Source: an uncultured Gammaproteobacteria bacterium (GTDB taxonomy: Bacteria > Patescibacteriota > Microgenomatia > JALYQM01). Taken from it: DNA of 64,000 nucleotides. The notes under the pieces are model-generated. The model worked only from the letters and a program-made list of their open reading frames with translations. It did not search any database and was not told where the DNA came from. Numbering within the stretch: position 1 is the stretch's first letter; the number at the start of each line of letters is the position of its first letter. Where the stretch lies: the NCBI GenBank assembly GCA_964403585.1, contig CAYOFQ010000001.1, positions 520,630-584,629 on the forward strand. The letters are read 5' to 3'. Of the stretch, positions 1 through 64,000 are shown one piece after another. The position numbers and the translations under genes are program-made.

Positions 1-1871
1 AAATTTTATCCGAAGGAAAGGGTAAAAAGACAACCAAATCCACGGCTAAAACTACCAAAAAAACGACGAAGACGGCAGCCAAGACTGAACCGGAAGCAAA
101 AGAAATTGCCTACGAACGAATTGCCTTTCATGAAATTACCGAACATGCCATCAAAGAAGCACTGCAAAGTCCGCGTAAAATTGACGCGGCGCTGGTAGAC
201 GCGCAACAGGCCCGACGTGTCCTTGACCGCCTCGTTGGCTATAAATTGTCACCATTGTTATGGCGAAAAGTGCGAACCGGATTATCGGCCGGCCGGGTAC
301 AGTCGGTTGCTGTGCGACTCATTGTCGATCGTGAGCGGGAAATTGAAGCATTTAAAGCTGAAGAATATTGGAGTATTGATGCACTGTTTGAAGTTCCCGG
401 ACGCAAACAGGATAACAAGTTTATCGCCAGCCTGTTCAAGATCAACGACAAAAAGATTTCGATCAAGAATCAGGAAGAGTCACAGAATTATGTTAATGAG
501 ATTCAAAAAGATACCTACATCATTAGCTCTGTAACCAAAAAAGAAGTCCGCAAATATTCGGTACCCCCGTTTACCACATCAACCCTGCAGCAGAATGCAT
601 CCAACAAACTCGGATTTTCCGCTAAGAAGACCATGATGCTTGCCCAGGGGCTCTATGAAGAAGGATTAATTACGTACATGCGTACCGATTCGGTCAACTT
701 ATCGGAGGAGAGTATCGCTGCTACGCGCTCGTTCATCAGTTCGGAGTATGGTCCACAATACTTACCGGAAAAACCGAAGTATTATAAGACCAAATCAAAA
801 GTGGCTCAGGAAGCACACGAAGCCATTCGTCCTACAGATATCTACAAAACGCCGGCCAAAATGGCAGGGTTGGAGAAAGATCAGCTCCGACTCTATACAC
901 TCATCTGGAATCGTATGGCTGCGTGTCAAATGAAAGAAGCGGTCTATGATCAAACTACCATCGATATAACTTCGCAAAAAAGTGCCAATAAGTACCTTTT
1001 CCGTGCCGTCGGCCGCATCATCAAGTTTGATGGCTGGCTCCGGGTGTATGGTATCGAAGCCGAAACTGAAGATGTTAAAGAACAAACTAAAGACAGTCAG
1101 GAAGAAAATAGTGAAGATAAAGAGATTATCAAAGAAAACACCCGGCTTCCGGATGTTTCCGAAGGTCAGGATCTGTTACTGCAAAAACTGATGCCCGAGC
1201 AGCATTTTACCCAACCACCACCACGCTACACGGAAGCTGCGCTGGTAAAAGCCTTGGAAGAGCGGGGTATTGGACGCCCTTCAACGTATGCGCCAACCAT
1301 TTCTACTATCATGGATCGCAAATACGTTGAGAAAGAGCAGAAAGCACTTAAGCCAACACCGATCGGCATTGCTGTTAACGATTTTTTGATGGCCAATTTC
1401 CCTGACATTATGGATTTTTCCTTCACGGCCGATCTGGAACAGGAACTCGACGACGTTGCCAACGGCGATGCCCAGTGGAAACCGATGCTGAAAGGATTTC
1501 TCGCACCATTCACCAAAAAGGTTGAAGAAACCCAGGAAACGGCCGAGCGTGTTAAAGTCGCAACCGAAGAAATCAACGAACCGTGTCCGCAATGCGGCAA
1601 TCCGCTAATTGTTCGCTTTGGACGTTTCGGTAAATTTATTTCCTGCTCAACGTATCCGGACTGCAAATATACTCGCCCGTTTGTCAACAAATTGGAGGGA
1701 ATGAATTGTCCAAAGGACGGAGGACAAGTAATTATGCGCAAAACCAAAAAAGGTCGTCCGTTTTACGGTTGCAGCAATTACCCCAATTGCGACTGGGCCT
1801 CCTGGACCAAACCGGAACTCCCGGCAGCGACGGGCGACTCGACAGCCTCAACCGGTACATCCACACAGTAA
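1..1871 (+). CDS. topA: DNA topoisomerase I, 3' portion (5' end lies outside the window)
   Basis: The frame is open from the window edge (position 3). TYMRTDS active-site Tyr region is present. Two C-terminal C4 zinc ribbons (CPQCG..CSTYPDCKY and CPKDG..CSNYPNCDW). Stop TAA at 1869-1871. Confidence 0.9.
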   Translation, partial: ILSEGKGKKTTKSTAKTTKKTTKTAAKTEPEAKEIAYERIAFHEITEHAIKEALQSPRKIDAALVDAQQARRVLDRLVGYKLSPLLWRKVRTGLSAGRVQSVAVRLIVDREREIEAFKAEEYWSIDALFEVPGRKQDNKFIASLFKINDKKISIKNQEESQNYVNEIQKDTYIISSVTKKEVRKYSVPPFTTSTLQQNASNKLGFSAKKTMMLAQGLYEEGLITYMRTDSVNLSEESIAATRSFISSEYGPQYLPEKPKYYKTKSKVAQEAHEAIRPTDIYKTPAKMAGLEKDQLRLYTLIWNRMAACQMKEAVYDQTTIDITSQKSANKYLFRAVGRIIKFDGWLRVYGIEAETEDVKEQTKDSQEENSEDKEIIKENTRLPDVSEGQDLLLQKLMPEQHFTQPPPRYTEAALVKALEERGIGRPSTYAPTISTIMDRKYVEKEQKALKPTPIGIAVNDFLMANFPDIMDFSFTADLEQELDDVANGDAQWKPMLKGFLAPFTKKVEETQETAERVKVATEEINEPCPQCGNPLIVRFGRFGKFISCSTYPDCKYTRPFVNKLEGMNCPKDGGQVIMRKTKKGRPFYGCSNYPNCDWASWTKPELPAATGDSTASTGTSTQ

Positions 1872-1912
1872 TCCTATTGCAATTTTTTTCGCGGTCTGCA
1901 TACCATAGAAGT

Positions 1913-2761
1913 ATGCATGCACACCGGCCACATAAAGTACACAAACTCATAACGTGGATAAAGAAAAACACTTCGCTGGTAAGTGGTTTAGCAGCAGTGC
2001 TTATTACTCTCCTTTTTGTCTCCTCAGTAGTGCTCCTGGGGCAGTCGGGTCAACTTACCTCATTAAGTCGTATTGGTGCTGTTGATCAGACCATAACCTA
2101 TCAAGAAATCACCTGTACCAGCGTGCTCGTTAAATCCAATGTTGGCTTGCGCGGAAATCTCGTATTGAATGTAATGAATAGCGGCGAGCGAGTAGTCAGC
2201 CAGTCTGCCGCCTTTCAGTTACCTTTTGCCAATGAAACGACCTTAGTAAGATTCCCACAACTTCCTGCTAATGGTGTGTATACTTTTTTCATCACTCAGA
2301 ACACACAAGTTATCGGACAAAATGTTAGCTTCAATATGATGTGTCCAGCTCCGCAAGTATATTTTAACAACCATACCTGCAACTATGTGGATTTAGTAAG
2401 CATCCAGCCACTCCAAGGGCAATTCCAAGTTGCAGTATTATTCGGGTCCGGAGAGGAAGGAGAACCGTCTCAAGTCGTACGGCTCTCACAACCATTTAGT
2501 TTTTCTGCGCAAAATACGGCACGGGCAAGCTTTACTCAGCCGTTGAATAGCAATGATGATTTTATCTATGTTCTGTATCGCAATGGCGTTTTCATTGCCT
2601 ACGGATCCGGAGGCGGAATAAAGTCACTAGAATGTTATGTGCCTCCAACCCCCACACCAACTCCTAATCTTCCTCCTGCAGGGACAGTGGATTCGATTAC
2701 CGACGGACTTATCAGAGGGTGGGCACGTGATCCCAATACAACAGCACCTATTCAGGTCTAG
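1913..2761 (+). CDS. Membrane-anchored extracellular protein, N-terminal segment of a gene interrupted by an in-frame TAG. It carries an N-terminal TM helix and a 4-Cys domain paralogous to 3884-4436.
   Basis: ATG at 1913, followed by a hydrophobic anchor (LVSGLAAVLITLLFVSSVVLL). Strong similarity to the N-terminal half of the 3698-5941 product (TCxS, CPAP, HTCN, PLNSNDDF, LECY, then a PTPTP linker). The frame is terminated by TAG at 2759-2761. Confidence 0.55.
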   Translation: MHAHRPHKVHKLITWIKKNTSLVSGLAAVLITLLFVSSVVLLGQSGQLTSLSRIGAVDQTITYQEITCTSVLVKSNVGLRGNLVLNVMNSGERVVSQSAAFQLPFANETTLVRFPQLPANGVYTFFITQNTQVIGQNVSFNMMCPAPQVYFNNHTCNYVDLVSIQPLQGQFQVAVLFGSGEEGEPSQVVRLSQPFSFSAQNTARASFTQPLNSNDDFIYVLYRNGVFIAYGSGGGIKSLECYVPPTPTPTPNLPPAGTVDSITDGLIRGWARDPNTTAPIQV

Positions 2762-2830
2762 TTATTTATCGATGGGGCACCAGACATTCTTTTCCCTAAC
2801 CGGTTTATCGGCTCAGTCGCAGCAAATCAA

Positions 2831-3610
2831 TTGCGCTCTGATCTTCCATTTGCGGATAAAAATCACGGATTTACCTTTCAACTATCCCCACTGCTCTTTC
2901 AAAATACCGGAACCCATCGACTTTTCGCGTATGGTATAGACAGCGCTGGTGGCGCAAACCCGCAGCTGTCCGGGAGTCCATACACTTTTACCTGGGTTAG
3001 ACCGAGTCCGTCCCCAAGCCCGTCCCTTTCACCATCCCCAAGTCCAACACCGACACCTACTCCATCACCATCACCAACACCAACCAGATCACCATCGCCT
3101 ACGCCCACCCCCACACCGGTGGCCTATGGCTGTGAGAATCAGAGCTTCTATAGCGTCAACTTATCATATCCGCACACCAAAGCCTGCTTCTTTGTCCCAA
3201 ATCTGATGTATGATCAGGAAAATCGGTTTAATATTTTCCATATCCCTACTAACTATTCTGTACGGTTCCCATTTGTGCGAACAGAAAATGTAGGCATCAA
3301 AGAGGATCGAAATCTGCAGTGGTCAATAACCTCTCAAGTAGCAGGTCAGGTTTTTGTTATGTACCGTAAAATTCCCGGCCAGGTTCCACCTGGTTGGATT
3401 ACAGATAAATATCAGAAAATGACCACTGATGACTGGTCAAATTTAAATCAATATGTGTTACGCAAAAACGAACTTGGATTGATCGGTGTATACGATATCT
3501 ACCGAACAACGATGAACGGCCCAAACACGACAGTGGAATTTGGCCCCGCATCAGATAATAATGTAACGGCATTCTCAATGTACTTAGTCGGAATCAGTCC
3601 CGGTTTATAA
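2831..3610 (+). CDS. Same reading frame as 1913-2761, continuing past the TAG. Encodes the tail of a GWxxDPD..VHIYxD-type domain, a PS/PT-rich linker, and a C-terminal 'YRKIPGQ' domain.
   Basis: Same frame as the upstream ORF. The track start at 2831 is a TTG. RSDLPFADKNHGFTF aligns with RSDLTAEKANHAFNW of the 3698-5941 product. The C-terminal 145 aa match the N-terminal domains of the 12253-14022 and 42121-43569 products. Confidence 0.45.
   Translation: MRSDLPFADKNHGFTFQLSPLLFQNTGTHRLFAYGIDSAGGANPQLSGSPYTFTWVRPSPSPSPSLSPSPSPTPTPTPSPSPTPTRSPSPTPTPTPVAYGCENQSFYSVNLSYPHTKACFFVPNLMYDQENRFNIFHIPTNYSVRFPFVRTENVGIKEDRNLQWSITSQVAGQVFVMYRKIPGQVPPGWITDKYQKMTTDDWSNLNQYVLRKNELGLIGVYDIYRTTMNGPNTTVEFGPASDNNVTAFSMYLVGISPGL
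3001..3120. repeat. Low-complexity tandem tract encoding a Pro/Ser/Thr linker (SPSPSPTPTPTP...)
   Basis: The ccg/tcc/aca/cca codon periodicity is visible directly in the sequence. It generates spurious His-rich and Gly/Asp-rich ORFs in the other frames. Confidence 0.8.
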
Positions 3611-3697
3611 CTCCCTCTTGCGCAACATATGCTTTTGTCCCTACCTTAATAGTAAGGAAATATTTACTCATTATTAAGAAAGGAAATAAAGAACTCT

Positions 3698-5941
3698 ATG
3701 AAAAGTTTCCATACTCATAGAGACAAAGGGTTTCTTGGGTACTTGCGCAAGAATAAAGCACTTGCAAGCGGGCTTGCTGCCGTGGTACTGACAATACTCT
3801 TTGTTTCTACCATTATAATTTCAGGCAAATCCACACAACTAGGGATGCTTTCTCAAACTAACGCTGCAAATCCTGTAGTAAAATTTCAGGACGCTACCTG
3901 TTCCTCGGCAATTGTCAGTACCGACCAGGTCGTAAGTGGCTCGTATACTGTCAATGTCCTTAATGGGAGCGGGGATTTGGTCGGACAATCAGCGGCGTTC
4001 AACTTCACCGGAGAGACTCATTATGTAACATTCCCGTCTCTAGGATCGAGCGATTATTTTAGTTTTAACCTTAAAAAAAATGGGGTTACGTTTGGAACAC
4101 ATTCTCCTAACGAAAACTATCGCTTTAATTTAGTATGTCCAGCACCAACGGTATGGTTCTCGCAACACACCTGTAATTCTGTACAGGTGGCAACTTCTCA
4201 GGCATTATCAGGAACGTATCAGGTAGGAGTTTCTTTTTCAAATGGTGGAGAACGGGATAGGCCGACAGAGTTTATTAATCGATCAAGAAACTTTACTTTT
4301 AATGGACAAAATGCAACGGCTACATTTGAACGTCCTCTTAACAGCAATGACGACTTTTATTATACATTGCTTAAAAATGACGTAATGGTCGGAAGAATCG
4401 GATTCGGCAGCCCGAAAGCACTTGAGTGCTATGCCGATCCAACCCCGACTCCGACACCGCCACCATCCTGGAAAGTTAACATGCAAGCCGTATGTCCAAA
4501 CGGCAACGCACCGACCAGAATGTCCGGAAGCGTTGGAACTCGCTGGAGACCATATCCGTACACCGTTAACGGACAAGAAGTAGGCTACACCGATGGTGGA
4601 GCAGCTAACGCTACTGGGTTATCAGTTATTACAGCACCGGTAATAAATAGAGATCTGAACTGGTTTGCCTATATGTTCTATCGCTATCCAAACGGAGGTG
4701 CTTTAGTTCAAACATTACCGACAATCGGCGCAATGCCAAACAGTCATTTTGAATCACATGACTACAATCCAGACAATTTAAGGTATCAGATTACCTGGGA
4801 TGAACAAACTCCCGTTAATACCTATACGGTTAAATTTAAGTTACCAAACGATGCTCCCGAATGTGCCGGTACTACCACTCAAGGTCAACGCCCGGTTGGT
4901 AATGTCGACGGAGTATATAATGATTCCAGCTTAGGCTATGTCGTCTCAGGATGGTCTTTGGATCCTGACTCCACTTCAACCAAAATTAAAGTACATATCT
5001 ATGCTGATAAAGAATTCTCAGCATCCGATACCAGTGGATACGCCGGTGAAGTGGTTGCCGATGATCCGCGTTCAGACTTAACCGCTGAAAAAGCCAACCA
5101 TGCGTTTAATTGGGTAGTACCCGCTAGGTTTAAAGATGGTAATGCCCATACGTTCTATGTATACCCAATCGATTACCCCTCAAACACCGGATATGACATT
5201 GGTGGAGGAAAGGCCTTTAGTATAGGGAAAGTAACCTATACATTCCCAACAGCATCCGCAAGCCCAAGCGGCTCTCCGGTAGCCTGTTCCAATAAAGACA
5301 TCATGATGGTGATGGACACTTCAGGAAGTATGTCCGGAAGTAAGATTCGCGATGCTAAAGCAGGAGTCAAAGCACTCGTCGCAAAATTACCATCTAATGC
5401 CAACGCTCGCGCAGGATTAGTAGGATTCGGAACTCATGCCTACATTGCTGCAGACATGACGCAAACAATGAGTAAAGTAACTGAGGCGTCAGATAAATTA
5501 CGAGCCTCCGGTGGAACCAACCTTGCCGAAGGTATTACCACAGGCTCGAGTAAAATTGCCGCGGATAATCGAACCCACGTCATGCTGATCATGACCGACG
5601 GTATCGCCAACCTTCCACGCCCGAGAGAAATCGGTCCAAACGAACCCGCTGCATATGCATCAGCACAGGCAGCTGCAACCGAAGCAGTTGCTGCAGAGGT
5701 AGCACGCGGACTACGAACAGTATTCTATACAGTTGGATTAGGCAGTAAGAGTCAACTGAATTCAACCTGGCTCGATGCTCTTGCCCGTGGCACGGGTGGA
5801 AAGAGTGTCTATGTTTCTAAATCAACAGAATTAGATAACAAATTCACTGAACTGGTAACCGAAATGTGTAAGGAAACACCTGCATCAGGTAACCCTGAAT
5901 TCCTTAATAACTTACGGGGATTGACTGCTCCAAGACAGTAA
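3698..5941 (+). CDS. Membrane-anchored extracellular multidomain protein: 4-Cys domain, PT linker, GWxxDPD..VHIYxD domain, C-terminal von Willebrand factor A domain
   Basis: N-terminal TM helix. Paralogy to the 1913-3610 gene. VWA MIDAS motif DTSGSMSGS, with downstream MLIMTDGIAN motifs. Stop TAA. Confidence 0.8.
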   Translation: MKSFHTHRDKGFLGYLRKNKALASGLAAVVLTILFVSTIIISGKSTQLGMLSQTNAANPVVKFQDATCSSAIVSTDQVVSGSYTVNVLNGSGDLVGQSAAFNFTGETHYVTFPSLGSSDYFSFNLKKNGVTFGTHSPNENYRFNLVCPAPTVWFSQHTCNSVQVATSQALSGTYQVGVSFSNGGERDRPTEFINRSRNFTFNGQNATATFERPLNSNDDFYYTLLKNDVMVGRIGFGSPKALECYADPTPTPTPPPSWKVNMQAVCPNGNAPTRMSGSVGTRWRPYPYTVNGQEVGYTDGGAANATGLSVITAPVINRDLNWFAYMFYRYPNGGALVQTLPTIGAMPNSHFESHDYNPDNLRYQITWDEQTPVNTYTVKFKLPNDAPECAGTTTQGQRPVGNVDGVYNDSSLGYVVSGWSLDPDSTSTKIKVHIYADKEFSASDTSGYAGEVVADDPRSDLTAEKANHAFNWVVPARFKDGNAHTFYVYPIDYPSNTGYDIGGGKAFSIGKVTYTFPTASASPSGSPVACSNKDIMMVMDTSGSMSGSKIRDAKAGVKALVAKLPSNANARAGLVGFGTHAYIAADMTQTMSKVTEASDKLRASGGTNLAEGITTGSSKIAADNRTHVMLIMTDGIANLPRPREIGPNEPAAYASAQAAATEAVAAEVARGLRTVFYTVGLGSKSQLNSTWLDALARGTGGKSVYVSKSTELDNKFTELVTEMCKETPASGNPEFLNNLRGLTAPRQ

Positions 5942-5963
5942 TACGCATTTCACGCAGTAACTA

Positions 5964-5997
5964 AAAAGAGCTCTAGCAATAGAGCTCTTTTTTTCTT
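5964..5997. terminator. Bidirectional rho-independent terminator between convergent genes
   Basis: Palindrome aaaaagagctctagcaatagagctcttttttt: a GC-containing stem, an A-run on one side and a T-run on the other. Confidence 0.6.
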
Positions 5998-6058
5998 TAA
6001 TGGTTGAATAATAATTGTATCTACAACTAGTAATAGATAGGATAAGTCAGTTCAATAA

Positions 6059-6465
6059 TTAGTATTGGCGCTTTTTCTTTGCGACCTTTAATTCCAGCAT
6101 TGCTCTACGCATTGCGCCCTCAGCAAGGGCGTAATCTTCATCAGTAACTCGTTGCTGCATAGCTTCCTGCGCTTTACGGTGAGCTTCTTCCACCGCTGCT
6201 TCATTTATCTCTTCAGCCTGGACAGCGTCATCAGCCAGGATAGTTACCTTATTATTCGCAACTTCAATAAAACCGCCATGTATCGCCAGAAAATGATCCT
6301 GTCCGTCTTTGGTGTATTTTAACTCGCTCGGTTGTAACTTGGAGTACAACGGAATATGTGAGGGCAATATTCCTATTTGTCCTTCAACAGTCTCAACGGT
6401 AATAATACTGACATTGTCTTCAGTCAGCACGCGTTTTTCTGGTGTCACAATATCTAATGTAAGCA

Positions 6466-6466
<1 letters not shown>
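6059..6466 (-). CDS. atpC: F1Fo ATP synthase epsilon subunit
   Basis: 135 aa, at the distal end of the atp operon. Its start codon overlaps the atpD stop by 1 nt. Confidence 0.85.
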
Positions 6467-8752
<2,286 letters not shown>

Positions 8753-8753
<1 letters not shown>

Positions 8754-10240
8754 TACCGCTCCTGAAACCCGCTTACAGCACTCTGTAATTGGGAAACAAT
8801 TTCATCAGATAATACTTTCTCAGTATTCAACTTGTCGAGGAGTTCAGGATAGGTCGAGTGCATATATTCGAGTAACGACCGTCCCCAATCAGCAATCTGC
8901 GGTTTCTCAATTTTATTGGCAAATCCTTCACTCACCGCCCATATTTGCACGACCTGTTCGGCCAAAGTCAGAATCTCTGCTGTACCTTGTTTCAGTATCT
9001 CGGTTAATCGTGATCCTCGGTCGAGTGTCCGTTTTGTTGAATCATCAAGATCTGAAGCAAACTGAGCAAATGCGGCGAGTTCCCGGTACTGCGACAGTTC
9101 AATCTTCATTTTACCCGCAACTTTTTTCATTGCTTTGGTTTGGGCTGAAGATCCGACACGGGAAACCGAAAGACCAACGTTGATCGCCGGACGAATACCT
9201 GCATAGAAGAGATCTGTTTCCAGGAAAATCTGTCCATCGGTAATTGAGATGACGTTGGTAGGAATGTATGCAGACACATCACCGGCTTGGGTTTCAATAA
9301 TTGGCAACGCAGTTATCGAACCGCCACCGTATTTCTGATCAATTCGGCATGCTCTCTCAAGCAATCGGGAGTGAAGGTAGAAAACATCTCCGGGATACGC
9401 CTCACGACCAGACGGACGACGGAGCAATAGCGACATTTGTCGATACGCCCAGGCATGTTTAGATAAGTCATCGTATACCACTAAGACATCTTTCCCTTGC
9501 TTGAGGAAGTATTCGGCCATCGCGGTGCCTGCGTAAGGGGCGAGATACTGCAAAGCCGCAGCCTCGGAAGCATCTGCCACTACCACGATCGTATTTTTCA
9601 ATGCTCCGGTTTTTTCCAGCAAGGCCACTGTCTGGGCCACGAAACTGGCTTTTTGACCAATGGCTACATAGACCGAAATCACGCCGCTGTCTTTTTGGCT
9701 GATAATTGATTGCAAGGCGACAGTGGATTTTCCTGTTTGACGATCCCCGATAATTAATTCACGCTGACCTCGTCCAATCGGAACCAGAACATCAATCGCT
9801 TTAACACCGGTTTGCAGTGGAACATCAACTGATTTCCGCTCAATAACACCGGGCGCTTTTTGCTCAACCGGCATCGACTCGGTAGTTTTGATTGAACCTT
9901 TACCATCAACGGGCTGCCCCAGCGCATTGACAACACGTCCGAGAAGGGCATCACCGGCGGGGACTGTTAAGAGACTGCCGAGTGACTCAACTGTCTGACC
10001 AACCGAAAGACCGGTCAACTCACCAAGGACAACAGCCCCGATGTTATTTTTGTTTAAGTTCAAAATAAGACCATAGATACCGGTCTCAAAACGAAGAACT
10101 TCCGACATCTGTGCATTTTCCAGACCAGCCACGGTCACAATACCGTCGCCTAATTCAACAATACTCCCGACATTCTTTATCGAGGGTGTGGGAGTAAACG
10201 CAGACAGGTGTTTTTCTAATTCTTCAATAAAGCTACTCAT
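8753..10240 (-). CDS. atpA: F1Fo ATP synthase alpha subunit
   Basis: Walker A GDRQTGKS. 495 aa. Canonical position in the operon. Confidence 0.95.
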
Positions 10241-10247
10241 ATTCTCC

Positions 10248-10586
10248 TTATTTCTTTAGTTGCTCGGTGATCTGTTTTAACTGACCGCTAACGGTGTAAT
10301 CAATAACCGTATCACCAACTTGAATATACATTCCACCGATAATAGTTTCGTCAATGTGTTCCTCAATCTGTATGTGGCGACCAAACATCTCTGAAAGTTG
10401 CTTTTTGATGAGTTCTCTTTCAGATTCTCGGAGTTCTATTGCTGTTCTAATTACAGCCACATTGTATCTGCTTTGTTTGGCCTGAAATTCAGACAAATGA
10501 GCAATTATATCAGACAGCATTGCCATCTGTCCACGCTTTTCCAATAACTGAAGTAAGCCTTCAGCGATTTCCCGAGCAGAATTCAT
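10248..10586 (-). CDS. atpH: F1Fo ATP synthase delta subunit (OSCP)
   Basis: 112 aa, positioned between the b and alpha subunit genes. The C-terminal half is delta-like. Confidence 0.7.
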
Positions 10587-10615
10587 AACGCACTCCTTCT
10601 TAATAAAATTAGTAA

Positions 10616-11116
10616 CTACTGTGTCTGAATTTTCACACCCTTAAGTTCATCCAGTTGTTTCTTTAACAAATCGTGCTGCAAATTGACATCAAGCGTCCCG
10701 GCGAGCGACTTTTTGGCGATGAGTGCTGCCAGACGAACAGCTTCCTCGTCAAGACTCATACGTCGGCGGTCAAGTTCGGTTTCGGCTTGCTCAACAATCT
10801 TACGCGCCTCAGCCTGTGCAGCAACTTTAGCTTCCTCATGCAACTTTACCGATAACTCTTGAGCGCGTTCACGCATCTCTTCAATTAATTTCTGACCTTC
10901 AACCCGTGCTGAGTTCACGACGTCACTCTTCATTGATTCTGCCTCAGCCAGTTGCTGCTTAACTTTCTCGGCATTAGCAAGGCCTTCTTTAATCTCCTCA
11001 TCGCGTTTTTTCAAATATTTTTGAGTCGGAGGAACAACAAATTTTGCAATAATGACGTATAGAATCAGAAAATTCAATGCCTGCCAAATGATCTGCTGTA
11101 AATTTAATATTTCCAT
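10616..11116 (-). CDS. atpF: F1Fo ATP synthase b subunit
   Basis: N-terminal TM helix followed by a long charged coiled coil. 166 aa. Confidence 0.8.
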   Translation of the reverse strand: MEILNLQQIIWQALNFLILYVIIAKFVVPPTQKYLKKRDEEIKEGLANAEKVKQQLAEAESMKSDVVNSARVEGQKLIEEMRERAQELSVKLHEEAKVAAQAEARKIVEQAETELDRRRMSLDEEAVRLAALIAKKSLAGTLDVNLQHDLLKKQLDELKGVKIQTQ

Positions 11117-11140
11117 ATGTTTCCTATTCTCTTAATGACC

Positions 11141-12149
<1,009 letters not shown>

Positions 12150-12252
12150 AGATGGATATAAAAAGCAAGCTTATTACACGGAAATTATATCGTGCCTCAA
12201 CTCTTCACACAAGTAGCATCACAGTGATATAAATCACATGGCATATTGCGAA

Positions 12253-14022
12253 CTATTGGTGTGTCCAGTCTGTCCAGGACATATTTTTTCCACCGCCACC
12301 GGTGGCTTTCGTCGGATAATGCTGACCGTAGGCTTTATTGATTACCCAAGTAACCCAGGGCTCGTTATTCATCCATTGTGAGCCGAACTGTTGAGATAAA
12401 TAGTACTGGTAATCCAGTGTCCGCAGGGGAGCGTTATTCTGTATGAAGTAGGCAGGATATCCCGCACGGGATAATAATTCTGCCTGCATAATATATCCTT
12501 GCATACCTTCCCACGGGTATTGAGTATATCCCGGAGGCCAGCTAAACGCGCCGCCTCTTCCTTGGTCATTTACAATTGCACCATCAATCTTATGGCCATT
12601 TTTAATTGATCCCGCCGGGTTCACAGCAACCTGTTTGGACGAATCGGTAGTATATGACCACGAAATACCATTGTCATTCAGGTTTGGACGGCAGCTCGGA
12701 CACTTGGTCACATCACCGGAATACCGCTGATAGGTTTGCCAAGCTTTTTCAACTTCGGCACTATCCCCGAGATAGAGCGCTGCAGCAATCCGAGCACCTC
12801 CGGCGAGCGCGTCCCCGTTACTTGAACCATTATCATGAGATTCACTTAAGTTATATTCGGGAACACTTCCGTTGTTCCGGCAATTCTTTTTATACCTGAT
12901 ATAGTTAACATAATTTGCCCAGCGGGTACCTTCATTGCCGTCCGTACCAGCTCGAAGATTGATAATATCTGCGGCAATAATATAACTCGGCAAATTTCGG
13001 GATAGAGCCAGCGAGCGGGCTTTGCTCGGCGTAGTTTCACAGTCTGCGTCCCGGTTGGCATCAGTACCGATTGCTGACAAAATCGCCGCAACTGCCTTCG
13101 CACGATATGCCTGGTCTTTAGTTTTTGCCGCAACTAAGGCAACTGCCAAAGTGCTCTGATCATGCTGTGAATTCTGGTCGGCCAAATTAGCGCTTCCAAT
13201 CGAACTGTCGGCCCTTGATTTAAGATCATTCCAGGCTTGACCACTTGCCGGCAACCGGTCAATATCTGCTTGAGAAATCCAAATTCCGGTTTTTACCTGG
13301 CCTGAAGGGAGGGGAGTTTGAGCTGTCGGCACGACTGTCGGCAATTGCGTCGTAGAGCGGGGAGAAACACCAACTATATACATCGAATACGCTTCTCCGG
13401 TTTCCGAATACGGGGCTCCAAAGGTTACAACTGATGCACTGGAAACAGCCTTTTGGTAAATATGATACACACCAATCAACCCCTGTTCATTTTTTCGGAG
13501 CATAAACGGTTGTAAATTGGCGTATGAATCACTGGTAACTCGGGTATATGAGGAAAGCCAAGCCGGAGCCGGTTGACCGGGAATTTTACGATAGAATACA
13601 TAGACATCCGCAGGTTGGGTGATGGTCACATTCCAGGAGAGCAGATGATTCGCTTTGAGTGACACATTTTCGGTACGGATAAAAGCTACCTGTTTCGCCT
13701 GCAGCGCCGTTGGTGTGCTGAAAAAAGTAAACCGGTTATCTCCGAGATACATCACTGCTCCAGGCGTTAAACAGCCGACTTGAGTCTCATATGGGGACTG
13801 AGAAGCAAAAGATATCTGTCCAATGGTATTAAGTGTTGCTTGGGTACAGGGTATGGTTTGGGCAGAGGAATTATCCTGGGTGCGAATAGTAAAAAGGCTG
13901 TTATTCTTAACTATACCCACCACCAGTAATGTGAGGACGAACGTCATTGAGCCAATCTTTAATAATGTTTGTAACGCTTCGGTACTACGCATAAAAATCT
14001 TCTGATTATTATTAAGTACCAA
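12253..14022 (-). CDS. Secreted/anchored protein: N-terminal 'YRKIPGQ' domain, PT linker, large C-terminal domain of unknown function (possibly a carbohydrate-active enzyme)
   Basis: Signal/anchor MTFVLTLLVVGIV. FYRKIPGQPAPAW..FMLRKNEQGLIGVYHIY matches the 3176-3610 and 42924-43359 domains. The true start may be the internal Met (MRSTEAL..) near 13992. Confidence 0.7.
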   Translation of the reverse strand: MVLNNNQKIFMRSTEALQTLLKIGSMTFVLTLLVVGIVKNNSLFTIRTQDNSSAQTIPCTQATLNTIGQISFASQSPYETQVGCLTPGAVMYLGDNRFTFFSTPTALQAKQVAFIRTENVSLKANHLLSWNVTITQPADVYVFYRKIPGQPAPAWLSSYTRVTSDSYANLQPFMLRKNEQGLIGVYHIYQKAVSSASVVTFGAPYSETGEAYSMYIVGVSPRSTTQLPTVVPTAQTPLPSGQVKTGIWISQADIDRLPASGQAWNDLKSRADSSIGSANLADQNSQHDQSTLAVALVAAKTKDQAYRAKAVAAILSAIGTDANRDADCETTPSKARSLALSRNLPSYIIAADIINLRAGTDGNEGTRWANYVNYIRYKKNCRNNGSVPEYNLSESHDNGSSNGDALAGGARIAAALYLGDSAEVEKAWQTYQRYSGDVTKCPSCRPNLNDNGISWSYTTDSSKQVAVNPAGSIKNGHKIDGAIVNDQGRGGAFSWPPGYTQYPWEGMQGYIMQAELLSRAGYPAYFIQNNAPLRTLDYQYYLSQQFGSQWMNNEPWVTWVINKAYGQHYPTKATGGGGKNMSWTDWTHQ

Positions 14023-14054
14023 CTTGCGTTAAAGTGCAATAACAAAGGTCACTG

Positions 14055-14085
14055 TTGACAGAACAATATACGTCCGACGTACTAT
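14055..14085 (+). promoter_or_regulatory. Candidate sigma70 promoter for the 14114 gene (TTGACA, 19 nt spacer, TACTAT)
   Basis: A -35 consensus hexamer. The atatacgt..actatag element is shared with the promoter of the paralogous downstream gene. The spacer is long. Confidence 0.3.
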
Positions 14086-14113
14086 AGTAGTATACAGTTA
14101 AGTATCTTAATGT

Positions 14114-16585
14114 ATGGTGCCATCTTTTTTTCGTACAAATTCAGGGAGAACGAAATTCGCTTTTGCCATAGCGGTACTCTTGTTTGTCGGAGTATTTATC
14201 TACAATGGTAAGCTGTCTCCGGTCCAAAGTACCAGCTGCGGAGCCAACTGCTCCTTAAAAGAAATCGGTACTATCGACGGTCTGGGTAATTTTTCCACTA
14301 CGCCAACACTAATAAAGGACCAGCCGTATTGGGTTCGACTCACTATCAACGGCCAGGACAATCTGGTTGCTACACCTGGTCCAACTGCCACACCTGCGCC
14401 AAAGGGTGTAGACACAATGATGTACATTGACCTTTCTTCTAGTATGTTAGAAAATTATCCGAAATATAATCCGGATAACGGGACGGATGTTATCATGTAT
14501 CAGGCAGCTCAGACTGCTTTGAATAAATATATTGACTCTTCAGATCAGGCCAATGATTATCTTGGGTTTGGTACCTTTACCTGGTGTATTAATTACAAAA
14601 ATTCCGCCACACCCGTTTGGTGGTCTTACGACGACTTTAATCGGGGTGATGGAAAAATGGTCGGATTCAGTGCCGTACATATTCCGTTGCGCCCCATGGC
14701 CAATAACCCCAACTATTATAAAAACATTATTAACAGTATTACCTTCAACGGTGATGATGCCGATTTTTGTGCCGGAACCGGTCTTTCGCATGAACCAACC
14801 TCCAATGGTGGACCATACAATACGACAGGAGAGTTTCACGGAGGCACCTCAATTGGTGGGGCAATCACCGGAGCAAACACCTTCCTTACACCAATACTTA
14901 ATGATCCAAAAGCGAAGCGCAAAGACGGTACCAGCTATCGGGACAGTGTCAAAAGTAAGAATCTTTCTACCTATAACCGTAATATGGGACCATATGCCCG
15001 CCAGTACACAACCGGGGCGGCTATTCCCAAGTATATTATTCTTGCCACCGACGGCGGAGAAGGGGTACCGCCGTTAGTTACTGATGAGGATATCGATCAC
15101 AATACCCGCACTATAGTACAGAACGCGAAGCAACATGGTGTAAAAATATTTATGGTTATCACCAGAAGACAAAGCAGCCTATCTGCTAATGGAATCGCCA
15201 GAATTAACTATATCACCGGTACTACCGGAGGTAAGGCCTATTACGGCAATTCTGAGCAGGAATTAGTTGCTAATTTTTCCAACATCCGCACCGATATCGT
15301 TGAGGATTCTAATGGTGGTGCTATTCCTTCCGGCACACCGGTTGCCAAAACCGACATCACCGTTACCGAAAAGGTCAATGCTTCGTATTTCAAAATCGAC
15401 GAACCCACGCATAGTACTCCGATTACCTTTAAAGTCGGGCAGCCTGGCTCACCTGAAACAGATATCACTAATTTGATGTGTAAAGACAGCAACTCGGATA
15501 CCGTGCCGGACTGTGTCAGCAATAAAAAGTACAACGCTTCGGGCAATCTGATCGGCTATGATGTAACGCTCGATCCAATCGGTTTCGGCCAAACCCGTTA
15601 CATTTATTTCAGAGTAACCCCAACTAAGTCTACCGGAGGACTCTCCGTTCCGGTCGATGAAGACCCGACCAGTGTCATCGACTATGAGGATATTCCCGCT
15701 ACCGTCAATTTGGATAACGTTAGTGTCGTTATCACCGAGGCCAGTCTGTTCTTTCAGGTATTCGGTGGAGGCGATGTCTATTCGGCATCAAATGATGTGA
15801 CCAAATCTATTTATTCATTCCTTCCCGGATCAACAGACCTCTTCAGTTCGGTGGCTAATGTTGTTTTTCATCGGGGAGGGGCAACCTATGGTAACGGAAA
15901 AGTTAATTCGAAAAACAGGGAAGTTGACCCGTATGCAATTACCTATGATCCGGTACAAATGAGCTATAACACTTTATATAACGAATACAGCAAGTTAATG
16001 CCGGCAAGTAATATTAAGAACATTTCCGGTCTTTCCGATTTCACTACCTCCGGCTACTACATGGATAACACCAGTACCAGCAATGGTAAATTTGAGATCA
16101 AAGGAGCAGGCTGGACCGGACAAAATTTGCAGGGCAAAAAAATCGTCATGTTTGTTCCCGGCAATCTATACATCAGTACTAATTTTTCCGTCGAGGATGA
16201 CGGAAATAGTTTACTTGTGTTTATTGTTAAAGGAGATGTCGGTATCGATCCCGACGTAACCAATGTTCAGGGTGTCTATATTGTCGACGGGAAAATAGAT
16301 ACTGCCTGTAAATCGTCATCCTCCTTCAACGCCGCCAACAGTTGTTCGCCGGATGCCGGAGCGAACGGTACCGAAAAACAATTAACGCTGGAAGGCATGT
16401 ATATAACTAATTCCATCGATCCGCTGACCAAAGGATATAACGGGTTAGCGGGAGGATTCCTTTTGGATCGCAAGCCTACAACTGCTATTCCCGGTGAACG
16501 GTTTATATACCGTCCCGACTTCATCATGAGCACTTCGTTAAGTATTGGCCGCAAAAGCTATACCTGGATCGAAAACACACAATAA
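14114..16585 (+). CDS. Large membrane-anchored extracellular protein with a VWA domain (tandem paralog 1)
   Basis: N-terminal TM helix. MIDAS-like DLSSSM, with ATDGGEG later. 823 aa. Co-linear similarity to the 16643-18967 product. Confidence 0.8.
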   Translation: MVPSFFRTNSGRTKFAFAIAVLLFVGVFIYNGKLSPVQSTSCGANCSLKEIGTIDGLGNFSTTPTLIKDQPYWVRLTINGQDNLVATPGPTATPAPKGVDTMMYIDLSSSMLENYPKYNPDNGTDVIMYQAAQTALNKYIDSSDQANDYLGFGTFTWCINYKNSATPVWWSYDDFNRGDGKMVGFSAVHIPLRPMANNPNYYKNIINSITFNGDDADFCAGTGLSHEPTSNGGPYNTTGEFHGGTSIGGAITGANTFLTPILNDPKAKRKDGTSYRDSVKSKNLSTYNRNMGPYARQYTTGAAIPKYIILATDGGEGVPPLVTDEDIDHNTRTIVQNAKQHGVKIFMVITRRQSSLSANGIARINYITGTTGGKAYYGNSEQELVANFSNIRTDIVEDSNGGAIPSGTPVAKTDITVTEKVNASYFKIDEPTHSTPITFKVGQPGSPETDITNLMCKDSNSDTVPDCVSNKKYNASGNLIGYDVTLDPIGFGQTRYIYFRVTPTKSTGGLSVPVDEDPTSVIDYEDIPATVNLDNVSVVITEASLFFQVFGGGDVYSASNDVTKSIYSFLPGSTDLFSSVANVVFHRGGATYGNGKVNSKNREVDPYAITYDPVQMSYNTLYNEYSKLMPASNIKNISGLSDFTTSGYYMDNTSTSNGKFEIKGAGWTGQNLQGKKIVMFVPGNLYISTNFSVEDDGNSLLVFIVKGDVGIDPDVTNVQGVYIVDGKIDTACKSSSSFNAANSCSPDAGANGTEKQLTLEGMYITNSIDPLTKGYNGLAGGFLLDRKPTTAIPGERFIYRPDFIMSTSLSIGRKSYTWIENTQ

Positions 16586-16599
16586 TTCCGCTCAGCAAT

Positions 16600-16629
16600 T
16601 TGACATGCCATAAGAAATATACGTACTAT
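16600..16629 (+). promoter_or_regulatory. Candidate sigma70 promoter (TTGACA, 18 nt spacer, TACTAT) for the 16643 gene, with a near-leaderless geometry
   Basis: Hexamers read directly from the sequence. The -10 ends 13 nt before the ATG at 16643. No Shine-Dalgarno sequence is visible. Confidence 0.4.
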
Positions 16630-16642
16630 AGAAATACCAGTT

Positions 16643-18967
16643 ATGTATAAAAAAATTTTCCTCTCCCTGAATGCGCTCTTGTTCCTCACCATCTTTGTCT
16701 ATTTAGGTAAAACAACTTTCGTGAAGGGAGCGAACTGTGCATCTAACTGTACGACCAAAGAAATTGGGACGTTAGGAAAAGATGCATTCGGCCGGGATGT
16801 ACTTAATCCGGTTGATCCGGTCGCCGTCAATAAATCTTACTGGGTAAAGCTTTCGGTGAAAGGCCAGGACACAACTACTTCCACGATCCCAACTGCCTTA
16901 CCGTCACCTACTACGACTACTATCTCATACGGAAGCGACATTATGATGATGTTGGACACCACTACCAGTATGTATGACAGTATTCCGGTAAATGCTGATG
17001 GTAGCGGCGGAACCGTACTTACCTATGAGGCTGTTCGTGATGGTATGGTGCGAATGGTTAATCTTTCCAGTGATCCGCTGGACTATTTAGGCTTTGGGTC
17101 ATTCCGCCTCTGTCGCGGGTATACTTCTACTACCACACCTGTTTGGTGGGTATACGAAGACTGGAACCGGGCTGATGATGGTTACCGTGGTACAAGCGCC
17201 ATCCACCTGCCACTACAGCCTTTAAATGGGCGAAAAACACTTTTTACCAATACCATTAACAGCATCACTATTTTAAATGACAGCGGTAAAAACAATAACT
17301 TCTGCCGTAGTTCCGGTGTTGACTCCAACGGCTTTCATGGCGGTACCAGTGTCGGTGCCGCGATTACTGCTGCCGATACACAGTTAACTCCGATTCTCAA
17401 CGACTCCAAAGCAGTACGCCGGGACGGCTCCAGTTATCGTGACTCAACAAGAGTCGGAATCAATGGCTATAACGATGGTCCCCGTACTCGATTCGGAGTT
17501 CCGAAGTACATCGTATTAGCCACCGATGGCGGAGAAGGCGCCCCACCACTTATCGATGACCCTGATATCGATAAAAACCTGCGGAGTGCCTTGCAGACTG
17601 CAGCCCACTATGAAATAAAAATTTATGGCATCGCCTTTAGCCGGCCCGGTAATAACGATTATCAGAAATTGGAAAGAATAACTACCACTACCGGAGGAAA
17701 AATCTTTGCGGGTAATTCAAGGCAGCAAATTCTCCAGTCCGTGGAAGCGATCCGTAACGAAATAACCAAGGAATCGCAGGGCACTCCACCGCCATCCCCA
17801 TCACCTTCATTTTCAACTACCGGTTCAACTGCCACCATTAATGAACGAATCAATAGTTCTAATTTTTCAATTTCAACAATGAATAACACAACATTCAAAT
17901 TGATTAAGCGTAATACGGACGGGAGTGTCACTAATATCACGTCTACTTGCGGCTCCGGTTTAGCCGCCTGCTTAAGTAATGCCTCCAGCGCCGGATTTGA
18001 TTTAAAGCTGCCGCAAATCGGCTCGAATGAAGAAATATATGTCTACTTTATGGTCACCCCGACCACCGCCAGCGATCCCGGGCAAAAAGTACCGGTCGAC
18101 AAGGATCCTGACAGTATCATCAAATACTCAAACGGGCATCAGGAGAATATCCGTAACGTTCAAGTAGGCGTTGTTGCCAATAAGCCGTATTTTGAATCCC
18201 AGAATGGCGGCGATATCCACACCCGCGGCGGGCTGCTCGTTGATATGCCGGATACGTATAAGTTTATCCGGGGTACCTACCCGGGTATTTTAAGTTACGG
18301 CGGCAGTGCTGTGGTAAGGCCCAACAATAATCAATTGAGCAGTAAAAACTGGAAAATCGGCGGCGGCTCTCCGGGATACCAGGTAAACGCGCAGAAATAC
18401 ACCTATCAGGCACTCCTCGCAACTATCAAATCAAAGAAAACTATTACCAGTCTATCTCAGATAACCGGATCCGGTTTTTACGTAGTAAACGGAGATCTTA
18501 CTATTAATAGTACCAATAAGCTGCCTAACTTATTGACTTCAACTCAGCAAATTGTGCTATTTGTCAATGGAAATGTGTATATTCGAACAGCTATTCCTCT
18601 TTTCGGCAATCCGAATAATAAATCGTCTCTGGCTATCATCTCTTCTAAAAACATCGGCATTGATCCGGCAGTCAGTGACCCCGGGGGCACCATCGCCGGG
18701 ATCTATATCGCTGACGGCGTCATCGATACAGCCTGTTCGGGCACGTTCTCCTTTACCCAGTGTACTCCCGGAGCACCAACCTTGCATAACTCATCACTGA
18801 CCCTGGAAGGAATGTTCCTGGCTGCCTCGGGTTTCAATCTGGACCGGTACGGAACTCCGGACGTTCCGGCCGCCGGCGAGAAATTTATCTATCGTCCGGA
18901 ATTGTTATTAACCGCTGCACCACAACTTGGGTCGCTTTCATCGGTATGGCAGGAGATATCGCCTTAA
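16643..18967 (+). CDS. Large membrane-anchored extracellular protein with a VWA domain (tandem paralog 2)
   Basis: N-terminal TM helix. MIDAS-like DTTTSM, with ATDGGEG later. 774 aa. Paralog of the 14114-16585 product. Confidence 0.8.
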   Translation: MYKKIFLSLNALLFLTIFVYLGKTTFVKGANCASNCTTKEIGTLGKDAFGRDVLNPVDPVAVNKSYWVKLSVKGQDTTTSTIPTALPSPTTTTISYGSDIMMMLDTTTSMYDSIPVNADGSGGTVLTYEAVRDGMVRMVNLSSDPLDYLGFGSFRLCRGYTSTTTPVWWVYEDWNRADDGYRGTSAIHLPLQPLNGRKTLFTNTINSITILNDSGKNNNFCRSSGVDSNGFHGGTSVGAAITAADTQLTPILNDSKAVRRDGSSYRDSTRVGINGYNDGPRTRFGVPKYIVLATDGGEGAPPLIDDPDIDKNLRSALQTAAHYEIKIYGIAFSRPGNNDYQKLERITTTTGGKIFAGNSRQQILQSVEAIRNEITKESQGTPPPSPSPSFSTTGSTATINERINSSNFSISTMNNTTFKLIKRNTDGSVTNITSTCGSGLAACLSNASSAGFDLKLPQIGSNEEIYVYFMVTPTTASDPGQKVPVDKDPDSIIKYSNGHQENIRNVQVGVVANKPYFESQNGGDIHTRGGLLVDMPDTYKFIRGTYPGILSYGGSAVVRPNNNQLSSKNWKIGGGSPGYQVNAQKYTYQALLATIKSKKTITSLSQITGSGFYVVNGDLTINSTNKLPNLLTSTQQIVLFVNGNVYIRTAIPLFGNPNNKSSLAIISSKNIGIDPAVSDPGGTIAGIYIADGVIDTACSGTFSFTQCTPGAPTLHNSSLTLEGMFLAASGFNLDRYGTPDVPAAGEKFIYRPELLLTAAPQLGSLSSVWQEISP

Positions 18968-19101
18968 CAACCGGATAAATGAGCAGGTGCTCGGTTCTAT
19001 ATGTATTGACTTGTCTGGTTATCTGTGTTAACCTACGACTTTACCACTAGATGAAAATCAGAGGCAGGTGGTATTACTTTAGATCCTTAAAGGAGATCGA
19101 A

Positions 19102-19602
19102 ATGAAAGCAAAAATATTAAAAAAACATGTCGCCGCTAACAAAGATGCAAAATCTGTGTATCTAACCGCAGCAGGATTAAAAGCCCTCCAGGAAGAATAC
19201 GAAGATCTCGTAAACAATAAGCGACATTCGGTAGCCAGCCGAATTCAAAAAGCTCGTGAATATGGAGATTTATCAGAAAACGCCGAGTATGCAGAGGCTA
19301 AAGACGAGCAGTCATTTATAGAAGGCCGGATTTTAGAGCTTGAACAAATACTCCAGAACGTATCGGTAATTGAGCAAACCAGTTCAGATATCGTTCAGAT
19401 TGGCGCGACAGTTAAGGTTCACATTAATGGACGTGACGACACGTTTAGTATTGTAGGTGCGCAAGAGGCCGATCCTCGTCAAAAGAAGATCTCCCACGAA
19501 TCACCACTCGGTCGTGCCCTAATAGGCAAGAAAGTAGGTTCATCCGTAGAAGTAGAGGCACCGGTAGGGAATATAACCTATAAAATCATTTCCATTGAAT
19601 AA
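19102..19602 (+). CDS. greA: Transcription elongation factor GreA
   Basis: RBS AAAGGAG lies upstream of the ATG at 19102. Coiled-coil N-terminal domain and FKBP-like C-terminal domain, with the DLSENAEY motif. Confidence 0.85.
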   Translation: MKAKILKKHVAANKDAKSVYLTAAGLKALQEEYEDLVNNKRHSVASRIQKAREYGDLSENAEYAEAKDEQSFIEGRILELEQILQNVSVIEQTSSDIVQIGATVKVHINGRDDTFSIVGAQEADPRQKKISHESPLGRALIGKKVGSSVEVEAPVGNITYKIISIE

Positions 19603-19619
19603 ATTAACTAAAAAAGCCC

Positions 19620-19652
19620 CCTAAACCCTGTACACCGTACAGGGTTTTTCGT
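19620..19652 (+). terminator. Rho-independent terminator after greA
   Basis: Hairpin aaaccctgtacaccgtacagggttttt followed by a T-run. Confidence 0.65.
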
Positions 19653-19691
19653 ATCTTGACGCAGTTTCAATAGCAGGTTACCCTTGCTTTC

Positions 19692-20312
19692 ATGGTAACT
19701 CTGTATCTTGTTAATCAACCTGAAAGTACCTGGATGAAAGAGGAAAAATGCGAAGGCCAGTCGGATACCTCATTAACAACAACCGGAAAGATGCAGGCAC
19801 ATAAAATTGCCAATTATCTCGCCTCTATACACCTTAGCGGGCTCTATACCAGTAATTTACACCGCACCAATCAGTGTGCCCGAATCATCGCGGCAACCGT
19901 TCCGCAAAAGATCAAGCGCGACGAGCGCCTCGCCGACATGCACCTCGGAATCTGGCAGGGCAAATTCCCCGAAGAAATTGAATCCCGGTATCCCGAGATA
20001 TGGCAGGTACGGAAAAAAGACCCTGCGCAGGCAGTCATCCCTGACGGGGAACAATGGAGTTCAGTTGTCCACCGGGTACATAGTTTCTTGGATGAAATCC
20101 GGGATGACGAGCTTTTTGATAAAAACCTTATCGTAATAACCCATGATATAATAGTACGCATAATATTGCTATATTGCGAAGGCAAACCAACAACCTCATT
20201 TTGGGAGTACCAACTTGACAAAGGATCCCTGACTAAGGTACAAATTGAGCCTGAGAAGAAAGTAATCGAAATAAATTATACCGACCATTTATATGTTCCG
20301 CACTTTGTATAA
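19692..20312 (+). CDS. Histidine phosphatase superfamily (phosphoglycerate mutase-like) protein. The catalytic RHG motif is degenerate.
   Basis: GxxDxxLTxxGxxQA motif (EGQSDTSLTTTGKMQAH). SPLxR-like SNLHRTNQCA. Distal His in ITHDIIVR. The first RHG His is absent (NQPES/CEG). Confidence 0.55.
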   Translation: MVTLYLVNQPESTWMKEEKCEGQSDTSLTTTGKMQAHKIANYLASIHLSGLYTSNLHRTNQCARIIAATVPQKIKRDERLADMHLGIWQGKFPEEIESRYPEIWQVRKKDPAQAVIPDGEQWSSVVHRVHSFLDEIRDDELFDKNLIVITHDIIVRIILLYCEGKPTTSFWEYQLDKGSLTKVQIEPEKKVIEINYTDHLYVPHFV

Positions 20313-20401
20313 CCACACCATTTTGAAGATTGTCCACACGTCATGCAACTAATCTCCCGTTGCATAGTATAATTACCTCAAATTACCAAAAAGGAACATA
20401 T

Positions 20402-21673
20402 ATGTTAGACCCAAAATTTATACGCGAAAATGTCGATAAAGTGAAACAAAATATTCTGGAACGTAATTTTGATCCGGAAATTGCCAATGTCGACGAGTGG
20501 TTGACAGTCGATAAAGAACGCACCAGAGTTCAGCAGGAAATAGAACAAGTAAATAAGCGAAAAAATGAAATTGCCGAACTGCTTAAGGATGCTACCAAGC
20601 GCACGCCAGAACTAATTGAAGAAGGTAAAACTTTAAAGCAGAAAAGTGAACCGCTGGAAAATGAATTTGCCCAGGTAGATGAAAAGTGGAATAAAATCAT
20701 CGCCCAGATCCCCAATATGCACTTTGATGATGTCCCGCGCGGCAAAAGCGATGAAGAAAATAAGATTCTGCGTGAAGTTGGAGAGCGGACAACATTTAAA
20801 TTTGAGCCAAAGGATCATGTGCAACTGGCAACTGATCTGGATTTGATCGATTTCAAAAACGGCGCAAAAGTTGCCGGGTCTCAGTTTTATTATTTAAAAA
20901 ATGAGGCCGTCATTCTCGACCTGGCTTTACAGCGATTCGGTATGGATTTCTTCCGTGCTAAGGGCTTCGAATTGATGATCACCCCCGATCTGGCCAAGTC
21001 GCGATTCTATTTAGGCACAGGATATGCTCCCCGGGGCGATGAAGCGCAAATTTACGAGATCGAAGATGAGGATCTTGGATTAATTGCTACTGCCGAAGTT
21101 ACCATGGCCGGCTATATGGCTGACGAGTTGCTTGAAGAAAAGAATCTACCGCTCAAGTATGCTGCCGTATCACATTGCTACCGTAAAGAGGCCGGAGCCT
21201 ATGGGAAGTATTCCAAAGGACTGTACCGCGTCCACCAGTTTACAAAACTCGAAATGTTCGCCTATTGTGCTGAAGAAGATTCTCCTAAAATTCACCAGGA
21301 ATTTTTAGCGATCGAAGAAGAGATTGCCCAGGCACTGAAGCTTCCGTATCGGGTTGTTGAAATGTGTACCGGAGATTTGGGGGCGATGGCTGCCCGTAAA
21401 TACGACTTGGAAGCCTGGTTGCCAAGTAAAAATGATTACGGAGAAATCACTTCGACTTCCAATTGTACCGATTTCCAGGCACGTAACTTGAACATCCGGT
21501 ATAAAACCGCCCAAGGACAACCAAAATATATTCATATGCTCAACGGAACGGCCATTGTGCTATCGCGTTTTCCGTTGGCCATTCTGGAGAATTATCAGCA
21601 GGAAGACGGATCAATCAGAATTCCTGAGGCCCTGGTACCATACACTGGTTTTACTGAAATTAAAAAGAAGTAA
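20402..21673 (+). CDS. serS: Seryl-tRNA synthetase
   Basis: N-terminal coiled-coil arm (MLDPKFIRENVDKVK). Class II catalytic core with motifs 2 and 3. 424 aa from the ATG at 20402. Confidence 0.9.
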   Translation: MLDPKFIRENVDKVKQNILERNFDPEIANVDEWLTVDKERTRVQQEIEQVNKRKNEIAELLKDATKRTPELIEEGKTLKQKSEPLENEFAQVDEKWNKIIAQIPNMHFDDVPRGKSDEENKILREVGERTTFKFEPKDHVQLATDLDLIDFKNGAKVAGSQFYYLKNEAVILDLALQRFGMDFFRAKGFELMITPDLAKSRFYLGTGYAPRGDEAQIYEIEDEDLGLIATAEVTMAGYMADELLEEKNLPLKYAAVSHCYRKEAGAYGKYSKGLYRVHQFTKLEMFAYCAEEDSPKIHQEFLAIEEEIAQALKLPYRVVEMCTGDLGAMAARKYDLEAWLPSKNDYGEITSTSNCTDFQARNLNIRYKTAQGQPKYIHMLNGTAIVLSRFPLAILENYQQEDGSIRIPEALVPYTGFTEIKKK

Positions 21674-21674
21674 C

Positions 21675-22361
21675 ATGGCTACGAGAATTCAGACACTGCA
21701 CGAAGAAGTCTCATCAATCTCGGGGAAAATAAAAGTACGTCAGTACTACGACGTTCGCGAATTGTATGTCGATGATGTGAAGCAAAGTCAGTGGTCGGAT
21801 AATGAACTTCGTTTTAACGGTACCTATTGGGGCGGTGTAGTAAGTGTGCCTTTGCCTGACACCATCATCGCCCCGCATGTCTTGATGCTTGGTTTGGGGG
21901 GTGGAACTATCCCTAAATTATTAACAAAAAAGTATCCCTCCTGTTCGGTTCTGTGCATTGAATTAGACCCGGTCATCACTCGTATTGCTCAGGAATTCTT
22001 CGATCTGAATAAGTACGCCAACATTGATGTAGTGACTGCAGATGCCAACCGGTGGCTGGAGGAAAATACTGAAAAGTATAAAGCGCACTTTGATGTTGTT
22101 TGTTTGGATACGTATATTTCCGACAATTTTAATTTTAATACCAAAAACAATAGCAAGGTTGAGCAATTAATCTCATACTTAAATCTAACCGGAACATTAA
22201 TTACTAACCGCATTTATGATGAAGAAAACAAAAAGGAATTAGCAACATTTAAAAGAAATTTACAAAGATATTTTATTTCAGTAAATCAGATCATAATTGA
22301 GGGTTATTCCGGATGCGATAATATCATTCTGTACGGACAAACCCCACACAAGTCAAATTGA
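21675..22361 (+). CDS. Spermidine synthase-like class I SAM-dependent methyltransferase fold protein
   Basis: The ATG at 21675 follows directly after the serS stop. Glycine-rich loop VLMLGLGGGTIPKLL, then LCIELDP and FDVVCLDTY. Confidence 0.55.
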   Translation: MATRIQTLHEEVSSISGKIKVRQYYDVRELYVDDVKQSQWSDNELRFNGTYWGGVVSVPLPDTIIAPHVLMLGLGGGTIPKLLTKKYPSCSVLCIELDPVITRIAQEFFDLNKYANIDVVTADANRWLEENTEKYKAHFDVVCLDTYISDNFNFNTKNNSKVEQLISYLNLTGTLITNRIYDEENKKELATFKRNLQRYFISVNQIIIEGYSGCDNIILYGQTPHKSN

Positions 22362-22470
22362 CCTATTGACATAGTTTTTCAATTTCTTCACAATAATTTT
22401 AGTAATAATTTAGTACATAAATTATCAGTTATTTAACGCTAAATTATTTTAAAGGGAGGTGAATTTACTC

Positions 22471-22536
22471 ATGGCAGCAAAAAAGAAAGCAGCAAAAAAA
22501 ACAGCAAAGAAAAAAGCTACAAAAAAGCGAAAGTAG
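22471..22536 (+). CDS. 21-aa lysine/alanine-rich basic peptide (MAAKKKAAKKTAKKKATKKRK)
   Basis: Strong RBS AAAGGGAGGTG lies 11 nt upstream of the ATG. It is immediately followed by an intrinsic terminator. Too short for the ORF track. Confidence 0.4.
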   Translation: MAAKKKAAKKTAKKKATKKRK

Positions 22537-22546
22537 TTTTTCTTTA

Positions 22547-22594
22547 ATCCCTTAAGTCAAACTCGTTCAACTTGTCACTTAAGGGATTTTTTTA
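22547..22594 (+). terminator. Rho-independent terminator
   Basis: Hairpin atcccttaagt..acttaagggat followed by ttttttt. Confidence 0.55.
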
Positions 22595-22908
22595 TGGTTA
22601 AAAATCTTCCTTTGTGAAAATCTAACATTCTCCTTTACGAGTAATCACTCACCAAATAGATCTTAAAAGTACACTATCAATAAAATATATAATTAGACAT
22701 GTCTATTGATAGTAGATATACTTCACAAACCTTAAACTAAAGTTATATTCAATTTCCGGATTGAAATCTCATTATAGTAGGATAAGAATAAATACACATG
22801 AGCGAAGTATCATCTTCAAAACTCCGATCTTCAGAATATTTAAGAATAGTGGGGCGATAGCCACTAATAGAAAGAGCCGAACACAGGAGGTGGCCACAAA
22901 CGCTAAGT

Positions 22909-24018
22909 GTGCCGCCGGTATTAGCCCCGGTCCCTGTCAAAGTCAATACAGAATATTTTGTTACGCCGCGAAGAAGCGGCGTTTATTTTATCTCAGAAGA
23001 TACATTACATGAGCTTAAAGTGGAAACTAAACAGGCACATCGACGTCGCCGGGTCGAAACAGAATCCCGTGACCAGTTCATGGAGTTGTTAGCAGATATT
23101 GCCACCGATTCCGAAAACATGGACTCAGAATCAAAATTGCACGAAATACGCTGCTTGTATATGGCCAAATATTTAGCTGACCTGCTCGGCATCGATCCCG
23201 AGAGCCGGTTATATAAATACTTTTTAATTGGGGCACTGTATCACGATGAAGGCAAGGAGGCAGATAAAATAAAACACCGAATCCGTATCAAAGGGCTGTT
23301 AAGCGACGACGACCGGAAAGTCACCCACCTTCATCCGCTTCTTGGCACACTTCGCGCGCTCATGAACGGATTGGATCCCGCCGCGGAATACGCACTTACG
23401 CACCACGCATTTTATAACAGGGAAGTGGGGCATATGAAAGGATATCCCGATTTCGTCTCCAACCCCGAACTTATTGGAATAGTGTATGGCAATCCGGATG
23501 ACGAAACGTTTGAAAGCATGGCCGTTCATTTAGGGTTTACCCTTGCCGATCAGGCACAATATATTTTTCTTAAAGAACTGCTAAAAGCTATTGATGAATG
23601 TGACGCACTATGTTCTCGGCGAATATATCGTGACAGACGTCTAACAAAAGAAGAAATGGAAACACACCTTATCAATAACAATGGCATACGTTTCAACCCT
23701 GAAGTGGTAGCACTGATAGTAAATAATATCGATGAAATACGATTTTTTCATTACCTCATGTATCGCACGCATAATCATATGATTAGCGAAATGAATTTGC
23801 CACAGCACTGGACATTTATTGATGCTCCGGTCGAGTATGAACGCTCGTTCGGAGGTGAAATTTCAGCCCGCGCCACATCACCTCTTCGGGTCAGCTGGAC
23901 CGAAATGTCGGCAGCAAATATTCATCAGGTTATGGAACAAACTAATCTGCTGTATAACGATTTTGTCACTACCACCCGACCGAAGTATCGGACCCGCCGA
24001 CCGGTACAAAAACCATAG
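22909..24018 (+). CDS. HD-GYP domain phosphohydrolase (c-di-GMP phosphodiesterase family)
   Basis: HD motif LIGALYHDEGK. HD-GYP signature HHAFYNREVGHMKGYPD. GTG start at 22909, with an AGGAGG 18 nt upstream. TAG stop. Confidence 0.7.
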   Translation: MPPVLAPVPVKVNTEYFVTPRRSGVYFISEDTLHELKVETKQAHRRRRVETESRDQFMELLADIATDSENMDSESKLHEIRCLYMAKYLADLLGIDPESRLYKYFLIGALYHDEGKEADKIKHRIRIKGLLSDDDRKVTHLHPLLGTLRALMNGLDPAAEYALTHHAFYNREVGHMKGYPDFVSNPELIGIVYGNPDDETFESMAVHLGFTLADQAQYIFLKELLKAIDECDALCSRRIYRDRRLTKEEMETHLINNNGIRFNPEVVALIVNNIDEIRFFHYLMYRTHNHMISEMNLPQHWTFIDAPVEYERSFGGEISARATSPLRVSWTEMSAANIHQVMEQTNLLYNDFVTTTRPKYRTRRPVQKP

Positions 24019-24102
24019 ACTTATCCCCGGACTTTTAATATAATACGCAGTGTAAGTATATACAGTGCTAACCCTACAAAGCTACAGAAAGAAGAGTCTT
24101 CC

Positions 24103-27081
24103 ATGTTTAAATTTCTCACTAAATTTGTCGACTCAAATGAGTCCACCATCAAAAGATATCGTAAAATTGTCGATCGGATTAATGAACTTGAGTCATCCAT
24201 ACAACAACTGGACAATGATGCCTTAAAAGGAAAAACAGCTGAATTCAAGGCCCGCCTGGAGCGGGGTGAAACGCTCGAAGATTTGCTTCCTGAAACGTTT
24301 GCCGTTGTACGAGAGGCATCACTACGCGTCAATAAACAGCGCCATTTTGACGTCCAGTTGATGGCCGGTATTACCTTCCATGAGGGCAAAGTAGCCGAAC
24401 AGAAAACCGGAGAAGGTAAAACACTGTCAGCAACCACCGCAGTTTATTTAAATGCACTCACCGGCAAAGGGGTGCATGTGGTAACCGTAAACGATTACCT
24501 GGCGCAACGCGATGGTGGCTGGATGGGTGCCGTCTATCATTTTCTGGGACTCTCTTCTTCGGTTCTTATCCACGAAACATCGTTACTGTTTGATCCTGAA
24601 TATACCAATACCGAAGCACAGGACTGGCGCCATAAACACCTAAAAAAGGTAACCCGCCGGGAAGCTTATGCTGCCGACATTACCTACGGTACCAATAATG
24701 AATTTGGTTTTGATTATCTGCGCGACAACATGGTCATGGAAGTATCCGATATGGTCCAGCGCGGACACTATTTTGCGATCGTCGACGAAGTCGACTCTAT
24801 TCTTATTGACGAAGCCCGTACCCCACTTATTATTTCGGCACCCGACACCGATCCGACAGATAAATATTACGAATTTGCCAAACTTATCGACGGCCTTAAT
24901 CCAAAACTGGATTACGTAATTGATGAAAAACTGCGTACGGCTCACCTTACCGAGAATGGTATCAATAAACTTGAAAAGAGACTCGGCGTAAACAATTTAT
25001 ACGAAAAGGATTTTGAAACAGTGCATCATGTTGAAAATGCGCTCCGGGCGCGTTCACTTTTCGAACGTGACAAACAGTATGTTGTCAAAGACGGCGAAAT
25101 AATCATTGTCGACGAATTTACCGGCCGTTTAATGTATGGTCGCCGCTACTCTGAAGGCCTCCACCAGGCCATCGAAGCCAAAGAAGGAGTTAAAGTTCAA
25201 CAGGAATCAAAAACACTGGCAACGATCTCCATTCAAAACTATTTCCGGTTATACGAAAAGCTTTCCGGTATGACCGGTACTGCCGCTACTGAAGCCGAAG
25301 AATTCCATAAAATTTATAAAATGGACGTGGTGGTAATTCCGACCAACAGACCAATGTCCCGCAAAGATTTGCCGGATTATATTTTCAAGAACGAACGCGC
25401 TAAAATTGAAGCGATCGGTCGGGAAATTGAGTCGGTTAACAAGACCGGCCAACCGGTGCTGGTTGGTACCCGGGATATCGAGCATAATGAATTACTCTCC
25501 CGATTGTTAAAGCATAAAGGCATTAAACACGAGGTGCTCAACGCCAAAAACCATCTCCGGGAAGCGTTGATTTTAGCCAAAGCCGGAGAAAAGGGCGCTG
25601 TCACCATTGCCACCAACATGGCCGGACGTGGTGTCGATATCGCACTCGGCGGCGAAGAACCAAAGAAATCACCTGAAATGAGTGATGAGGATTTTGAGCA
25701 GCAGGTCGCCGAATGGAAAAAGAAAACTCAGGAGATCAAGGATCTCGGCGGACTCTTTGTTATCGGTTCTGAGCGCCACGAATCCCGCCGCATTGATAAC
25801 CAGTTGCGTGGTCGTGCCGGTCGTCAGGGTGACCCCGGTACCACCCGGTTCTTTGTTGGTCTTGACGATGAAATCATGCGTATTTTCGGAGGGGAACAGA
25901 TTCAAAAAGTAATGTCACTTCTTAAAATGCCCGACAATGTACCTATCGAGCACCGGATGGTTTCAAACGCTATCCAAAACGCACAGACCAAAGTGGAAGG
26001 GTTCTATTTTGATCAACGTAAACACGTTGTTGAATACGACGACGTCATGAACAAACAGCGTGAAATTATTTACGGATTACGCAAGAAAATACTAGAGTCC
26101 GGTACGATCACGGAAGAGACCCGGTCGCTTCCATCCGCAGATACTGAAGAAATGAAGCAATCTGCCACTGATGCAGAAGTAGTCGAAGAAACCGGCGTGG
26201 AGTTAGCTCAAATTGAAAAAGAAATACAGGAAGTCTCGAATGTCGAGAAGTTGATCCGACAAAACTCACGAACACTCAAAGACGAAATCCTGGAAAAACT
26301 GTATAAAGAAGTTGAAATGTTAGTCGGGCTCGAGGGTGACGCGGGATTTACCGATGAAGATTATCTGCGTATCACCGACGAAATCGCCAAGATGATTCCC
26401 TTTGATGACGCCTCCCGCAAACAACTGCAGCAGGAAATTTCTGAACAGAAAGATTCACACAAAATTGTGACCTATTTAAATGATGTCGTCGCCGGTGTGT
26501 ACATGACCCGCGAGCAGCAGTTTGGTAATGAAGCGATCGCCAACATGGAGCGGGCAGTATATCTTTCAACATTGGATGAATTGTGGATTAGCCATCTGGA
26601 TCAAATGACCGCGTTGCGTGACGGTATCGGACTTCGTGCCTATGGTCAGCGCGATCCGCTGGTTGAATACAAAGGTGAAGCATTTAAATATTTCCAGCGC
26701 TTATTGAATAGTATCGACTACGAAGTAGTGCGACGAATATTCCGCGTGCTGCCGGCCAATGCCGACCAACTCTTAATGTCCAATGCTTTCAAAAACATTT
26801 ATGAAATGGGACCGGATCAGAATGCATCCAGTTCCGCTGACCTTGGTAAAGCAACGGCACAGGAACCAGGCCAATCTCAGTCTGCAGACACTACTTCATC
26901 AGCACAAGGAGATTCCAAATGGCAGTTAGCGTTCCAGCAGGCCATGAATCAGGCAGGATCACAGCCAATCAAAAATGAGTTTAAAATTGGCCGTAATGAT
27001 CCCTGTTGGTGCGGCAGCGGCAAGAAATATAAGAAATGTCACTTTCCGGAACTACCGACAGGGGCTAATAAGACCCCATAA
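24103..27081 (+). CDS. secA: Preprotein translocase ATPase SecA
   Basis: 992 aa. DEAD-like motor motifs. C-terminal zinc-binding tail CWCGSGKKYKKCH. Confidence 0.95.
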   Translation: MFKFLTKFVDSNESTIKRYRKIVDRINELESSIQQLDNDALKGKTAEFKARLERGETLEDLLPETFAVVREASLRVNKQRHFDVQLMAGITFHEGKVAEQKTGEGKTLSATTAVYLNALTGKGVHVVTVNDYLAQRDGGWMGAVYHFLGLSSSVLIHETSLLFDPEYTNTEAQDWRHKHLKKVTRREAYAADITYGTNNEFGFDYLRDNMVMEVSDMVQRGHYFAIVDEVDSILIDEARTPLIISAPDTDPTDKYYEFAKLIDGLNPKLDYVIDEKLRTAHLTENGINKLEKRLGVNNLYEKDFETVHHVENALRARSLFERDKQYVVKDGEIIIVDEFTGRLMYGRRYSEGLHQAIEAKEGVKVQQESKTLATISIQNYFRLYEKLSGMTGTAATEAEEFHKIYKMDVVVIPTNRPMSRKDLPDYIFKNERAKIEAIGREIESVNKTGQPVLVGTRDIEHNELLSRLLKHKGIKHEVLNAKNHLREALILAKAGEKGAVTIATNMAGRGVDIALGGEEPKKSPEMSDEDFEQQVAEWKKKTQEIKDLGGLFVIGSERHESRRIDNQLRGRAGRQGDPGTTRFFVGLDDEIMRIFGGEQIQKVMSLLKMPDNVPIEHRMVSNAIQNAQTKVEGFYFDQRKHVVEYDDVMNKQREIIYGLRKKILESGTITEETRSLPSADTEEMKQSATDAEVVEETGVELAQIEKEIQEVSNVEKLIRQNSRTLKDEILEKLYKEVEMLVGLEGDAGFTDEDYLRITDEIAKMIPFDDASRKQLQQEISEQKDSHKIVTYLNDVVAGVYMTREQQFGNEAIANMERAVYLSTLDELWISHLDQMTALRDGIGLRAYGQRDPLVEYKGEAFKYFQRLLNSIDYEVVRRIFRVLPANADQLLMSNAFKNIYEMGPDQNASSSADLGKATAQEPGQSQSADTTSSAQGDSKWQLAFQQAMNQAGSQPIKNEFKIGRNDPCWCGSGKKYKKCHFPELPTGANKTP

Positions 27082-27090
27082 GGAGAACTA

Positions 27091-27435
27091 ATGCAACTCG
27101 ACAGCGCTGTATTTTATTCAAACAATATTGAAGCAGTTGTCACTTTTTATCGGGATGTAATCGGGCTGGAAGTCGAGTTTGTCCAGTCTGATCGGTTCGC
27201 CTCGTTTATTTTCTCCAATGGAGTTCGACTTGGCATCAAGAAAAAAGCAGAAGAAAGAGAAGTTCCCGGCAGGCAAACAATATTTATTGGCGTTGAAGAC
27301 ATAGAAGAATACTATACTAAATTTAAAGAGATGAAAGCTAATTTCTATAAGGAGCTGACCGAAGAATCCTGGGGGAAACAATTTAGTATCTTAGACCCCG
27401 ATAATTATAAAGTACTTTTTAGGACTAAACGCTAA
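27091..27435 (+). CDS. VOC / glyoxalase-bleomycin resistance family protein
   Basis: 114 aa, with the MQLDSAVFYSNNIEAVVTFYRDVIGLE beta-alpha-beta-beta-beta module. Confidence 0.6.
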   Translation: MQLDSAVFYSNNIEAVVTFYRDVIGLEVEFVQSDRFASFIFSNGVRLGIKKKAEEREVPGRQTIFIGVEDIEEYYTKFKEMKANFYKELTEESWGKQFSILDPDNYKVLFRTKR

Positions 27436-27437
27436 TT

Positions 27438-27827
27438 ATGATAAAACTAATTAAAAAATCTGAAGCTAAAGTTGTCGACCTTGGCACCAAAGTTATTACT
27501 AAATACACCGCTGATGATAAGCAGCTCGAAATAAACCACATGACTATCCGGGGCCGCCATCCGGAAAACCCTGATCACTTTATTTATGAGGAAGGTGTCC
27601 GTTTCATGGTCTACATCACCTCCGGTAAAGCTAAAATTACCTGCGACGATCAGGTATTTGAAGTCGAACCGGGCGATGCGGTCGATGTTCCGGTAATAAC
27701 CAAATACGCGGTCGAATGTCTAACCGAAGCGGTCGAATATATCACTGCCGAAAGCCCGGCATTTTATCCCGAACAGGCGTTTATTGTCGACCGCCAGGGT
27801 AATATTGTTGAAGATACAAAGGAGTAA
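27438..27827 (+). CDS. Cupin domain protein
   Basis: 129 aa small beta-barrel pattern (GVRFMVYITSGKAKI..EPGDAVDVP). Confidence 0.5.
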   Translation: MIKLIKKSEAKVVDLGTKVITKYTADDKQLEINHMTIRGRHPENPDHFIYEEGVRFMVYITSGKAKITCDDQVFEVEPGDAVDVPVITKYAVECLTEAVEYITAESPAFYPEQAFIVDRQGNIVEDTKE

Positions 27828-27828
27828 T

Positions 27829-28365
27829 ATGAATATCGCAGTTATTTCCGACACCCACGACAACGGTACAAATCTTATCAAAGCAATTGAGATTATCAAA
27901 GGCAGAGGAATTGCAGAAGTACTCATGCTCGGTGATTTTTGCTATCCAGGAATGATGCGATACCTTGTCACAACAGGATTAAAGTTTCGCTGTATCTTTG
28001 GCAATAATGATGGCGATAAAGTCGGCCTGTATCAATTTGCCCAACAGTCTGAAGGTCGTATTCAGTGTTCCCGCTGGGAATTCGATGAATATGAAATAGA
28101 CGGCAAAAAAGTGTATGTGCAGCACCATGATGAATACGCGAGAAATATCGCGCAGTCAGGGGAATTTGCTGCCGTATTCTACGGACACAATCATACCTAC
28201 CATAATGAAAAATTGAAAAACGGAACGTTATTATTTAATCCGGGGGAAATTAGCGGGCTCGTGACCGGCTCCGTAAGTTTCGGTATCTGGGATTCGCAAA
28301 CGAATGAAGCAGAAAGAGTAGATATCCCTGATGCGGTGATAGTCAGCCCGTTTCCAAAATCATGA
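27829..28365 (+). CDS. Metallophosphoesterase (YfcE/MJ0936-like calcineurin-fold phosphodiesterase)
   Basis: Motifs ISDTHDN, GDFCYPG, GNNDG, GHNHT. Confidence 0.8.
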   Translation: MNIAVISDTHDNGTNLIKAIEIIKGRGIAEVLMLGDFCYPGMMRYLVTTGLKFRCIFGNNDGDKVGLYQFAQQSEGRIQCSRWEFDEYEIDGKKVYVQHHDEYARNIAQSGEFAAVFYGHNHTYHNEKLKNGTLLFNPGEISGLVTGSVSFGIWDSQTNEAERVDIPDAVIVSPFPKS

Positions 28366-29189
28366 GAGAAGAACGTTCAATTTACCAAGTCGAAGAATCC
28401 CGAATTCACGGACCAAAACTCGCCGATCTCCAGCGGGCCCGTGACGCAGGCAACGTTACCACCGAAGAAATCGAACACGGCGATCGGTCTGAGCTGGTTA
28501 AAAAAATGCCCTGGTGGCGGGAACAAGTAAATATCGTCATGTCTTTGGCACAAGCAGAACAGGACGGTAATCGTGCCGTCGACTTTCTACTCGAAGCCCG
28601 TGGGGTTATCACCCAGCGGTATCAGCACCGTCGGGTGTGGGAAATTGCCGCATCAGTAACAAAAGACCCGAACGACACGCGTGAACCGGCCGAGATTCGC
28701 AGTGAATATGTGATGTTAGCCGCCATGTACCGTGATATGGCCAAATATCTGATGCAAGCCGCAGCGATAACCGGTAATACCGAGTTTCTCGTACAGGCTT
28801 CACGAAATTTTGAAGAAGCCATGTGGGCATCAGATGCGTACACATCCGAAAATGCCGTAGCGACTATGGAACATGCCTCCCTTAGGCGTCGGCTCGGCGT
28901 CCCGCTCGACCACGAGGAATTCGCCGATGCGTATCAGCGAGTCTTGACGTATGGCGGACAAAACAACGACCGGGTTGCTGCCATGTCACGTCTGTATATG
29001 TATGAATCCGCTCGAAGCGGCAAATTCGGCGAAGCAGTTAATGGTTTCCGAAGGATGAAGAGCGCATTGCAGGCAGATAATCGAAGTGTTATTACGTATG
29101 TAGCGAAAGACCTGATCGGCAGACCACTTATGAATCGTAAACAACGTAACTCCGCTCGGATTTCAGCAATACACGATTTAAAAATATAA
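28362..29189 (+). CDS. Hypothetical protein, predicted all-alpha, overlapping the upstream gene by 4 nt
   Basis: 275 aa ORF with consistent codon usage. No recognizable motifs. Confidence 0.5.
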   Translation: MREERSIYQVEESRIHGPKLADLQRARDAGNVTTEEIEHGDRSELVKKMPWWREQVNIVMSLAQAEQDGNRAVDFLLEARGVITQRYQHRRVWEIAASVTKDPNDTREPAEIRSEYVMLAAMYRDMAKYLMQAAAITGNTEFLVQASRNFEEAMWASDAYTSENAVATMEHASLRRRLGVPLDHEEFADAYQRVLTYGGQNNDRVAAMSRLYMYESARSGKFGEAVNGFRRMKSALQADNRSVITYVAKDLIGRPLMNRKQRNSARISAIHDLKI

Positions 29190-29226
29190 AAGATACGTAG
29201 TAAGTCTATTGCATTCTGGGCGATAA

Positions 29227-29967
29227 ATGATATTCTCGCTCTATAAAATGAATGCTCACTTCAATTCACTCCTCGCAATACTTGCAAAAATAGCCGGTTG
29301 GTTTTTCGGAAGTGTCTTTTTATTATATGCCCTGGGAGCATTCACCAGAGGTGAGCCTATCCCCGCGCTACTGGCTTTAATTTTGACAGTTTTTTCAATT
29401 CCGTCACTTAACCGGCGGTTAACTTCACTCATAAAAAATCAGACTGGAAAAGAGCTAAAAGGAAAATCACGCGTCGCAGTCGTAACTGCTATATTTTTCC
29501 TTTTTTTCCTTGCCATCCCTACTAAAACCGACGTCAAAGATGTCGTTAAAGATGCACAACCACAGGCAACCAAATCCGCATCTCCAATCATAAATACTCT
29601 TGTAACAAAACCCTCACCCGTGCAAGAGACACCCGCTGCGACACAAGTTGCTCCGCTAATTTCGGTATCACCAAGTTCATTACAGACACCTACACCAACG
29701 CCTAAAAATTTTGTCACTGCCAAACCAACCTCCAGGCCCACGGTAACTATTGCTGCGACAGTCAAACCAACTCCGGCTCCAACCGATCTCGATCCGATAA
29801 TGCCACCACTGCCTGTCGGTAAATACACCTGCGATTGTAGTAAAACCTGCGAAAAAATCTCTTCATGTTCCGAAGCACAGTACTTGCTTAATTCGTGTGA
29901 TTGTCGGCAGCGTGATGCCGACAAAGACGGCATTGCCTGCGACAAAGCACCGCTCTATTGCGAATAG
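29227..29967 (+). CDS. Membrane protein with a PT-rich linker and a C-terminal Excalibur-like calcium-binding domain
   Basis: Two N-terminal TM helices. C-terminal CSEAQYLLNSCDCRQRDADKDGIACDK matches the Excalibur EAQ..DxDxDGxACE pattern. Confidence 0.6.
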   Translation: MIFSLYKMNAHFNSLLAILAKIAGWFFGSVFLLYALGAFTRGEPIPALLALILTVFSIPSLNRRLTSLIKNQTGKELKGKSRVAVVTAIFFLFFLAIPTKTDVKDVVKDAQPQATKSASPIINTLVTKPSPVQETPAATQVAPLISVSPSSLQTPTPTPKNFVTAKPTSRPTVTIAATVKPTPAPTDLDPIMPPLPVGKYTCDCSKTCEKISSCSEAQYLLNSCDCRQRDADKDGIACDKAPLYCE

Positions 29968-30012
29968 CTTATACCCTATTCAATATAAAAGTATCCTGTT
30001 ACACTATCATAA

Positions 30013-31626
30013 ATGAACGAATCATCAAACAGGTCAAACTCAGTTTATTCAACTACTCTGACCGAGCTAACATTGCTGGATAAGCCACGTAAACAACAGA
30101 GTTTTATAGAGCAGGTAGCGCAACTTTCTCCAAGTATTATTGCGGTATTTAATGTCAATACCGGCAATTATATTTATGTTAACAGTGCCATTGAATCCAT
30201 CCTTGGATACTCTTCTGATGATTGGACCACCGGCGGAATCAGCTTCATCTCCTCACTTGTTCATCCGGACGATTACAAAACGGTCATGGCAGAAAATCAA
30301 AAAGCCCTTGAATTGGTTAATAGCACTCCGCCGGGAGAACACGAGCCTGTATTTAATTTTGAATATCGCATCAGGCATAAGAATGGCAACTGGATCTGGT
30401 TCCATACCTTTGGCACCGTATTTAATCGGGATGCTGAGGGCAACGTAGAACACGCGTTAAACATCTCCTTAGATATAACAGCGCGTAAAGAAATGGAACA
30501 GAGTATCAAACAAAAAGAAGAAGAGCTACGAAAACTAAACAAGCAACTTGAAATGAAAATATTGGAACGTACAAAGGAACTGCAGGAAAGTGAACAAAAA
30601 CTAAGAGAAGCGCAACATATAGCCCACATGGGAAATTGGGAATACAACCTCAAGACGGGAACGATTTACTGGTCAGAAGAGATTTTTAGAATCCACGGAC
30701 TGGATCAGTCTCAGGGAGAGCCATCATATCCCGAATTTATTAAACTCTTCACTGACCCTCCGCTTCTTGAACAGAGTGTCGCCAACGCCATAAGTAAGGG
30801 GATCCCTTATGAACTCGATTTAGAGATCAAACGACCCGATGGTGAAATCCGTTATATTCAGGCGATGGGGAGACCTATTTTTAATGATGCGGGCAAATGT
30901 ATAAAACTCTACGGGGCAACTATCGATATTACCGACCGGAAAGAACTGGAAAAACGTAAAGATGACTTTATCAACATGGCCTCACACGAACTGAAGACTC
31001 CACTTACCAGTATGAACATTTTTATCGATGTGCTATCCAAGCATATTCCGGAAGACAATAAAAAGGCCAAACACTATACGCAGCGCATTAAAGATCAGGT
31101 GGTAAAACTTAAAGAGCTTGGCGATAACATGCTGGATGTCTCACGGATTCGTACCGGAAAGTTAGTGCTGGCATCTGAAAAATTCCGACTGGATACTGAA
31201 TTGAAAAAAGTAGTTGAAGATGTCCAGGTTGAATCAACGAAGCATAAAATAAAAATTTTGGAAACGGAATCAATTACAATCAGGGCAGATCGTGAACGTA
31301 TCGTTCAGGTACTGACAAATTTGTTGACCAACGCAGTTAAGTATTCACCGGATAGTGAAGACGTCCTAGTCCGTCTCAAAAGAACTGACACTGAAGTAAC
31401 TGTTAGTGTCCAGGATTTCGGCATCGGCATACCTGCAGAACAGATCGATCGGATATTTGAAAAACTGTATCAAGTCCCCGAACTGCGCGACAAATCATAT
31501 CCCGGCTTAGGCCTTGGGTTATATATTTCCAAAGAAATTATCACCAGCCACCACGGCAAAATCTGGGTGGAAAGCAAAAAAGGAACAGGCTCAACTTTTT
31601 TTGTCACGCTCCCTATAGCCAGCTAA
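30013..31626 (+). CDS. Cytoplasmic PAS-PAS sensor histidine kinase
   Basis: Two PAS domains separated by a coiled coil. HisKA H-box MASHELKTPLTS. HATPase_c G-boxes. No TM segments. Confidence 0.85.
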   Translation: MNESSNRSNSVYSTTLTELTLLDKPRKQQSFIEQVAQLSPSIIAVFNVNTGNYIYVNSAIESILGYSSDDWTTGGISFISSLVHPDDYKTVMAENQKALELVNSTPPGEHEPVFNFEYRIRHKNGNWIWFHTFGTVFNRDAEGNVEHALNISLDITARKEMEQSIKQKEEELRKLNKQLEMKILERTKELQESEQKLREAQHIAHMGNWEYNLKTGTIYWSEEIFRIHGLDQSQGEPSYPEFIKLFTDPPLLEQSVANAISKGIPYELDLEIKRPDGEIRYIQAMGRPIFNDAGKCIKLYGATIDITDRKELEKRKDDFINMASHELKTPLTSMNIFIDVLSKHIPEDNKKAKHYTQRIKDQVVKLKELGDNMLDVSRIRTGKLVLASEKFRLDTELKKVVEDVQVESTKHKIKILETESITIRADRERIVQVLTNLLTNAVKYSPDSEDVLVRLKRTDTEVTVSVQDFGIGIPAEQIDRIFEKLYQVPELRDKSYPGLGLGLYISKEIITSHHGKIWVESKKGTGSTFFVTLPIAS

Positions 31627-31650
31627 ATATAAAGAATCTATACTGAAAGT

Positions 31651-31998
31651 ATGTTCGATTATCTTTCAGTCATCGATCTTGTGGGTAAAGTTATCGATTC
31701 AATCGGTGTATTGGTTATTGTTACCGGGTCGGTCTACGCGTTATTAAATTACATTCTGACAATTTTCTCCGACGAACAAAAAAACACCTATCGCATACTT
31801 CGCGACCATTTGGGCAGAACCATTCTGCTCGGTCTTGAATTCCTCATTGCCGGTGACATTATTCGGTCGATCGCCGTTCCGCCCAGTTTTCAAAGTGTCT
31901 CGGTATTGGGAATAATCGTACTTATTCGTACCTTCCTCAGCATTGAGTTCGAGCACGAGATCAGCGGGGTCTGGCCGTGGAAGCGAAAGAGTAAATGA
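31651..31998 (+). CDS. Small membrane protein (DUF1622-like)
   Basis: 115 aa with TM helices and the LGLEFLIAGDIIRS motif. Confidence 0.5.
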   Translation: MFDYLSVIDLVGKVIDSIGVLVIVTGSVYALLNYILTIFSDEQKNTYRILRDHLGRTILLGLEFLIAGDIIRSIAVPPSFQSVSVLGIIVLIRTFLSIEFEHEISGVWPWKRKSK

Positions 31999-32037
31999 CC
32001 TCATTCTCAGCAAATACTCAATAACCACTGGTATAAT

Positions 32038-32718
32038 ATGCCCATGAGAATCCTACTAATCGAAGACGAGCATAAAATTGCCAATGCCATCAAAAAAGGG
32101 CTGGAGCAGGAAAACATTGCGGTTGATCTGGCATTCGAAGGCAATGAAGGTTACGATCTTGCTTCATCCGAAAATTACGACGGCATAGTCCTCGACCGCA
32201 TGTTACCGGGCATGGATGGCCTGCATATTGCCCAGAAACTTCGGGCGGAAAAAAATCATACACCCATTTTAATGCTCACCGCTAAAGGACAGGTTCATGA
32301 CCGGGTTGAAGGGTTAAACAGCGGTGCCGATGATTATCTGGTCAAACCGTTCGCGTTCGAGGAACTGTTAGCCCGTATCAAAGCACTGATGCGCAGACCG
32401 AAAGATACCCTCGGTACCGCACTCATAGTCGGGGATTTAACACTCAATACGATCACCTACACCGTCAAGCGGAATAATACCTTGATTCAACTCTCAAGCA
32501 AGGAGTACGCGCTGCTTGAGTATCTTATGCGCCACCCCAACCAGATTTTAACCAAGGAGCAGATCATAGCGCATGTCTGGGATTATGACGCCGACATTCT
32601 GCCTAATACCGTCGAAGTATATATCGGTTATTTGCGCAATAAAGTTGATAAGCCGTACAAAGGACCAGGCTTAATTCATACTGTTCGCGGGTTTGGGTAC
32701 AAGATAGGAGAGGAATAA
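32038..32718 (+). CDS. OmpR-family response regulator
   Basis: Receiver domain (LLIEDE..DLDRMLPGMDG..LTAKG) plus a winged-helix trans_reg_C domain. Confidence 0.9.
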   Translation: MPMRILLIEDEHKIANAIKKGLEQENIAVDLAFEGNEGYDLASSENYDGIVLDRMLPGMDGLHIAQKLRAEKNHTPILMLTAKGQVHDRVEGLNSGADDYLVKPFAFEELLARIKALMRRPKDTLGTALIVGDLTLNTITYTVKRNNTLIQLSSKEYALLEYLMRHPNQILTKEQIIAHVWDYDADILPNTVEVYIGYLRNKVDKPYKGPGLIHTVRGFGYKIGEE

Positions 32719-33722
32719 TGTTTCACTCGGCCCGTCTTAAACTAACCGGTTGGTATCTGCTTATCATCATGCTCGTGAGCGTCTCCTTCAGCATGATTAT
32801 CTATTCGATGATTTCCAGCGAGCTGGAACGATCATTAAAAATCCAGCGCTACCGGATATACAATCCCGGTTATGGTATTGCCATTCCGGTTCCCGCACCT
32901 GCTCCCGACCCGGATGTGCTTGATGACGCGCGTCAAAGACTTATCTGGCGGCTGGTAAATATTAATTCCATAATTCTGGTCCTTGCGGGAGCGGCCGGAT
33001 ATTTTTTGGCAGGAAGAACACTGCAACCGATCGAAGATATGCTGAAAGATCAAAATCGTTTTATAACCGATGCCTCCCATGAACTTCGAACACCACTCAC
33101 TTCCCTGAAAACATCCATCGAAGTAAATCTCCGCGATGAAAACTTGACTGCCGCTGAAGCCAGGGATGTTCTGCGCAGTAACCTCGAAGAAGTAAATAAT
33201 TTACAAACGTTAACTGACGGTCTCATAAATCTTGCGCAACATCCTAGTGTACACACGACTAAGATTACCGGGGAGGTCCAGTTGAAAGCTGCCGCTCAAG
33301 ATGCTGTGCGAAAAGTATTACCAATGGCAGAGCTAAAGGGAATTGAGATTATCAATGAAATAAGTGAACATACGTTTACCGGCGACCAGCGCAATATTGT
33401 CGAATTATTTGTTATTCTTTTGGATAACGCCATTAAATACAGTCCGGAAAAAACCTCCATTACGCTTTCTTCTACTACGATAGATGGCAAAATATTCATC
33501 AAAGTGCGGGATCAGGGAATTGGCATAGACGATCAGGATCTAGTGCACATCTTTGACCGTTTTTACCGCGCCGATCCGTCACGAACTAAATCTCAGGCAA
33601 CCGGATATGGACTTGGACTCTCCATTGCCAAAAAAATAGTTGACTCTCACAACGGAACAATTTCCGCAAAAAGTAAAATTGGTGAAGGAACAGAATTTAC
33701 TATAGTATTGCCAAATAAATAA
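32718..33722 (+). CDS. Membrane sensor histidine kinase, cognate to the 32038 regulator
   Basis: Two TM helices. H-box DASHELRTPLTSL. HATPase_c G-boxes. Overlaps the regulator stop. Confidence 0.9.
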   Translation: MFHSARLKLTGWYLLIIMLVSVSFSMIIYSMISSELERSLKIQRYRIYNPGYGIAIPVPAPAPDPDVLDDARQRLIWRLVNINSIILVLAGAAGYFLAGRTLQPIEDMLKDQNRFITDASHELRTPLTSLKTSIEVNLRDENLTAAEARDVLRSNLEEVNNLQTLTDGLINLAQHPSVHTTKITGEVQLKAAAQDAVRKVLPMAELKGIEIINEISEHTFTGDQRNIVELFVILLDNAIKYSPEKTSITLSSTTIDGKIFIKVRDQGIGIDDQDLVHIFDRFYRADPSRTKSQATGYGLGLSIAKKIVDSHNGTISAKSKIGEGTEFTIVLPNK

Positions 33723-33736
33723 ACATACAATAGAAC

Positions 33737-34624
33737 TTGATGACGCAGAAATCTCATTACCATCAACTGCTGGAAAAGTGGTCCAGGCGGCATGAAGAAG
33801 TAAAAACCAGAGTACTCGAAAAACATAAAGAAGCGTTTACCTGGCTATGGGAAAGTTTACCGTCACGTAAGCATGTCGCTGCCGGTTCCATGAGTGCCAT
33901 ACTCATGCTCAGTGGACCTTCAAGTCTCGCTCTCCCTGCTCCGGCACCGCATATTCAACAGATCACAGCTCCTAAACAATTGGATAAGAAATCGGCCATG
34001 GTTTTGGAACTTGCCATTGAGGTTCCGCATGAAGTTCGTAAACTTAATCAATCGGAAGAACAAAACATTGCCCATATTTTATCTGACTACTACGCCTTGC
34101 CGGTAACACCGGAAATAAATACTATCCGCATGGAACGGAATTACGGCTTAATCGGAGCCGAGCAGCACTTACCCCGTTTCCCGGGAGATTCGGTAGTAAA
34201 GCAGTTAAAAACCCCTGATGAAAAAGCCATGTATGCACGTTCAGGTATTACACCGGGACTCGGAGCGTGGCGGTATTTTGCCGACTCCGAAAGAGAACTT
34301 ACCGAAAAAGATATCGAACGGGAGAAGTGGTACATTGCCGCTCCTACCTTTGCTGCACCCGGGTTCAATGAACACGTCAGCGAGTATAAGGATTTTTTCA
34401 AATATCGAAAAGTATTAGTGGTTAATCCGAAAACCGGTCAGGCTGTCGTTACCGATATTGCCGATGCCGGGCCAGGTCAATCAACAGGTAAGCATCTCGG
34501 AGGGTCGCCGGAAGTTATGCACCATCTCGGACTCGGCGCAGGACCACGCAAAGGTGCGGTGTTATACTTTTTTATCGATGATCCAGGTGATACAATCCCG
34601 TTAGGTCCGGTACTCCCAAAATAA
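33737..34624 (+). CDS. Protein with a C-terminal RlpA-like double-psi beta-barrel (DPBB) domain
   Basis: C-terminal YRKVLVVNPKTGQAVVTDIADAGPGQSTGKHLGGSPEVMHHLGL matches the RlpA/DPBB core (vrVtN..G.svvvrvnDrGP..r.iDLS..a...Lg). Confidence 0.5.
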   Translation: MMTQKSHYHQLLEKWSRRHEEVKTRVLEKHKEAFTWLWESLPSRKHVAAGSMSAILMLSGPSSLALPAPAPHIQQITAPKQLDKKSAMVLELAIEVPHEVRKLNQSEEQNIAHILSDYYALPVTPEINTIRMERNYGLIGAEQHLPRFPGDSVVKQLKTPDEKAMYARSGITPGLGAWRYFADSERELTEKDIEREKWYIAAPTFAAPGFNEHVSEYKDFFKYRKVLVVNPKTGQAVVTDIADAGPGQSTGKHLGGSPEVMHHLGLGAGPRKGAVLYFFIDDPGDTIPLGPVLPK

Positions 34625-34626
34625 AT

Positions 34627-34944
34627 ATGAAACATTTTTACAGTGATATCATTGAAATTGAAACCTTGATAGTGGAATTGGATACTTTAGATATCTCACC
34701 GCAGCAAAAACAACACCTGATAAAAATTGCTCAGGATACTATTCACCATACAATACTCGATATAATTTTGTCCGAATTATCAGAAGAGGACAAAAAAGTA
34801 TTTCTGGAAAATCATGCCGAAAATGATCACGATAAAATTTGGGTACACCTCAAGGAAAAGATTGCTAATATCGAAACTAAAATAAAGTTTACTGCCGACA
34901 TGTTAAAAAAAGAGCTCCATGAAGACCTCAAACAGATCAGGTAA
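34627..34944 (+). CDS. Hypothetical small acidic protein
   Basis: 105 aa ORF tightly spaced after the upstream gene. Confidence 0.4.
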   Translation: MKHFYSDIIEIETLIVELDTLDISPQQKQHLIKIAQDTIHHTILDIILSELSEEDKKVFLENHAENDHDKIWVHLKEKIANIETKIKFTADMLKKELHEDLKQIR

Positions 34945-35007
34945 CTTCTCGGTTAATTATATTACATAAGTAGTGTATACTTATAAAACGACAGGAAAGG
35001 AATTCTT

Positions 35008-35412
35008 ATGTCCGCTGAGGTAACAAGTGTAATGGTAATTGAAGACGATACACAGTTGTTACAGACGATCACTGCTAAACTTAGTCAAAGTGGAATTCGG
35101 ACTGTTTCATGCGTAAGTGGAGCACAAGCTATTGAGTATTTAAAAAGCCTGGATGAATTACCAACAGCCATCTTTGTCAGTTACAACCTTAAACATACAA
35201 ATCCGCTTGATATGTATGCGGAAATCCAAGCCAATAATAATTGGCAACACATTCCGGTAGGAATTGCTACCGAATATCAGGATTCAGGCATGGTTAAAAC
35301 GATGCTTATACTCGGACAACAGGGATATTCATTAATTTCCAATAAGAGTGTTAACGAGCTCGTCGACATTATTAAAGATTTAAATACGAAAGAATCGAAT
35401 ACTTTTCAATGA
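35008..35412 (+). CDS. Receiver-like single-domain protein lacking the phospho-acceptor Asp (pseudo-receiver)
   Basis: CheY-like fold pattern (IEDD acidic pair, TEY Thr, distal Lys). Ser-Tyr replaces Asp at the phospho-acceptor position (AIFVSYNL). Confidence 0.45.
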   Translation: MSAEVTSVMVIEDDTQLLQTITAKLSQSGIRTVSCVSGAQAIEYLKSLDELPTAIFVSYNLKHTNPLDMYAEIQANNNWQHIPVGIATEYQDSGMVKTMLILGQQGYSLISNKSVNELVDIIKDLNTKESNTFQ

Positions 35413-36764
35413 AAACAATTACTTGTATCGGTGCGGCAGGAACAGTAACCGGATCATCATTTATTCTCTCCTCAGATAACCATAGCCCGTTACTTATAGA
35501 CTTTGGTATGTTCCAGGGAAAAGATGCCATTCCCGAGTCTAATAACAGCTCGGTGCCATTCAATGTCCACGAAATCGAAGCTGTACTACTAACACACGCG
35601 CATATTGATCACTGTGGCAGATTGCCGCTGTTGATCACCTACGGGTATACCGGAAAAATTTACATGACCGAAGCTACACGCGATTTAGTTTCGTTGGCGC
35701 TCTATGATTCAGCAAAAATTGCCAAAATGAAAAATGCCGACTTCCCGTTATATACAGAAAAAGAAGTTGACGCGCTCCTTAGTCTGGTGGAAACGGTCCA
35801 ATATCATCAACCATTTGCCATTGAAAATTATGACATTACCTTTCATGATGCCGGGCATATTCTGGGCTCTTCAATTATCGAAATAACAGACACCTCCGGA
35901 GCAGACGACATCAAAACAATTATCTTCAGCGGTGACTTGGGAAATACACCACAGGATATTATCTGCCCGACGGAGTTAATCGAACGGGCTGATATTGTAG
36001 TAATGGAATCAACCTACGGGGATAAAAATCATATCGAGGAAGATACTCTCGAGATGATACAGAACGAAATAAATATTATTGAAAAATCCAACGGCACATT
36101 ACTGATGCCGGCTTTCTCAATGGATAGAACCCAGGTCATTCTCCACCGGCTGAACCACCTTAAATCGGAAAAACGTATTGACCCGTTCACACCAATTTAT
36201 CTTGATTCTCCAATGAGTATTCAGGCAACATCAATTTACCGCAGCTATAAAAACTTATACAATTCCGAAGCCTCAAAACACGTTCAGTCGGAAGACATTT
36301 TCGATTTTCCCGGTCTAACCATGATCGAAGATATTCGCGACAGCAACCGGCTGCAGGAAGCACCGGGTGCGAAGGTAATTATTGCCGGAAATGGCATGGT
36401 CACCGGTGGCCGCATTCTGGGGCACGCAGCACATTTTCTTCCAAAAAATACCACGCGACTGCTCATTACCGGGTATCAGGCCGAAGATACACACGGTCGT
36501 GAGCTCGAAGAAGGAGCTAAAATAATCTCGATTGATGATCGCAACGTCAAAGTACGTGCCTCGGTAACCAAAATTGAAGGACTAAGCGCGCACGCCGATC
36601 AACAGAAATTGCTTCACTGGATTGGCAATATTAAAGATGTCAAAAAGGTCATTCTTGTACATGGCGAAAACCAGTCTCGTGAAATATTGGCCGGAAAAAT
36701 TAAAGAGCAGAGCGCCACAACAGAAGTCATCATTCCTCACGCCAACGACAAAGTTACCCTCTAA
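35409..36764 (+). CDS. Metallo-beta-lactamase fold beta-CASP ribonuclease (RNase J/CPSF-like)
   Basis: HAHIDHCGRLP (HxHxDH). beta-CASP motifs. Terminal His (VHGE). 451 aa. Confidence 0.8.
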   Translation: MKTITCIGAAGTVTGSSFILSSDNHSPLLIDFGMFQGKDAIPESNNSSVPFNVHEIEAVLLTHAHIDHCGRLPLLITYGYTGKIYMTEATRDLVSLALYDSAKIAKMKNADFPLYTEKEVDALLSLVETVQYHQPFAIENYDITFHDAGHILGSSIIEITDTSGADDIKTIIFSGDLGNTPQDIICPTELIERADIVVMESTYGDKNHIEEDTLEMIQNEINIIEKSNGTLLMPAFSMDRTQVILHRLNHLKSEKRIDPFTPIYLDSPMSIQATSIYRSYKNLYNSEASKHVQSEDIFDFPGLTMIEDIRDSNRLQEAPGAKVIIAGNGMVTGGRILGHAAHFLPKNTTRLLITGYQAEDTHGRELEEGAKIISIDDRNVKVRASVTKIEGLSAHADQQKLLHWIGNIKDVKKVILVHGENQSREILAGKIKEQSATTEVIIPHANDKVTL

Positions 36765-36852
36765 AGTGATCCATATCACATACTCTCTTGATACGTTTGT
36801 TATCATAAACTTATGATAAATACATCCCTATGGAGGGGATGGGGAGGGAGAA

Positions 36853-37227
36853 ATGAAAAATAAATTTATTATCTGGGGATTCATGATTGCGTTTATTGGT
36901 CTGGGGCTGGGTTTCACCATTGGCAGAAGCGCCGATCCGTTTAAGATAGGACAAGTGGATACCCCTAAAAATGAAACTTCCATGAAGAATCCCCCGGACG
37001 AACAAAAAAACGACCAGGAAAACCGGAATACCGCAGGAGACTATGATCTGAATTTTATTAACGCAATGATTGCCCACCATGAAACAGCTATCGCTATGGC
37101 GACAGAAGCCAAAGAAAAAAGTCAGAAAGACGAAATAAAAAAAATGTCCGACGATATTATCAAAGCACAGTCCCGCGAAATAGAACACTTAAAGTTATGG
37201 AAGGAGGACTGGTATGGAGATCGATAA
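36853..37227 (+). CDS. DUF305 family protein (copper-locus associated)
   Basis: Signal/anchor plus DLNFINAMIAHHETAIAMA, the DUF305 HH motif. Confidence 0.7.
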   Translation: MKNKFIIWGFMIAFIGLGLGFTIGRSADPFKIGQVDTPKNETSMKNPPDEQKNDQENRNTAGDYDLNFINAMIAHHETAIAMATEAKEKSQKDEIKKMSDDIIKAQSREIEHLKLWKEDWYGDR

Positions 37228-37579
37228 AATTATTGTTATTTTAGCAGGCAGCTTATGGATACTTTTTATATATTCATACTTCCTCAACCATAAAGAAGAC
37301 GCAGTCGCAGTGATCGGCAGCAAAATTCATATCCGTGTCGATGGGGGATACAAACCGCAAACCATCTCGGTTAAAAAAGGTCAAAAAGTTCAGCTTGAGT
37401 TTGAGCGAACCGATCCCAGTTCTTGTCTGGAGGAGGTTGTGTTACCGGATTTCGGCAAGCGGCAGTTTCTCCCGTTAAATAAGAAAACAGAAATTGAGAT
37501 AGCGCCGAGCAAGACCGGTGAATATGAAATTTCTTGTGGTATGAATATGTTTCATGGAAAGATAGTTGTGGAGGACTAA
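37214..37579 (+). CDS. Membrane-anchored cupredoxin-like copper-binding protein
   Basis: N-terminal TM helix. Cys in SSCLEE. C-terminal C..M..H ligand set in ISCGMNMFHGKIVV. Confidence 0.65.
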   Translation: MEIDKIIVILAGSLWILFIYSYFLNHKEDAVAVIGSKIHIRVDGGYKPQTISVKKGQKVQLEFERTDPSSCLEEVVLPDFGKRQFLPLNKKTEIEIAPSKTGEYEISCGMNMFHGKIVVED

Positions 37580-37582
37580 TAA

Positions 37583-39805
37583 ATGAAAACGCAAACAATC
37601 CCCATCCTGGGGATGCACTGTGCATCATGTGCCGTGAGCATCGAACGGAAATTAAAAAAACTTCCCGGGATGCAAAGTGCTGCTGTAAACTATGCCTCAG
37701 AAAAAGCTGCGGTGGAATATGATCCTTTATCCTGTGATGAAGAAAAAATCGCCAGCACGGTCAAAAGTTTAGGATATACTGCGGTAATCGAAAGCCCGGT
37801 TGATACATCGGATGTTGTCGAAAAAGTAAAACGACAGGAACTTTCACAGCTAAAAACAAAATTAATCATCAGCGGAATACTTACAGTTTTCATTTTATTG
37901 GGAAGCTTTCCGCAAATATTCAGAATAACTCCAGCATTTTTGCAGGACCCGGTTTCACTGTTTGTGTTAGCTGTGCCGATTCAGTTTGTTATCGGATGGC
38001 AGTTTTATCGCAGTACCTATGCCTCATTAAAAAACCATACTGCCAATATGGATACATTAATCGCCTTTGGAACTACAGCGGCATTTCTATTTTCGACCGT
38101 CATGACTTTTTTCCCCGGAATAATGATGGAGTATGGTGTGGAAGGACATTATTTTGATGTTTCTTCACTGGTAATAACTTTGATTCTTTTGGGAAATTAT
38201 TTCGAATCGAATGCCAAGGGAAAAACGGGTCAGGCCATAAAAAAGTTACTTAATCTGCAGGCAAAAACAGCCAGGGTGATGAGAAACGGCAGCGAAATAG
38301 ATATTCCAATCGCACAGGTAATTATTGGTGACCAGATTATCGTACGGCCGGGGGATAAAATCCCTGTTGATGGCACAATTTCCGAAGGGCGAGGCACAAT
38401 TGATGAGTCAATGGTTACTGGCGAGTCATTACCAAAAGAAGTCTCCGCCGGAGAGGCAGTGGTTGGTGGCACGATCAATACGAATGGTTCATTTACCTTC
38501 GCGGCGACGAAAGTAGGCAGTCAAACGTTACTCTCCCAGATTATCGCACTGATCGAAAGTGCACAGAGTTCGAAAGCGCCCATGCAACGACTCGCCGACA
38601 CCATTTCATCCTACTTCGTTCCGATTGTACTGATGATTGCGGTCTTTACGTTTATGATTTGGTATGTAATCGGACCTGAACCACGATTATTATTCTCCGT
38701 GCTTAATGCGGTTGCTGTACTGGTAATCGCCTGTCCCTGCGCCATGGGATTGGCAACACCGACCGCAATTATGGTAGGCACTGGTAAAGGCGCTCAAAAC
38801 GGGATATTAATAAAAAATGCCGAAAAGCTTGAAACAGCGCACAAAGTCACCACCTTTATCTTTGACAAGACAGGCACATTAACAAAAGGTAAGCCGTCTG
38901 TATCTGAGGTAAAAATATATAATAATGCAGACGAAAATGAAGTACTAACCGCAGCGGCATCGCTAGAAAAAAACTCAACACATCCCCTGGCTGAAAGTAT
39001 TGTGCGCTATGCCCAATCAAAGAGCCTTGCATTGATAGCAGTCTCCGATACTCACTATATCCCGGGGATGGGGATCCAGGGTACAGTTGAGGATAAAGAA
39101 GTAGTTATTGGCGAAAAAATTATTCATCAAAAAAATATCGACTACTCTGCAGTTGTTTCGGATATAATCTTGCTGCAGTCACAAGCCCAAACAGTACTCC
39201 CGGTAGCAATTAATCAACAAATTGTTGGCTTAATCGCCATTTCGGACCCTGTAAAAGAAGAGTCATCCAAAGTAATTTCTCAGCTACACAAGTTAAAAAT
39301 AGAAGCTATCATGCTGACAGGTGATAACGAAAAAACAGCTGAGGCTATAGCCGGGAAAGTTGGTATAAAAAAGTTCATTGCCAATGTTCTCCCGCAGGAT
39401 AAAGAAAACGAAGTAAGAAAGCTGCAGCAACAAGGAAAAATTGTTGCCATGGTCGGGGACGGTATTAACGACGCACCTGCCCTGGCTGCTGCTGATATTG
39501 GTATCGCCATGGGTTCAGGAACAGATGTTGCCATCGAAACTTCCGACATCGTTTTGCTTGGAGGTGATATAAGTAAATTACCGCAGGCCATACGTTTGTC
39601 TAAACAGACAATGGCAACCATTAAACAGAACTTGTTCTGGGCCTTCGGGTATAACGTTATTTTAATACCGGTTGCTATGGGAGTACTGTATCCGGTGTGG
39701 GGTATGTTGCTTAATCCCGTTTTGGCATCAGTCGCAATGGCTCTAAGTTCAATTAGTGTTGTAATGAATTCGTTACGACTGAATTTAGTAAAATTAAACA
39801 AATAA
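37583..39805 (+). CDS. copA: Copper-translocating P1B-type ATPase
   Basis: HMA domain GMHCASCAVSIE. CPC motif ACPCAMGLATP. DKTGTLT and GDGINDAP motifs. 740 aa. Confidence 0.95.
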   Translation: MKTQTIPILGMHCASCAVSIERKLKKLPGMQSAAVNYASEKAAVEYDPLSCDEEKIASTVKSLGYTAVIESPVDTSDVVEKVKRQELSQLKTKLIISGILTVFILLGSFPQIFRITPAFLQDPVSLFVLAVPIQFVIGWQFYRSTYASLKNHTANMDTLIAFGTTAAFLFSTVMTFFPGIMMEYGVEGHYFDVSSLVITLILLGNYFESNAKGKTGQAIKKLLNLQAKTARVMRNGSEIDIPIAQVIIGDQIIVRPGDKIPVDGTISEGRGTIDESMVTGESLPKEVSAGEAVVGGTINTNGSFTFAATKVGSQTLLSQIIALIESAQSSKAPMQRLADTISSYFVPIVLMIAVFTFMIWYVIGPEPRLLFSVLNAVAVLVIACPCAMGLATPTAIMVGTGKGAQNGILIKNAEKLETAHKVTTFIFDKTGTLTKGKPSVSEVKIYNNADENEVLTAAASLEKNSTHPLAESIVRYAQSKSLALIAVSDTHYIPGMGIQGTVEDKEVVIGEKIIHQKNIDYSAVVSDIILLQSQAQTVLPVAINQQIVGLIAISDPVKEESSKVISQLHKLKIEAIMLTGDNEKTAEAIAGKVGIKKFIANVLPQDKENEVRKLQQQGKIVAMVGDGINDAPALAAADIGIAMGSGTDVAIETSDIVLLGGDISKLPQAIRLSKQTMATIKQNLFWAFGYNVILIPVAMGVLYPVWGMLLNPVLASVAMALSSISVVMNSLRLNLVKLNK

Positions 39806-39809
39806 AATT

Positions 39810-40865
39810 ATGAATGTTGATCTTATACCAATTATTGTCGCAGCTGTTACAACCGGAGGGTTGACTTGTTTTGCGGTCCAGGGAGGACTGTTAACATCTG
39901 CAATCGCTCAAATAAAAAAAAAGCAACCGACGGAAGAAAATCCCACGCCGGCATCCCAAGAGCAGTTAACGCAGAATGCGACCATCACATTTGTACTGGT
40001 CAAAATAATTGTGTACACAGTTCTCGGCGCATTACTGGGAGCGTTTGGATCGGTACTCTCGATTACTCCCCGTATGCAGGGGATTATTCAGTTACTTGCA
40101 GGCATCTATATGCTTGGCATAGCGTTAAACATGCTGAATGCGCATCCGGTATTCAGATATTTCCTCCTCCAGCCACCTAAATTTTTGCAACGTCTTATTC
40201 GCAAAACAGCCAAAGGGTCGAGTGAGTTCGCGACTCCGGCATTATTGGGATTAATGACGCTTTTTATTCCCTGTGGAACGACACTGGCCATGGAAGCATT
40301 GGCAATTGCCAGCGGGAATGCATTATCCGGAGCGTTGATAATGGGGACATTTGTGACATTCTCTTCGTGGATATTCATTGCCACCGGTTTTGCAGCAAAC
40401 TCAATTGAAAAGTATCTTGGGACTAATTTTGCCAGAATTACCGCAACATTGTTAATAGTGCTTGCTGTTCTTTCGATAAATGCTGCCGGTAATTTATTGG
40501 GATTCCCATACACTCTCAATTCGTTTGGCGGTCAGCAGACCGCAACCGAAACTAAATCTGAATCGGGAGCTGTTGCCGGGGCGACTAGTGAAAGCGGAAC
40601 AACGCAGAATGTCAAAATACTGGTGACGTCCAGCGGGTACCAGTCGGATACCACTACCTTAAAGAAAAATGTTCCGGTTGAACTGACCCTTGAATCAAAG
40701 AATGCATATAGTTGTGCCAGCGCCTTTTCAATTCCCAGCCTGAACAAAACGGTGATGTTACCGCCAACCGGAATCACCAAAATTCGTTTCACTCCACAAA
40801 AAAGTGGACGCTTGGTATACAGCTGTTCGATGGGAATGTATCGTGGGGATTTTTCTGTAATATAA
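39810..40865 (+). CDS. Polytopic membrane protein (DsbD_2/CcdA-like) fused to a C-terminal cupredoxin-like domain
   Basis: About 6 TM helices with LFIPCGTTL. C-terminal soluble domain ending YSCSMGMYRGDFSV, similar to the 37214 cupredoxin. Confidence 0.55.
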   Translation: MNVDLIPIIVAAVTTGGLTCFAVQGGLLTSAIAQIKKKQPTEENPTPASQEQLTQNATITFVLVKIIVYTVLGALLGAFGSVLSITPRMQGIIQLLAGIYMLGIALNMLNAHPVFRYFLLQPPKFLQRLIRKTAKGSSEFATPALLGLMTLFIPCGTTLAMEALAIASGNALSGALIMGTFVTFSSWIFIATGFAANSIEKYLGTNFARITATLLIVLAVLSINAAGNLLGFPYTLNSFGGQQTATETKSESGAVAGATSESGTTQNVKILVTSSGYQSDTTTLKKNVPVELTLESKNAYSCASAFSIPSLNKTVMLPPTGITKIRFTPQKSGRLVYSCSMGMYRGDFSVI

Positions 40866-40874
40866 GGAGGAAGT

Positions 40875-41084
40875 ATGAAAAAGACATTTAAAATTACCGG
40901 CATGCATTGTACCAGCTGTGCGATGTTAATCGACGGAGACCTTGAAGATACACATGGAGTACAGAGCGCAACCACTAATTACGCAAAGGCCGAAACAGAG
41001 ATAGACTTTAACGAAGCAATTATTTCAGATGAACAATTGGTCCAGGTTATTAAAAACCTTGGCTATCAGGCGGAGTACATATGA
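40875..41084 (+). CDS. copZ: Copper chaperone CopZ (HMA domain)
   Basis: 69 aa with GMHCTSCAMLIDGDLE. Confidence 0.85.
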   Translation: MKKTFKITGMHCTSCAMLIDGDLEDTHGVQSATTNYAKAETEIDFNEAIISDEQLVQVIKNLGYQAEYI

Positions 41085-41353
41085 CGAAAGACAAAGAGTT
41101 TAAAGACAAATTGTTACATAGATTAAAAATTGCGCGCGGGCATCTTACCAAAGTGATTGATATGGTTGAAAGCGATGAATATTGCCTGGATATCATTCAC
41201 CAGTCGCAGGCAATCCAGAAAGCGCTTAAGGAAGCCGACCATATAACACTTGAAAACCATTTGAACACGTGTGTTATCGATCAAATCAAAAAAGGAAAAA
41301 CCAAAAATTCAATCGAAGAAATCATGAAAGTAGTTAAAAAAAGCTATAATTAA
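41081..41353 (+). CDS. csoR: CsoR/RcnR-family metal-sensing transcriptional repressor
   Basis: 90 aa with LKIARGHLTKVIDMVE..YCLDIIHQSQAIQ..C (the C-H-C ligand pattern). 4-nt overlap with copZ. Confidence 0.8.
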   Translation: MTKDKEFKDKLLHRLKIARGHLTKVIDMVESDEYCLDIIHQSQAIQKALKEADHITLENHLNTCVIDQIKKGKTKNSIEEIMKVVKKSYN

Positions 41354-41369
41354 AGAGTATAATTTCTCT

Positions 41370-42131
41370 ATGTACGATCAGGTCTTTATAGAAAACAAGC
41401 AAACTAAAGTCGGCATTAATCCGCAGGGAGGGTATGTAACCTCCTGGAAAATTAATGACACGGATATCCTCTATCAGGGTAGCTCAATTCGTCGTACCGG
41501 CATTCCAATCCTTTTTCCCTACTATGGAAAAGCACATCAGACGCGCATGCATGGATTTGGGCGGGACTGCCAATGGGAAATCAGTACTCATGATCAGGCA
41601 TCGGTGACAATGGAACTGACACCGGACAATCTTACCGAAGAAGACCGCCGTGATTATCCATTCGAATTTTCCGCTCAAATTACTGTTAACCTTCTTAGTG
41701 ATTCCGAACTACTGTATACACTGGAAGTTACAAATAATGATTCCAAAGATCTGCCTATTTCACCGGGGATTCACCCGTATTGGTCGATTCCGCATCAGGA
41801 AAAGCCGGCCATTTCGATTAACGGAATTAATGGATTCAGCGCCGCATCAGTTGATTGGAACAATACCCCGCCTGATGATCCGTATGATTTTTCGGGTCAA
41901 GCCACCGTCAGTTTAGGAAATAAGACACTTGGTATCGAAGAGCTTTCATTACCACGAGTCGTAAAATTTTTACAGCTCTGGTCTCAAACTCCGGTTCGGG
42001 ATCCTGATTTTAATTTCCTTTGTGTCGAACCAATTTGCGGGCTGAATTACGGCATTGAAGAATCACCGTTATTAGTAAAACAAGGTGAAACGTGGCAAAT
42101 GAAGGTTAGGTTTTCTATTACTAGTGTGTAA
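41370..42131 (+). CDS. Aldose 1-epimerase family protein (mutarotase-like)
   Basis: 253 aa. Galactose-mutarotase-like beta-sandwich motifs (GIPILFPY..G..HGF.R.). Confidence 0.65.
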   Translation: MYDQVFIENKQTKVGINPQGGYVTSWKINDTDILYQGSSIRRTGIPILFPYYGKAHQTRMHGFGRDCQWEISTHDQASVTMELTPDNLTEEDRRDYPFEFSAQITVNLLSDSELLYTLEVTNNDSKDLPISPGIHPYWSIPHQEKPAISINGINGFSAASVDWNNTPPDDPYDFSGQATVSLGNKTLGIEELSLPRVVKFLQLWSQTPVRDPDFNFLCVEPICGLNYGIEESPLLVKQGETWQMKVRFSITSV

Positions 42132-43569
42132 CAACAGCATTGTATACCACTACTTCACCATAGTTATTCGCAGAACATAATCCGGACGCTTCAGTACTAC
42201 AATTGGATTGGGTATACGCTCCGGTTTTAAAATATGCACCCGAATACGCTCGTGTCAGTGTATAGGCCGGAGTAGCAGCTCCATTGTAATAAATCATCGT
42301 CTTCCCGCCACTCGCTACAAAGCGTACCGTAAATCGCTTTCCCAAAGTATAGTTTGAATCCAAAGTATATACATGCTGGTCTCCTCCCGGGGGATTTGTA
42401 CCAACATTGACATATAAATTCGGCAGTTCAAGACGAATAACAATCACATCATCATCGGCATCATGAATCTGTCCGGCCACTACGTGTTTTTTAGTCTGGG
42501 GTACGGCAGTAATTGCCTGATCTAATGTCATCGTGTGCGTACCACTGGTATTATTCCAGGCTGCATTAAAGGTTCCGTTACTGACCATCTCCCGCAATTC
42601 CGAGCGGGGATATTTTGATCCGGACGTATGCGCTCCATTAACTGGTGCTCTGAAAATTACTCCGTTACGCGAGGAATTAACTTTAAACCATTCATCTGTA
42701 TATGTCGCCAGCGCGGGTTGCTTAATTTCTGTTGGACTACTCCCGTTTAGGGGACTCGGCAGTGTAATTTTCCAATTCGTTAGATTTAATACCTGCGCAG
42801 GCAGGTTCCCTGTTCCGCCGGTTGGTATCGGGGTAGAAGTTGGTGTAGGTGAAGGAGATCTCGATGGATTCGTTGTTGCGGTTGGTGACGGTGTTACCGT
42901 TGCTGAAGGTGAAGGAGTTATTGTTGCCGACGAACTGGGAAAAACAGTATTCCCTTTAATTGCCAAAATATACATTGAATATGCGGTGACAGTACTATCG
43001 GATGCCGGCCCAAAATTTACAACACCTGCAGAATTGGAGTTCCTCTTCCATATGTCATATACACCAATCAGCCCCTGCTCATTCTTACGGAGTACAAATT
43101 GATTCAAATTACTGAAATCATCAGTAGTCATCTTAGTATAGTGAGACTGAATCCATGAAGGGACGCTTTGACCGGGTATCTTGCGATAATAAATATACAG
43201 ATCATGAGAACTCTGAAAATTAATAGACCAGGATAAGGTGGGTAGATCTTTTAATCCGGCATTTTCAGTTTGTATAAATGTAAGATTGCTCGGCATCGAT
43301 CCCGGAACCACAAAAAAAGTATAGCGCGAATCACCCGCGTACATTTGTGTGCCGGCTTGAACACACTGTTCAGTAAACGTTTTCCCGGGCGGGGGTTGTA
43401 TGGCATATCCGGTCGAACAGCTGACAGCGTACTGCAAATCAACGGAATTAATTTTAAGCAAACTTCGGGCCTGAGTAAAAACAACAAGGCTCAAAACAAA
43501 TACAGTGAGAATTACTATCAGATGGCTCCGCATACGCTCAGTATGACAGTTGTTAGTTCTCGCGGTCAA
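42121..43569 (-). CDS. Secreted protein: N-terminal 'YRKIPGQ' domain, PT/PS linker, C-terminal PL7-like (alginate lyase 2 family) polysaccharide lyase domain
   Basis: Signal peptide. PL7 signature trio RSELRE, QIH and YFKTGAYTQ. N-terminal domain IYYRKIPGQSVPSW..FVLRKNEQGLIGVYDIW. Confidence 0.8.
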   Translation of the reverse strand: MTARTNNCHTERMRSHLIVILTVFVLSLVVFTQARSLLKINSVDLQYAVSCSTGYAIQPPPGKTFTEQCVQAGTQMYAGDSRYTFFVVPGSMPSNLTFIQTENAGLKDLPTLSWSINFQSSHDLYIYYRKIPGQSVPSWIQSHYTKMTTDDFSNLNQFVLRKNEQGLIGVYDIWKRNSNSAGVVNFGPASDSTVTAYSMYILAIKGNTVFPSSSATITPSPSATVTPSPTATTNPSRSPSPTPTSTPIPTGGTGNLPAQVLNLTNWKITLPSPLNGSSPTEIKQPALATYTDEWFKVNSSRNGVIFRAPVNGAHTSGSKYPRSELREMVSNGTFNAAWNNTSGTHTMTLDQAITAVPQTKKHVVAGQIHDADDDVIVIRLELPNLYVNVGTNPPGGDQHVYTLDSNYTLGKRFTVRFVASGGKTMIYYNGAATPAYTLTRAYSGAYFKTGAYTQSNCSTEASGLCSANNYGEVVVYNAVVTH

Positions 43570-43918
43570 GTAATTTTTTTACCTTTCCGAGCAGATCATC
43601 CATTTCGAACGGTTTAGTAATAAAATCATCGGCACCGGCTTTGTGTGCCGAACCGTCAACGTCACGGCTTGCTGATATCATCAGAATCGGAATATCCTTG
43701 GTATGAGGACTGTTTTTTAGGAACGAGCATATTTCCCGTCCATCCTGACCGGACATCCAAATATCCAGAATCAGCAAATCGGGAAATTCCTTTTGCATCT
43801 TATATATTGTTTCGCCATCAACCGTCGTGGAAACCTCGTAGTCTTCCAGCTCGAGCATCATTTGCAGTGCATCAATAATAGCCGGATCGTCATCGGCGAT
43901 CATAATTTTCTTAGCCAT
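43553..43918 (-). CDS. Single-domain response regulator (CheY-like)
   Basis: 121 aa with the IADDD and LILDIWMSGQDG motifs and a distal Lys. Confidence 0.85.
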   Translation of the reverse strand: MAKKIMIADDDPAIIDALQMMLELEDYEVSTTVDGETIYKMQKEFPDLLILDIWMSGQDGREICSFLKNSPHTKDIPILMISASRDVDGSAHKAGADDFITKPFEMDDLLGKVKKLLDREN

Positions 43919-43920
43919 AC

Positions 43921-45441
43921 CTAATGCTTTGCTCCTTCCTGAGCGATACTATCCAGTGGCTGGTATGAAAAATATGCTGTGAGAGGTAACGAAAAGTAGA
44001 AAGTGGATCCTTTACCTTCAGTGCTCTCAACCCATATCTTTCCGCCCTGTCGCTTAATAATTTCGCTCGAAATATACAATCCCAATCCAAGGCCGGGGAA
44101 AGTCTCTTTGCGCGGACCGCTGACCCGGAAGAACTGCTCAAATACTTTGTCTTTATTGTCTTCAGGGATACCGACACCTGAATCACGTACACTCAGTGTT
44201 ACACACTCTGGTGCAATTTCTGTCGCAATTTCTGTCGCAACTTCGATAGTATCAGCATACGGAGAATATTTAATTGCATTGGACAGTAAATTTGTTATAA
44301 CCTGCCCGGTACGCTCCCGGTCTCCAAAAACAGTAACCGGCTTGTTCGAGCGTATTTTAATAGTATGTCGTTCAGTTGTATGTTGTAATTCCCCGACAAT
44401 CTCTTCAACTAATGCATGGAACATGTACTCTTCCTGCTCAAATTGTAATTTTCCTGCCTGAATCTTGGTCACATCGAGAAGATCACCAATCAAATTAGTC
44501 AATTTATTGACCTGTGCATCCATTTTTCCCAACAACTCAACCGCTTTGGTATCACCTTTGCGTTTGAAAATAGTTTGCAGCACCTGACCATATGCTTTAA
44601 TGCTCGTTACCGGAGTTTTCAATTCATGACTCGCGATTCCGAGAAACTCATCTTTTTTCCGTTCGAGTTCTTTCCGTTCGGTAATGTCTGAGGCAATCGC
44701 AACAATTGTTTGCAGCTTGCCATCCGCGTCCAAAAGTGGAGTTGCCGAAACATTAACATCAATTAAACTGCCGTCTTTTCGTTGTCGCACCAGATCACGC
44801 GTAAACGATTTACCTTGGTGCAACAGCGCCATCAGTTCCTGAAATTCCCAAAAGCGATCCTGTTGGGCTATCGGGAGTATCTTTCCGACAACTTCATCTT
44901 CCTTCCAGCCAAAAATCTCCTCCGAAACCTTATTCCACATTGTCACAATACCGTCGCCATTTAAGACATAGATAGCTAGTGGCGAAGATTGAATAATCGT
45001 TTCCAGCGCGGAATTTGATTCTCGTAAAATACGTTCTGATGCTTTATGTTCAGTAATATTTTGTAATGTAATTAGTACGGATAATTCACCCTTGAACATA
45101 ATCCGCAGGGAGACAATCTCCACGTCAATAATACTTCCATCAAGTCGAATCAGCCGTTCATAGATCACGTCGGTAAACTGTTTGCCCTTGCTGTAAATAG
45201 CTGCCATTCGTTCTTTAACTATTTCCACAAAGTCAGGGTGAATAAAACGCATTACCGATTGGCCGATGACATCTTTTTTACTTTTTGCGCCAATCAGTTT
45301 AAGTGCGTATTTGTTTGCGTAAACAAGCACACCGCGGGTATGAATTACAATCGGCAGTGGAGTGATGTTCAACAACCGTTCGTACGAGACGTGAGTATCC
45401 TGATTCGGAGATTCCGCGGAAGGTAAAGCTGCCTTTTTCAT
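43921..45441 (-). CDS. Cytoplasmic multi-PAS sensor histidine kinase
   Basis: PAS repeats. H-box IASHELKTPVTSI. HATPase_c. 506 aa. Confidence 0.85.
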   Translation of the reverse strand: MKKAALPSAESPNQDTHVSYERLLNITPLPIVIHTRGVLVYANKYALKLIGAKSKKDVIGQSVMRFIHPDFVEIVKERMAAIYSKGKQFTDVIYERLIRLDGSIIDVEIVSLRIMFKGELSVLITLQNITEHKASERILRESNSALETIIQSSPLAIYVLNGDGIVTMWNKVSEEIFGWKEDEVVGKILPIAQQDRFWEFQELMALLHQGKSFTRDLVRQRKDGSLIDVNVSATPLLDADGKLQTIVAIASDITERKELERKKDEFLGIASHELKTPVTSIKAYGQVLQTIFKRKGDTKAVELLGKMDAQVNKLTNLIGDLLDVTKIQAGKLQFEQEEYMFHALVEEIVGELQHTTERHTIKIRSNKPVTVFGDRERTGQVITNLLSNAIKYSPYADTIEVATEIATEIAPECVTLSVRDSGVGIPEDNKDKVFEQFFRVSGPRKETFPGLGLGLYISSEIIKRQGGKIWVESTEGKGSTFYFSLPLTAYFSYQPLDSIAQEGAKH

Positions 45442-45502
45442 AACGACTTAGATGATTCTAAACCCTTAGAGAAAATATATCAACAATGATATAACGTTTG
45501 GA

Positions 45503-46396
45503 TTATTTCTTTTCAGCTGCCATAAGCGGTATCAGAGCGGACTGTGCTGAGCCTTCAGGTACCAGTGTCAAATCACTCTGTCCTTCGGCGATTCGTTGAT
45601 ACTCTAAAATTTCATACATCGTCGAAAGCACATCGGGATCTTTGGCAATTTCATTCAACGTCGCTCCAACTACCTGCGGACGTACAGCTGCTGCCTTAGC
45701 AAATTCAATCGAAGCTTCCTGCTCTGCTTTACTGGCGATAATATTCACCTGGTTTACACCATCCTGTTCAATCGCCGAGGTTACCTGGCGTAACTGGTTA
45801 ACGACTTTCTCTTCAATCTGCCGGATCATCACATCGTCTCTAAAATGTACTTTACGAATATACACAGATCCTAATTTATATCCCCACTCGGAAGATTCAT
45901 CACTTACTTCCTGACGCACCACCCGGGACATCTCGTGTCGATTAATAAGCATTTCGGAAAGCGGCAAGTTGCTCAATGACTTAATTGTCGCGTTTTTAAC
46001 ATTCGCGGTCAGCGATCCCTGCGGGTCAACATTTTTAAAAATGTGCGCAATCGGATCCGAAATAAACATCTCGTACCAGACACCAATTCCCATTGGTGTT
46101 CCTTCTTCCGAGTTAACAGGAATACTGCGAATATATTGCTGATCCAAACTTAAACTGCGTGTGTAACAGCGCCCGAGCCAATTTACAAATAATGCCCTCC
46201 AGCCCAACACCGGCCAGAGCAAATGAAAGCCCGGCTCGTCCAGAGAACCGACAATATCTCCGAATAAAACATACACTTTAGCTTCGCGCTCATGGACAAT
46301 CGCATAGACACCGAGTAGGCGGCAGACAAACAAAATAAACCGCTCGGCGATAAAACAGACAAATATTGTTACAATTATTATCGGCAAATTAGTCAT
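45503..46396 (-). CDS. SPFH/band-7 domain membrane protein
   Basis: N-terminal TM helix plus SPFH core. 297 aa. Confidence 0.6.
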   Translation of the reverse strand: MTNLPIIIVTIFVCFIAERFILFVCRLLGVYAIVHEREAKVYVLFGDIVGSLDEPGFHLLWPVLGWRALFVNWLGRCYTRSLSLDQQYIRSIPVNSEEGTPMGIGVWYEMFISDPIAHIFKNVDPQGSLTANVKNATIKSLSNLPLSEMLINRHEMSRVVRQEVSDESSEWGYKLGSVYIRKVHFRDDVMIRQIEEKVVNQLRQVTSAIEQDGVNQVNIIASKAEQEASIEFAKAAAVRPQVVGATLNEIAKDPDVLSTMYEILEYQRIAEGQSDLTLVPEGSAQSALIPLMAAEKK

Positions 46397-47375
46397 GTTT
46401 GGCCTCTAAGAATATCCGTCGTGCTTTCGACAATAAGGCTAATTTTACATTACGAACATAGGCCGGCAGTGTTTTATTTCCGCTGTGTTTAATAGCCTGC
46501 AACTGAGCTGCAACCTGTTGCAGCATCTGTACTTCTGCCTGCGCTTTAAGCGTTTCAATTTGCACCGAGGTTTTCGATTGCACAATTTTCTGATCAGCCG
46601 AAGCCTGAGCCAAACTGATCTCTGATGATACATGATTATGTGCGGTATTGATCGCGGCCAGAGCGGACTCAACTTCGGCCGGTGGCTCAATGGCCGTAAT
46701 GAGCGCCGCATCCAGTGTGATACCGTAACGGGCAGCGGAAGATTTGCATTCTTCTTCCATATAGGTATTAAACTGGCCGAGATTCTTGCGCAGATCATTA
46801 ATGGATGTACCTAAGGACGCATGTAATGATGTCTGCGGACCTTCTTCTTTCTGTGGTGATTCAAAATTAGCCACGCGTTCACGCAGGATCGAGATGAAAT
46901 ATCCCATGACATGAGCGATCGGCGCAGTTACCCCAAAAAGATAACCATACAAATTGCGCTCGGAAACCGTATACCGCAGCTGTCCACGCAGTTTAATATT
47001 CAGCTGATCCTTGGTTACTGCTTCAAGTGCCGTATTATTATCATTGGCATAGGCATTTTCGGGGTCATATGCAATGTCGATCAGCTCTGTTGCAACAGAT
47101 ACTTTATGGATTTTTTCCCAGGGAAATTTAAAATACGGACCACCCGGTTTAATAACCTGAAGCTGCGGAAAACTGTAACGTGATCGTTCATCATCACGCA
47201 GAGAGTCGGCAAAATCGGGAATATCCAAAGTGGTAGCATTTTCCAGTCGCTGCGCACGGCCAAAAACAGTTTTGACGGCACGTTCGTTTTGCTGAACAAC
47301 ATAAAAGCCCTGCAGAACACAGCGGATAATGGCGTAGAAAACAATTCCTAAATAAATTCCGAAGAGGGCTTCCAT
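46389..47375 (-). CDS. SPFH/band-7 domain membrane protein (HflK/C-like partner)
   Basis: N-terminal TM helix. SPFH core followed by a coiled-coil tail. Overlaps its partner gene by 8 nt. Confidence 0.6.
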   Translation of the reverse strand: MEALFGIYLGIVFYAIIRCVLQGFYVVQQNERAVKTVFGRAQRLENATTLDIPDFADSLRDDERSRYSFPQLQVIKPGGPYFKFPWEKIHKVSVATELIDIAYDPENAYANDNNTALEAVTKDQLNIKLRGQLRYTVSERNLYGYLFGVTAPIAHVMGYFISILRERVANFESPQKEEGPQTSLHASLGTSINDLRKNLGQFNTYMEEECKSSAARYGITLDAALITAIEPPAEVESALAAINTAHNHVSSEISLAQASADQKIVQSKTSVQIETLKAQAEVQMLQQVAAQLQAIKHSGNKTLPAYVRNVKLALLSKARRIFLEAKHD

Positions 47376-47426
47376 ATCTACATTCTACTACCAAAAATAA
47401 AAAAACAATAGCATACTATTAAATAT

Positions 47427-48572
47427 ATGAATAAATATGTCTCGCTCTCCTTCATTGTCCTCATTGTTATCGCGGCGTTAGCTGGCGGATATTATTTAGG
47501 TATGCGGCAGTCCCGCCCGGAACAAAACCCAACAGTCTCTCAAAGAGATTCTGCTCCGACTTCTCCAGATTCAGCAACTGAAGAACAATCTGCTTCATCA
47601 GAGTCTGCCACGGTGACCACCGCCACTCCCAAAGCCAGATCCTCCATTAATATGAAAGCGTTGCCGCTCGGCGACAACAAAGTTACCACAACTCCCAAAG
47701 TGGGATATATCTATTCCTGCCAAAAACAGTCGGACGAAAACGGTGGTGGAGCGGGTGTTGATGGTCCATGGATTAATAAAACAACCAATACCTGGGATTA
47801 CACACAAAAAGTAACCGTGAGCGGAGAAGTAATCTGGAAAAATGCCAAGTGGAGTGTTACAGAAAATGGAGCAACCCGAACACTTACAGGAAACGGATTG
47901 CCCTCACATAAAACCGGCACCTATCCTATTCAATCATCAGACGATGCATACAAGTACGATCGCAACCCGAACTCTATTAAAGAACAAACACTGAGTCTGA
48001 ATCTCCCCACCACTCCTACCCAACTTGCTTCAGCTGAATGTGTGGGCGGAGAAGTCGGCATTATGCTCACAGGTATACCGATTTTTAACGGCTTCGATGC
48101 CGATAGCCGCGATGCTGCCGCTCATGAAATTCAGGACGACTGTGCTGGCCACCCGCAGGTAAGCGGTCAATATCACTATCACAGTCCAAGTAAATGTTTG
48201 AAAGACACTCCTGCCGCTACCGAGCACTCCGCCCTCGTTGGCTACGCCTTTGACGGGTTCGGAATATACGGAATTAAAGGACAAAACGGTGTTGAACTCT
48301 CCACACAGGATCTGGATGTCTGTCATGGTCATACGCATGAAATAGTGTGGGACGGTCAAAAGAAAACCATGTACCATTATCATCTCACCAATGATTTCCC
48401 GTATAGTGTTAGCTGTTTCCGCGGCAAAAAAGCAGTCAACGGCCCGCTTAGCGGTAAAACCGAGGGTATGCAACAGGGCGGACAGCAATCCGGTCAGAGC
48501 CAAATGTCCGGCCAGGGTCCCGGCGGGCAGCGCATGCCACCACCTCCGGGCGGTGCTCCACCTCAAAATTAG
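47427..48572 (+). CDS. Secreted YHYH-motif protein with a Gln/Gly-rich C-terminal tail
   Basis: Signal anchor. GQYHYHSP, HGHTHE and YHYHLTNDFPY motifs. C-terminal QQGGQQSGQSQ..PPPPGGAPP. Confidence 0.6.
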   Translation: MNKYVSLSFIVLIVIAALAGGYYLGMRQSRPEQNPTVSQRDSAPTSPDSATEEQSASSESATVTTATPKARSSINMKALPLGDNKVTTTPKVGYIYSCQKQSDENGGGAGVDGPWINKTTNTWDYTQKVTVSGEVIWKNAKWSVTENGATRTLTGNGLPSHKTGTYPIQSSDDAYKYDRNPNSIKEQTLSLNLPTTPTQLASAECVGGEVGIMLTGIPIFNGFDADSRDAAAHEIQDDCAGHPQVSGQYHYHSPSKCLKDTPAATEHSALVGYAFDGFGIYGIKGQNGVELSTQDLDVCHGHTHEIVWDGQKKTMYHYHLTNDFPYSVSCFRGKKAVNGPLSGKTEGMQQGGQQSGQSQMSGQGPGGQRMPPPPGGAPPQN

Positions 48573-48605
48573 AGAAAAGTCCAACAAATCTATATCCTAT
48601 AGTAA

Positions 48606-48634
48606 TTGACAAAATGATAAAGTTGTGGTATTAT
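48606..48634 (+). promoter_or_regulatory. Near-consensus sigma70 promoter with an extended -10 (TTGACA, 17 nt, TGgTATTAT)
   Basis: Hexamers, spacing and the TGn element read directly. Downstream is a ~420 nt leader with no credible ORF before the ATG at 49054. Confidence 0.65.
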
Positions 48635-48677
48635 GGGCAGTAACATCACGCTCAAAAACGCGCACCTTTACAACTGA

Positions 48678-48699
48678 TTTTTCTCAGCAAAGAGACATA
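48678..48699 (+). repeat. Direct repeat R1 copy 1 (tttttctcagcaaagagacata)
   Basis: An exact 22-nt match recurs at 48843-48864. Confidence 0.8.
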
Positions 48700-48709
48700 G
48701 TTACTAATT

Positions 48710-48792
48710 CCGTTCGCTTCACCCTACACAACATCGAAAAACCGCGCCGCCCCTCAGACTTGCTCTATTTACTATGTTTGTTTGGTGAGAAA
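48710..48792 (+). repeat. Direct repeat R2 copy 1 (~80 bp, about 70% identical to 49673-49751)
   Basis: Shared blocks ccgtt..cgcttcaccct and cgc.ccgcc.ctcagacttg.tct.tt..tatgttt.ttt..tgagaaa. Confidence 0.7.
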
Positions 48793-48842
48793 GATCAGTG
48801 TTGGTGTACTACACGAATTAATCTGCCCTTTAAAAACTACAT

Positions 48843-48864
48843 TTTTCTCAGCAAAGAGACATAA
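48843..48864 (+). repeat. Direct repeat R1 copy 2
   Basis: Exact repeat of 48678-48699. Confidence 0.8.
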
Positions 48865-48937
48865 TACACGTCTTCTGCTTCGATATCCGTCTCGAAAAGC
48901 AGGAACAGTATCTATAACTCTCTTGCTCTTAATGGAT

Positions 48938-48994
48938 GTATCAGGACGCACCTGCAATTGAGAACGTCACTCGATTTCACATGCGTCCTGATAC
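48938..48994 (+). promoter_or_regulatory. Perfect 13-bp inverted repeat (gtatcaggacgca / tgcgtcctgatac) with a 31-nt spacer in the leader upstream of the 49054 ORF
   Basis: Read directly from the sequence. Candidate RNA hairpin or dimeric regulator operator. Confidence 0.5.
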
Positions 48995-49053
48995 CAACCC
49001 AGCCCAAACTATTGTCTTCCGAAACCAACAAAATTCAAAGGAGGAACACCACG

Positions 49054-49656
49054 ATGACCACCGCCCAAGCCCTAACCGCACTGGCGGACTACACGCTCGC
49101 ACCGACGTTCATCAACTATGTACTCAGTCAGGTTTCCTATCCTGACCAATACACCGCGGATTCCCTGGAGCCGATGATGGCGTTGCTCGAAGATCACTTC
49201 CGAACGAGAACATCAATCTCGTTCAACGGGATCTTTGCCAGAGCAGCAATCGCGGCCCTCGAAATGGAAGTGTGTGGCGACACCGGAATGCGGACATCCA
49301 AAGGTAAAAGCCCATACATCTTCGAGTTCGACGGCGGTTACACCCGTCAAGTCACCATCTGGATGCCGCGTTCGAACATGTCGGCCTTCATCGGCGAAGA
49401 CGGACGGACAATCCGCCCGATCCAAGTCGCCCTTGAAAGGCTGAGTGTTTTGCTCAAGGTTGAAGAGTTCGTGGGGTTCGGCCCGTACGTGAGTGTTTCT
49501 CAACAACACTTCGCCTGGCGGGTCAGCCTTGAGCCGGTTCCGGAACGTCATCACGGCCCGAAGTACGCTATTCTTGACCAGAGTATCGGCAAAGTCGCCG
49601 CGTTCGCCGCACAAATGGCCGAACGTAACGGCTTTCGCCCTGTCATCTGGGAATAG
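49054..49656 (+). CDS. Hypothetical protein encoded by a GC-rich (apparently foreign) ORF
   Basis: RBS AAAGGAGG lies 9 nt upstream of the ATG. GC and codon usage (GCC/CGC/GGC rich) are visibly higher than in flanking genes. TAG stop. The ORF is bracketed by repeats R1 and R2. Confidence 0.6.
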   Translation: MTTAQALTALADYTLAPTFINYVLSQVSYPDQYTADSLEPMMALLEDHFRTRTSISFNGIFARAAIAALEMEVCGDTGMRTSKGKSPYIFEFDGGYTRQVTIWMPRSNMSAFIGEDGRTIRPIQVALERLSVLLKVEEFVGFGPYVSVSQQHFAWRVSLEPVPERHHGPKYAILDQSIGKVAAFAAQMAERNGFRPVIWE

Positions 49657-49672
49657 CAGTCACCATTCATAA

Positions 49673-49751
49673 CCCGTTCCGCACCCGCTTCACCCTTGAT
49701 CACCGCTCCGCCTCTCAGACTTGTTCTTATTATGTTTCTTTATTGAGAAAA
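49673..49751 (+). repeat. Direct repeat R2 copy 2
   Basis: Imperfect copy of 48710-48792, located immediately after the GC-rich ORF and upstream of the 49778 gene. Confidence 0.7.
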
Positions 49752-49777
49752 ATCCCCAAACGTTCTACCATCGCAGT

Positions 49778-50134
49778 ATGAACACAACAACCGAAATTCC
49801 GGATATTTGCCCGGCGTGCCAAACATTAAACCACCCATCCGATACGTTTTGTTCGAAGTGCGGCAAACAACTGCACGAGTCGGCGCTCTCAACCACACCG
49901 TCAAAACAAATAATAATTTATCTCGTGAGCTTTTTCCTCGCGCCTTTCGGACTGTGGTGGGGGATGAAATATCTTCGTTCAGCAGATAAAAAAGTTAAAA
50001 GAATCGGCATTATTTCAATTATCTTAACCGTGCTCGCCCTGCTCCTCTCGGTAGCCCTGGTCGGGTCAATTATGAATACGGTTAATAGCCAACTGAATAC
50101 CAATATCGAGCAATATAACAGTCTTGGCATTTAG
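49778..50134 (+). CDS. Zinc-ribbon plus two-TM membrane protein
   Basis: N-terminal CPAC..CSKCG ribbon, then two hydrophobic helices. The ATG at 49778 is preferred over the track's upstream alternative start. Confidence 0.55.
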   Translation: MNTTTEIPDICPACQTLNHPSDTFCSKCGKQLHESALSTTPSKQIIIYLVSFFLAPFGLWWGMKYLRSADKKVKRIGIISIILTVLALLLSVALVGSIMNTVNSQLNTNIEQYNSLGI

Positions 50135-50224
50135 GTGATTAGGGCGTACAATAGCATAATCACCCGCACCTTATAACAAAGTAACACAGGCAGCTGCTAC
50201 TTGGCTGTCATCTTTTTTGCGCAT

Positions 50225-50605
50225 ATGTTGAAAACGTATAAAACTTTTTATTCATTCATGTTCCGTTACAAATGGCGTTTTATCGCCTTTGTAATAACCT
50301 TAATTTGCTATTCCGTTGCCGGAAGTATTCAGCCGTATTTTTACAAACTGTTTTTAGATGCGATACCTGACAAAAATTACGATGTGCTGCTTAATATTCT
50401 GATCATGTTTATCGGGCTGCGCATTCTCCAGGTATTTCTGGATATGGCCACCTATTATTTAAGTGACGTGGTAACCTTTGCTGCCGGTCGTGATGCCCGG
50501 ATAACCATTTTTAAAAAAATCCAGGATTTGGACTTTGCTTATCATGCCAGTAAAAGTACCGGAGCATTGATCAGTGCCGTAAAAAGAGGAGATGGTGCTT
50601 TTTAA
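50225..50605 (+). pseudogene. Truncated N-terminal fragment of an ABC exporter (MsbA-like transmembrane domain)
   Basis: ABC_membrane helix 1-3 pattern (YKWRFIAFVITLI..FYKLFLDAI..RILQVFL). Stops after 127-134 aa. No ATPase domain follows. Confidence 0.5.
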
Positions 50606-50655
50606 GTACCCTTATCGAAAGCAAAAAAACAGAATTAGTCGCGCTGCTCATAGTA

Positions 50656-53190
50656 TTGGGAATTGCTGCACTCGCGCACGGCATTAACATGTTCAATTTC
50701 CCGTATTACGAAAACGATGAGGGTGTGTACATGTCCCAGGCCTGGTCGTTTAGTAATGAGGGAAAATTAGCTCCGTACACCTATTGGTATGACCACGCGC
50801 CGCTTGGTTGGATACTTATTTCTTTGTGGACAACACTCACCGGCGGATTTTACACCTTCGGATTCTCCCTCAACTCAGGGAGGGTATTTATGCTTGTGCT
50901 CCACCTTATTTCATCCGTATATCTCTATTTAATAACGAAGAAACTTACCGGCAGCAAACTATCGGGGCTCGCGGCCATCCTTTTTTTCTCCCTTACCCCG
51001 CTCGGAATATATTTCCAGCGTCGTGTTTTGCTCGACAATATCATGATCATGTGGGTGCTCATTTCACTCTATTATCTCCTGGAGTATAAAAACAGGCTGC
51101 TGTACATACTCTTTAGTGCCGTTGCGTTAGCGTTTGCCATTCTGTCAAAAGAAAACGCCATTTTTTTTATTCCGTTGTTCTTCTACATTGTTTACTCGCA
51201 AGCACACAAACGCCACCGGCTTTTTGCGGTGACGCAATGGCTGTTAATAATCGGCTCAATTGTTTCGTTATATTTTGTCTACGCCCTGGTAAAAGGGGAG
51301 TTTTTTCCGGCCTACTCAACCTTAGGCGGGAACACTGAGCACGTTAGTTTACTCGAAACACTTAAATATCAATCCAGTCGAACCGGCGGGAGTATTCTAG
51401 ATACCGAAAACAGTTTGTTCTGGCAATACATGCGGCAATGGAGCGCCGAAGATTGGGTAATAATCTACGGCGGTGTTGCAGCCATGCTGTTTAATTTTCT
51501 GCTCGCTATTCGTAATTTTAATGCCCGGGTCGTAGCACTTTTTGCCGCCTCAATGTTCTTTTTCCTGATGCGCGGAGGGATTGTTATTGAATTCTATGTC
51601 ATTCCGCTGATCCCGTTATTGGCAGTTAACCTGGCGTATGCATTGACCGCTGTAGCCAATGTCTTTGCAAATATTGCACAGCGCGAACATTTGCACAATT
51701 CATTGCTTGGAGCCGCCACACTAGTCTTCAGTGTAGTTATGCTTTCTCAAGCCGGAACTGTTCGGGATAATCGCAATTTATATACATCCAATCAGGCACA
51801 ACCGCAGCGTGATGCCGTCGAGTGGATCAAGGCAAACCGTTCGCCCGACGAATTTATTGTCATCGATAACTATGGCTATTTGGATTTACGGAAAGATCCT
51901 AATAAGCAATTCAATAATGCCGACTGGTATTGGAAAATCGATACCGATAAAGACATTCTGCAAAAAAAGCTCGGTAACGATCCGAACAACATTGATTATT
52001 TAGCCGTGACGCCGCAAATGGAATTTGATATCAAACAAAGTGGGCTGAGTATTGTCGGTAAAGCACTGGGGGATTCCCGCCCTGTCACGCAGTTTTACCG
52101 CGACGGCTGGGGCGTAACTATTTGGGGAGTACATACACCGCAACGTAACTTAATGGCTGCGTGGGAAAGTTACAAACGCGATTTTATCAAAGACGGGCAG
52201 GTGATTGATCCCAGCGGAAAAATTACTACTTCGGAAGGTCAGGCATATGCTTTATTACGTGCAGTGTGGATGAAAGACCAGCCGGCTTTCTTTCAAATTC
52301 ATAAATGGACCAAGGATCATCTCTATCGGGATAACAATTTACTGCAATGGCGTTACAGCAAAGAAAATCCTGCCGCAAACGATCCCGGCTCAGCTACCGA
52401 TGCCGATCAGGATTACGCGCTTGCCCTCTTATTTGGATCGCGGGTCTGGAATGATTCTGGATTCCAAAAAGAAGCGGTTTCCATGATTCGGGCTATCTGG
52501 CAGTACGAAACCGCCGCACTTGGCAGCAAGGTCTACAGTCTTGCCGGAGAGTGGGGCGATAAACCTGATGAGCTGGTTGTAAATCCTTCCTATCTTTCAC
52601 CGTCTCATTACCGCATTTTTGCCCAGGTGGATCCCTCAAATGACTGGAAAAAGGTTGTCGATTCATCCTATGAGGTCTTAGACGGATGTACACACTCGCC
52701 GCTGGACGCCGGCCGCGGCGTTTTGCCGGCCGAATGGTGCGCTATTAACAAAGCAAGCGGAGTCTATAGTAAACCGTCTCAATCAGACTTTTCTACAGAA
52801 TACGGATACAATGCTTTCAGAGTACCGTGGCGGGTAATGCTCGATTATCAATGGAATAGGGATCCGCGTGCTCGCGATTATCTTCGCTCATTGGTATTCC
52901 TGTCCGATCAGTGGAACACGCATAAAAAGTTGTCCGCAGTATATACACATGACGGCCAGGTGCAAGAAGAATACGAATCAGCCGCTGCCTATGCCGGGAA
53001 TCTCGGTTATTTCATGCTTACAAGCCCCACCACTGCTAAAACAATCTATACTACCAAAATTGCTGCGAAGTTCTATGAGAACGAAAAAGAATCCTATTGG
53101 GAAGACCCGGACAATTATTACACCCAAAACATTACCTGGTTTGGTACCGCGTTATACTCCAATCAGCTGCCGAATTTATGGACCAAGTAA
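50656..53190 (+). CDS. Fusion protein: N-terminal GT-C fold membrane glycosyltransferase (PMT/ArnT-like) and C-terminal glycoside hydrolase family 8 domain
   Basis: Roughly 9-11 TM helices. The first-loop DE motif (YENDEGVYMSQAW) is typical of GT39/GT83. GH8 motifs TSEGQAYAL (catalytic Glu) and ATDADQDYALALLFG (GH8 signature) are present. Confidence 0.7.
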   Translation: MGIAALAHGINMFNFPYYENDEGVYMSQAWSFSNEGKLAPYTYWYDHAPLGWILISLWTTLTGGFYTFGFSLNSGRVFMLVLHLISSVYLYLITKKLTGSKLSGLAAILFFSLTPLGIYFQRRVLLDNIMIMWVLISLYYLLEYKNRLLYILFSAVALAFAILSKENAIFFIPLFFYIVYSQAHKRHRLFAVTQWLLIIGSIVSLYFVYALVKGEFFPAYSTLGGNTEHVSLLETLKYQSSRTGGSILDTENSLFWQYMRQWSAEDWVIIYGGVAAMLFNFLLAIRNFNARVVALFAASMFFFLMRGGIVIEFYVIPLIPLLAVNLAYALTAVANVFANIAQREHLHNSLLGAATLVFSVVMLSQAGTVRDNRNLYTSNQAQPQRDAVEWIKANRSPDEFIVIDNYGYLDLRKDPNKQFNNADWYWKIDTDKDILQKKLGNDPNNIDYLAVTPQMEFDIKQSGLSIVGKALGDSRPVTQFYRDGWGVTIWGVHTPQRNLMAAWESYKRDFIKDGQVIDPSGKITTSEGQAYALLRAVWMKDQPAFFQIHKWTKDHLYRDNNLLQWRYSKENPAANDPGSATDADQDYALALLFGSRVWNDSGFQKEAVSMIRAIWQYETAALGSKVYSLAGEWGDKPDELVVNPSYLSPSHYRIFAQVDPSNDWKKVVDSSYEVLDGCTHSPLDAGRGVLPAEWCAINKASGVYSKPSQSDFSTEYGYNAFRVPWRVMLDYQWNRDPRARDYLRSLVFLSDQWNTHKKLSAVYTHDGQVQEEYESAAAYAGNLGYFMLTSPTTAKTIYTTKIAAKFYENEKESYWEDPDNYYTQNITWFGTALYSNQLPNLWTK

Positions 53191-53264
53191 GCAGGTCTTG
53201 TATTGATCCATGCTTTTTTCTGTGATATATCTAATTAGCTTATACGTTATGGATAGATTTCAGC

Positions 53265-54578
53265 ATGTCTTATACAACCTCAATAGGATCATACACATCA
53301 CTTTATGCTCGAATATTGTCGTACCGCAAATTCCTCATTAGGTCGTTCTTCACCTTACTGTTCTTCCTGGTTTTATACGGAATCTTAATTTATAAACTGG
53401 TATTTTTCCTGAATACTCCATGGGACTGGTTCGCCGGAGTATATAGTCTTCTTACCGGTGCTTTTTTGTTATCACGTTTTGCCATAGTATTATTCTATTC
53501 GGATAATCATACCGGAACATTCAAAAGCAAAAGATACCCAACAATTTCGGTGGTAATTGCCTGTAAAAATGAAGAGGATTCAATATACAAAACAATTGAG
53601 ACGTGTATGCAATCCGAATATCCCAAACCTATTGAATGTATCGCGGTTGACGATGGCTCAACAGATAATACCTATGCCGAAATGGAACGCGCCGAAAAAG
53701 ACTTCAATGGAGTACGTTTGATCAAGTTCGATAAGAACAGAGGAAAACGCGAGGGGATGGCCGAAGGAGTTTTGATTGCCAGGAATGAAGTAATCGTATT
53801 TGTTGATTCTGACAGCTTTGTTAAAAAGGATGCCATCAAAATTATTGCTGAGCATTTCATCTATGATGATAAAGTCGGCGCAGTATCGGGTAATAGTAAA
53901 GTCGAAAATATTGATACAAACGCCCTTACCAAAATGCAGTCAGCCCGGTACGGGGTTTCATTTGATATTTTCAAAGCCTGTGAAGGTGTATTTGGTACAG
54001 TTACCTGCTGCCCGGGGTGTTTCTCTGCGTACCGGCGCAAAGCAATTATGGAAGTTATTAATGCCTGGCGATACCAAATGTTTTTGGGTACCCGGAGCAC
54101 CTTTGGTGATGACCGCAGTTTAACAAATCACGTTCTGCGTAAATGGAAAGTTGAGTACTGTATAACGGCTGAGGCGACGACCATTGTCCCCGACAAATAT
54201 AAAAAGTTTTTTAAACAGCAATTCCGCTGGAAGAAATCCTGGATCCGCGAAGGTACCAATGCTGCCAAGTTCATTTGGCGAAAACATCCGATCGCAGCGC
54301 TGTCATTTTATACTAATCTGCTCATTCCCATTTTTGGTCCATTTATTGTCGGATACGTACTCTACTATAGTTTTTACGTTCAAAATGCATTGCCTTTCGT
54401 CTATTTTGGTGGCTTGACCGCAATGAGTGTCCTGTTCGGTGCGTTTTACTATATTCGCTCAGAAAACAAATACTGGTGGTATGTGATTCTCTTCACCTGG
54501 CTTTATTCAATAGTGTTAATTTGGCAGATGCCGTACGCGCTCCTGAAACTGCGCGACACTAAATGGGGGACACGGTAA
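53265..54578 (+). CDS. Processive family-2 glycosyltransferase (NodC / chitin synthase / HasA / PgaC-like polysaccharide synthase)
   Basis: TM-flanked GT2 with DDGSTD, DSDSF, GCFSAYRR and QQFRWKKSW (the QxxRW motif). Confidence 0.85.
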   Translation: MSYTTSIGSYTSLYARILSYRKFLIRSFFTLLFFLVLYGILIYKLVFFLNTPWDWFAGVYSLLTGAFLLSRFAIVLFYSDNHTGTFKSKRYPTISVVIACKNEEDSIYKTIETCMQSEYPKPIECIAVDDGSTDNTYAEMERAEKDFNGVRLIKFDKNRGKREGMAEGVLIARNEVIVFVDSDSFVKKDAIKIIAEHFIYDDKVGAVSGNSKVENIDTNALTKMQSARYGVSFDIFKACEGVFGTVTCCPGCFSAYRRKAIMEVINAWRYQMFLGTRSTFGDDRSLTNHVLRKWKVEYCITAEATTIVPDKYKKFFKQQFRWKKSWIREGTNAAKFIWRKHPIAALSFYTNLLIPIFGPFIVGYVLYYSFYVQNALPFVYFGGLTAMSVLFGAFYYIRSENKYWWYVILFTWLYSIVLIWQMPYALLKLRDTKWGTR

Positions 54579-56108
54579 ATGCCACGACCGAAGCCCCATA
54601 AACGAGCGCTGCTGCTTGCAATGATTAGTGCCGGAATCGGGGTAGCGTTGTATATAACATACCCTTTTGCCAAAGAGATCTTACGAAATTACTCAGTGCC
54701 GTATTATTCGTACAGCAAAAAAAATATCACTTCACCCAAACCGGCCGCGCGGGAACCGGCTGTTGCGGTGCCAATTCTCATGTATCACGGCGTCGTACCC
54801 GATGCGGATCCGGAAAATACGCAGCAGGCACTCTTTGTTGAGCAAATGGAATTACTGAAAAAAAACGGCTATGAAACTATTACCATCAGCCAATATGATC
54901 AGTTCAGACAAAAGCAATTCACATTGCCGCCTAAACCGATCATCATAACCTTCGATGACGGTCGCAAAGACAGTTTCTATCCCACTGATGATGTATTTAA
55001 GAAACTCGGATTTAAGGCAACTATATTTCTTGCCACCATCAAACCTGATGAAAAAGATAAGTTCTATCTGAGCTGGGAAGATCTGAAGAAAATGAGAAAC
55101 AGCGGGCGGTGGGAGATCGAAGCACACGGACGACGCTCGCATGAGAAGGTGATTGCCAATAAACAAGGGAATACCGGAAGATACCTTACTTCCCGTATGT
55201 ATAACCAGGAGACTGGGCAACTCGAAAGTTTAGAGGATTTTAAAAACCGGGTCGAAGAGGATTACAAAAACGGTATTGAAGATATTAAGAAAAATCTCGG
55301 TCTTGATCCAAAGTATTACGCTATTCCACTTAACGATTACGGACAAAATGCCGGCGAAGCACAACCAGAAGCGGTCACCTTGAATAGAGAACTGACGCAG
55401 AAATATTTCCGGATGGCTTTCATCGAGGAATTCGTTTACACCGACAAACTTTCCAACGAGTACTATCATCTGCAAAATAATATTTATAACTATGCTGATG
55501 ATGACCCATATACGTTACGCCGCGTTGAAGTACGCAATATGCCGGCCCAAAAACTGCTCGATTTCCTGGAGGCCGAATCCCCCCGTACCCGAGCCATCAC
55601 CATTAACACCGAGCATCCTGATGACTTTAAGAAAAATACCATCCTGCGCTACGGTGACGGCTTATTTGATAAGGACGGCTTCCATCTGAAGTCAAATGCC
55701 AAAACTGCCAGTGCCAAAGCATTTTTTGGCAATAAGCGCTGGAAGGACTACACCATCGAAGCAACAATGCAGCGGATTAAAGGGCGGAACATCACCCTTC
55801 TCGGACACATGCCGGATAACTCCAACGATGTCGGATTCGGCATGACCGACAATGGCCTGTTCCTGCGGGAGACAAACAATGGTTCTGAAACCGAGCTGAG
55901 TCCGTCAATTATTATTAATCCGGTTGCCGGTCGTGCGTACAATTTCAAAATGGTCTTCAAGAGTAATACCGTTATCTGTTATTTGGATGGGATTCAGGTA
56001 TTTCCGCAAACTACCATTCATCAAACCGCCGGTTTCGCCGGATTTAAAGTCTGGGATGATAAAGAAGCGGAGGGGTTACTCAAATCGATCAAAATATACT
56101 ACAATTAA
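54579..56108 (+). CDS. Membrane-anchored polysaccharide deacetylase (CE4/NodB homology) with a C-terminal lectin-like beta-sandwich domain
   Basis: 1-nt stop/start overlap with the GT2 gene. CE4 motif 1 IITFDDGRKDS. His motifs. 509 aa. Confidence 0.8.
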   Translation: MPRPKPHKRALLLAMISAGIGVALYITYPFAKEILRNYSVPYYSYSKKNITSPKPAAREPAVAVPILMYHGVVPDADPENTQQALFVEQMELLKKNGYETITISQYDQFRQKQFTLPPKPIIITFDDGRKDSFYPTDDVFKKLGFKATIFLATIKPDEKDKFYLSWEDLKKMRNSGRWEIEAHGRRSHEKVIANKQGNTGRYLTSRMYNQETGQLESLEDFKNRVEEDYKNGIEDIKKNLGLDPKYYAIPLNDYGQNAGEAQPEAVTLNRELTQKYFRMAFIEEFVYTDKLSNEYYHLQNNIYNYADDDPYTLRRVEVRNMPAQKLLDFLEAESPRTRAITINTEHPDDFKKNTILRYGDGLFDKDGFHLKSNAKTASAKAFFGNKRWKDYTIEATMQRIKGRNITLLGHMPDNSNDVGFGMTDNGLFLRETNNGSETELSPSIIINPVAGRAYNFKMVFKSNTVICYLDGIQVFPQTTIHQTAGFAGFKVWDDKEAEGLLKSIKIYYN

Positions 56109-56112
56109 TTAA

Positions 56113-57054
56113 ATGAAACGAATTGTAGTTATTTTTAGCGTTATTTTTGTACTGCTAAGTGCGTTTTGTGTGTATTTATATTACTATCAATCCACCAGCA
56201 GTCAGGCACTACTCATGAAGCCTTTTATCTCTGTAGATATCCAAAATACGCTTCGTTCGCCCGACAATTCCTTTGCCGATGAGCCAAGCCCGAGCCCTGA
56301 CAGCCCGCTGCCCAGTGATTTTATTGACGATTTTACTGCTAAGCGAACAATTGAGGAAGCTCCGAATATCGGTGCCAGCTCTGATGCCAACTGGTGGGTT
56401 AACTCCGGCGGCCAGTTTGTCATCGAAAAGGGAATTGGTAAAACCATGCAGGGCGACGCACCCGATTCTTCCCGCTGGTACGAAGCGTATAAGCGTACAA
56501 CTCCCGTGGATACAGATGACGGCCGTCATCCGCAAAATATTTTCAGATTGGTACTGCGGTCGGATTGGCGGGATTATACCCAGCAGGTATACGCACAAGT
56601 TCTCAAAGATAACATCAGTAATAGTCAGTCACGCGACGACTCCAACGGACTGTTCTTGTTCAACCGGTACGTAAACGGCGATAATGTCTATTACACAGGG
56701 TTACGTGTTGACGGGGCAGTCGTGATCAAGAAAAAATACAAAGGTGCGTACTATACCATGGGGTATAAAAAGATTCTGAATTTACCAAAGTACCATCGTA
56801 CCGACAATCCGAACTTACTTCCAAAAGATACCTGGATTGGCATTAAAAGTACCGTAACCAGTCTCGAAGACAATAAGGTCAAAATAGATTTCTATACCGA
56901 TATTGGCGCAACCGGAACCTGGAAATTAGGGATTTCGGCAACCGACGACAATAAAGCCTATGGCGGCCCAAGTTTAGCTAAAGCAGGCCATGCCGGTATC
57001 CGTACTGACTTTATGGATGTACAATTTAAGGAGTATAAGATTTCGGGAATATAA
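56113..57054 (+). CDS. Secreted protein with a concanavalin/LamG-like (DUF1080-type) domain
   Basis: Signal anchor. PS-rich linker. C-terminal AGHAGIRTDFMDVQFKEYKI resembles the DUF1080 terminal strand. Confidence 0.45.
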   Translation: MKRIVVIFSVIFVLLSAFCVYLYYYQSTSSQALLMKPFISVDIQNTLRSPDNSFADEPSPSPDSPLPSDFIDDFTAKRTIEEAPNIGASSDANWWVNSGGQFVIEKGIGKTMQGDAPDSSRWYEAYKRTTPVDTDDGRHPQNIFRLVLRSDWRDYTQQVYAQVLKDNISNSQSRDDSNGLFLFNRYVNGDNVYYTGLRVDGAVVIKKKYKGAYYTMGYKKILNLPKYHRTDNPNLLPKDTWIGIKSTVTSLEDNKVKIDFYTDIGATGTWKLGISATDDNKAYGGPSLAKAGHAGIRTDFMDVQFKEYKISGI

Positions 57055-57677
57055 TGAATAAAAATATTGTGGTGATTGCCTCGGTTCTCATCTTTGCCCT
57101 GGGATACAACTTACTGGTTGGATCAACTAAGCTGGAATCATTTGAGTGCGCCAATCAGTCGGCTTATCTGCTTTGTGATAAAAAAGTAGGCTTCGATACG
57201 TATACGTTATTTTTCTCTCTTCCACTGATCGCAGGAGTGATTGGTTTACTCTCACGGTATAATCCACCTAAGGTAATCTTAACTACCCTAATCACCTTAA
57301 TAATTTGGATTCTTACTATTGAGCTCATCTCTCATCTCCTGGTTCTTCCGGTGCTGTACACACATTTTATGGAAGGACGTCAGAGCCTTTCTTTGTCGGG
57401 ATATTTCGGATTTCGTGAGGCAGCAGGAGTGATGCTCATCGCCTTAATAATATCGCTGCTGTGTAGTTACATTGGGAACATTATCCATTTATTCGTGACT
57501 ACAAAACCCGGTCAGTGGCGCCAAACGATCCCGCGAAAAAACCTTATCTGGGCACCCGTCTACATTTTCGGTGTCATATTCTTTTCGTATCTCATTCTAC
57601 TGCTCACCATGACATCACAGCCGCGTTCGCAAATACAACAGTATCCGGTAGAACGTTTGCCTACCGAACTGAGATAA
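57054..57677 (+). CDS. Polytopic membrane protein, function unknown
   Basis: 207 aa with 5-6 hydrophobic helices. The start overlaps the upstream stop. Confidence 0.5.
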   Translation: MNKNIVVIASVLIFALGYNLLVGSTKLESFECANQSAYLLCDKKVGFDTYTLFFSLPLIAGVIGLLSRYNPPKVILTTLITLIIWILTIELISHLLVLPVLYTHFMEGRQSLSLSGYFGFREAAGVMLIALIISLLCSYIGNIIHLFVTTKPGQWRQTIPRKNLIWAPVYIFGVIFFSYLILLLTMTSQPRSQIQQYPVERLPTELR

Positions 57678-57678
57678 T

Positions 57679-58374
57679 ATGTTTACGTACAAAACCAAAA
57701 CCTACGGCAAAGGTCAAAAAGTTGTCTATCTGTTATCCGGCTGGGCGTTTGACCGCCGGTTTTTCGCTCCTGTCGCGTATGTGCTGGTGCTCGCCGGATA
57801 TACCTGTACTGTCTATTCGTACGACGCCTCAGTGCTTTCTCCGGATATTCACAAAACCATAGCCAGATTCACTGAAGTCAAGGAAAGTATTCTTGCTAAA
57901 ATAGCAGCTGACACGCAGGCAGGGAAAACACCGTATGCAGTTTTTGGCACAAGTCTCGGCGCCATTATCGGTTTGATGGTCGTCAACGAAAGCCCGGGTA
58001 TCAAAAAAGTTATTCTCAATCTAACCGGGGCTGATATTGCCGAGACCGTCTGGGGGTGGGATATTATTAAGCCTTGGTTTAAAAAGGCGCTACGGATCGC
58101 CGGGATAACCCTAGAACGGTTAAAGAAAGATTGGGCACCTATTAGCCCAATCAACAACATCGACCATTTACAGGGCAAGGATATTTTATTGTATCTCTCT
58201 GAAAAAGATGAAGTAATTCCGTACACCCAAGGTGAAAAATTTAAACAAAGTCTCGAAGCAAGAGGATACCAACTCCAATTTATACTCAATAGAAAACGAA
58301 TCCATATTCTTGCAGCGGCCTGGAACTTAATTAAGTTTCCCGTGTATATAAAATTCCTTAAGAAGACTTCTTAA
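57679..58374 (+). CDS. Alpha/beta hydrolase fold esterase
   Basis: Nucleophile elbow GTSLGA (G-x-S-x-G). 231 aa. Confidence 0.6.
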   Translation: MFTYKTKTYGKGQKVVYLLSGWAFDRRFFAPVAYVLVLAGYTCTVYSYDASVLSPDIHKTIARFTEVKESILAKIAADTQAGKTPYAVFGTSLGAIIGLMVVNESPGIKKVILNLTGADIAETVWGWDIIKPWFKKALRIAGITLERLKKDWAPISPINNIDHLQGKDILLYLSEKDEVIPYTQGEKFKQSLEARGYQLQFILNRKRIHILAAAWNLIKFPVYIKFLKKTS

Positions 58375-58696
58375 CAGGCACAAATTCCGGAGGATTATCC
58401 GAAAATACCGGTCCTTTCCCCGCATACACATTTTGTTCACATTCCAGGTGTTGATACCACCATTTCCCATTGCCTTTCGCGTCAACTTCAGGTGCCGGCA
58501 ATGGTTCACCTTCGGCAACACCGTAATATTTGCGGAGCGCCGGGAAACAATCGTGGTACATGACATAGTTGTGCTCTTTTGAATTCGGAATAAACATCGT
58601 CGCGATAACCAGAATAATACCTATAACGGTATTTGCTGCTGCATACCCTATCAAAAATATCCCGCGTAAGGCTAAAGGTTTGGTGCTTTGTGACAA
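58358..58696 (-). CDS. Small single-TM protein, function unknown
   Basis: 112 aa ORF convergent with the hydrolase gene. One hydrophobic helix. Confidence 0.35.
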   Translation of the reverse strand: MSQSTKPLALRGIFLIGYAAANTVIGIILVIATMFIPNSKEHNYVMYHDCFPALRKYYGVAEGEPLPAPEVDAKGNGKWWYQHLECEQNVYAGKGPVFSDNPPEFVPVKKSS

Positions 58697-58819
58697 ATAG
58701 ATTCCGGCATCGGCACGCTAGGCAGCAGGTGGAGAAATGAGTTGAGAAAGAGAAACAGATCTACCAGTGCAAAGGCAGCTAGTAAATACCAGGTTTTCCG
58801 GGGAAGCTTCATGAATCTA

Positions 58820-60442
58820 TTATACTATCTCTTCTTTCTTCTCACGAATAAACGAAAACCATTCTTCGGCGATCGTGATCAGCGATTTGAGCGGGGCTTC
58901 GAGAATAAAATCAAAAATGAAAATAAAAATATTAATTTTTGAGAAACCGGCCGACAGCCACCGGCCAACACGCAGGAACGGCAGGAAAAAGAAATCGATA
59001 ATCGCCGTAAAAAAGGATTCTTTATCCCCGGTCACCATCAGCTCGGTAGCTGTTTGTCGAATACGGAAGGCAAAGAAAGATACCAGACAGGTGAACAGGA
59101 AGAAGAGTCCCTTGCTGACAATATTAAAATGCAAATTAGACAAAAGAATCCAGATTAAGCCAAAAGAAATGATAAATGTTGCTGCATAGACATAGACAAA
59201 CACTTCCGACCGGCGTTTCGGGAGCGGGATCTTAAGTTTAATTGCATTTCTACCATCCGGGTCATCAACCAGCGCATTGACCCGGTCCATAATTTTATCG
59301 GTATTCTTTTTATCCGGCGTCCTGATCGACAGAGCGACAATAAACATCAGTAACGGCGGAAAAATAACATTAATCAACAGTGGAATATATAAGACTTCAC
59401 CGTGAATGAGATTATCAGCGGGAAGCTCTAAAATAAAAGCCAAAGTCATTTTTGTGATGAACAGGTAAATAATACTTCGGGTCGCCGCGCGTTGAATTTT
59501 CTGTCGCACCGTCTTATACCGGGTTGTGCACTCCTCACGAATGGTTTCCTCGCGTTTAGCCGGATCGGCCAGTAAGTCGTACCGGTTCTTTTTATTTTTA
59601 TCGACCACTGACTTAATAATTAAAAACGGCGCCGTTTGCCTCCGTATCACCGGCAGTAAGCGTTCACCAAGCGGATGATGTAAATGGTATTCAATAGCCT
59701 CCACTGCCTGAATAAATTGTGTTGCCACCTGTTCGGTTAAATCAGGCTGATTTTTAGTCCAGTCGGGATAATAACTGGTCAACAAGTGGTACCGTAGCAC
59801 CGCACTGTCCGATTTAAGCAAACAGCGGTGGATCGTAAGGAACACCTGTAAGTTCTTAGTTGCTTCGTCAATTCCGGGAGCACTTTCGGTGTGATCAAGG
59901 GATAAATACATCAGCTGAACCAGCGCATCGGTAGTGTAATGAGGGACCAGTAATTGTTCAATTTCCGCAGACATAACGCCAATAATCCAGTCACGTAAAT
60001 CAGGAAGTTTTTTCGTCTGTTTATAGGTGTTCCGCTCAAGTAAGACTTTGTACCGGCGGATAATTTGGGCCACTTCATCGATACGTTCCTGAGGCAAAAT
60101 ATTATTATCAATGTAATGAGCCCAGGTAATTTCTTTTATTAACCCTTCGGCGATACTGCGCTCGCCATTTTTGGATGAAGTGATTCGTCTGAGCAGGATA
60201 CGGCCAATCGCTTTCCGGCGTAAAACTGTCTCATCCTGATAGTCGATAACCTGCCGAACACGTTCAAAAACAACAGCTAGGGCTGAAGCCGCTCGGGAGA
60301 CTTGAATATTCCCGGTATTCTGTGAAGCCGCCGATGCCTGGGATTCCAAATCATATGACCGGAGAAACTCTTTTACCGAAGGAGACTTTATCTCTGGTGG
60401 TGGAGAAGGAGGTGTAAATTGAGATTGTGAACCTGTATCCAT
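58820..60442 (-). CDS. Large hypothetical protein with a C-terminal polytopic membrane domain
   Basis: 540 aa. N-terminal soluble region, then 5 or more TM helices. Confidence 0.5.
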   Translation of the reverse strand: MDTGSQSQFTPPSPPPEIKSPSVKEFLRSYDLESQASAASQNTGNIQVSRAASALAVVFERVRQVIDYQDETVLRRKAIGRILLRRITSSKNGERSIAEGLIKEITWAHYIDNNILPQERIDEVAQIIRRYKVLLERNTYKQTKKLPDLRDWIIGVMSAEIEQLLVPHYTTDALVQLMYLSLDHTESAPGIDEATKNLQVFLTIHRCLLKSDSAVLRYHLLTSYYPDWTKNQPDLTEQVATQFIQAVEAIEYHLHHPLGERLLPVIRRQTAPFLIIKSVVDKNKKNRYDLLADPAKREETIREECTTRYKTVRQKIQRAATRSIIYLFITKMTLAFILELPADNLIHGEVLYIPLLINVIFPPLLMFIVALSIRTPDKKNTDKIMDRVNALVDDPDGRNAIKLKIPLPKRRSEVFVYVYAATFIISFGLIWILLSNLHFNIVSKGLFFLFTCLVSFFAFRIRQTATELMVTGDKESFFTAIIDFFFLPFLRVGRWLSAGFSKINIFIFIFDFILEAPLKSLITIAEEWFSFIREKKEEIV

Positions 60443-60548
60443 ATAAGCTGCTAAAGCAGAATCAATTATACTCCAACCCGGTTAAAAAGCACAGAGAGAA
60501 TAAACAGCATTTTGACCGTAGAAATAGGAATTACCGACTATCACCTAA

Positions 60549-61211
60549 TTAGATGCTTTTGCGGAAAAGTCTTTTTTTCGTCTCACCGGTTTTTGCTTTG
60601 GAAGCAGCTGCTTTAGTAGAGGTGGTTTTGGATTTACTCTGTCTCTTTGGTTTTGAGTCGGCGACTTCCATGTACGCATCACCTGAAGCAATCGTCTTCT
60701 CAATGTCGGCAATTTCCTGATCGAGTGATTGACCGTACAATTGTAAGGCCGCATCGCGCGCTTTCTGGTATTCCAGTGCCCGGAGATAAATACCGCCGTT
60801 AAAATCGAATGACTGAAGTGCATTAATCACGACATCCCGGTCTTCACTGAAAATATCACGTAAATAACTGGTGTATTCACGGAACACATCTCGTGCTGCC
60901 AGTAATTGGTCACGGCGTTGTAATAAGGCCAGGTAATAATCTGCAACATGATCACCGGAGGAAATCTCGCGTGCTTTCGATCGAACCGATGATTCGAGTC
61001 GGTCATGGTCGGCAAGATGATCGTCAATCCAGGAACGGGCAAAACGGGAAATGTGATCAAATTCGGTATCGGAAAGCATGTAGTGAAGCGTGTTAAAGTA
61101 GTCAAAAAGATCTTCCCGCAATGACACGATATCTACATGATTGTTATCTAATAAATATTCGGTGGCATTGAGAGGTTTCATAAGGTGGCATTCTGAAAGA
61201 ACAATAATCAT
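60549..61211 (-). CDS. Hypothetical protein with a Lys/Ser-rich C-terminal tail
   Basis: 220 aa ORF upstream of, and co-oriented with, the 58820-60442 gene. Confidence 0.45.
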   Translation of the reverse strand: MIIVLSECHLMKPLNATEYLLDNNHVDIVSLREDLFDYFNTLHYMLSDTEFDHISRFARSWIDDHLADHDRLESSVRSKAREISSGDHVADYYLALLQRRDQLLAARDVFREYTSYLRDIFSEDRDVVINALQSFDFNGGIYLRALEYQKARDAALQLYGQSLDQEIADIEKTIASGDAYMEVADSKPKRQSKSKTTSTKAAASKAKTGETKKRLFRKSI

Positions 61212-61275
61212 CTACTATTTTTAATCATGTTGCTAACGCTTGTCAAGAATGTTCTCGTCCATGTACGATAATAGT

Positions 61276-62709
61276 ATGCAACCTTCTGTCGCTATACATG
61301 GACATTTTTATCAGCCACCACGTACAGATCCGTTTACCGGAGAGGATATGGTTGATCCGTTTGTCCTCGATCAGACCGGTGGCAAATATAAAAGCTGGAA
61401 TGAAATCATTAGTGCCGAGTGCTACAAACCAAATGCCGACCTTGGAAATTTTTCACTGATCTCATTTGATTTGTATCGATCACTCGCGGAATGGCTCGAA
61501 AAAAACGACCCCGCCGTATACTGGAAAATTATTCAGAATGACCAGATCGCGTTTCAAAAAGACGGCTTTGGCAGCGCTTTTTGCGGCAGCTGGGACCACG
61601 CCATTCTGCCGCTCCTTTCCAACGAAGATAAAGAAATAGAAATTTATTGGGGATACCACGATTATCTTAAAAGATTCGGTCATCCGCCGGTCGGGTTCTG
61701 GTTGGCTGAGACCGCCGTCTCATTTGATGTGATGGATATCCTTGCCAAAAACGGATTACGGCTCGTAATCTTAGCACAGTGGCAAACACATAATCCGGTG
61801 GATACCACTAAAATTTACTGGGTGAATTTACGGGAGGGGCGAAGAATCTGTGTGGCTTTTTATGATAAGCAGCTTTCAGACAATCTCTCTTTTAATTCAA
61901 TGGCCATGGCCAATGCCGATCAGTTCGCGCGCGATTACATCGCCTCCCGCAATTTACACGACACCCAAATCATGATGGGCGCCACCGACGGTGAGCGCTA
62001 CGGTCATCATTTGAAAGGCGGGGAAAAATTTTTGAACCGGTTACTCACTAAAGGTCTTGCTGATCTGAACATGCAGCCGTCAACGTTAATGAAAGCATTT
62101 GCTCAGGTACAACCAAAGGATGAAGCTTTTATTAAAGACAACACCTCCTGGAGCTGTCTCTGTGGCGACCTGAAGCGATGGAAACAGGATTGTGAATGTT
62201 GTGTTGATTATGACCGAAATAATATGCGCGTGAACGGCCAGTGGAAGGCCACACTGTTTAATGCCATCAATACCATGTCTCAAAATCTTGTTGCGGTTAC
62301 CGATAACATTTTAAGTAAATTACTTATCAATCCAACGGAGGCTAAAAAAGAGTTCATTCATGTGTATTTGCATACGGTTACTGAAAGTGAATTCCTGGCT
62401 AAACATCAGCGTAAACCGCTTGATGCCCACGAGATTCATTTGGTAATGAAGGCCTGTCAACTGCAGATGTATCGCCTGGCAGCCTACACCAGCTGCGGAT
62501 GGTTCTTCTCGGACATTGACCGCCCAGAGCCACGAATAGTTATCGGCAATATGAAAAAGGCACTCTCCATGCTGGCTGATCTTGGCCACGTCGAGCATAT
62601 GATGAATCTGGAAAAATCATTTGTAGCTGAGCTGAGTAACGCCAAAAGCAATTTTACTGGGAAAAACGGAAAAGATCTGTATCTTGAATACCGGTCTTTA
62701 CTAGGTTAA
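61276..62709 (+). CDS. Glycoside hydrolase family 57 protein (alpha-amylase / 4-alpha-glucanotransferase type)
   Basis: HGHFYQPPR N-terminal motif. WLAE (nucleophile Glu) and DGE regions. ATG at 61276 preferred over the track start. Confidence 0.8.
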   Translation: MQPSVAIHGHFYQPPRTDPFTGEDMVDPFVLDQTGGKYKSWNEIISAECYKPNADLGNFSLISFDLYRSLAEWLEKNDPAVYWKIIQNDQIAFQKDGFGSAFCGSWDHAILPLLSNEDKEIEIYWGYHDYLKRFGHPPVGFWLAETAVSFDVMDILAKNGLRLVILAQWQTHNPVDTTKIYWVNLREGRRICVAFYDKQLSDNLSFNSMAMANADQFARDYIASRNLHDTQIMMGATDGERYGHHLKGGEKFLNRLLTKGLADLNMQPSTLMKAFAQVQPKDEAFIKDNTSWSCLCGDLKRWKQDCECCVDYDRNNMRVNGQWKATLFNAINTMSQNLVAVTDNILSKLLINPTEAKKEFIHVYLHTVTESEFLAKHQRKPLDAHEIHLVMKACQLQMYRLAAYTSCGWFFSDIDRPEPRIVIGNMKKALSMLADLGHVEHMMNLEKSFVAELSNAKSNFTGKNGKDLYLEYRSLLG

Positions 62710-62720
62710 TACAATCCTAT

Positions 62721-64000
62721 ATGAACATTGGATCATTCATCTTCGTTTTGCATAGTCATGTACCGTATGTACGGAAAAGCGGAAAGTGGCCCCACGGCGA
62801 AGAAATGCTCTACGAAATCATTGCCGAAACGTATGTCCCGTTATTAAATGCCTTTGATGCACTCTATAAAGACGGTATTCCACCGCGAGTCAGTTTGGGT
62901 TTAACACCGATATTACTTGAACAGCTCAACGATCCGTACATGCAACGCGAGTTTGTAAAATATATTAAAATCCGTTTGAAATCTGCCCGGGAAGAATATG
63001 AAACCTTCAAGAAAACTACTCCTGAAGCGTTGAACGTGTGTGAGTTTTACATTAACTGGTATTCACAAATACTCAATGATTATGAACATAAATACGACCA
63101 CGATTTAATCAATGCCTTCAAATTTTTTCAGGATAAAGGACACCTGGATATTCTTACCAGTGCTGCGACACACGGGTACCTGCCATTATTATCACGCGAC
63201 AGTACTATCTGGGGACAATTACGTACAGGAATTAAACAGTATAAACGATACTTCGGACGTGAACCATCAGGAATTTGGTTGCCTGAATGCGGTTATCGTC
63301 CACTATCACCGGAGAACCGCGCAGGTATTGAAACGTTTTTGGACGAAATGAATCTAAAGTACTTTTTCACTGATTCGCACGTTATCGAGTCGGCTGTACA
63401 CGCCAATGGTGAAGAGAAAATTGTACCGGCTTATTCACCTCAGCCAAGTTGGATGATGTATACTAACGCGTTTGTTTTGACCACCAGTACACCAAAAAGA
63501 AATACGAAAAAGAAGTCACCGCCGGTACCGGCAAAACCTGCCGAAATTACCACTTTTCATCCGTATTATGTCGAGGATTCGAATGTGTTCGTTTTTGGAC
63601 GAGATAATGTAACCGGAATGCAGGTCTGGTCGGCTCAGTGGGGCTATCCCGGAGATTTTGCGTACAGGGAATTCCATAAAAAGTCTAAACAGACAGGGAT
63701 TCAATACTGGAAAATATCCAATAAACGCGAGGGGATGAAATTTAAAGAATATTATGTTCCACAGGAAGCCTTTCCGCGAGCTGAGGAACACGCTACACAT
63801 TTTGCCGAATTGGTGGAAGGTCATCTGCTCAATTACTGTACCCAGAATAATAAAAAAGGTGTCGTAGTTTCTTCATATGATACCGAACTCTTTGGCCATT
63901 GGTGGTTCGAAGGAGTGCACTGGATAGAATCCGTTATCCGCAATTTTGCTAAAAAGCAGACGGTAGAATTAACATCGGCCAGAGAATATGTTGAAGCGCA
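62721..64000 (+). CDS. GH57-type 1,4-alpha-glucan branching enzyme (3' end outside the window)
   Basis: ATG at 62721, then FVLHSHVPYV and GIWLPECGYRP motifs. The frame remains open to the window end. Confidence 0.8.
   Translation, partial: MNIGSFIFVLHSHVPYVRKSGKWPHGEEMLYEIIAETYVPLLNAFDALYKDGIPPRVSLGLTPILLEQLNDPYMQREFVKYIKIRLKSAREEYETFKKTTPEALNVCEFYINWYSQILNDYEHKYDHDLINAFKFFQDKGHLDILTSAATHGYLPLLSRDSTIWGQLRTGIKQYKRYFGREPSGIWLPECGYRPLSPENRAGIETFLDEMNLKYFFTDSHVIESAVHANGEEKIVPAYSPQPSWMMYTNAFVLTTSTPKRNTKKKSPPVPAKPAEITTFHPYYVEDSNVFVFGRDNVTGMQVWSAQWGYPGDFAYREFHKKSKQTGIQYWKISNKREGMKFKEYYVPQEAFPRAEEHATHFAELVEGHLLNYCTQNNKKGVVVSSYDTELFGHWWFEGVHWIESVIRNFAKKQTVELTSAREYVEA

Follow-up and report, generated by a model that had tools for sequence, protein, structure and literature searches.

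In the 64,000-nt stretch of DNA analysed here (the window), positions 48606-49753 contain an orphan ORF that is bracketed by two short sequences, R1 and R2b, which are reverse-complementary to each other. Most likely, as judged from predicted folds, these two 26-nt bracketing sequences fold the ORF transcript shut. We tentatively read the whole interval as a promoter-driven, self-folding and lineage-restricted mRNA module for a rapidly evolving orphan protein, in which R1 and the larger repeat R2 act mainly as sense RNA. We put the probability of this reading at about 0.4. The architecture of the locus is unusual and undescribed, and a classical mobile cassette is not supported by the data. 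A gene for a Zn-ribbon membrane protein (49778-50134, plus strand) served as the syntenic anchor for finding related loci, among them L011, the closest available relative, and the more distant L005.

R1 is an exact direct repeat of 23 nt (48677-48699 and 48841-48863), and its two copies are non-tandem and 164 nt apart. When up to three mismatches are allowed, the window contains 3 R1-like matches, whereas 0.00 are expected from dinucleotide shuffles of the window. The third match is on the minus strand and lies within R2. R2 is diverged and covers ~95 nt, with a 31-nt core at 84% identity; a profile HMM detects it at 48698-48796 (E = 1.3e-24) and at 49658-49754 (E = 6.4e-22). Within R2, the core CGCC(T/C)CTCAG is conserved. 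Both repeats had been described in the initial annotation, and both hold, except that the second coordinate given for R1 was 2 nt off. What had been overlooked is that R1 and the 3′ end of R2 are reverse-complementary. Behind the ORF, R2 (49657-49753, plus strand) begins right after the stop codon and makes up the entire 3′ UTR. Its final 26 nt (49728-49753, plus strand) are termed R2b. The pair 48841-48866/49728-49753 agrees at 23 of 26 positions and ranks first among the inverted repeats of the 64-kb window; two of the three mismatches are G.U pairs on the plus strand. Hence, each unit is closed by a stem of 26-29 bp. In unit 2, which carries the ORF, R1 copy 2 (48841-48866, plus strand) forms the 5′ arm and R2b the 3′ arm. 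When both closing stems are counted, the non-Watson-Crick positions are G.U in 4/7 cases on the plus strand vs. 1/7 on the minus strand. There are four sites in all, two per orientation, and the R1/R2b sites lack strong internal dyad symmetry. Pattern and profile HMM searches found no further R1 or R2 copies within the 64-kb window.

Upstream of R1 copy 1, promoter prediction gives a strong sigma-70-type promoter, P1 (48606-48634, plus strand), which consists of TTGACA, 17 nt and a TG-extended TATTAT (11 of 12 matches, TG present). P1 is located 34 nt past the YHYH stop codon, within the segment that L011 lacks. The first terminator-like site after P1 is at 50189-50209, and none is predicted earlier; therefore, P1 transcripts probably continue through R2 into the Zn-ribbon gene. 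The latter has its own predicted promoter, P2 (49743-49771, plus strand; -35 TTGAGA, -10 TACCAT), which is conserved across all three genomes. The P2 -35 sits within R2b, 5-10 nt from its outer end. As the -10 ends 6 nt ahead of the ATG at 49778, the Zn-ribbon mRNA is probably leaderless. No antisense promoter was detected at the locus. The neighbouring ABC gene is truncated.

In the predicted fold of unit 2 (926 nt), the MFE and the centroid structure both close with R1:R2b, and this pairing has a probability of 0.93 in the whole P1 transcript. Compared with shuffles, the fold reaches z = -12.3 for the sense and -4.9 for the antisense strand; 11 of 12 control coding segments gave values of +1.0 to -1.9, and one gave -5.7. 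The L005 unit likewise closes by R1:R2b (z = -5.9). Inside the ORF, the RNA is structured in the window (z = -5.2) and not in L005 (z = -0.8), which counts against the mRNA-module reading.

Unit 1 (48673-48799, plus strand) is a hairpin without an ORF. Here, R1 copy 1 (48677-48699) is fused straight to R2′ (48700-48770), a 3′ UTR copy that has diverged; R2b′ (48771-48799) follows. The closing stem of 27-29 bp surrounds a C-rich loop of ~70 nt. The predicted fold energy is -35.9 kcal/mol (z = -5.05, 0/200 shuffles), and the mean pairing probability within the full transcript is 0.78. When aligned to the unit-2 3′ UTR, the unit-1 spacer scores z = 8.8 (0/2000 shuffles). R1 copy 1 is unchanged while its partner R2b′ carries four changes, and one compensatory pair (G-C vs. 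A-U) relative to unit 2 is found at the inner stem end. Unit 1 had been proposed to be an empty site. This does not hold, as the true empty site, in L011, consists of the 3′ half of R2 only and lacks R1. Since unit 1 lies inside the segment missing from L011 and joins R1 to a copy of the 3′ UTR, it is rather an ORF-less derivative. Under the mRNA-module reading, and with the same tentative standing, it would be a duplicate that lost leader and ORF and survived as a stable hairpin.

In the structured leader (48867-49053, plus strand), a variable hairpin at about 48875-48911 is followed by a conserved box, CTCTCTTGCTCTT (48919-48931). Further downstream are a 57-nt hairpin (48938-48994) and the SD, GGAGG (49040-49044). 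The consensus fold of window and L005 has 48 pairs, all of which are paired in both sequences. Twelve pairs are compensatory, compared with ≤2 in slid controls, and 5 of the 12 are located in the well-aligned 57-nt hairpin. The box is predicted to pair with the centre of R1 (48850-48859) with a probability of 0.8 as long as R2b is absent. R1 and the box are the same in the window and L005, although the ORF has diverged to ~25% identity between them. The SD is locally ~85% paired in every predicted state; thus, a switch of R1 from box to R2b is predicted to be without effect on translation. Two further candidate interpretations of this region were rejected. A duplicate of the R2 core in the box region (48915-48940), which would have made the ORF an insertion between direct repeats, aligns at shuffle level only (z about 0 in the window, 1.2 in L005). 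R1 as an anti-SD appears in the consensus fold (UUUCUC at the 5′ end of R1 with GAGGAA at the SD) and has a probability of 0 in the window's ensemble. At gathering thresholds, Rfam gave zero matches in the window, and in 48560-49800 there were two chance-level hits only (E > 3). Taken together, the inverted R1/R2 complementarity, the upstream promoter and the covarying leader hairpins argue that the repeats have their role at the RNA level.

The ORF itself (49054-49656, plus strand) has 200 codons and ends in TAG, as the initial annotation had described. Its composition is unlike that of its neighbours, which also agrees with that annotation: among the ORFs compared, it is the strongest outlier in GC, GC3 and codon usage. 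Relative to 51 window ORFs, GC is 0.561 (z = 4.8; next highest ORF 0.505) and GC3 is 0.667 (z = 5.9; next highest ORF 0.533), and the codon-preference score is the lowest among 49 ORFs scored (z = -3.0). The TAG stop is no peculiarity, since 9/48 other ORFs also end in TAG. GC3 is raised in both genomes, window and L005, which the mRNA-module reading leaves without explanation. The protein has no recognisable fold or family, and the initial annotation had likewise recognised no motif. No match was obtained with Pfam, NCBIfam, PHROGs or PADLOC, and with Pfam there was nothing even at E = 10. A DNA-binding domain and HUH/Y1 or DDE transposase signatures were not detected in it. Its sole homologue is the L005 ORF product with ~25% identity; a profile search returned only these two proteins. 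A word-indexed search of 5.8 billion clusters found the protein itself only, and phage and plasmid records gave no match. An exhaustive HMMER search of 1.8 billion representatives returned the protein and two long SprB-type repeat proteins only, and the latter were rejected as their E-values are sums of many weak repeat matches. In a profile search against the PDB, there was a single weak hit, 2gu1 (E = 0.0045). The structure prediction reached a mean pLDDT of 41, and the model is unusable. The 200-aa protein looks soluble.

In L011, YHYH is followed by the 3′ half of R2 only and then by the Zn-ribbon gene; a segment of ~1.1 kb, from the YHYH stop codon to the 3′ half of R2, is missing. Hence, there is an insertion/deletion polymorphism at exactly this site. 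In L005, this site beside the same Zn-ribbon gene is occupied by R1, the leader, a remote homologue of the ORF and R2, and the segment has the same orientation as in the window. The L005 ORF seems frameshifted. R1 is identical at 30/30 positions between the window and L005; R1 copy 2 alone gives a 27/27 run, and the L005 30-mer is fully covered only by both window copies combined. R2b is identical over 25 nt (25/25) in the window, L005 and L011. The Zn-ribbon proteins of the three genomes are 56-71% identical, and flanking proteins overall are 56-74% identical. In the 148 nt upstream of R1 in L005, no promoter was found, which counts against the mRNA-module reading, and there is no unit 1, a weak resemblance to the latter being unconfirmed by alignment or profile search. 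At more distant loci with Zn-ribbon homologues (L012-L019), neither R1 nor R2 is present. Repeat pattern scans of genome, metagenome and viral contigs identified L005 as the only true relative, with one match in its genome. The other hits, including four Lachnospira-like loci, were rejected, as they share nothing past the 23-25-nt pattern. Across the segment, the NCBI genome and the Logan assemblies L001 and L002 are 100% identical and in one orientation, and the order of genes, the level at which it was compared, is also the same in L021, a third contig from Logan. Exact-protein look-ups for strain variants returned the same arrangement only, and the 118-aa Zn-ribbon product of the window had no record in the exact-protein collection. 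The full module is carried by two genomes only, the window and L005; therefore, R1:R2b is without covariation, apart from the one pair that differs between unit 1 and unit 2.

These comparisons also bear on the earlier proposal that the ORF is an acquired cassette. Its foreign composition, its absence in L011 and the scarcity of relatives are in line with an insertion, but the cassette mechanism and an empty unit 1 are not borne out. A conserved syntenic context in relatives had been named beforehand as the result that would speak against a non-vertical origin, and L005 keeps the gene in such a context.

According to the mRNA-module reading, P1 would give rise to one RNA that runs from unit 1 through leader and ORF to the end of the 3′ UTR. 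During synthesis, the centre of R1 may pair with the conserved leader box ~60 nt downstream. After synthesis of the 3′ UTR, R1 would switch to the stronger 26-bp pairing with R2b, and a long dsRNA stem would then enclose the 913-nt ORF mRNA as a loop. This stem and the 27-29-bp stem of unit 1 have the size that is cut by RNase III and may be its substrates. The likely outcome would be an ORF mRNA that is excised or insulated and stabilised, apart from the Zn-ribbon read-through. R2b would be a pre-existing sequence that bears the -35 and the upstream part of the Zn-ribbon promoter. Its frozen state may be due to the dual role as stem arm and P2 promoter, and R1 may be frozen because it must match both R2b and the leader box. 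If this reading is true, the locus encodes a natural bacterial mRNA whose two ends are joined in a duplex that is long and frozen in sequence. One of its arms would also serve as promoter for the next gene, and a single sequence would be constrained as DNA and as RNA. At this locus, non-coding sequence under strict conservation occurs together with a protein that is among the fastest-diverging of the region. For this protein, whose biological role is putative, conserved flanks (56-74%) vs. ~25% identity are a pattern usually tied to genetic conflict. The module is compact (~1.15 kb) and can be readily tested in a heterologous host.

Several other explanations have to be weighed against this reading. 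An unlikely one is that the locus derives from a mobile element that has decayed or been domesticated. R1 and R2b would then be the 26-bp TIRs of unit 2, the element that carries the gene, and unit 1 would be a MITE-like miniature that arose from it by internal deletion. An outward -35 at the right end would create a hybrid Zn-ribbon promoter, and L011 would have kept only that end after deletion. The imperfect inverted ends of 26 bp, an adjoining miniature in which the ends and the 3′ subterminal sequence persist, the foreign GC and codon usage of the ORF and the presence/absence pattern among relatives are consistent with such an element. In IS-borne hybrid promoters, the -35 is near the outer end of the element, as is the case for the -35 in R2b, and the truncated ABC gene shows local rearrangement. 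However, a target-site duplication is absent, as no direct repeat flanks unit 1 (..CTTTACA / GTTGGTG..), unit 2 (..AAACTAC / CCCCAAA..) or the L005 unit (..AAAACCTG / GCCCTAG..). No transposase was found among the 49 window ORFs scanned with Pfam, and the ORF matches no family. The window has no other copy, the L005 genome has one match, and other contigs have no true match. Empty sites of such elements lack both ends, but in L011 the right end is still there. The same site is occupied in two lineages whose neighbours are 56% identical, with ends that are 100% identical and an ORF at ~25%, which is the opposite of what a recently moving element would show. In addition, the leader hairpins covary in the sense strand. 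It is less probable still that a single sequence-specific protein binds R1 and R2b as DNA, be it the ORF product or a protein that regulates the Zn-ribbon promoter. The paired inverted sites would then loop out or co-regulate the ORF and P2, and the RNA complementarity would be a by-product. This explanation touches a point that counts against the mRNA-module reading: an identity of 25-30 nt on both arms exceeds what helix stability needs and would be accounted for equally well or better by a protein that recognises the DNA sequence. At each of the two sites, 25-30 nt are fully identical between genomes whose flanking proteins share 56-74% identity. R2b is kept even in L011, where R1 is missing, and it overlaps the P2 -35; R1 copy 1 did not change along with R2b′. 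Against protein sites stand the lack of a detectable DNA-binding domain in the ORF (with a structure model that is unusable at pLDDT 41) and of strong internal dyad symmetry; the covarying hairpins, the R1:box pairing and the sense-strand wobble bias are left unexplained.

The remaining explanations have low probabilities. We consider it very improbable that the locus is an RNA-controlled conflict module (toxin-antitoxin or abortive infection), in which the ORF, as a toxic or defence effector, is silenced by fold-back of its mRNA and unit 1, transcribed from the same promoter, is a protective or decoy RNA. The layout of promoter, non-coding repeat RNA and ORF resembles type III toxin-antitoxin systems, and the fold-back resembles hok mRNA. 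The very fast evolution of the ORF, its patchy distribution and an SD that is ~85% paired in all predicted states would fit as well. Yet PADLOC and Pfam gave no match, the ORF product does not resemble ToxN and is no small hydrophobic peptide, and the repeats are non-tandem. In addition, L005 lacks unit 1 in the 148 nt upstream, and its ORF seems frameshifted. A comparably slim chance is given to R2b as the docking site of an undescribed exchange system, in which GC-rich hyper-variable orphan genes are swapped in and out between two inverted, ultraconserved sites of 26-30 nt. At these equally long odds, a dedicated putative protein would recognise the sites, the window and L005 would have different alleles, L011 would have the empty site, and the structured leader would belong to the transferred unit. 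We give the least credence to a DNA inversion switch (inverton/shufflon-like), for which a recombinase encoded elsewhere would flip the 861-bp R1-R2b segment and turn the ORF on or off relative to P1, with R1/R2b′ of unit 1 as additional sites. Inverted repeats of 26 bp around a gene-sized segment with the promoter outside, four sites with two each way and the strict conservation of the repeats would be expected for such a switch. However, neither an invertase nor a tyrosine or serine recombinase is encoded among the 49 window ORFs scanned. The NCBI genome, L001 and L002 (100% identical) and L005 are all in one orientation, L021 has the same gene order, and the leader is a conserved sense-strand structure.

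Compared with known systems, the locus resembles an integron cassette in having a promoterless-looking orphan ORF of foreign composition, an imperfect palindrome and a variable presence in relatives. In integrons, an intact attC comes after the ORF of each cassette, whereas here the ORF separates the two halves of the palindrome, and the module has its own promoter. Moreover, the sequence ends contain no attC R″/R′ core (RYYYAAC / GTTRRRY), and no intI/integrase domain was found among 49 window ORFs in the Pfam scan. In type III toxin-antitoxin systems (ToxIN), tandem antitoxin repeats precede an endoribonuclease of the ToxN/AbiQ family; here, PADLOC and Pfam gave no such match, and the repeats are non-tandem. 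With REPIN/RAYT systems and with a MITE and its parent IS, the locus shares a gene between inverted short copies and a nearby hairpin of ~125 bp made of the same sequences. Terminal inverted repeats are present in both units and measure 26 nt in unit 2 and 27-29 nt in unit 1. RAYT proteins have a Y1/HUH transposase fold (Pfam Y1_Tnp), and REP/REPIN sequences occur in tens to hundreds of copies per genome. In contrast, the ORF has no HUH/Y1 or DDE signature and no Pfam match at E up to 10. There is no target duplication, and one arm persists in the empty site as a promoter. The 64-kb window and the L005 genome scan showed no copies beyond this locus.

In hok/sok, long-range pairing between 5′ and 3′ ends locks the full-length mRNA, and nascent and full-length transcripts fold differently. 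The locus is predicted to share both properties, i.e., a compact mRNA with paired ends and different folds of nascent and full-length transcripts. Toxins of the hok type are membrane peptides of ~50 aa with a cis-antisense RNA, whereas the ORF encodes a soluble-looking 200-aa protein and no antisense promoter was detected. Pairing between UTRs has been described for two further mRNAs. In Staphylococcus aureus icaR, pairing of the 3′ UTR with the 5′ UTR governs both translation and stability of the mRNA and produces a duplex that is a substrate of RNase III (PMC3868564). In Bacillus subtilis hbs, the pairing of 5′ and 3′ UTR protects the mRNA from a ribonuclease (PMC5737220). The present locus is similar in that 5′ and 3′ UTR pairing is thermodynamically favoured in the predicted folds (MFE, centroid, probability 0.93; L005 too), and the promoter and terminator predictions would put the two UTRs on a single transcript. 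It differs in that the duplex is much longer (26 bp, nearly all of R1), is located at the far ends, encloses the entire leader and ORF and excludes the SD in the predicted ensemble. In addition, the 3′ arm is also the promoter of the next gene, and a paralogous hairpin without an ORF lies upstream.

The repeats around the 200-codon ORF at 49054-49656 are real and more structured than the initial annotation proposed, which saw a GC-rich cargo ORF inserted between halves of a duplicated unit. The 23 nt of R1 are repeated exactly and in direct orientation (48677-48699 and 48841-48863), a match that never arose in window shuffles. The copies of R2 have diverged: a profile built from them finds 48698-48796 (E = 1.3e-24) and 49658-49754 (E = 6.4e-22), and the two copies align with z = 8.8 against shuffles. 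In unit 1 (48673-48799), R2 is joined straight onto R1. In unit 2 (48841-49753), a leader and the ORF lie between them, and R2 is the entire 3' UTR because it begins immediately 3' of the ORF stop codon. The initial annotation missed that R1 is the reverse complement of R2b, the last 26 nt of R2. The pair 48841-48866/49728-49753 ranks first among the inverted repeats of the whole window, with 23 of its 26 positions matching. As the best-supported reading we propose, with a probability of about 0.4, that a promoter drives an mRNA module which folds on itself and encodes a fast-evolving orphan protein; a 26-bp duplex would join the module's two ends, its 3' arm doubling as the next gene's promoter. 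A separate 29-nt inverted repeat, 76% complementary (37598-37626/39047-39075) and with ATCCCCATCCTGGGGAT as its core, occurs within the copper P-type ATPase gene.

Unit 1 is predicted to form a hairpin in which a stem of 27-29 bp (48673-48701 paired to 48771-48799) encloses a C-rich loop of ~70 nt (-35.9 kcal/mol, z = -5.05). In a 926-nt fold of unit 2, MFE and centroid structures are both closed by R1:R2b, as is the fold of the equivalent unit in L005, a more distant relative locus. Compared with dinucleotide shuffles, the sense strand of unit 2 (913 nt) gains 75 kcal/mol in stability (z = -12.3), against z = -4.9 for the antisense strand; 12 control coding segments of equal length gave z from +1.0 to -1.9, except one at -5.7. 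Seven positions in the closing stems of both units are non-Watson-Crick, of which four are G.U on the + strand but just one would be on the - strand, and the inner stem end differs between the units in a single compensatory pair (G-C versus A-U). The control that stands apart from the 11 others (17000-17912) lies within ORF 16643-18967 (774 aa), which has no Pfam match and holds an inverted repeat (17551-17573/18706-18728); 12253-18967 comprises three adjacent large ORFs (589, 823 and 774 aa) without a Pfam family at E <= 1e-5.

The consensus fold of the window and L005 leaders has 48 pairs, every one formed in both sequences, and 12 are changed on both sides (slid-partner controls, at most 2). 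Five of these 12 fall in a well-aligned 57-nt hairpin (48938-48994), a caveat being that both sequences also served to build the structure. The R1 centre (48850-48859) pairs with a conserved box (48919-48927) with a probability of ~0.8 in every transcript prefix without R2b. Since this drops to 0 once R2b is present and R1:R2b reaches 0.93, R1 has two mutually exclusive predicted partners, the box during transcription and R2b only at its end; the unit-1 stem stays at 0.78. The SD is ~85% paired locally in all predicted states, so we claim no translational switch. Pairing of the R1 5' end with the SD, suggested by the consensus fold, was unsupported by the window ensemble.

P1, a near-consensus promoter (48606-48634; TTGACA, 17 nt, TG-extended TATTAT), lies directly after the YHYH gene, and no terminator-like site is predicted from it to 50189, past the Zn-ribbon gene (49778-50134). 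P2, the promoter of the latter gene, is weaker (TTGAGA, 17 nt, TACCAT), with its -35 within R2b. Its -10 (TACCAT or TACTAT) ends 6 nt 5' of the Zn-ribbon ATG in all three genomes (window 49766-49780; L005 2644-2656; the closest relative locus, L011, 597-612) and an SD is absent from each; hence, the Zn-ribbon gene is probably expressed from a leaderless mRNA. The ABC-transporter gene 3' of it (50201-50605) is shortened to 134 codons, keeping the N-terminal membrane part alone. It is 74% identical to its 576-aa L005 orthologue, is directly followed by a PMT/GH8 fusion gene, and looks like a deletion remnant adjoining the module.

The ORF carries GGAGG at proper spacing. Its compositional bias is as initially described: GC is 0.561 (z = 4.8) and GC3 0.667 (z = 5.9; next-highest value 0.533) against 51 other window ORFs, and its codon-preference score is the lowest among 49 scored ORFs (z = -3.0). 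ORF and TAG stop are real, but TAG is no anomaly, ending 9 of 48 other ORFs. The protein indeed lacks recognizable motifs, with no match in Pfam, NCBIfam, PHROGs or PADLOC, and 5.8 billion clusters and 1.8 billion representatives held no homologue besides the L005 protein. Its structure model (mean pLDDT 41) was unusable. Residues 64-130 (~49243-49443) match the repeated units in two long proteins of SprB type (exhaustive HMMER, E = 3e-14 summed over 14 repeats) and, by profile, residues 136-219 of PDB 2gu1 (E = 0.0045). These weak similarities are leads only, possibly pointing to a small beta domain, with no Pfam match in support.

A single true relative, L005 (JALYQM010000022.1, an unclassified bacterial MAG), emerged from pattern scans of genome, metagenome and viral collections; other matches were rejected, their similarity being confined to the pattern. 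Among these, a 23-25-nt sequence matching R1/R2b at 91-96% is common to two Lachnospira genomes and two metagenome contigs (L004 2846-2870; L006 276-300; L008 3279-3303; L010 9057-9081) and was put down to a chance match that a single lineage carries, with no similarity outside these 23-25 nt. L005 has the window's order of R1, leader, ORF and R2 beside an orthologous Zn-ribbon gene (56% identical). Between them, the two window copies contain the whole of its 30-nt R1 (identity over 26 nt for copy 1 and 27 nt for copy 2), R2b is identical across 25 nt, and several leader blocks are kept, including the box CTCTCTTGCTCTT. As in the window, the ORF of L005 exceeds its host in GC (0.508 vs 0.375) and GC3 (0.585 vs 0.340). 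BLASTP gave no significant alignment of the two ORF products. Smith-Waterman, with the L005 product joined over an apparent frameshift, scored 59, with shuffles at 28.5 ± 4.1 (z = 7.5, 0/1000). Because this score beats the shuffles and the alignment is colinear (residues 36-138), the proteins are, judged by sequence, remote homologues (~25% identity). The apparent frame change in the L005 homologue (~2900-2930, minus strand) lies near a T-run after codon 150, and the second frame stays similar up to a stop at 2801; the L005 gene would then be a pseudogene, unless the assembly is in error. GenBank annotates a 125-aa product, P0022.

L011, a metagenome contig found via its Zn-ribbon protein (71% identical), is nearer to the window than L005. 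It reads YHYH stop codon, ~10 nt, 3' half of R2, P2 and Zn-ribbon gene, without P1, unit 1, R1 or ORF; R2b is identical at 25/25 positions. More distant Zn-ribbon loci have neither R1 nor R2, and near-identical strains share the window's arrangement. Unit 1 had been taken for an empty site, a view we abandon because the real empty site, in L011, contains only part of R2 and no R1; unit 1 is better described as a derivative that has no ORF and lies within the extra segment. A cassette-like insertion agrees with the ~1.1-kb presence/absence polymorphism at precisely this position and the foreign ORF composition, but we found no direct target duplication at the locus, no further repeat copy within the 64-kb window, and no integrase, invertase or transposase among 49 window ORFs scanned against Pfam. 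These are ordinary chromosomal genes, including topoisomerase I, ATP synthase, SecA, SerRS, GreA, copper ATPase, two-component systems and glycosyltransferases. L005, more distant than L011, carries the module at the same site, so it would have been either lost in L011 or gained twice at one site.

A serious alternative is that one protein, a regulator, recombinase or transposase, reads the same sequence at R1 and R2b. A helix would need less than full identity across 25-30 nt, and the R1:R2b helix shows no covariation between the window and L005, since both arms are identical in these two genomes that carry them. However, R2b identity is also accounted for by its overlap with P2, and R2b is conserved in L011 although R1 is absent there. 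The need to match the frozen R2b and the box explains R1 identity only partly. Overall, we regard paired protein-binding sites as unlikely, and an inversion switch of the segment flanked by R1 and R2b as more improbable still.

When defining features of IS/MITE, REPIN/RAYT, integron cassettes and type III toxin-antitoxin systems were tested, the module departed from those of each family. The self-folding mRNA that we propose would, by pairing its two UTRs, work similarly to the icaR (PMC3868564) and hbs (PMC5737220) mRNAs, for which 5'/3'-UTR interactions are known. What sets it apart from these is its duplex, in length, position and dual use, together with the ORF-less paralogue that lies upstream.

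Follow-up and report, generated by a model that had tools for sequence, protein, structure and literature searches.

A putative GT-C glycosyltransferase joined to a GH8 glycanase in one polypeptide and the glycan synthase genes that accompany its relatives

BcsZ, CMCax and CelA are endo-beta-1,4-glucanases of family GH8, and BcsZ is the periplasmic glucanase of the bacterial cellulose synthase operons. The specificity of a GH8 enzyme cannot be read from its sequence; members of the family are cellulases, chitosanases, xylanases and lichenases. The osmoregulated periplasmic glucan pathway has a synthase, OpgH, the periplasmic glucanases OpgG and OpgD, and decorating enzymes. Its logic is the same as that proposed here, namely a membrane synthase, an outer-side glucanase by which the product is shaped, and decoration that follows export, but the folds differ, the linkage there is beta-1,2 and the similarity to MdoH is marginal (20 bits). 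The three-component systems GtrA/GtrB/GtrC and CsbB/GtcA/YfhO (PMC7389260, PMC11127046) combine a GtrB/Dpm1-like GT2, a GtrA-family protein and a GT-C enzyme, as do some relatives of the protein described below. In those relatives, however, the components sit among the genes of a synthase operon. Fusions are frequent there, joining the GT2 to the synthase and the GT-C to a hydrolase. Donor-supply genes are absent from the window, by which we mean the whole 64-kb stretch of DNA that was analysed. The Streptomyces CslA-GlxA-CslZ system (10.1101/2023.11.20.567928; PMC9040799) shares with these relatives a small cellulose-synthase-like GT2 without PilZ and an extracellular glucanase, the GH6 enzyme CslZ. 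The present loci are not the CslA system itself, which as described is not known to include a GT-C or a Dpm1-like component.

The gene under study is an open reading frame at 50656..53190 (+) of 844 codons and a stop. The preliminary description had read it as a single polypeptide in which a GT-C membrane glycosyltransferase is fused to a GH8 glycanase. One frame indeed runs through both halves with no internal stop or frameshift, and the opposite strand across it is stop-rich. The matches to PMT_2 (aa 46-201, E=1e-13, 52.1 bits against a cut-off of 26.1), PMT (aa 56-195, E=3e-8, 33.9 bits against a gathering score of 22.7) and Glyco_hydro_8 (aa 501-806, E=6e-43, 148 bits against a cut-off of 24) all exceed the Pfam cut-offs; these spans are numbered from 50656, while the domain residues given below follow the 862-aa numbering from 50602. 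The start at 50656 has to be given up: the frame is already open from 50554, homology to the relatives begins at 50602, and the TTG at 50656 sits in the middle of the first transmembrane (TM) helix. By homology the coding sequence is 50602..53190 (+), with 862 codons and a stop. It comprises the GT-C membrane domain (residues 1-390, 50602..51771, +; Pfam and AlphaFold model), an alpha/beta domain of about 120 aa in the middle (residues 391-512, 51772..52137, +; secondary structure and pLDDT) and a GH8 (alpha/alpha)6 domain (residues 513-862, 52138..53187, +; Pfam and AF2 model). The N-terminal part had been described as about 340 aa with multiple TM helices. It is a membrane domain, but one of about 390 aa and 11 TM helices, and the separate middle domain, which is kept also in relatives without GH8 ('GTC+MID' proteins), had been overlooked.

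The AlphaFold (AF2) model of the protein has a pLDDT of 91 and a pTM of 0.83, and it predicts 11 TM helices with the N-terminus inside and the C-terminus outside. Because of this predicted topology the DE loop, the middle domain and the GH8 domain would all lie on the outer side of the membrane, which agrees with the extracytoplasmic GH8 domain supposed earlier. D39-E40 (50716-50721) is placed in the first outside loop, where it starts a loop helix, and the same loop has the motif YTYWYDH. The DE-containing first loop had been taken as typical of this class of transferases, and in the FPYYENDE motif both D and E are found in 156 of 159 homologues, with a gap in the remaining 3. Further GT-C motifs are RRVLLDN (140-146) and K183-E184; YTYWYDH, R140, D145 and K183 are near-invariant among the 159 homologues. 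The closest solved structures of this half are Pmt2 and Pmt4. It differs from the PMTs (GT39, Pmt1/2/4) and from ArnT (GT83), with which it shares only 11-14% identity, by its own motifs FPYYENDE, YTYWYDH and RRVLLDN, by its coupling to a processive synthase and by its C-terminal glycoside hydrolase. The fusion protein gave no Pfam match to the MIR domain, and its outside loop 231-284 is short.

By sequence and structure comparison the GH8 domain is nearest to CelA, a true cellulase, and a GH8 profile gives 165 bits for CelA, about 125 for BcsZ and 88 for the chitosanase ChoK. The BcsZ equivalog model NF008305 (NCBIfam) scores 122.9 bits, below its cut-off of 299. The domain is tethered to an 11-TM GT-C, whereas BcsZ, CMCax and CelA are soluble. 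The GH8 motifs quoted in the preliminary description are found, yet the set of GH8 hallmarks is incomplete. The proton donor E545 in TSEGQ (52234-52236, +) aligns to CelA E95 and is Glu in 141 of 159 homologues, and the conserved motif TDADQD, with D600/D602/D604 (DxDxD; 52399-52413, +), aligns to CelA (D152). The canonical base position, which is D278 in CelA and D242/243 in BcsZ (D242 is the general base of EbBcsZ; PMC8805304), is however occupied by Asn737 in YGYNAFR (52810-52812, +). In the family this position is Asp in 90 and Asn in 59 of 159 members. Asn737 covaries with Glu711 in LPxEWC (52732-52734, +; 93% against 0%), the alternative state being Asn or Asp at 711 with Asp737, and about 12-14 switches between them fall on a neighbour-joining tree. 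As the canonical base is Asn, activity hinges on a candidate substitute, and from this covariation Glu711 probably replaces the missing Asp. The switch is a natural experiment in the relocation of the general base of an inverting glycosidase. The acid/base pair is complete in about 90% of family members, and in the approximately 10% which lack the acid Glu the GH8 domain may bind a glycan instead of cleaving it.

An Asn in a Y-x-Y-N-A-x-R motif is shared with ChoK (1V5C) and BGlc8H (5XD0)/Cel8Pa, although in overall sequence the present domain is nearer to CelA and BcsZ. Such Asn-base GH8 enzymes are active endo-beta-1,4-glucanases and chitosanases (PMC7490527), and therefore Asn737 need not imply inactivity. 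The candidate base Glu711 lies 26 residues upstream of the Asn, while Glu309 of ChoK lies 10 residues upstream. The ChoK residue numbers Glu122 and Glu309 are taken to be those of Adachi et al. 2004, and the chain has Glu at the matching positions 74 and 261. An equivalence of Glu711 with Glu309 was considered, but the alignment does not bear it out: opposite Glu261 in chain numbering stands Gln727, which is not conserved, and the local alignment is weak and near its end there.

The same fusion was looked for in other genomes, and at least 120 full-length homologues were found in Patescibacteria, Chloroflexota and Dormibacterota. The nearest relatives are 63-68% identical at the protein level, which implies that synonymous sites are saturated. 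The architecture had been put down as one not known to be described. Full-text literature searches by fusion and architecture, including GH8 subfamilies, found no paper on a GT-C/GH8 protein, but the architecture is not rare and its homologues already carry the label 'endo-1,4-beta-D-glucanase Y / Ara4N transferase-like' from public pipelines. In three loci (L051, L061, L066) the fused domain is GH3 instead of GH8. The same components are found unfused in Actinobacteria, and in Curtobacterium the synthase, the GT-C, the GH8 and a small GT2 are separate genes of one operon.

A tblastn census of related loci revealed a processive BcsA-like GT2 directly upstream in 72 of 81. Upstream GT2 synthases on the same strand were present in 32 of 39 fusion loci and in 13 of 18 loci with the GT-C only, and the gap between the synthase and GT-C genes is mostly -4 to +5 nt. 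The motifs DAED, (T/S)ED and QRxRW are conserved in these synthases (69 sequences), and their best solved relative is BcsA; BcsB, BcsC and a PilZ module were not seen here. Among the 32 upstream synthases of fusion loci, 10 are fused to a Dpm1-like polyprenyl-phosphate-sugar synthase domain, which matches the P. furiosus Dol-P-Man synthase (115 bits) and ArnC. A Dpm1-like GT2 lies at most 4 genes away in 17 of the 39 fusion loci, GtrA-family genes recur at positions -2/-3, and the Dpm1-like GT2, the GtrA-like protein and the GT-C occur together in L025, L029, L030, L034, L040, L045 and L080. An FAD amine-oxidase-like enzyme stands beside GtrA or is fused to it in 9 loci. Glucanases are associated with 65 of the 81 loci, thus not with all; GH6 genes lie near the fusion gene in 6 loci, mostly directly downstream, and GH5 cellulase genes lie near copies without GH8. 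The growth-important EPS genes SEML1_0081-0083 of Southlakia, a cultured Saccharibacterium, were considered as a possible instance of this module and rejected, being of the Wzy/GT2/Wzx type in a genome without a PF01270 hit.

Downstream of the fusion gene in the window lies a different set of genes. A GT2 of the hyaluronan-synthase/NodC/chitin-synthase type (53265..54578, +; DSD, GDDR and QQFRW; about 4-5 TM) begins 74 nt past the fusion stop on the same strand and scores 111 bits with hyaluronan synthase and 162 bits with NodC. It is followed by a membrane-anchored CE4 polysaccharide deacetylase which resembles the N-terminal domain of PgaB and has an extra C-terminal domain (54579..56108, +), and by a conserved signal-anchored protein of 313 aa without a family match (56113..57054, +). 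The order of GT2 and CE4 followed by the 313-aa protein is found also in the two closest relatives. If it is still expressed, the fusion protein may serve this hyaluronan-synthase/NodC-like GT2 and CE4 pair.

In relatives from hundreds of uncultured bacteria the gene directly follows a cellulose-synthase-like gene, and for this reason the fusion protein most likely helps to build and trim a surface glycan. We favour, though not strongly, the view that it is a bifunctional outer-face enzyme in a conserved, synthase-dependent glycan module. For the intact relatives we infer the following course of events, along with the nature of the polymer, of the lipid-linked donor and of the acceptor. The upstream processive BcsA-like GT2 would polymerise and extrude a glycan with beta linkages, which is most probably a beta-1,4-glucan. 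A Dpm1/ArnC-like GT2, often fused to the synthase, would make a polyprenyl-phosphate hexose, which a GtrA-like protein would flip outward. The PMT/ArnT-like GT-C could then transfer the sugar to the glycan as it emerges, or else to the anchor of that glycan, and the tethered GH8 would bind and cut the same chain, thereby setting the chain length or releasing the product. BcsZ acts likewise on cellulose. A coupling of glycosylation to the trimming of a beta-glycan had been suggested earlier; it is the reading best supported by the gene context of the relatives, from which the function is inferred.

The GT-C enzymes closest in fold, the PMTs, act on proteins and not on glycans, which counts against the bifunctional glycan enzyme. 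A protein O-glycosyltransferase, that is, a bacterial PMT mannosylating secreted proteins with the GH8 as a lectin or acceptor-binding module in the manner of the MIR domain of eukaryotic PMTs and unrelated to the synthase, nevertheless seems very unlikely. Pmt2 and Pmt4 are its best structural matches, its partner resembles Dol-P-Man synthase, and the GH8 acid residue is missing in about a tenth of homologues. On the other hand the coupling to a processive synthase is tight across three phyla, the acid/base pair is complete in most members, the fused domain is swapped for GH3, and GH5 and GH6 genes are recruited nearby. More doubtful still is an anchored degradative enzyme, in which the GH8 is a catabolic or host-attacking cellulase or chitosanase and the GT-C merely its membrane anchor. 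A mere anchor would not retain invariant GT-C catalytic motifs, the gene shares an operon with a synthase and with enzymes of lipid-linked-sugar supply, and no sugar-uptake genes were linked to the fusion gene in the examined loci. It has in its favour that CelA, a true cellulase, is the nearest match to the domain, that the Asn-base enzymes Cel8Pa/BGlc8H are broad endoglucanases which also cut chitosan (PMC7490527), and that surveys tally GH8 of the candidate phyla radiation under cellulases for carbon degradation (PMC12153355). A ligase is quite unlikely; in such a model the Dpm1-like enzyme makes a polyprenyl-phosphate sugar as primer, the synthase elongates the glycan on it, the GT-C moves the entire lipid-linked chain to an envelope acceptor, be it a protein, a lipid or a wall polymer, and the hydrolase sets the length of the chain. 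Known PMT/ArnT-like GT-Cs with monophosphate donors move single sugars, and the GtrA-like flippases of several loci suit a small lipid-linked sugar more than a primed polymer. Yet a Dpm1-like domain and a synthase in one polypeptide suggest handover of the product, the synthase and GT-C genes are near-obligatorily adjacent with overlapping stop and start, a sortase and a DUF4397 surface protein are encoded within the Curtobacterium operon, and lipid-started synthases exist, as for pneumococcal type 3 and Salmonella O:54. The GT2 and CE4 genes come directly after the fusion gene both in the window and in its two closest relatives, and ChoK, a chitosanase, likewise has Asn at the base position. 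Both points would fit a chitosan-type system, in which the substrate of the Glu711/Asn737 GH8 is a GlcNAc polymer that the downstream pair makes and de-N-acetylates in part. Such a system is unlikely, since most Glu711/Asn737 members of known context have no GT2 and CE4 nearby (for example L005, L009 and L017), the profile score of ChoK is far under those of CelA and BcsZ, and the ChoK base does not align to Glu711.

Whether the copy in the window still works is a separate matter. Compared with the related locus L003, about 4.3 kb are absent here, comprising aa 127-576 of an ABC protein, a 421-aa protein of unknown kind, the 422-aa GT2 synthase and fusion codons 1-4 with the ATG. At the deletion junction (50596..50606) the left side matches the ABC gene of L003 and the right side matches the fusion from codon 5 onward, and the microhomology GCGT(T/A)TT is found at both breakpoints in L003. 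What is left of the MsbA-like ABC exporter (50201..50605, +; TAA at 50603-50605) is homologous only over its first 126 residues or so: aa 1-126 of the 576-aa L003 protein align to 50225-50602, Pfam ABC_membrane is matched at positions 2-104 of 274, and the NCBIfam MsbA-type models match only N-terminally. A tblastn search of the 64-kb window (E<1e-3) found no second synthase and no Dpm1-like, GtrA-like, FAD-oxidoreductase, GH5 or GH6 gene, and an Rfam scan of the whole window found nothing. As the start codon and the upstream synthase are deleted, either this copy became a relic recently or its expression relies on an unusual start. It is possible, though short of an even chance, that the gene was silenced when it lost its start codon and ribosome-binding region together with its synthase partner, and that the ORF is a young pseudogene. 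The clean junction at about 50602 points to this, and so does the lack of any in-frame ATG, GTG or TTG in 50554-50656 upstream of the TTG at 50656, which is the first in-frame start and bisects TM1. The next, ATG 50731, from which the public 819-aa call P0001 begins, lies past the DE motif and would lose both TM1 and that motif, and the stop codon of the ABC fragment lies in another frame than the fusion. Against a relic, all 862 of 862 codons are open, the protein deviates at only 2 of 91 columns conserved at >=93% (the family median is 1), the catalytic residues are all kept and the genes downstream are intact. Table 11 permits rare starts, for example ATC 50614, which would retain TM1, and short N-terminal tails can be exported without a TM helix. 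A promoter-like site, TTGGCA-17-TACAAT (50124..50152, +), lies ahead of the ABC fragment and is the sole candidate seen for driving transcription into the fusion gene; it is a consensus match only, with fewer such sites than expected from shuffles.

Almost nothing is known of the surface glycans of Patescibacteria, which have tiny genomes and spend their lives attached to other cells. The conserved operon, with its cellulose-synthase-like enzyme, its transferase of lipid-linked sugar and its tethered glucanase, suggests a specific and testable pathway for a decorated surface glucan. A broader reading, which is tentative and somewhat unlikely, is that a widespread undescribed synthase-dependent glycan machinery exists in single-membrane Patescibacteria, Chloroflexota and Actinobacteria. 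The PMT-like GT-C would there be indispensable on the outer face as partner to a minimal synthase of the BcsA type, either decorating a cellulose-like chain with lipid-linked sugar or ligating a lipid-primed chain to the envelope, and the tethered GH8 or GH3 would be a chain-length ruler. The GH8 genes of these lineages have been counted as cellulose-degrading capacity (PMC12153355), and they are probably biosynthetic; if the broader reading is true, this would hold for most GH8 'cellulases' of the candidate phyla radiation. The parts are found unfused in Curtobacterium, Frigoribacterium and Streptomyces, which are culturable, so that genetics is possible. In the Streptomyces relative (L080) the operon also encodes a GlxA-like copper oxidase, as in cslA-glxA.

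The ORF at 50656-53190 (+) comprises 844 codons plus a stop. Reading of the frame revealed no stop or frameshift between its two halves, and the opposite strand is closed to reading. Pfam assigns the N-terminal half to PMT_2 (aa 46-201 of the ORF, E=1e-13) and PMT (aa 56-195, E=3e-8), and the C-terminal half to Glyco_hydro_8 (aa 501-806, E=6e-43). Because the frame is unbroken and Pfam matches cover both parts, the fusion of a PMT/ArnT-like GT-C glycosyltransferase to a GH8 glycanase in one polypeptide, as proposed in the preliminary description, is real and well beyond chance. Each half is a member of a known superfamily. The N-terminal half has the PMT/ArnT-type GT-C fold, without the MIR domain that GT39 enzymes have. 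The C-terminal half is GH8 like BcsZ and CelA, but it scores 123 bits against its nearest NCBIfam model, BcsZ, far under the 299-bit equivalog cut-off, and lacks their base Asp.

Modelling with AlphaFold2 from 36 homologues (mean pLDDT 91, pTM 0.83) and hydropathy together give 11 TM segments, at residues 8-27, 89-116, 119-139, 144-160, 166-182, 184-200, 206-230, 285-302, 306-323, 336-359 and 362-390 (these and the following residue numbers refer to an 862-aa numbering counted from 50602). Taking the N-terminus as inside, like in all GT-C enzymes, the first loop with D39-E40 and YTYWYDH (59-65), residues 391-512, which form a middle alpha/beta domain, and the GH8 barrel at 513-862 are all predicted on the outer side, so that the glycanase is predicted to be extracytoplasmic. 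The structural matches of the GT-C part are yeast Pmt2 (23.0), yeast Pmt4 (22.9), ALG12 (22.0), ArnT (21.9) and PglB (20.2). By Foldseek the top match of the GH8 part is E. coli BcsZ (TM 0.84), and in a profile search of PDB sequences it scores 165 bits with CelA, 100-136 with BcsZ-type enzymes, 88 with the chitosanase ChoK and at most 72 with xylanases.

A search over 5.8 billion proteins returned 873 matches. The best 120 of these are all 770-906 aa long and 43-68% identical, excluding P0001, the public call of the window's own product; all carry PF01270, nearly always with PF13231 or PF02366, and the named hosts among them are Roizman-, Woese- and Pacebacteria and 'Patescibacteria group'. 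A second scan with one genome per species gave at least 582 relatives. Full fusions were found there in many Patescibacteria classes, Chloroflexota and Dormibacterota, and the GT-C with the middle domain but without GH8 in Anaerolineae, Dehalococcoidia and Actinomycetes.

Residue conservation was counted over 159 non-identical fusion proteins. D39 and E40 are present in 156 (the other three have gaps), Y59, Y63, D64 and H65 in 158, and R140, D145 and K183 in all 159. This conservation indicates that the GT-C domain is selected for enzymatic function rather than kept as an anchor. Within GH8, 141 proteins have Glu at the proton-donor position E545, and D602 is kept in 153 and D604 in 148. The alignment places the general base of CelA (D278) and BcsZ in a Y-D-A-x-R motif; in EbBcsZ it is D242, with R245 (PMC8805304). 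The window protein has Asn737 at this position, where 90 family members carry D and 59 carry N. The position covaries with position 711 (LPxEWC), which is Glu in 93% of Asn737 proteins and in none of the Asp737 proteins, the latter having mostly Asn or Asp; the commonest 711/737 pairs are E/N (55), N/D (55) and D/D (31). Both positions switch about 12-14 times each on a neighbour-joining tree, so a single inherited accident does not explain the coupling. The general base would seem to have moved from Asp737 to Glu711. Asn at the base position has precedent in ChoK (1V5C) and BGlc8H (5XD0); Cel8Pa, 95.6% identical to BGlc8H, has endoglucanase activity towards beta-glucan, PASC and CMC and a side activity on chitosan (PMC7490527). 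It was also observed that Q, S, R or K replaces the proton-donor Glu at 545 in about 10% of fusion proteins, and some lineages lacking this acid may keep the domain just for glycan binding. Two loci of relatives, L025 and L029, contain paralogous fusion genes in tandem.

Gene context is the decisive evidence on the role of the fusion protein. It was read at 39 non-redundant fusion loci and 18 GT-C-only loci, with ORFs called for this analysis and compared with reference domains by phmmer. A multi-TM GT2 gene lies directly upstream on the same strand in 32 of the former and 13 of the latter, mostly spaced -4 to +5 nt from the GT-C gene, and a tblastn census independent of ORF calling detects it in 72 of 81 loci. 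It keeps the DAED, (T/S)ED and QRxRW motifs that mark processive beta-glycan synthases. Among solved structures the cellulose synthase BcsA is closest to it, and its top NCBIfam models (PgaC, EpsU, CelA) are every one under cut-off. Of the 32 fusion-locus synthases, 10 have an N-terminal domain similar to Dol-P-Man synthase of Pyrococcus (115 bits) and to ArnC, and further loci have a separate Dpm1-like GT2 gene at most four genes away. GtrA-family genes stand at -2/-3 in nine loci, beside or fused to an FAD amine-oxidase-like enzyme. GH6 genes occur near the fusion gene in six loci, usually directly downstream, GH5 cellulase genes beside four GT-C genes without GH8, and in L051 (9677-12313), L061 (9956-12382) and L066 (2537-4810) GH3 takes the place of GH8 in the fusion with the GT-C and middle domain. 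Four families of hydrolases active on beta-glucan have been recruited repeatedly, two of them through fusion, which speaks for beta-1,4-glucan or something close to it as the polymer and for a functional importance of keeping a hydrolase at the GT-C.

Several arrangements among the relatives can be recorded. Dol-P-Man-synthase/ArnC-like GT2 and processive synthase form single polypeptides of about 700 aa in L005 (5898-7997), L009, L011, L019 and others. The GtrA and FAD amine-oxidase-like pair lies 2-3 genes upstream of the fusion in L025 (3301-5136), L029 (3643-5486), L034, L040, L045, L056 and others; the oxidoreductase might modify the lipid-linked sugar. GH5 cellulase genes are close to the GH3 fusions of L051 and L061. 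Cultured Actinobacteria have the parts unfused. In Curtobacterium they are synthase, GT-C (4-nt overlap), DUF4397 protein, GH8, sortase and small GT2. In Curtobacterium sp. VKM Ac-1393 (L069, 8088-15746) the DUF4397 protein and sortase are embedded among the GT-C, GH8 and small GT2 genes, a hint that a wall-anchored protein is linked with the glycan. They are unfused in Streptomyces as well, with synthase, GT-C, a Dpm1-type GT2 bearing a GtrA-type TM domain, plus a copper oxidase like GlxA; the operon of Streptomyces sp. NBC_01506 (L080, 5843-15197), in which a DsbH/DUF255 protein is also encoded and the oxidase is of the radical copper type, parallels the layout of cslA-glxA, with the GT-C branch as an extra.

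The analysis shows the domains, motifs, predicted topology and linkage; the polymer, donor, acceptor and order of events are inferred. On balance we favour, by a modest degree of confidence, an outer-face component of a synthase-dependent beta-glucan pathway, with GT-C decoration and a tethered GH8. The Dpm1-like GT2 would make a polyprenyl-phosphate sugar donor, GtrA would flip it, the GT-C would add the sugar onto the emerging chain or its anchor, and the tethered GH8 would bind and cut the chain. The logic of this module resembles that of BcsA-BcsZ and OpgH-OpgG/D. It is also similar to that of CslA-GlxA-CslZ (10.1101/2023.11.20.567928; PMC9040799) and of three-component Gtr-type systems (PMC7389260; PMC11127046).

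Other readings have to be weighed against this pathway component. A ligase performing en-bloc transfer is unlikely, and a protein O-mannosyltransferase with a lectin-like passenger domain more so. Surveys tally GH8 in candidate phyla radiation genomes as carbon-degrading cellulases (PMC12153355). The gene context seen here suggests otherwise. An anchored catabolic cellulase is the least probable reading. A chitosan-type role specific to the clade, compatible with the pathway component, is rather doubtful. Downstream of the window's fusion lie a GT2 of hyaluronan-synthase/NodC/chitin-synthase type (53265-54578; DSD, GDDR, QQFRW), a membrane-anchored CE4 deacetylase (54579-56108) and a conserved 313-aa protein (56113-57054). 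Only the closest relatives and L040 have this synthase and deacetylase after the fusion; the pair is thus a clade-specific addition and not the core partner.

It is tentatively possible that the window copy is a fresh pseudogene, which concerns this copy, not the family, and is compatible with the favoured beta-glucan pathway. The frame is open from 50554, and its first ATG, GTG or TTG is TTG 50656. Homologues are 20-40 residues longer and begin M-x(12-15)-ELVxLLxVLxIxALAHG, the first TM helix. Proteins of L003, the closest syntenic relative (63% identity), were run by tblastn against the window. Its 576-aa ABC exporter matches over aa 1-126 only, the alignment stopping at 50602, and its fusion protein matches from aa 5 onward, beginning at the same base. 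In the DNA alignment the left side of the junction is ABC sequence and the right side fusion sequence, and L003 has the microhomology GCGT(T/A)TT at both breakpoints; therefore a deletion of about 4.3 kb has occurred. By this comparison it took out the larger part of the ABC gene, the genes for a 421-aa unknown protein and a 422-aa GT2, and fusion codons 1-4 including the ATG. The MsbA-like ABC remnant (50201-50605 (+), 134 codons), truncated by this deletion at residue ~126, retains its ATG and ends out of frame with the fusion; a promoter-like site lies at 50124-50152. A start at TTG 50656 would halve TM1; if ATG 50731 were used, the start of the 819-aa P0001, both TM1 and the DE motif would be lost. 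The remainder of the gene looks healthy in the family alignment: it deviates at 2 of 91 columns conserved to at least 93% (family median 1) and retains every catalytic residue, the canonical GH8 base position itself being Asn737.

The searchable literature yielded no description of the covalent GT-C/glucanase fusion, of the almost obligatory association between this GT-C and a processive synthase, or of the Dpm1-synthase fusion. That the architecture was not a described one thus holds for this literature, but not for databases, because automatic annotation already names the proteins. Interest is moderate to high for the family and lowered by the truncated window copy; the roles are predictions from sequence and model.

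Within the 64-kb window there are no Dpm1-like, GtrA-like, BcsA-like, GH5 or GH6 genes, and no RNA genes were found. The rest is ordinary chromosome (topoisomerase I, SecA, P-type ATPase, histidine kinases). Synteny with L003 runs from a YHYH protein and a zinc-ribbon protein, across the deletion, to the fusion gene and beyond. At 57054-58374, between the 313-aa gene and a 540-aa minus-strand gene, the window encodes a protein of 207 aa, predicted to have five TM segments, and an alpha/beta hydrolase of 231 aa, with nothing at that place in L003. At 48573-49720 of the window, where L003 carries Acyl_transf_3 between its YHYH and zinc-ribbon genes, there is another ORF instead (48958-49656, TTG start, 232 aa, no family match). 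With a GC content of 0.50-0.54, compared with about 0.45 in its surroundings, it may be a replacement or insertion.

Follow-up and report, generated by a model that had tools for sequence, protein, structure and literature searches.

What does a membrane synthase make when its gene is followed by that of a polysaccharide deacetylase, and does the glycoside hydrolase encoded next door belong to the same machinery? The question is raised by a locus in a window of 64,000 nucleotides (the whole stretch of DNA analysed), with the following genes:

50225..50602, + strand: ABC transporter remnant, MsbA/glucan-exporter-like (Pfam ABC_membrane; tblastn of L002 proteins)
50656..53190, + strand: GT-C (PMT_2)/GH8 fusion, a neighbour and not a conserved module member (Pfam, NCBIfam BcsZ model, PDB match)
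53265..54578, + strand: GT2 synthase, 437 aa (ORF list, Pfam, NCBIfam, PDB matches, motif table, tree, hydropathy)
54579..56108, + strand: CE4 de-N-acetylase, membrane-anchored, 509 aa (Pfam, NCBIfam, PDB sequence matches, alignment, AlphaFold, Foldseek)
56113..57054, + strand: ORF4, ConA-fold, apparently membrane-anchored, 313 aa (AlphaFold, Foldseek, synteny)
57054..57677, + strand: ORF5, 207 aa, five predicted transmembrane segments (ORF list, hydropathy)
57679..58374, + strand: ORF6, alpha/beta-hydrolase, 231 aa (Pfam Hydrolase_4, Peptidase_S9, Abhydrolase_6)

The GT2, CE4 and ORF4 reading frames are all present at the coordinates given by a sequence-only reading of this DNA. That reading had coupled GT2 to CE4 through a TAAATG overlap; the coupling stands, but the GT2 stop codon (TAA, 54576-54578) directly abuts the CE4 ATG at 54579 and does not overlap it. 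GT2, CE4 and ORF4 form one translationally coupled module. Downstream, ORF5 begins with a 1-nt overlap of the ORF4 stop, and ORF6 starts 1 nt past the ORF5 stop. A Pfam profile search gave no family for ORF5, ORF6 showed an NCBIfam RcgR-like match below cut-off and may be an esterase, and tblastn comparison with the window revealed no counterpart of either gene in the closest relative (L002).

All the GT2 motifs named in the sequence-only reading were located in the protein: DDGSTD at residue 129 (DDG, 129-131), DSD at 181-183, GCFSAYRR at 251 and QQFRW at 318-322. GDDR lies at 281-284, and the C-terminus is WGTR, at residue 434. The flanking helices were likewise found, as hydrophobic segments either side of the catalytic domain (31-49, 59-77, 343-361 and 376-394 by hydropathy), and the predicted architecture places a cytosolic GT-A domain after two transmembrane helices at the N-terminus and ahead of a membrane region at the C-terminus. 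Pfam identified Glycos_transf_2 (E 1e-28) and Chitin_synth_2 (E 4.5e-21). The best NCBIfam model was NodC (E 2.5e-47, spanning positions 38-394 of 395), and PgaC (PgaC_IcaA) matched at E 1e-42, but the scores of 162 and 147 bits compare with equivalog cut-offs of 550 and 422 bits, respectively. The best PDB matches were the class I hyaluronan synthases (HAS) CvHAS and XlHAS1, at E about 1e-31 (5e-31), aligned across residues 156-437, a stretch that takes in the membrane region. Identity to reference sequences was 31% for HasA, 30% for CvHAS, 26% for NodC, 21-24% for PgaC and 16% for BcsA. In an alignment of 26 GT2 homologs, D, DxD, GDDR and QQxRW were invariant.

In a neighbour-joining tree with few reference sequences, the GT2 family was monophyletic (97-100% bootstrap) and, together with HAS and NodC, split from PgaC/IcaA/BcsA (90-91%); its grouping with HAS received a bootstrap of just 11-12%. 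The synthase had been likened to NodC, HasA, chitin synthase and PgaC alike. The likeness holds for the NodC/HAS superclade, but not for PgaC: judged from these comparisons, GT2 belongs to its own clade inside this superclade and is neither PgaC, NodC nor HasA. A dolichol- or polyprenol-phosphate transferase was ruled out, GT2 grouping not with such non-processive enzymes but with the membrane-embedded HexNAc-polymerising synthases NodC/HAS/CHS. A literature search found no published characterisation of any member of the GT2 family.

CE4 had been described as a membrane-anchored deacetylase with a TFDDGRKDS motif and an extra lectin-like C-terminal domain, and each of these features was recovered. 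The motif lies at residue 124 (Pfam Polysacc_deac_1, E 2.5e-13), between a predicted transmembrane helix (~6-35) and a CBM66-like beta-sandwich (~340-509), in a catalytic domain of PgaB type. PgaB-type NCBIfam models match the protein, and so do the PDB sequences of BpsB and PgaB. The PgaB-type catalytic and metal residues are all kept (H70, D126-D127, H183 and H188); the alignment shows no variation at H70, D126, D127 or H188 and retains H183 in at least 90% of sequences. In the AlphaFold model (pLDDT 89.9), the fold of the catalytic domain matches those of PgaB and BpsB (TM-score about 0.8; Foldseek to PgaB N-terminal domains, E 6e-17). The modelled C-terminal domain is CBM66-like by fold only (target-normalised TM-score 0.80-0.83, rmsd 1.9 A; Foldseek E 4e-11). 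The deacetylases that CE4 resembles most closely are those of PNAG (beta-1,6), a resemblance that runs against the linkage favoured below.

The third protein had been read as secreted and LamG/DUF1080-like. The guess at its fold was sound: the AlphaFold model (pLDDT 88.7) has a ConA-like beta-sandwich after an N-terminal membrane anchor (4-22) and a disordered linker (30-56), with CBM66 as best fold match and CBM66, lectin, PL7 and GH16 folds returned by Foldseek. The family assignment found no support, with no Pfam or NCBIfam match and LamG/DUF1080 absent even at E=10, and secretion seems unlikely, the N-terminal hydrophobic stretch of 22 residues looking like a membrane anchor and not a cleaved signal peptide. 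The ORF4 family, for which Pfam has no model, comprises 677 clusters at 50% identity, and its 955 homologs are all named hypothetical. Fusions of the domain occur elsewhere with GH6 (three cases), GH5, CE4 and heparinase-like/CE4 proteins. These fusions and the modelled fold suggest that the family behaves like a carbohydrate-binding module and that ORF4 is probably a carbohydrate-binding protein.

The association of GT2 with CE4, first read from the window, is conserved across phyla. Synteny shows GT2 followed by CE4 in about 75 of 81 loci, and in 70 of the 81, from at least eight phyla, no more than 700 nt separate the end of GT2 from the start of a same-strand CE4 catalytic domain. Such loci were found in Patescibacteria, Methylococcales, Acidobacteriota, Actinobacteria, Verrucomicrobiota and Paenibacillus. 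ORF4, previously treated as an add-on, is a truly conserved third component, present in about half (29/55) of the loci having sufficient flanking sequence.

With moderate confidence, we propose that this is a widespread synthase-dependent exopolysaccharide module, which most likely makes a chitin/chitosan-like surface polymer of beta-1,4-linked HexNAc that is partly N-deacetylated. A partially deacetylated beta-linked HexNAc polymer had been suggested from the window and stays the best reading, given the GT2 clade, the CE4 residues and the conserved pair. GT2 would take UDP-GlcNAc at the cytosolic face, build a beta-linked HexNAc chain, most probably beta-1,4, and pass it through a channel of its own transmembrane helices, much as chitin synthases and class I HAS do. 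On the outer side of the membrane, some N-acetyl groups would be stripped by the anchored CE4 via its PgaB-type metal site while its CBM66-like domain would hold the chain, and the anchored ORF4 beta-sandwich would bind the polymer at the cell surface for retention or presentation. Models and hydropathy place basic residues ahead of the N-terminal anchor helix in both CE4 and ORF4, which points to outside-facing domains and thus to a translocated polymer. Beta-1,4 is the linkage of the GlcNAc-transferring members NodC, CHS and HAS; this, the GH18 genes found in 14 loci, the fusions of the ORF4 domain to GH6, GH5 and CE4, and the GH8 next door argue for the beta-1,4 reading. In relatives with an upstream UDP-HexNAc-dehydrogenase-like gene, the polymer probably also contains HexNAc-uronic acid.

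In GDDR and WGTR, GT2 has motifs of HAS type where NodC has GEDR and WLSR, which leaves room for an acidic glycosaminoglycan-like heteropolymer. GT2 would then be a dual-specificity class I HAS-type enzyme alternating GlcNAc with GlcA, GlcNAcA or ManNAcA, and CE4 would N-deacetylate the chain as in heparan; we regard this as possible but unlikely. Compared with class I HAS (streptococcal/Bacillus HasA; Chlorella virus CvHAS, PDB 7sp6-7spa; Xenopus HAS1, 8smm), GT2 has a size near that of HasA from the B. anthracis pXO1 plasmid, the same arrangement of helices, GT-A domain and membrane region, and GDDR, QQxRW-xKS-x-x-RE and C-terminal WGTR; by analogy it would be expected to translocate its own product. 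HasA and CvHAS are its closest characterised sequences, and GDDR, QQxRW-KKS-W-x-RE and terminal WGTR are common to B. anthracis HasA and CvHAS and absent in NodC and PgaC. JGI pipelines label GT2 homologs 'hyaluronan synthase', and a PL7 uronate lyase gene lies in the window, 10 kb from the module. Heparinase II/III-like domains are fused to CE4 in close Patescibacteria relatives (GT2 identity 49-59%), such fusions following GT2 in L005, L007 and L014, and, in other proteins, to CE4 plus the ORF4 domain. An NDP-sugar dehydrogenase gene lies immediately upstream in 26/81 loci; the best scores of these dehydrogenases are to UDP-ManNAc/UDP-GlcNAc and not UDP-Glc dehydrogenase models, so they look UDP-HexNAc-type, which makes true hyaluronan unlikely. 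In CvHAS, K177 and R341 contact the GlcA carboxylate (PMC12987647), but every GT2 synthase in the comparison has their equivalents, which therefore discriminate nothing. Against the heteropolymer, the GT2 family is only ~30% identical to HAS and not nested in it, and the module is without hasB/hasC, its partners being a deacetylase and a ConA-fold protein. No dehydrogenase gene adjoins the module in the window or in the loci closest to it (L002-L004, L006, L008-L013 and L015), and the GH18, GH8, GH6 and GH5 associations suggest neutral beta-1,4 chains. The favoured reading, for its part, has against it that the 64 kb window encodes the PL7 lyase but neither a UDP-HexNAc dehydrogenase nor a GH18 or heparinase-like protein.

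A cluster of UNGD, CHS-like (CV class) and polysaccharide deacetylase genes has been described in chloroviruses and some fungi (Chen 2014, PMC4059230; Goncalves 2016, PMC5122149). The 26 bacterial relatives share its three-gene logic (UDP-HexNAc dehydrogenase, CHS/HAS-like GT2, CE4) as regards gene content, whereas that cluster is eukaryotic and viral and the window has no dehydrogenase.

A PNAG (poly-beta-1,6-GlcNAc) system with a divergent synthase in place of PgaC/IcaA is improbable. As in pgaABCD/icaADBC, a synthase would be combined with extracytoplasmic CE4 partial de-N-acetylation, CE4 is nearest to PgaB, BpsB and IcaB in sequence, fold and catalytic residues, the PgaC_IcaA model matches GT2, and diderm relatives add a giant protein with TPR and CE4 parts that recalls PgaA/PgaB. 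However, GT2 lies far under the PgaC cut-off, splits from PgaC/IcaA at 90% bootstrap and is without the TED-I and WxSP motifs; a PgaD/IcaD-like partner is absent; CE4 has its CBM66-like domain where PgaB has the GH153 C-terminal domain; and the associated hydrolases are beta-1,4-type (GH18, GH8, GH6/GH5 fusions), not GH20/GH153. Of the pgaCB/nodCB logic proposed earlier, the analogy of synthase plus deacetylase survives, but the low model scores, separate clade and HAS-type motifs of GT2 limit it to that.

The same reading had made GH8 a bcsZ-like trimming enzyme of the locus. The fusion joins a GT-C part of ~9 transmembrane segments to an extracytoplasmic GH8 domain (residues ~500-840; TSEGQ at 525, TDADQD at 581). 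That synthase, deacetylase and a chitosanase-type GH8 act as one unit in this lineage is very doubtful. The fusion and GT2 genes share a strand and are 74 nt apart, an arrangement retained in L002; some chitosanases belong to GH8, among them ChoK (47 bits); elsewhere, the ORF4 domain occurs in fusions with other beta-1,4-glycanases; and an endoglucanase-type GH8 domain adjoins a membrane synthase gene as in cellulose synthase operons with BcsZ. But fusion and module occur together in only 2/81 loci (L001 and L002), and the L002 copy of the fusion lies 30 nt behind another GT2, a BcsA-like one. The GH8 domain, here fused to GT-C, is nearest to cellulases (best PDB match CelA of C. thermocellum, 105 bits) and fails the BcsZ cut-off (123 bits vs 299). 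Relative to L002 (tblastn, L002 annotation), a ~4.7 kb deletion, with the transporter remnant (residues 1-126 of 576) at its left edge, took away the remainder of the transporter gene, a gene for a 421-aa protein, the second GT2 and the beginning of GT-C/GH8, including the native start codon and a portion of the sequence for the first transmembrane helix. In our reading, the GT-C/GH8 gene is what was left behind of another synthase module next door, and not a dedicated trimming enzyme here.

We give hardly any credence to a NodC-like synthase that would yield short chito-oligosaccharide signals instead of a polymer and be paired with a NodB-like deacetylase: NodC is the best model, the GT2 superclade, expected HexNAc substrate and gene pair recall nodBC, and non-Nod 'chitin synthases' and deacetylases have been noted in Frankia (Persson 2015, PMC4447401), but GT2 misses the NodC cut-off and signature motifs, nodA and nodIJ are absent, diderm relatives have TPR export-type proteins, and CE4 is large, anchored and predicted to face outward, a PgaB-type enzyme that also has a CBM-like domain and whose substrate would therefore have to be exported by the synthase, whereas NodB is small and cytosolic.

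We thus retain the partly N-deacetylated beta-1,4 HexNAc chain as the most likely product of a module that occurs in many bacterial phyla.

The synthase of the locus (GT2), its deacetylase (CE4) and a third protein with a ConA-like fold (ORF4) are encoded in tight succession on one strand, between a GT-C/GH8 fusion and two smaller genes:

50656-53190 (+), GT-C/GH8 fusion, 844 aa (six-frame ORF list)
53265-54578 (+), GT2, 437 aa (six-frame ORF list)
54579-56108 (+), CE4, 509 aa (six-frame ORF list)
56113-57054 (+), ORF4, 313 aa (six-frame ORF list)
57054-57677 (+), ORF5, 207 aa, five-transmembrane-segment protein without known family
57679-58374 (+), ORF6, 231 aa, alpha/beta-hydrolase

The CE4 ATG begins directly after the GT2 stop TAA, and 4 nt separate CE4 from ORF4. 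ORF4 and ORF5 share 1 nt and a 1-nt gap leads from ORF5 to ORF6; these two genes are translationally coupled to ORF4, have no counterpart in the most closely related locus found in other DNA (L002), and are a lineage-specific addition. Promoter and terminator scans of the locus gave hits no more numerous than in shuffled sequence, so the transcription units were deduced from gene spacing alone. Every motif quoted in the sequence-only reading of this stretch is present and the profile matches are far beyond chance, confirming the locus as it had been described.

GT2 contains DDGSTD at residue 129, DSD at 181, GCFSAYRR at 251 and QQFRW at 318. The hallmarks of membrane-embedded GT2 enzymes (D130, D181-x-D183, D282-D283 and Q318-Q-F-R-W322) are invariant in the homolog alignment, and hydrophobic segments lie on either side of the GT-A domain. 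In Pfam, GT2 matches Glycos_transf_2-type models and Chitin_synth_2, the latter with 75.5 bits (gathering score 27); since HAS and other GT2 enzymes score on it as well (PMC5122149), this is not proof of chitin synthesis. Among NCBIfam models NodC came first, followed by PgaC/IcaA, CelA giving only 16 bits. No equivalog cut-off was reached, GT2 scoring 161.7 bits against 550 for NodC (TIGR04242) and 146.5 bits against 422.3 for PgaC/IcaA (TIGR03937). The best solved-structure matches were the class I hyaluronan synthases CvHAS and XlHAS1 (E about 1e-31), with an alignment spanning residues 156-437, through the membrane region to the last residue. A dolichol- or polyprenol-phosphate transferase was also considered; GtrB, DPM1 and ArnC-type matches cover only the N-terminal GT-A half (20-45 bits), and this identity was rejected because the NodC, PgaC and HAS matches extend to QxxRW and the membrane region.

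We then compared GT2 with reference genes taken from annotated plasmids and E. coli K-12 (B. anthracis pXO1 hasA, two nodC, pgaC, icaA and bcsA). Identity of the window GT2 was 31% to HasA, 30% to CvHAS, 26% to NodC, 21-24% to PgaC and 16% to BcsA, and three motifs separate the groups:

Signature motifs of the synthases compared
GT2 family (the clade of the window synthase), HasA and CvHAS: GDDR; QQxRW-xKS-x-x-RE; C-terminal WGTR
NodC: GEDR; motif after QxxRW not shared; C-terminal WLSR
PgaC/IcaA: TED-I; motif after QxxRW not shared; C-terminal WxSP

GT2 thus bears the class I hyaluronan synthase signature (GDDR, QQxRW, WGTR) with a HasA-like architecture, and has GDDR and WGTR where the two rhizobial NodC proteins have GEDR and WLSR. 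Neither nodA nor nodIJ was found among its neighbours in the window, which are the PgaB-type CE4 and ORF4. In a neighbour-joining tree (500 bootstraps), the GT2 family was monophyletic at 97-100%, and together with HAS and NodC was split from PgaC/IcaA/BcsA at 90-91%. With only two HAS references in the tree, grouping of the family with HAS received 11-12%, and the family fell inside neither HAS nor NodC. Judged by its sequence, GT2 is a new branch, distinct from PgaC, NodC and HasA. Grouping of GT2 with non-processive transferases had been named as an observation that would overturn the exopolysaccharide reading, and GT2 does not cluster there. The proposed pgaCB or nodCB logic holds only as an analogy, the synthase itself being neither PgaC nor NodC. 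In CvHAS, K177 and R341 contact the GlcA carboxylate (PMC12987647); their equivalents are conserved in every synthase compared, so the sequence cannot tell whether a uronic acid is used.

CE4 carries TFDDGRKDS at residue 124 and matches Pfam Polysacc_deac_1 (50.5 bits, cut-off 23.1) as well as the N-terminal domains of PgaB, BpsB and IcaB. H70, D126, D127, H183 and H188, in which we see the counterparts of the PgaB catalytic acid, catalytic base and metal ligands, are conserved and aligned with BpsB and AaPgaB, so that the acid His, the Asp-Asp pair and the His-x4-His ligands of a PgaB-type de-N-acetylase are all in place. The score on the PgaB equivalog TIGR03938 was 103.3 bits against a cut-off of 321.9, and CE4 lacks the GH153 domain of PgaB, having a CBM66-like beta-sandwich at its C-terminus instead. 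In an AlphaFold model built from 40 homologs (pLDDT 89.9), a transmembrane helix at the N-terminus precedes a catalytic domain superposable on those of the PgaB type (Foldseek E 6e-17, TM-score about 0.8), and the C-terminal beta-sandwich comes closest to CBM66 (TM-score 0.80-0.83, rmsd 1.9 A); as far as the fold goes, this bears out the lectin-like C-terminal domain predicted from the sequence.

ORF4 had been described as LamG/DUF1080-like. It matched nothing in Pfam or NCBIfam even at E=10, Laminin_G_3 and DUF1080 included, and what it has in common with those families is the general ConA-like fold. In its model (pLDDT 88.7), an anchor helix at the N-terminus is followed by a disordered linker and then by a ConA-like beta-sandwich, for which Foldseek returned CBM66, lectin, GH16, PL7 and PL14 folds with modest TM-scores. 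All 955 homologs are named hypothetical. The full HMMER search with the ORF4 domain gave 677 clusters at 50% identity (364 at E<=1e-30), in which the domain occurs alone, in tandem or within larger proteins. Nine long proteins fuse it to GH6 (three), GH5, CE4, heparinase II/III-like plus CE4 (two) or BACON, one of the nine having no Pfam match; the catalytic partners are mostly beta-1,4-glycanase families. By analogy, this is how a carbohydrate-binding module behaves. ORF4, GH18 and heparinase-like domains hardly ever occur at the same locus, which raised the possibility that ORF4 is the lyase or hydrolase of the system; this reading is weakened because the domain is also fused to heparinase-like/CE4, GH6 and GH5 proteins. 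No relationship of ORF4 could be detected by hhalign with the C-terminal domain of CE4 (probability 1.7%) or with a PL7 lyase of the window (0.3%), and it was rejected as a paralog of either. This PL7 alginate/polyguluronate-lyase domain (Pfam 146 bits; PDB 1uai, E 1e-63), unrelated to ORF4 in sequence, is C-terminal in a 482-aa protein about 10 kb upstream of the module (42121-43569, -), and may be relevant to the question whether the organism makes or eats uronate polymers.

Most of the GT2 homologs with 50-88% identity stem from Patescibacteria metagenomes, where the JGI name is 'hyaluronan synthase'. Scanning one genome per species yielded at least 560 loci, of which 80 were kept and joined by one from a Paenibacillus plasmid. 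The kept loci belong to Patescibacteria, Methylococcales (including Crenothrix and Methylocaldum), Acidobacteriota (including Holophaga foetida), Nitrospirota, Verrucomicrobiota and relatives, and Actinobacteria (Rhodococcus, Frankia, Acidimicrobiia). At 70 of the 81 loci, GT2 is followed on its own strand, no more than 700 nt downstream, by the start of a CE4 catalytic domain; three further loci have a heparinase II/III-like/CE4 fusion at this position. Of the 55 loci whose flanks are long enough, 29 contain ORF4. GH18 genes were found at 14 loci, and at 26 the gene immediately upstream, in the same orientation, encodes an NDP-sugar dehydrogenase. On NCBIfam models, these dehydrogenases score best as UDP-ManNAc dehydrogenase or as TviB, a UDP-GlcNAc C6-dehydrogenase (up to 469 bits, cut-off 592), and well below that on UDP-glucose dehydrogenase models.

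Diderm loci encode, in addition, a second CE4 protein and a giant protein that combines TPR and CE4. In Methylocaldum and Holophaga (L021 11816-15874; L038 10870-15057), CE4 lies within proteins of about 1350-1400 aa whose N-terminal part is a long TPR array, the second CE4 protein preceding it and, in Holophaga, GH18 following it; by analogy, the arrangement recalls a PgaA/PgaB-type component for export and modification in fused form. In Patescibacteria, heparinase II/III-like/CE4 fusions directly follow GT2 in L005 (9226-12447), L007 (9216-12500) and L014 (1445-4696), and two proteins from the ORF4-domain search (P0387, P0388) have an additional ORF4 domain at the C-terminus of such a fusion. 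Their domain content suggests a uronate-containing polymer in those lineages. The 64 kb window contains no second CE4, TPR-CE4, GH18 or dehydrogenase, and hence no hasB-type UDP-glucose 6-dehydrogenase of the kind that goes with class I HAS.

The GH8 domain had been taken for the trimming enzyme of the module, similar to BcsZ. It matches the Pfam GH8 model (147.6 bits), scores 122.9 bits on the BcsZ equivalog NF008305 (cut-off 299), and is nearest to cellulases (CelA 105 bits; chitosanase ChoK 47 bits). Among the loci, only the window and L002 have the fusion together with the module, and a metagenome scan for its context found nothing. In L002 the order is ABC exporter, 421-aa gene, second, BcsA-like GT2, GT-C/GH8 fusion, HAS-like GT2, CE4 and ORF4. 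In the window, the ABC exporter is cut to residues 1-126 (50225-50602) and joined at position 50602, in a different reading frame, to about residue 5 of the fusion. About 4.7 kb of L002 is missing, comprising the rest of the exporter, the 421-aa gene, the BcsA-like GT2 and the fusion's own ATG. The deletion scar spans 50225-50689 (L002 584-5400). Logan contig L001 is arranged like the window: a short ABC fragment immediately precedes the fusion, and the second GT2 is absent. The second GT2 beside the fusion in L002, the rarity of the fusion among the loci and its cellulase likeness all speak against the trimming role, and GH8 more probably belongs to a second module next door, although this module might still make some use of it.

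Elsewhere in the window, a 540-aa membrane protein without known family (58820-60442, -) is 87% identical to its L002 counterpart and more conserved than the exopolysaccharide genes. Further downstream lie two genes of alpha-glucan metabolism, GH57/DUF3536 (61240-62709) and a GH57 branching enzyme (62721-63992+). Upstream, the stretches 47427-48572, 45503-47375 (-) and 3698-5941 hold a YHYH-domain protein with a low-complexity Gly/Gln/Pro tail, two adjacent Band_7 (SPFH) genes and a VWA-domain protein, for which no link to the locus was found. Three large ORFs had no Pfam match at E<=1e-5: 12253-14022 (-), 14114-16585 (+) and 16643-18967 (+), of 589, 823 and 774 aa.

A profile-derived scan of IMG/VR found no GT2 relatives. 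A hand-made QQxRWxKSWxRE DNA pattern recovered chlorovirus-type HAS-like genes (28% identity) and no CV-class CHS. One 66.7 kb contig filed as viral (IMGVR_UViG_3300019888_000005, L090) carries a whole bacterial module at 5912-11625: a UDP-HexNAc-dehydrogenase-like gene, a GT2 (41% identical), CE4 and a tandem pair of ORF4-like genes. Either this contig is bacterial and was misfiled, or the module travels on a mobile or viral element.

The N-terminal anchors of CE4 and ORF4 are preceded by basic residues and their domains should face outward; the polymer would therefore have to cross the membrane, as in HAS and CHS. NodC products remain cytosolic until export by NodIJ. In the NodC, CHS and HAS clade, transfer of GlcNAc leads to beta-1,4 bonds. 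This chemistry, the GH18 genes, the ORF4 fusions to beta-1,4-glycanases and the near-universal CE4 partner together favour a beta-1,4 HexNAc chain, partly N-deacetylated outside the cell, and we give this general mechanism a somewhat better than even chance. The dehydrogenase and heparinase-like associations argue for an acidic version in many relatives; an acidic heteropolymer in the window organism itself, which has no such dehydrogenase in the 64 kb, is unlikely. PNAG, which the PgaB-type deacetylase would suit and from whose synthases GT2 is set apart, appears quite improbable as the product, and the remaining alternatives are less probable than PNAG.

The locus is a member of a widespread synthase-plus-deacetylase exopolysaccharide variant. 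A broader reading of the beta-1,4 chain is put forward only tentatively: GT2, CE4 and ORF4 would jointly form a distinct, phylum-spanning class of synthase-dependent exopolysaccharide systems making a chitin/chitosan-type polymer, the dehydrogenase-bearing relatives would make a HexNAc-uronic 'acidic chitin', and ORF4 would be a new carbohydrate-binding family. By analogy, such a class may be the prokaryotic counterpart of the UDP-GlcNAc 6-dehydrogenase/CHS-like/deacetylase cluster of chloroviruses and fungi, whose product is unknown (Chen 2014, PMC4059230; Goncalves 2016, PMC5122149) and which comes closest in gene content to the bacterial loci with a dehydrogenase. In Patescibacteria, the module could then provide a surface polymer for host-cell attachment. 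Our literature search found no paper describing the bacterial GT2/CE4/ORF4 module. The bacterial chitin synthases described by Goncalves 2016 are of a different, eukaryote-derived class, and the non-NodC 'chitin synthases' and non-NodB deacetylases reported in Frankia (Persson 2015, PMC4447401) probably belong to this GT2 family.

In this module, a HAS/NodC-clade synthase occurs together with a PgaB-type deacetylase and with a conserved domain without family assignment. Cellulose, PNAG, alginate, Pel and hyaluronan are examples of synthase-dependent exopolysaccharides, a class of central importance for biofilms and host interaction of which few systems are known. The parts are familiar; the combination, the ORF4 domain family, the spread and the likely mis-annotation make the module a tractable target. 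The name 'hyaluronan synthase' given by annotation pipelines is probably wrong. At least 560 species-level genomes carry the module, among them those of cultured Holophaga foetida, Methylocaldum, Rhodococcus and Paenibacillus, which makes the system directly testable. If the product is chitin- or chitosan-like, polymeric chitosan synthesis would be established in bacteria, and the module would offer a handle on the largely unknown surface chemistry of Patescibacteria.
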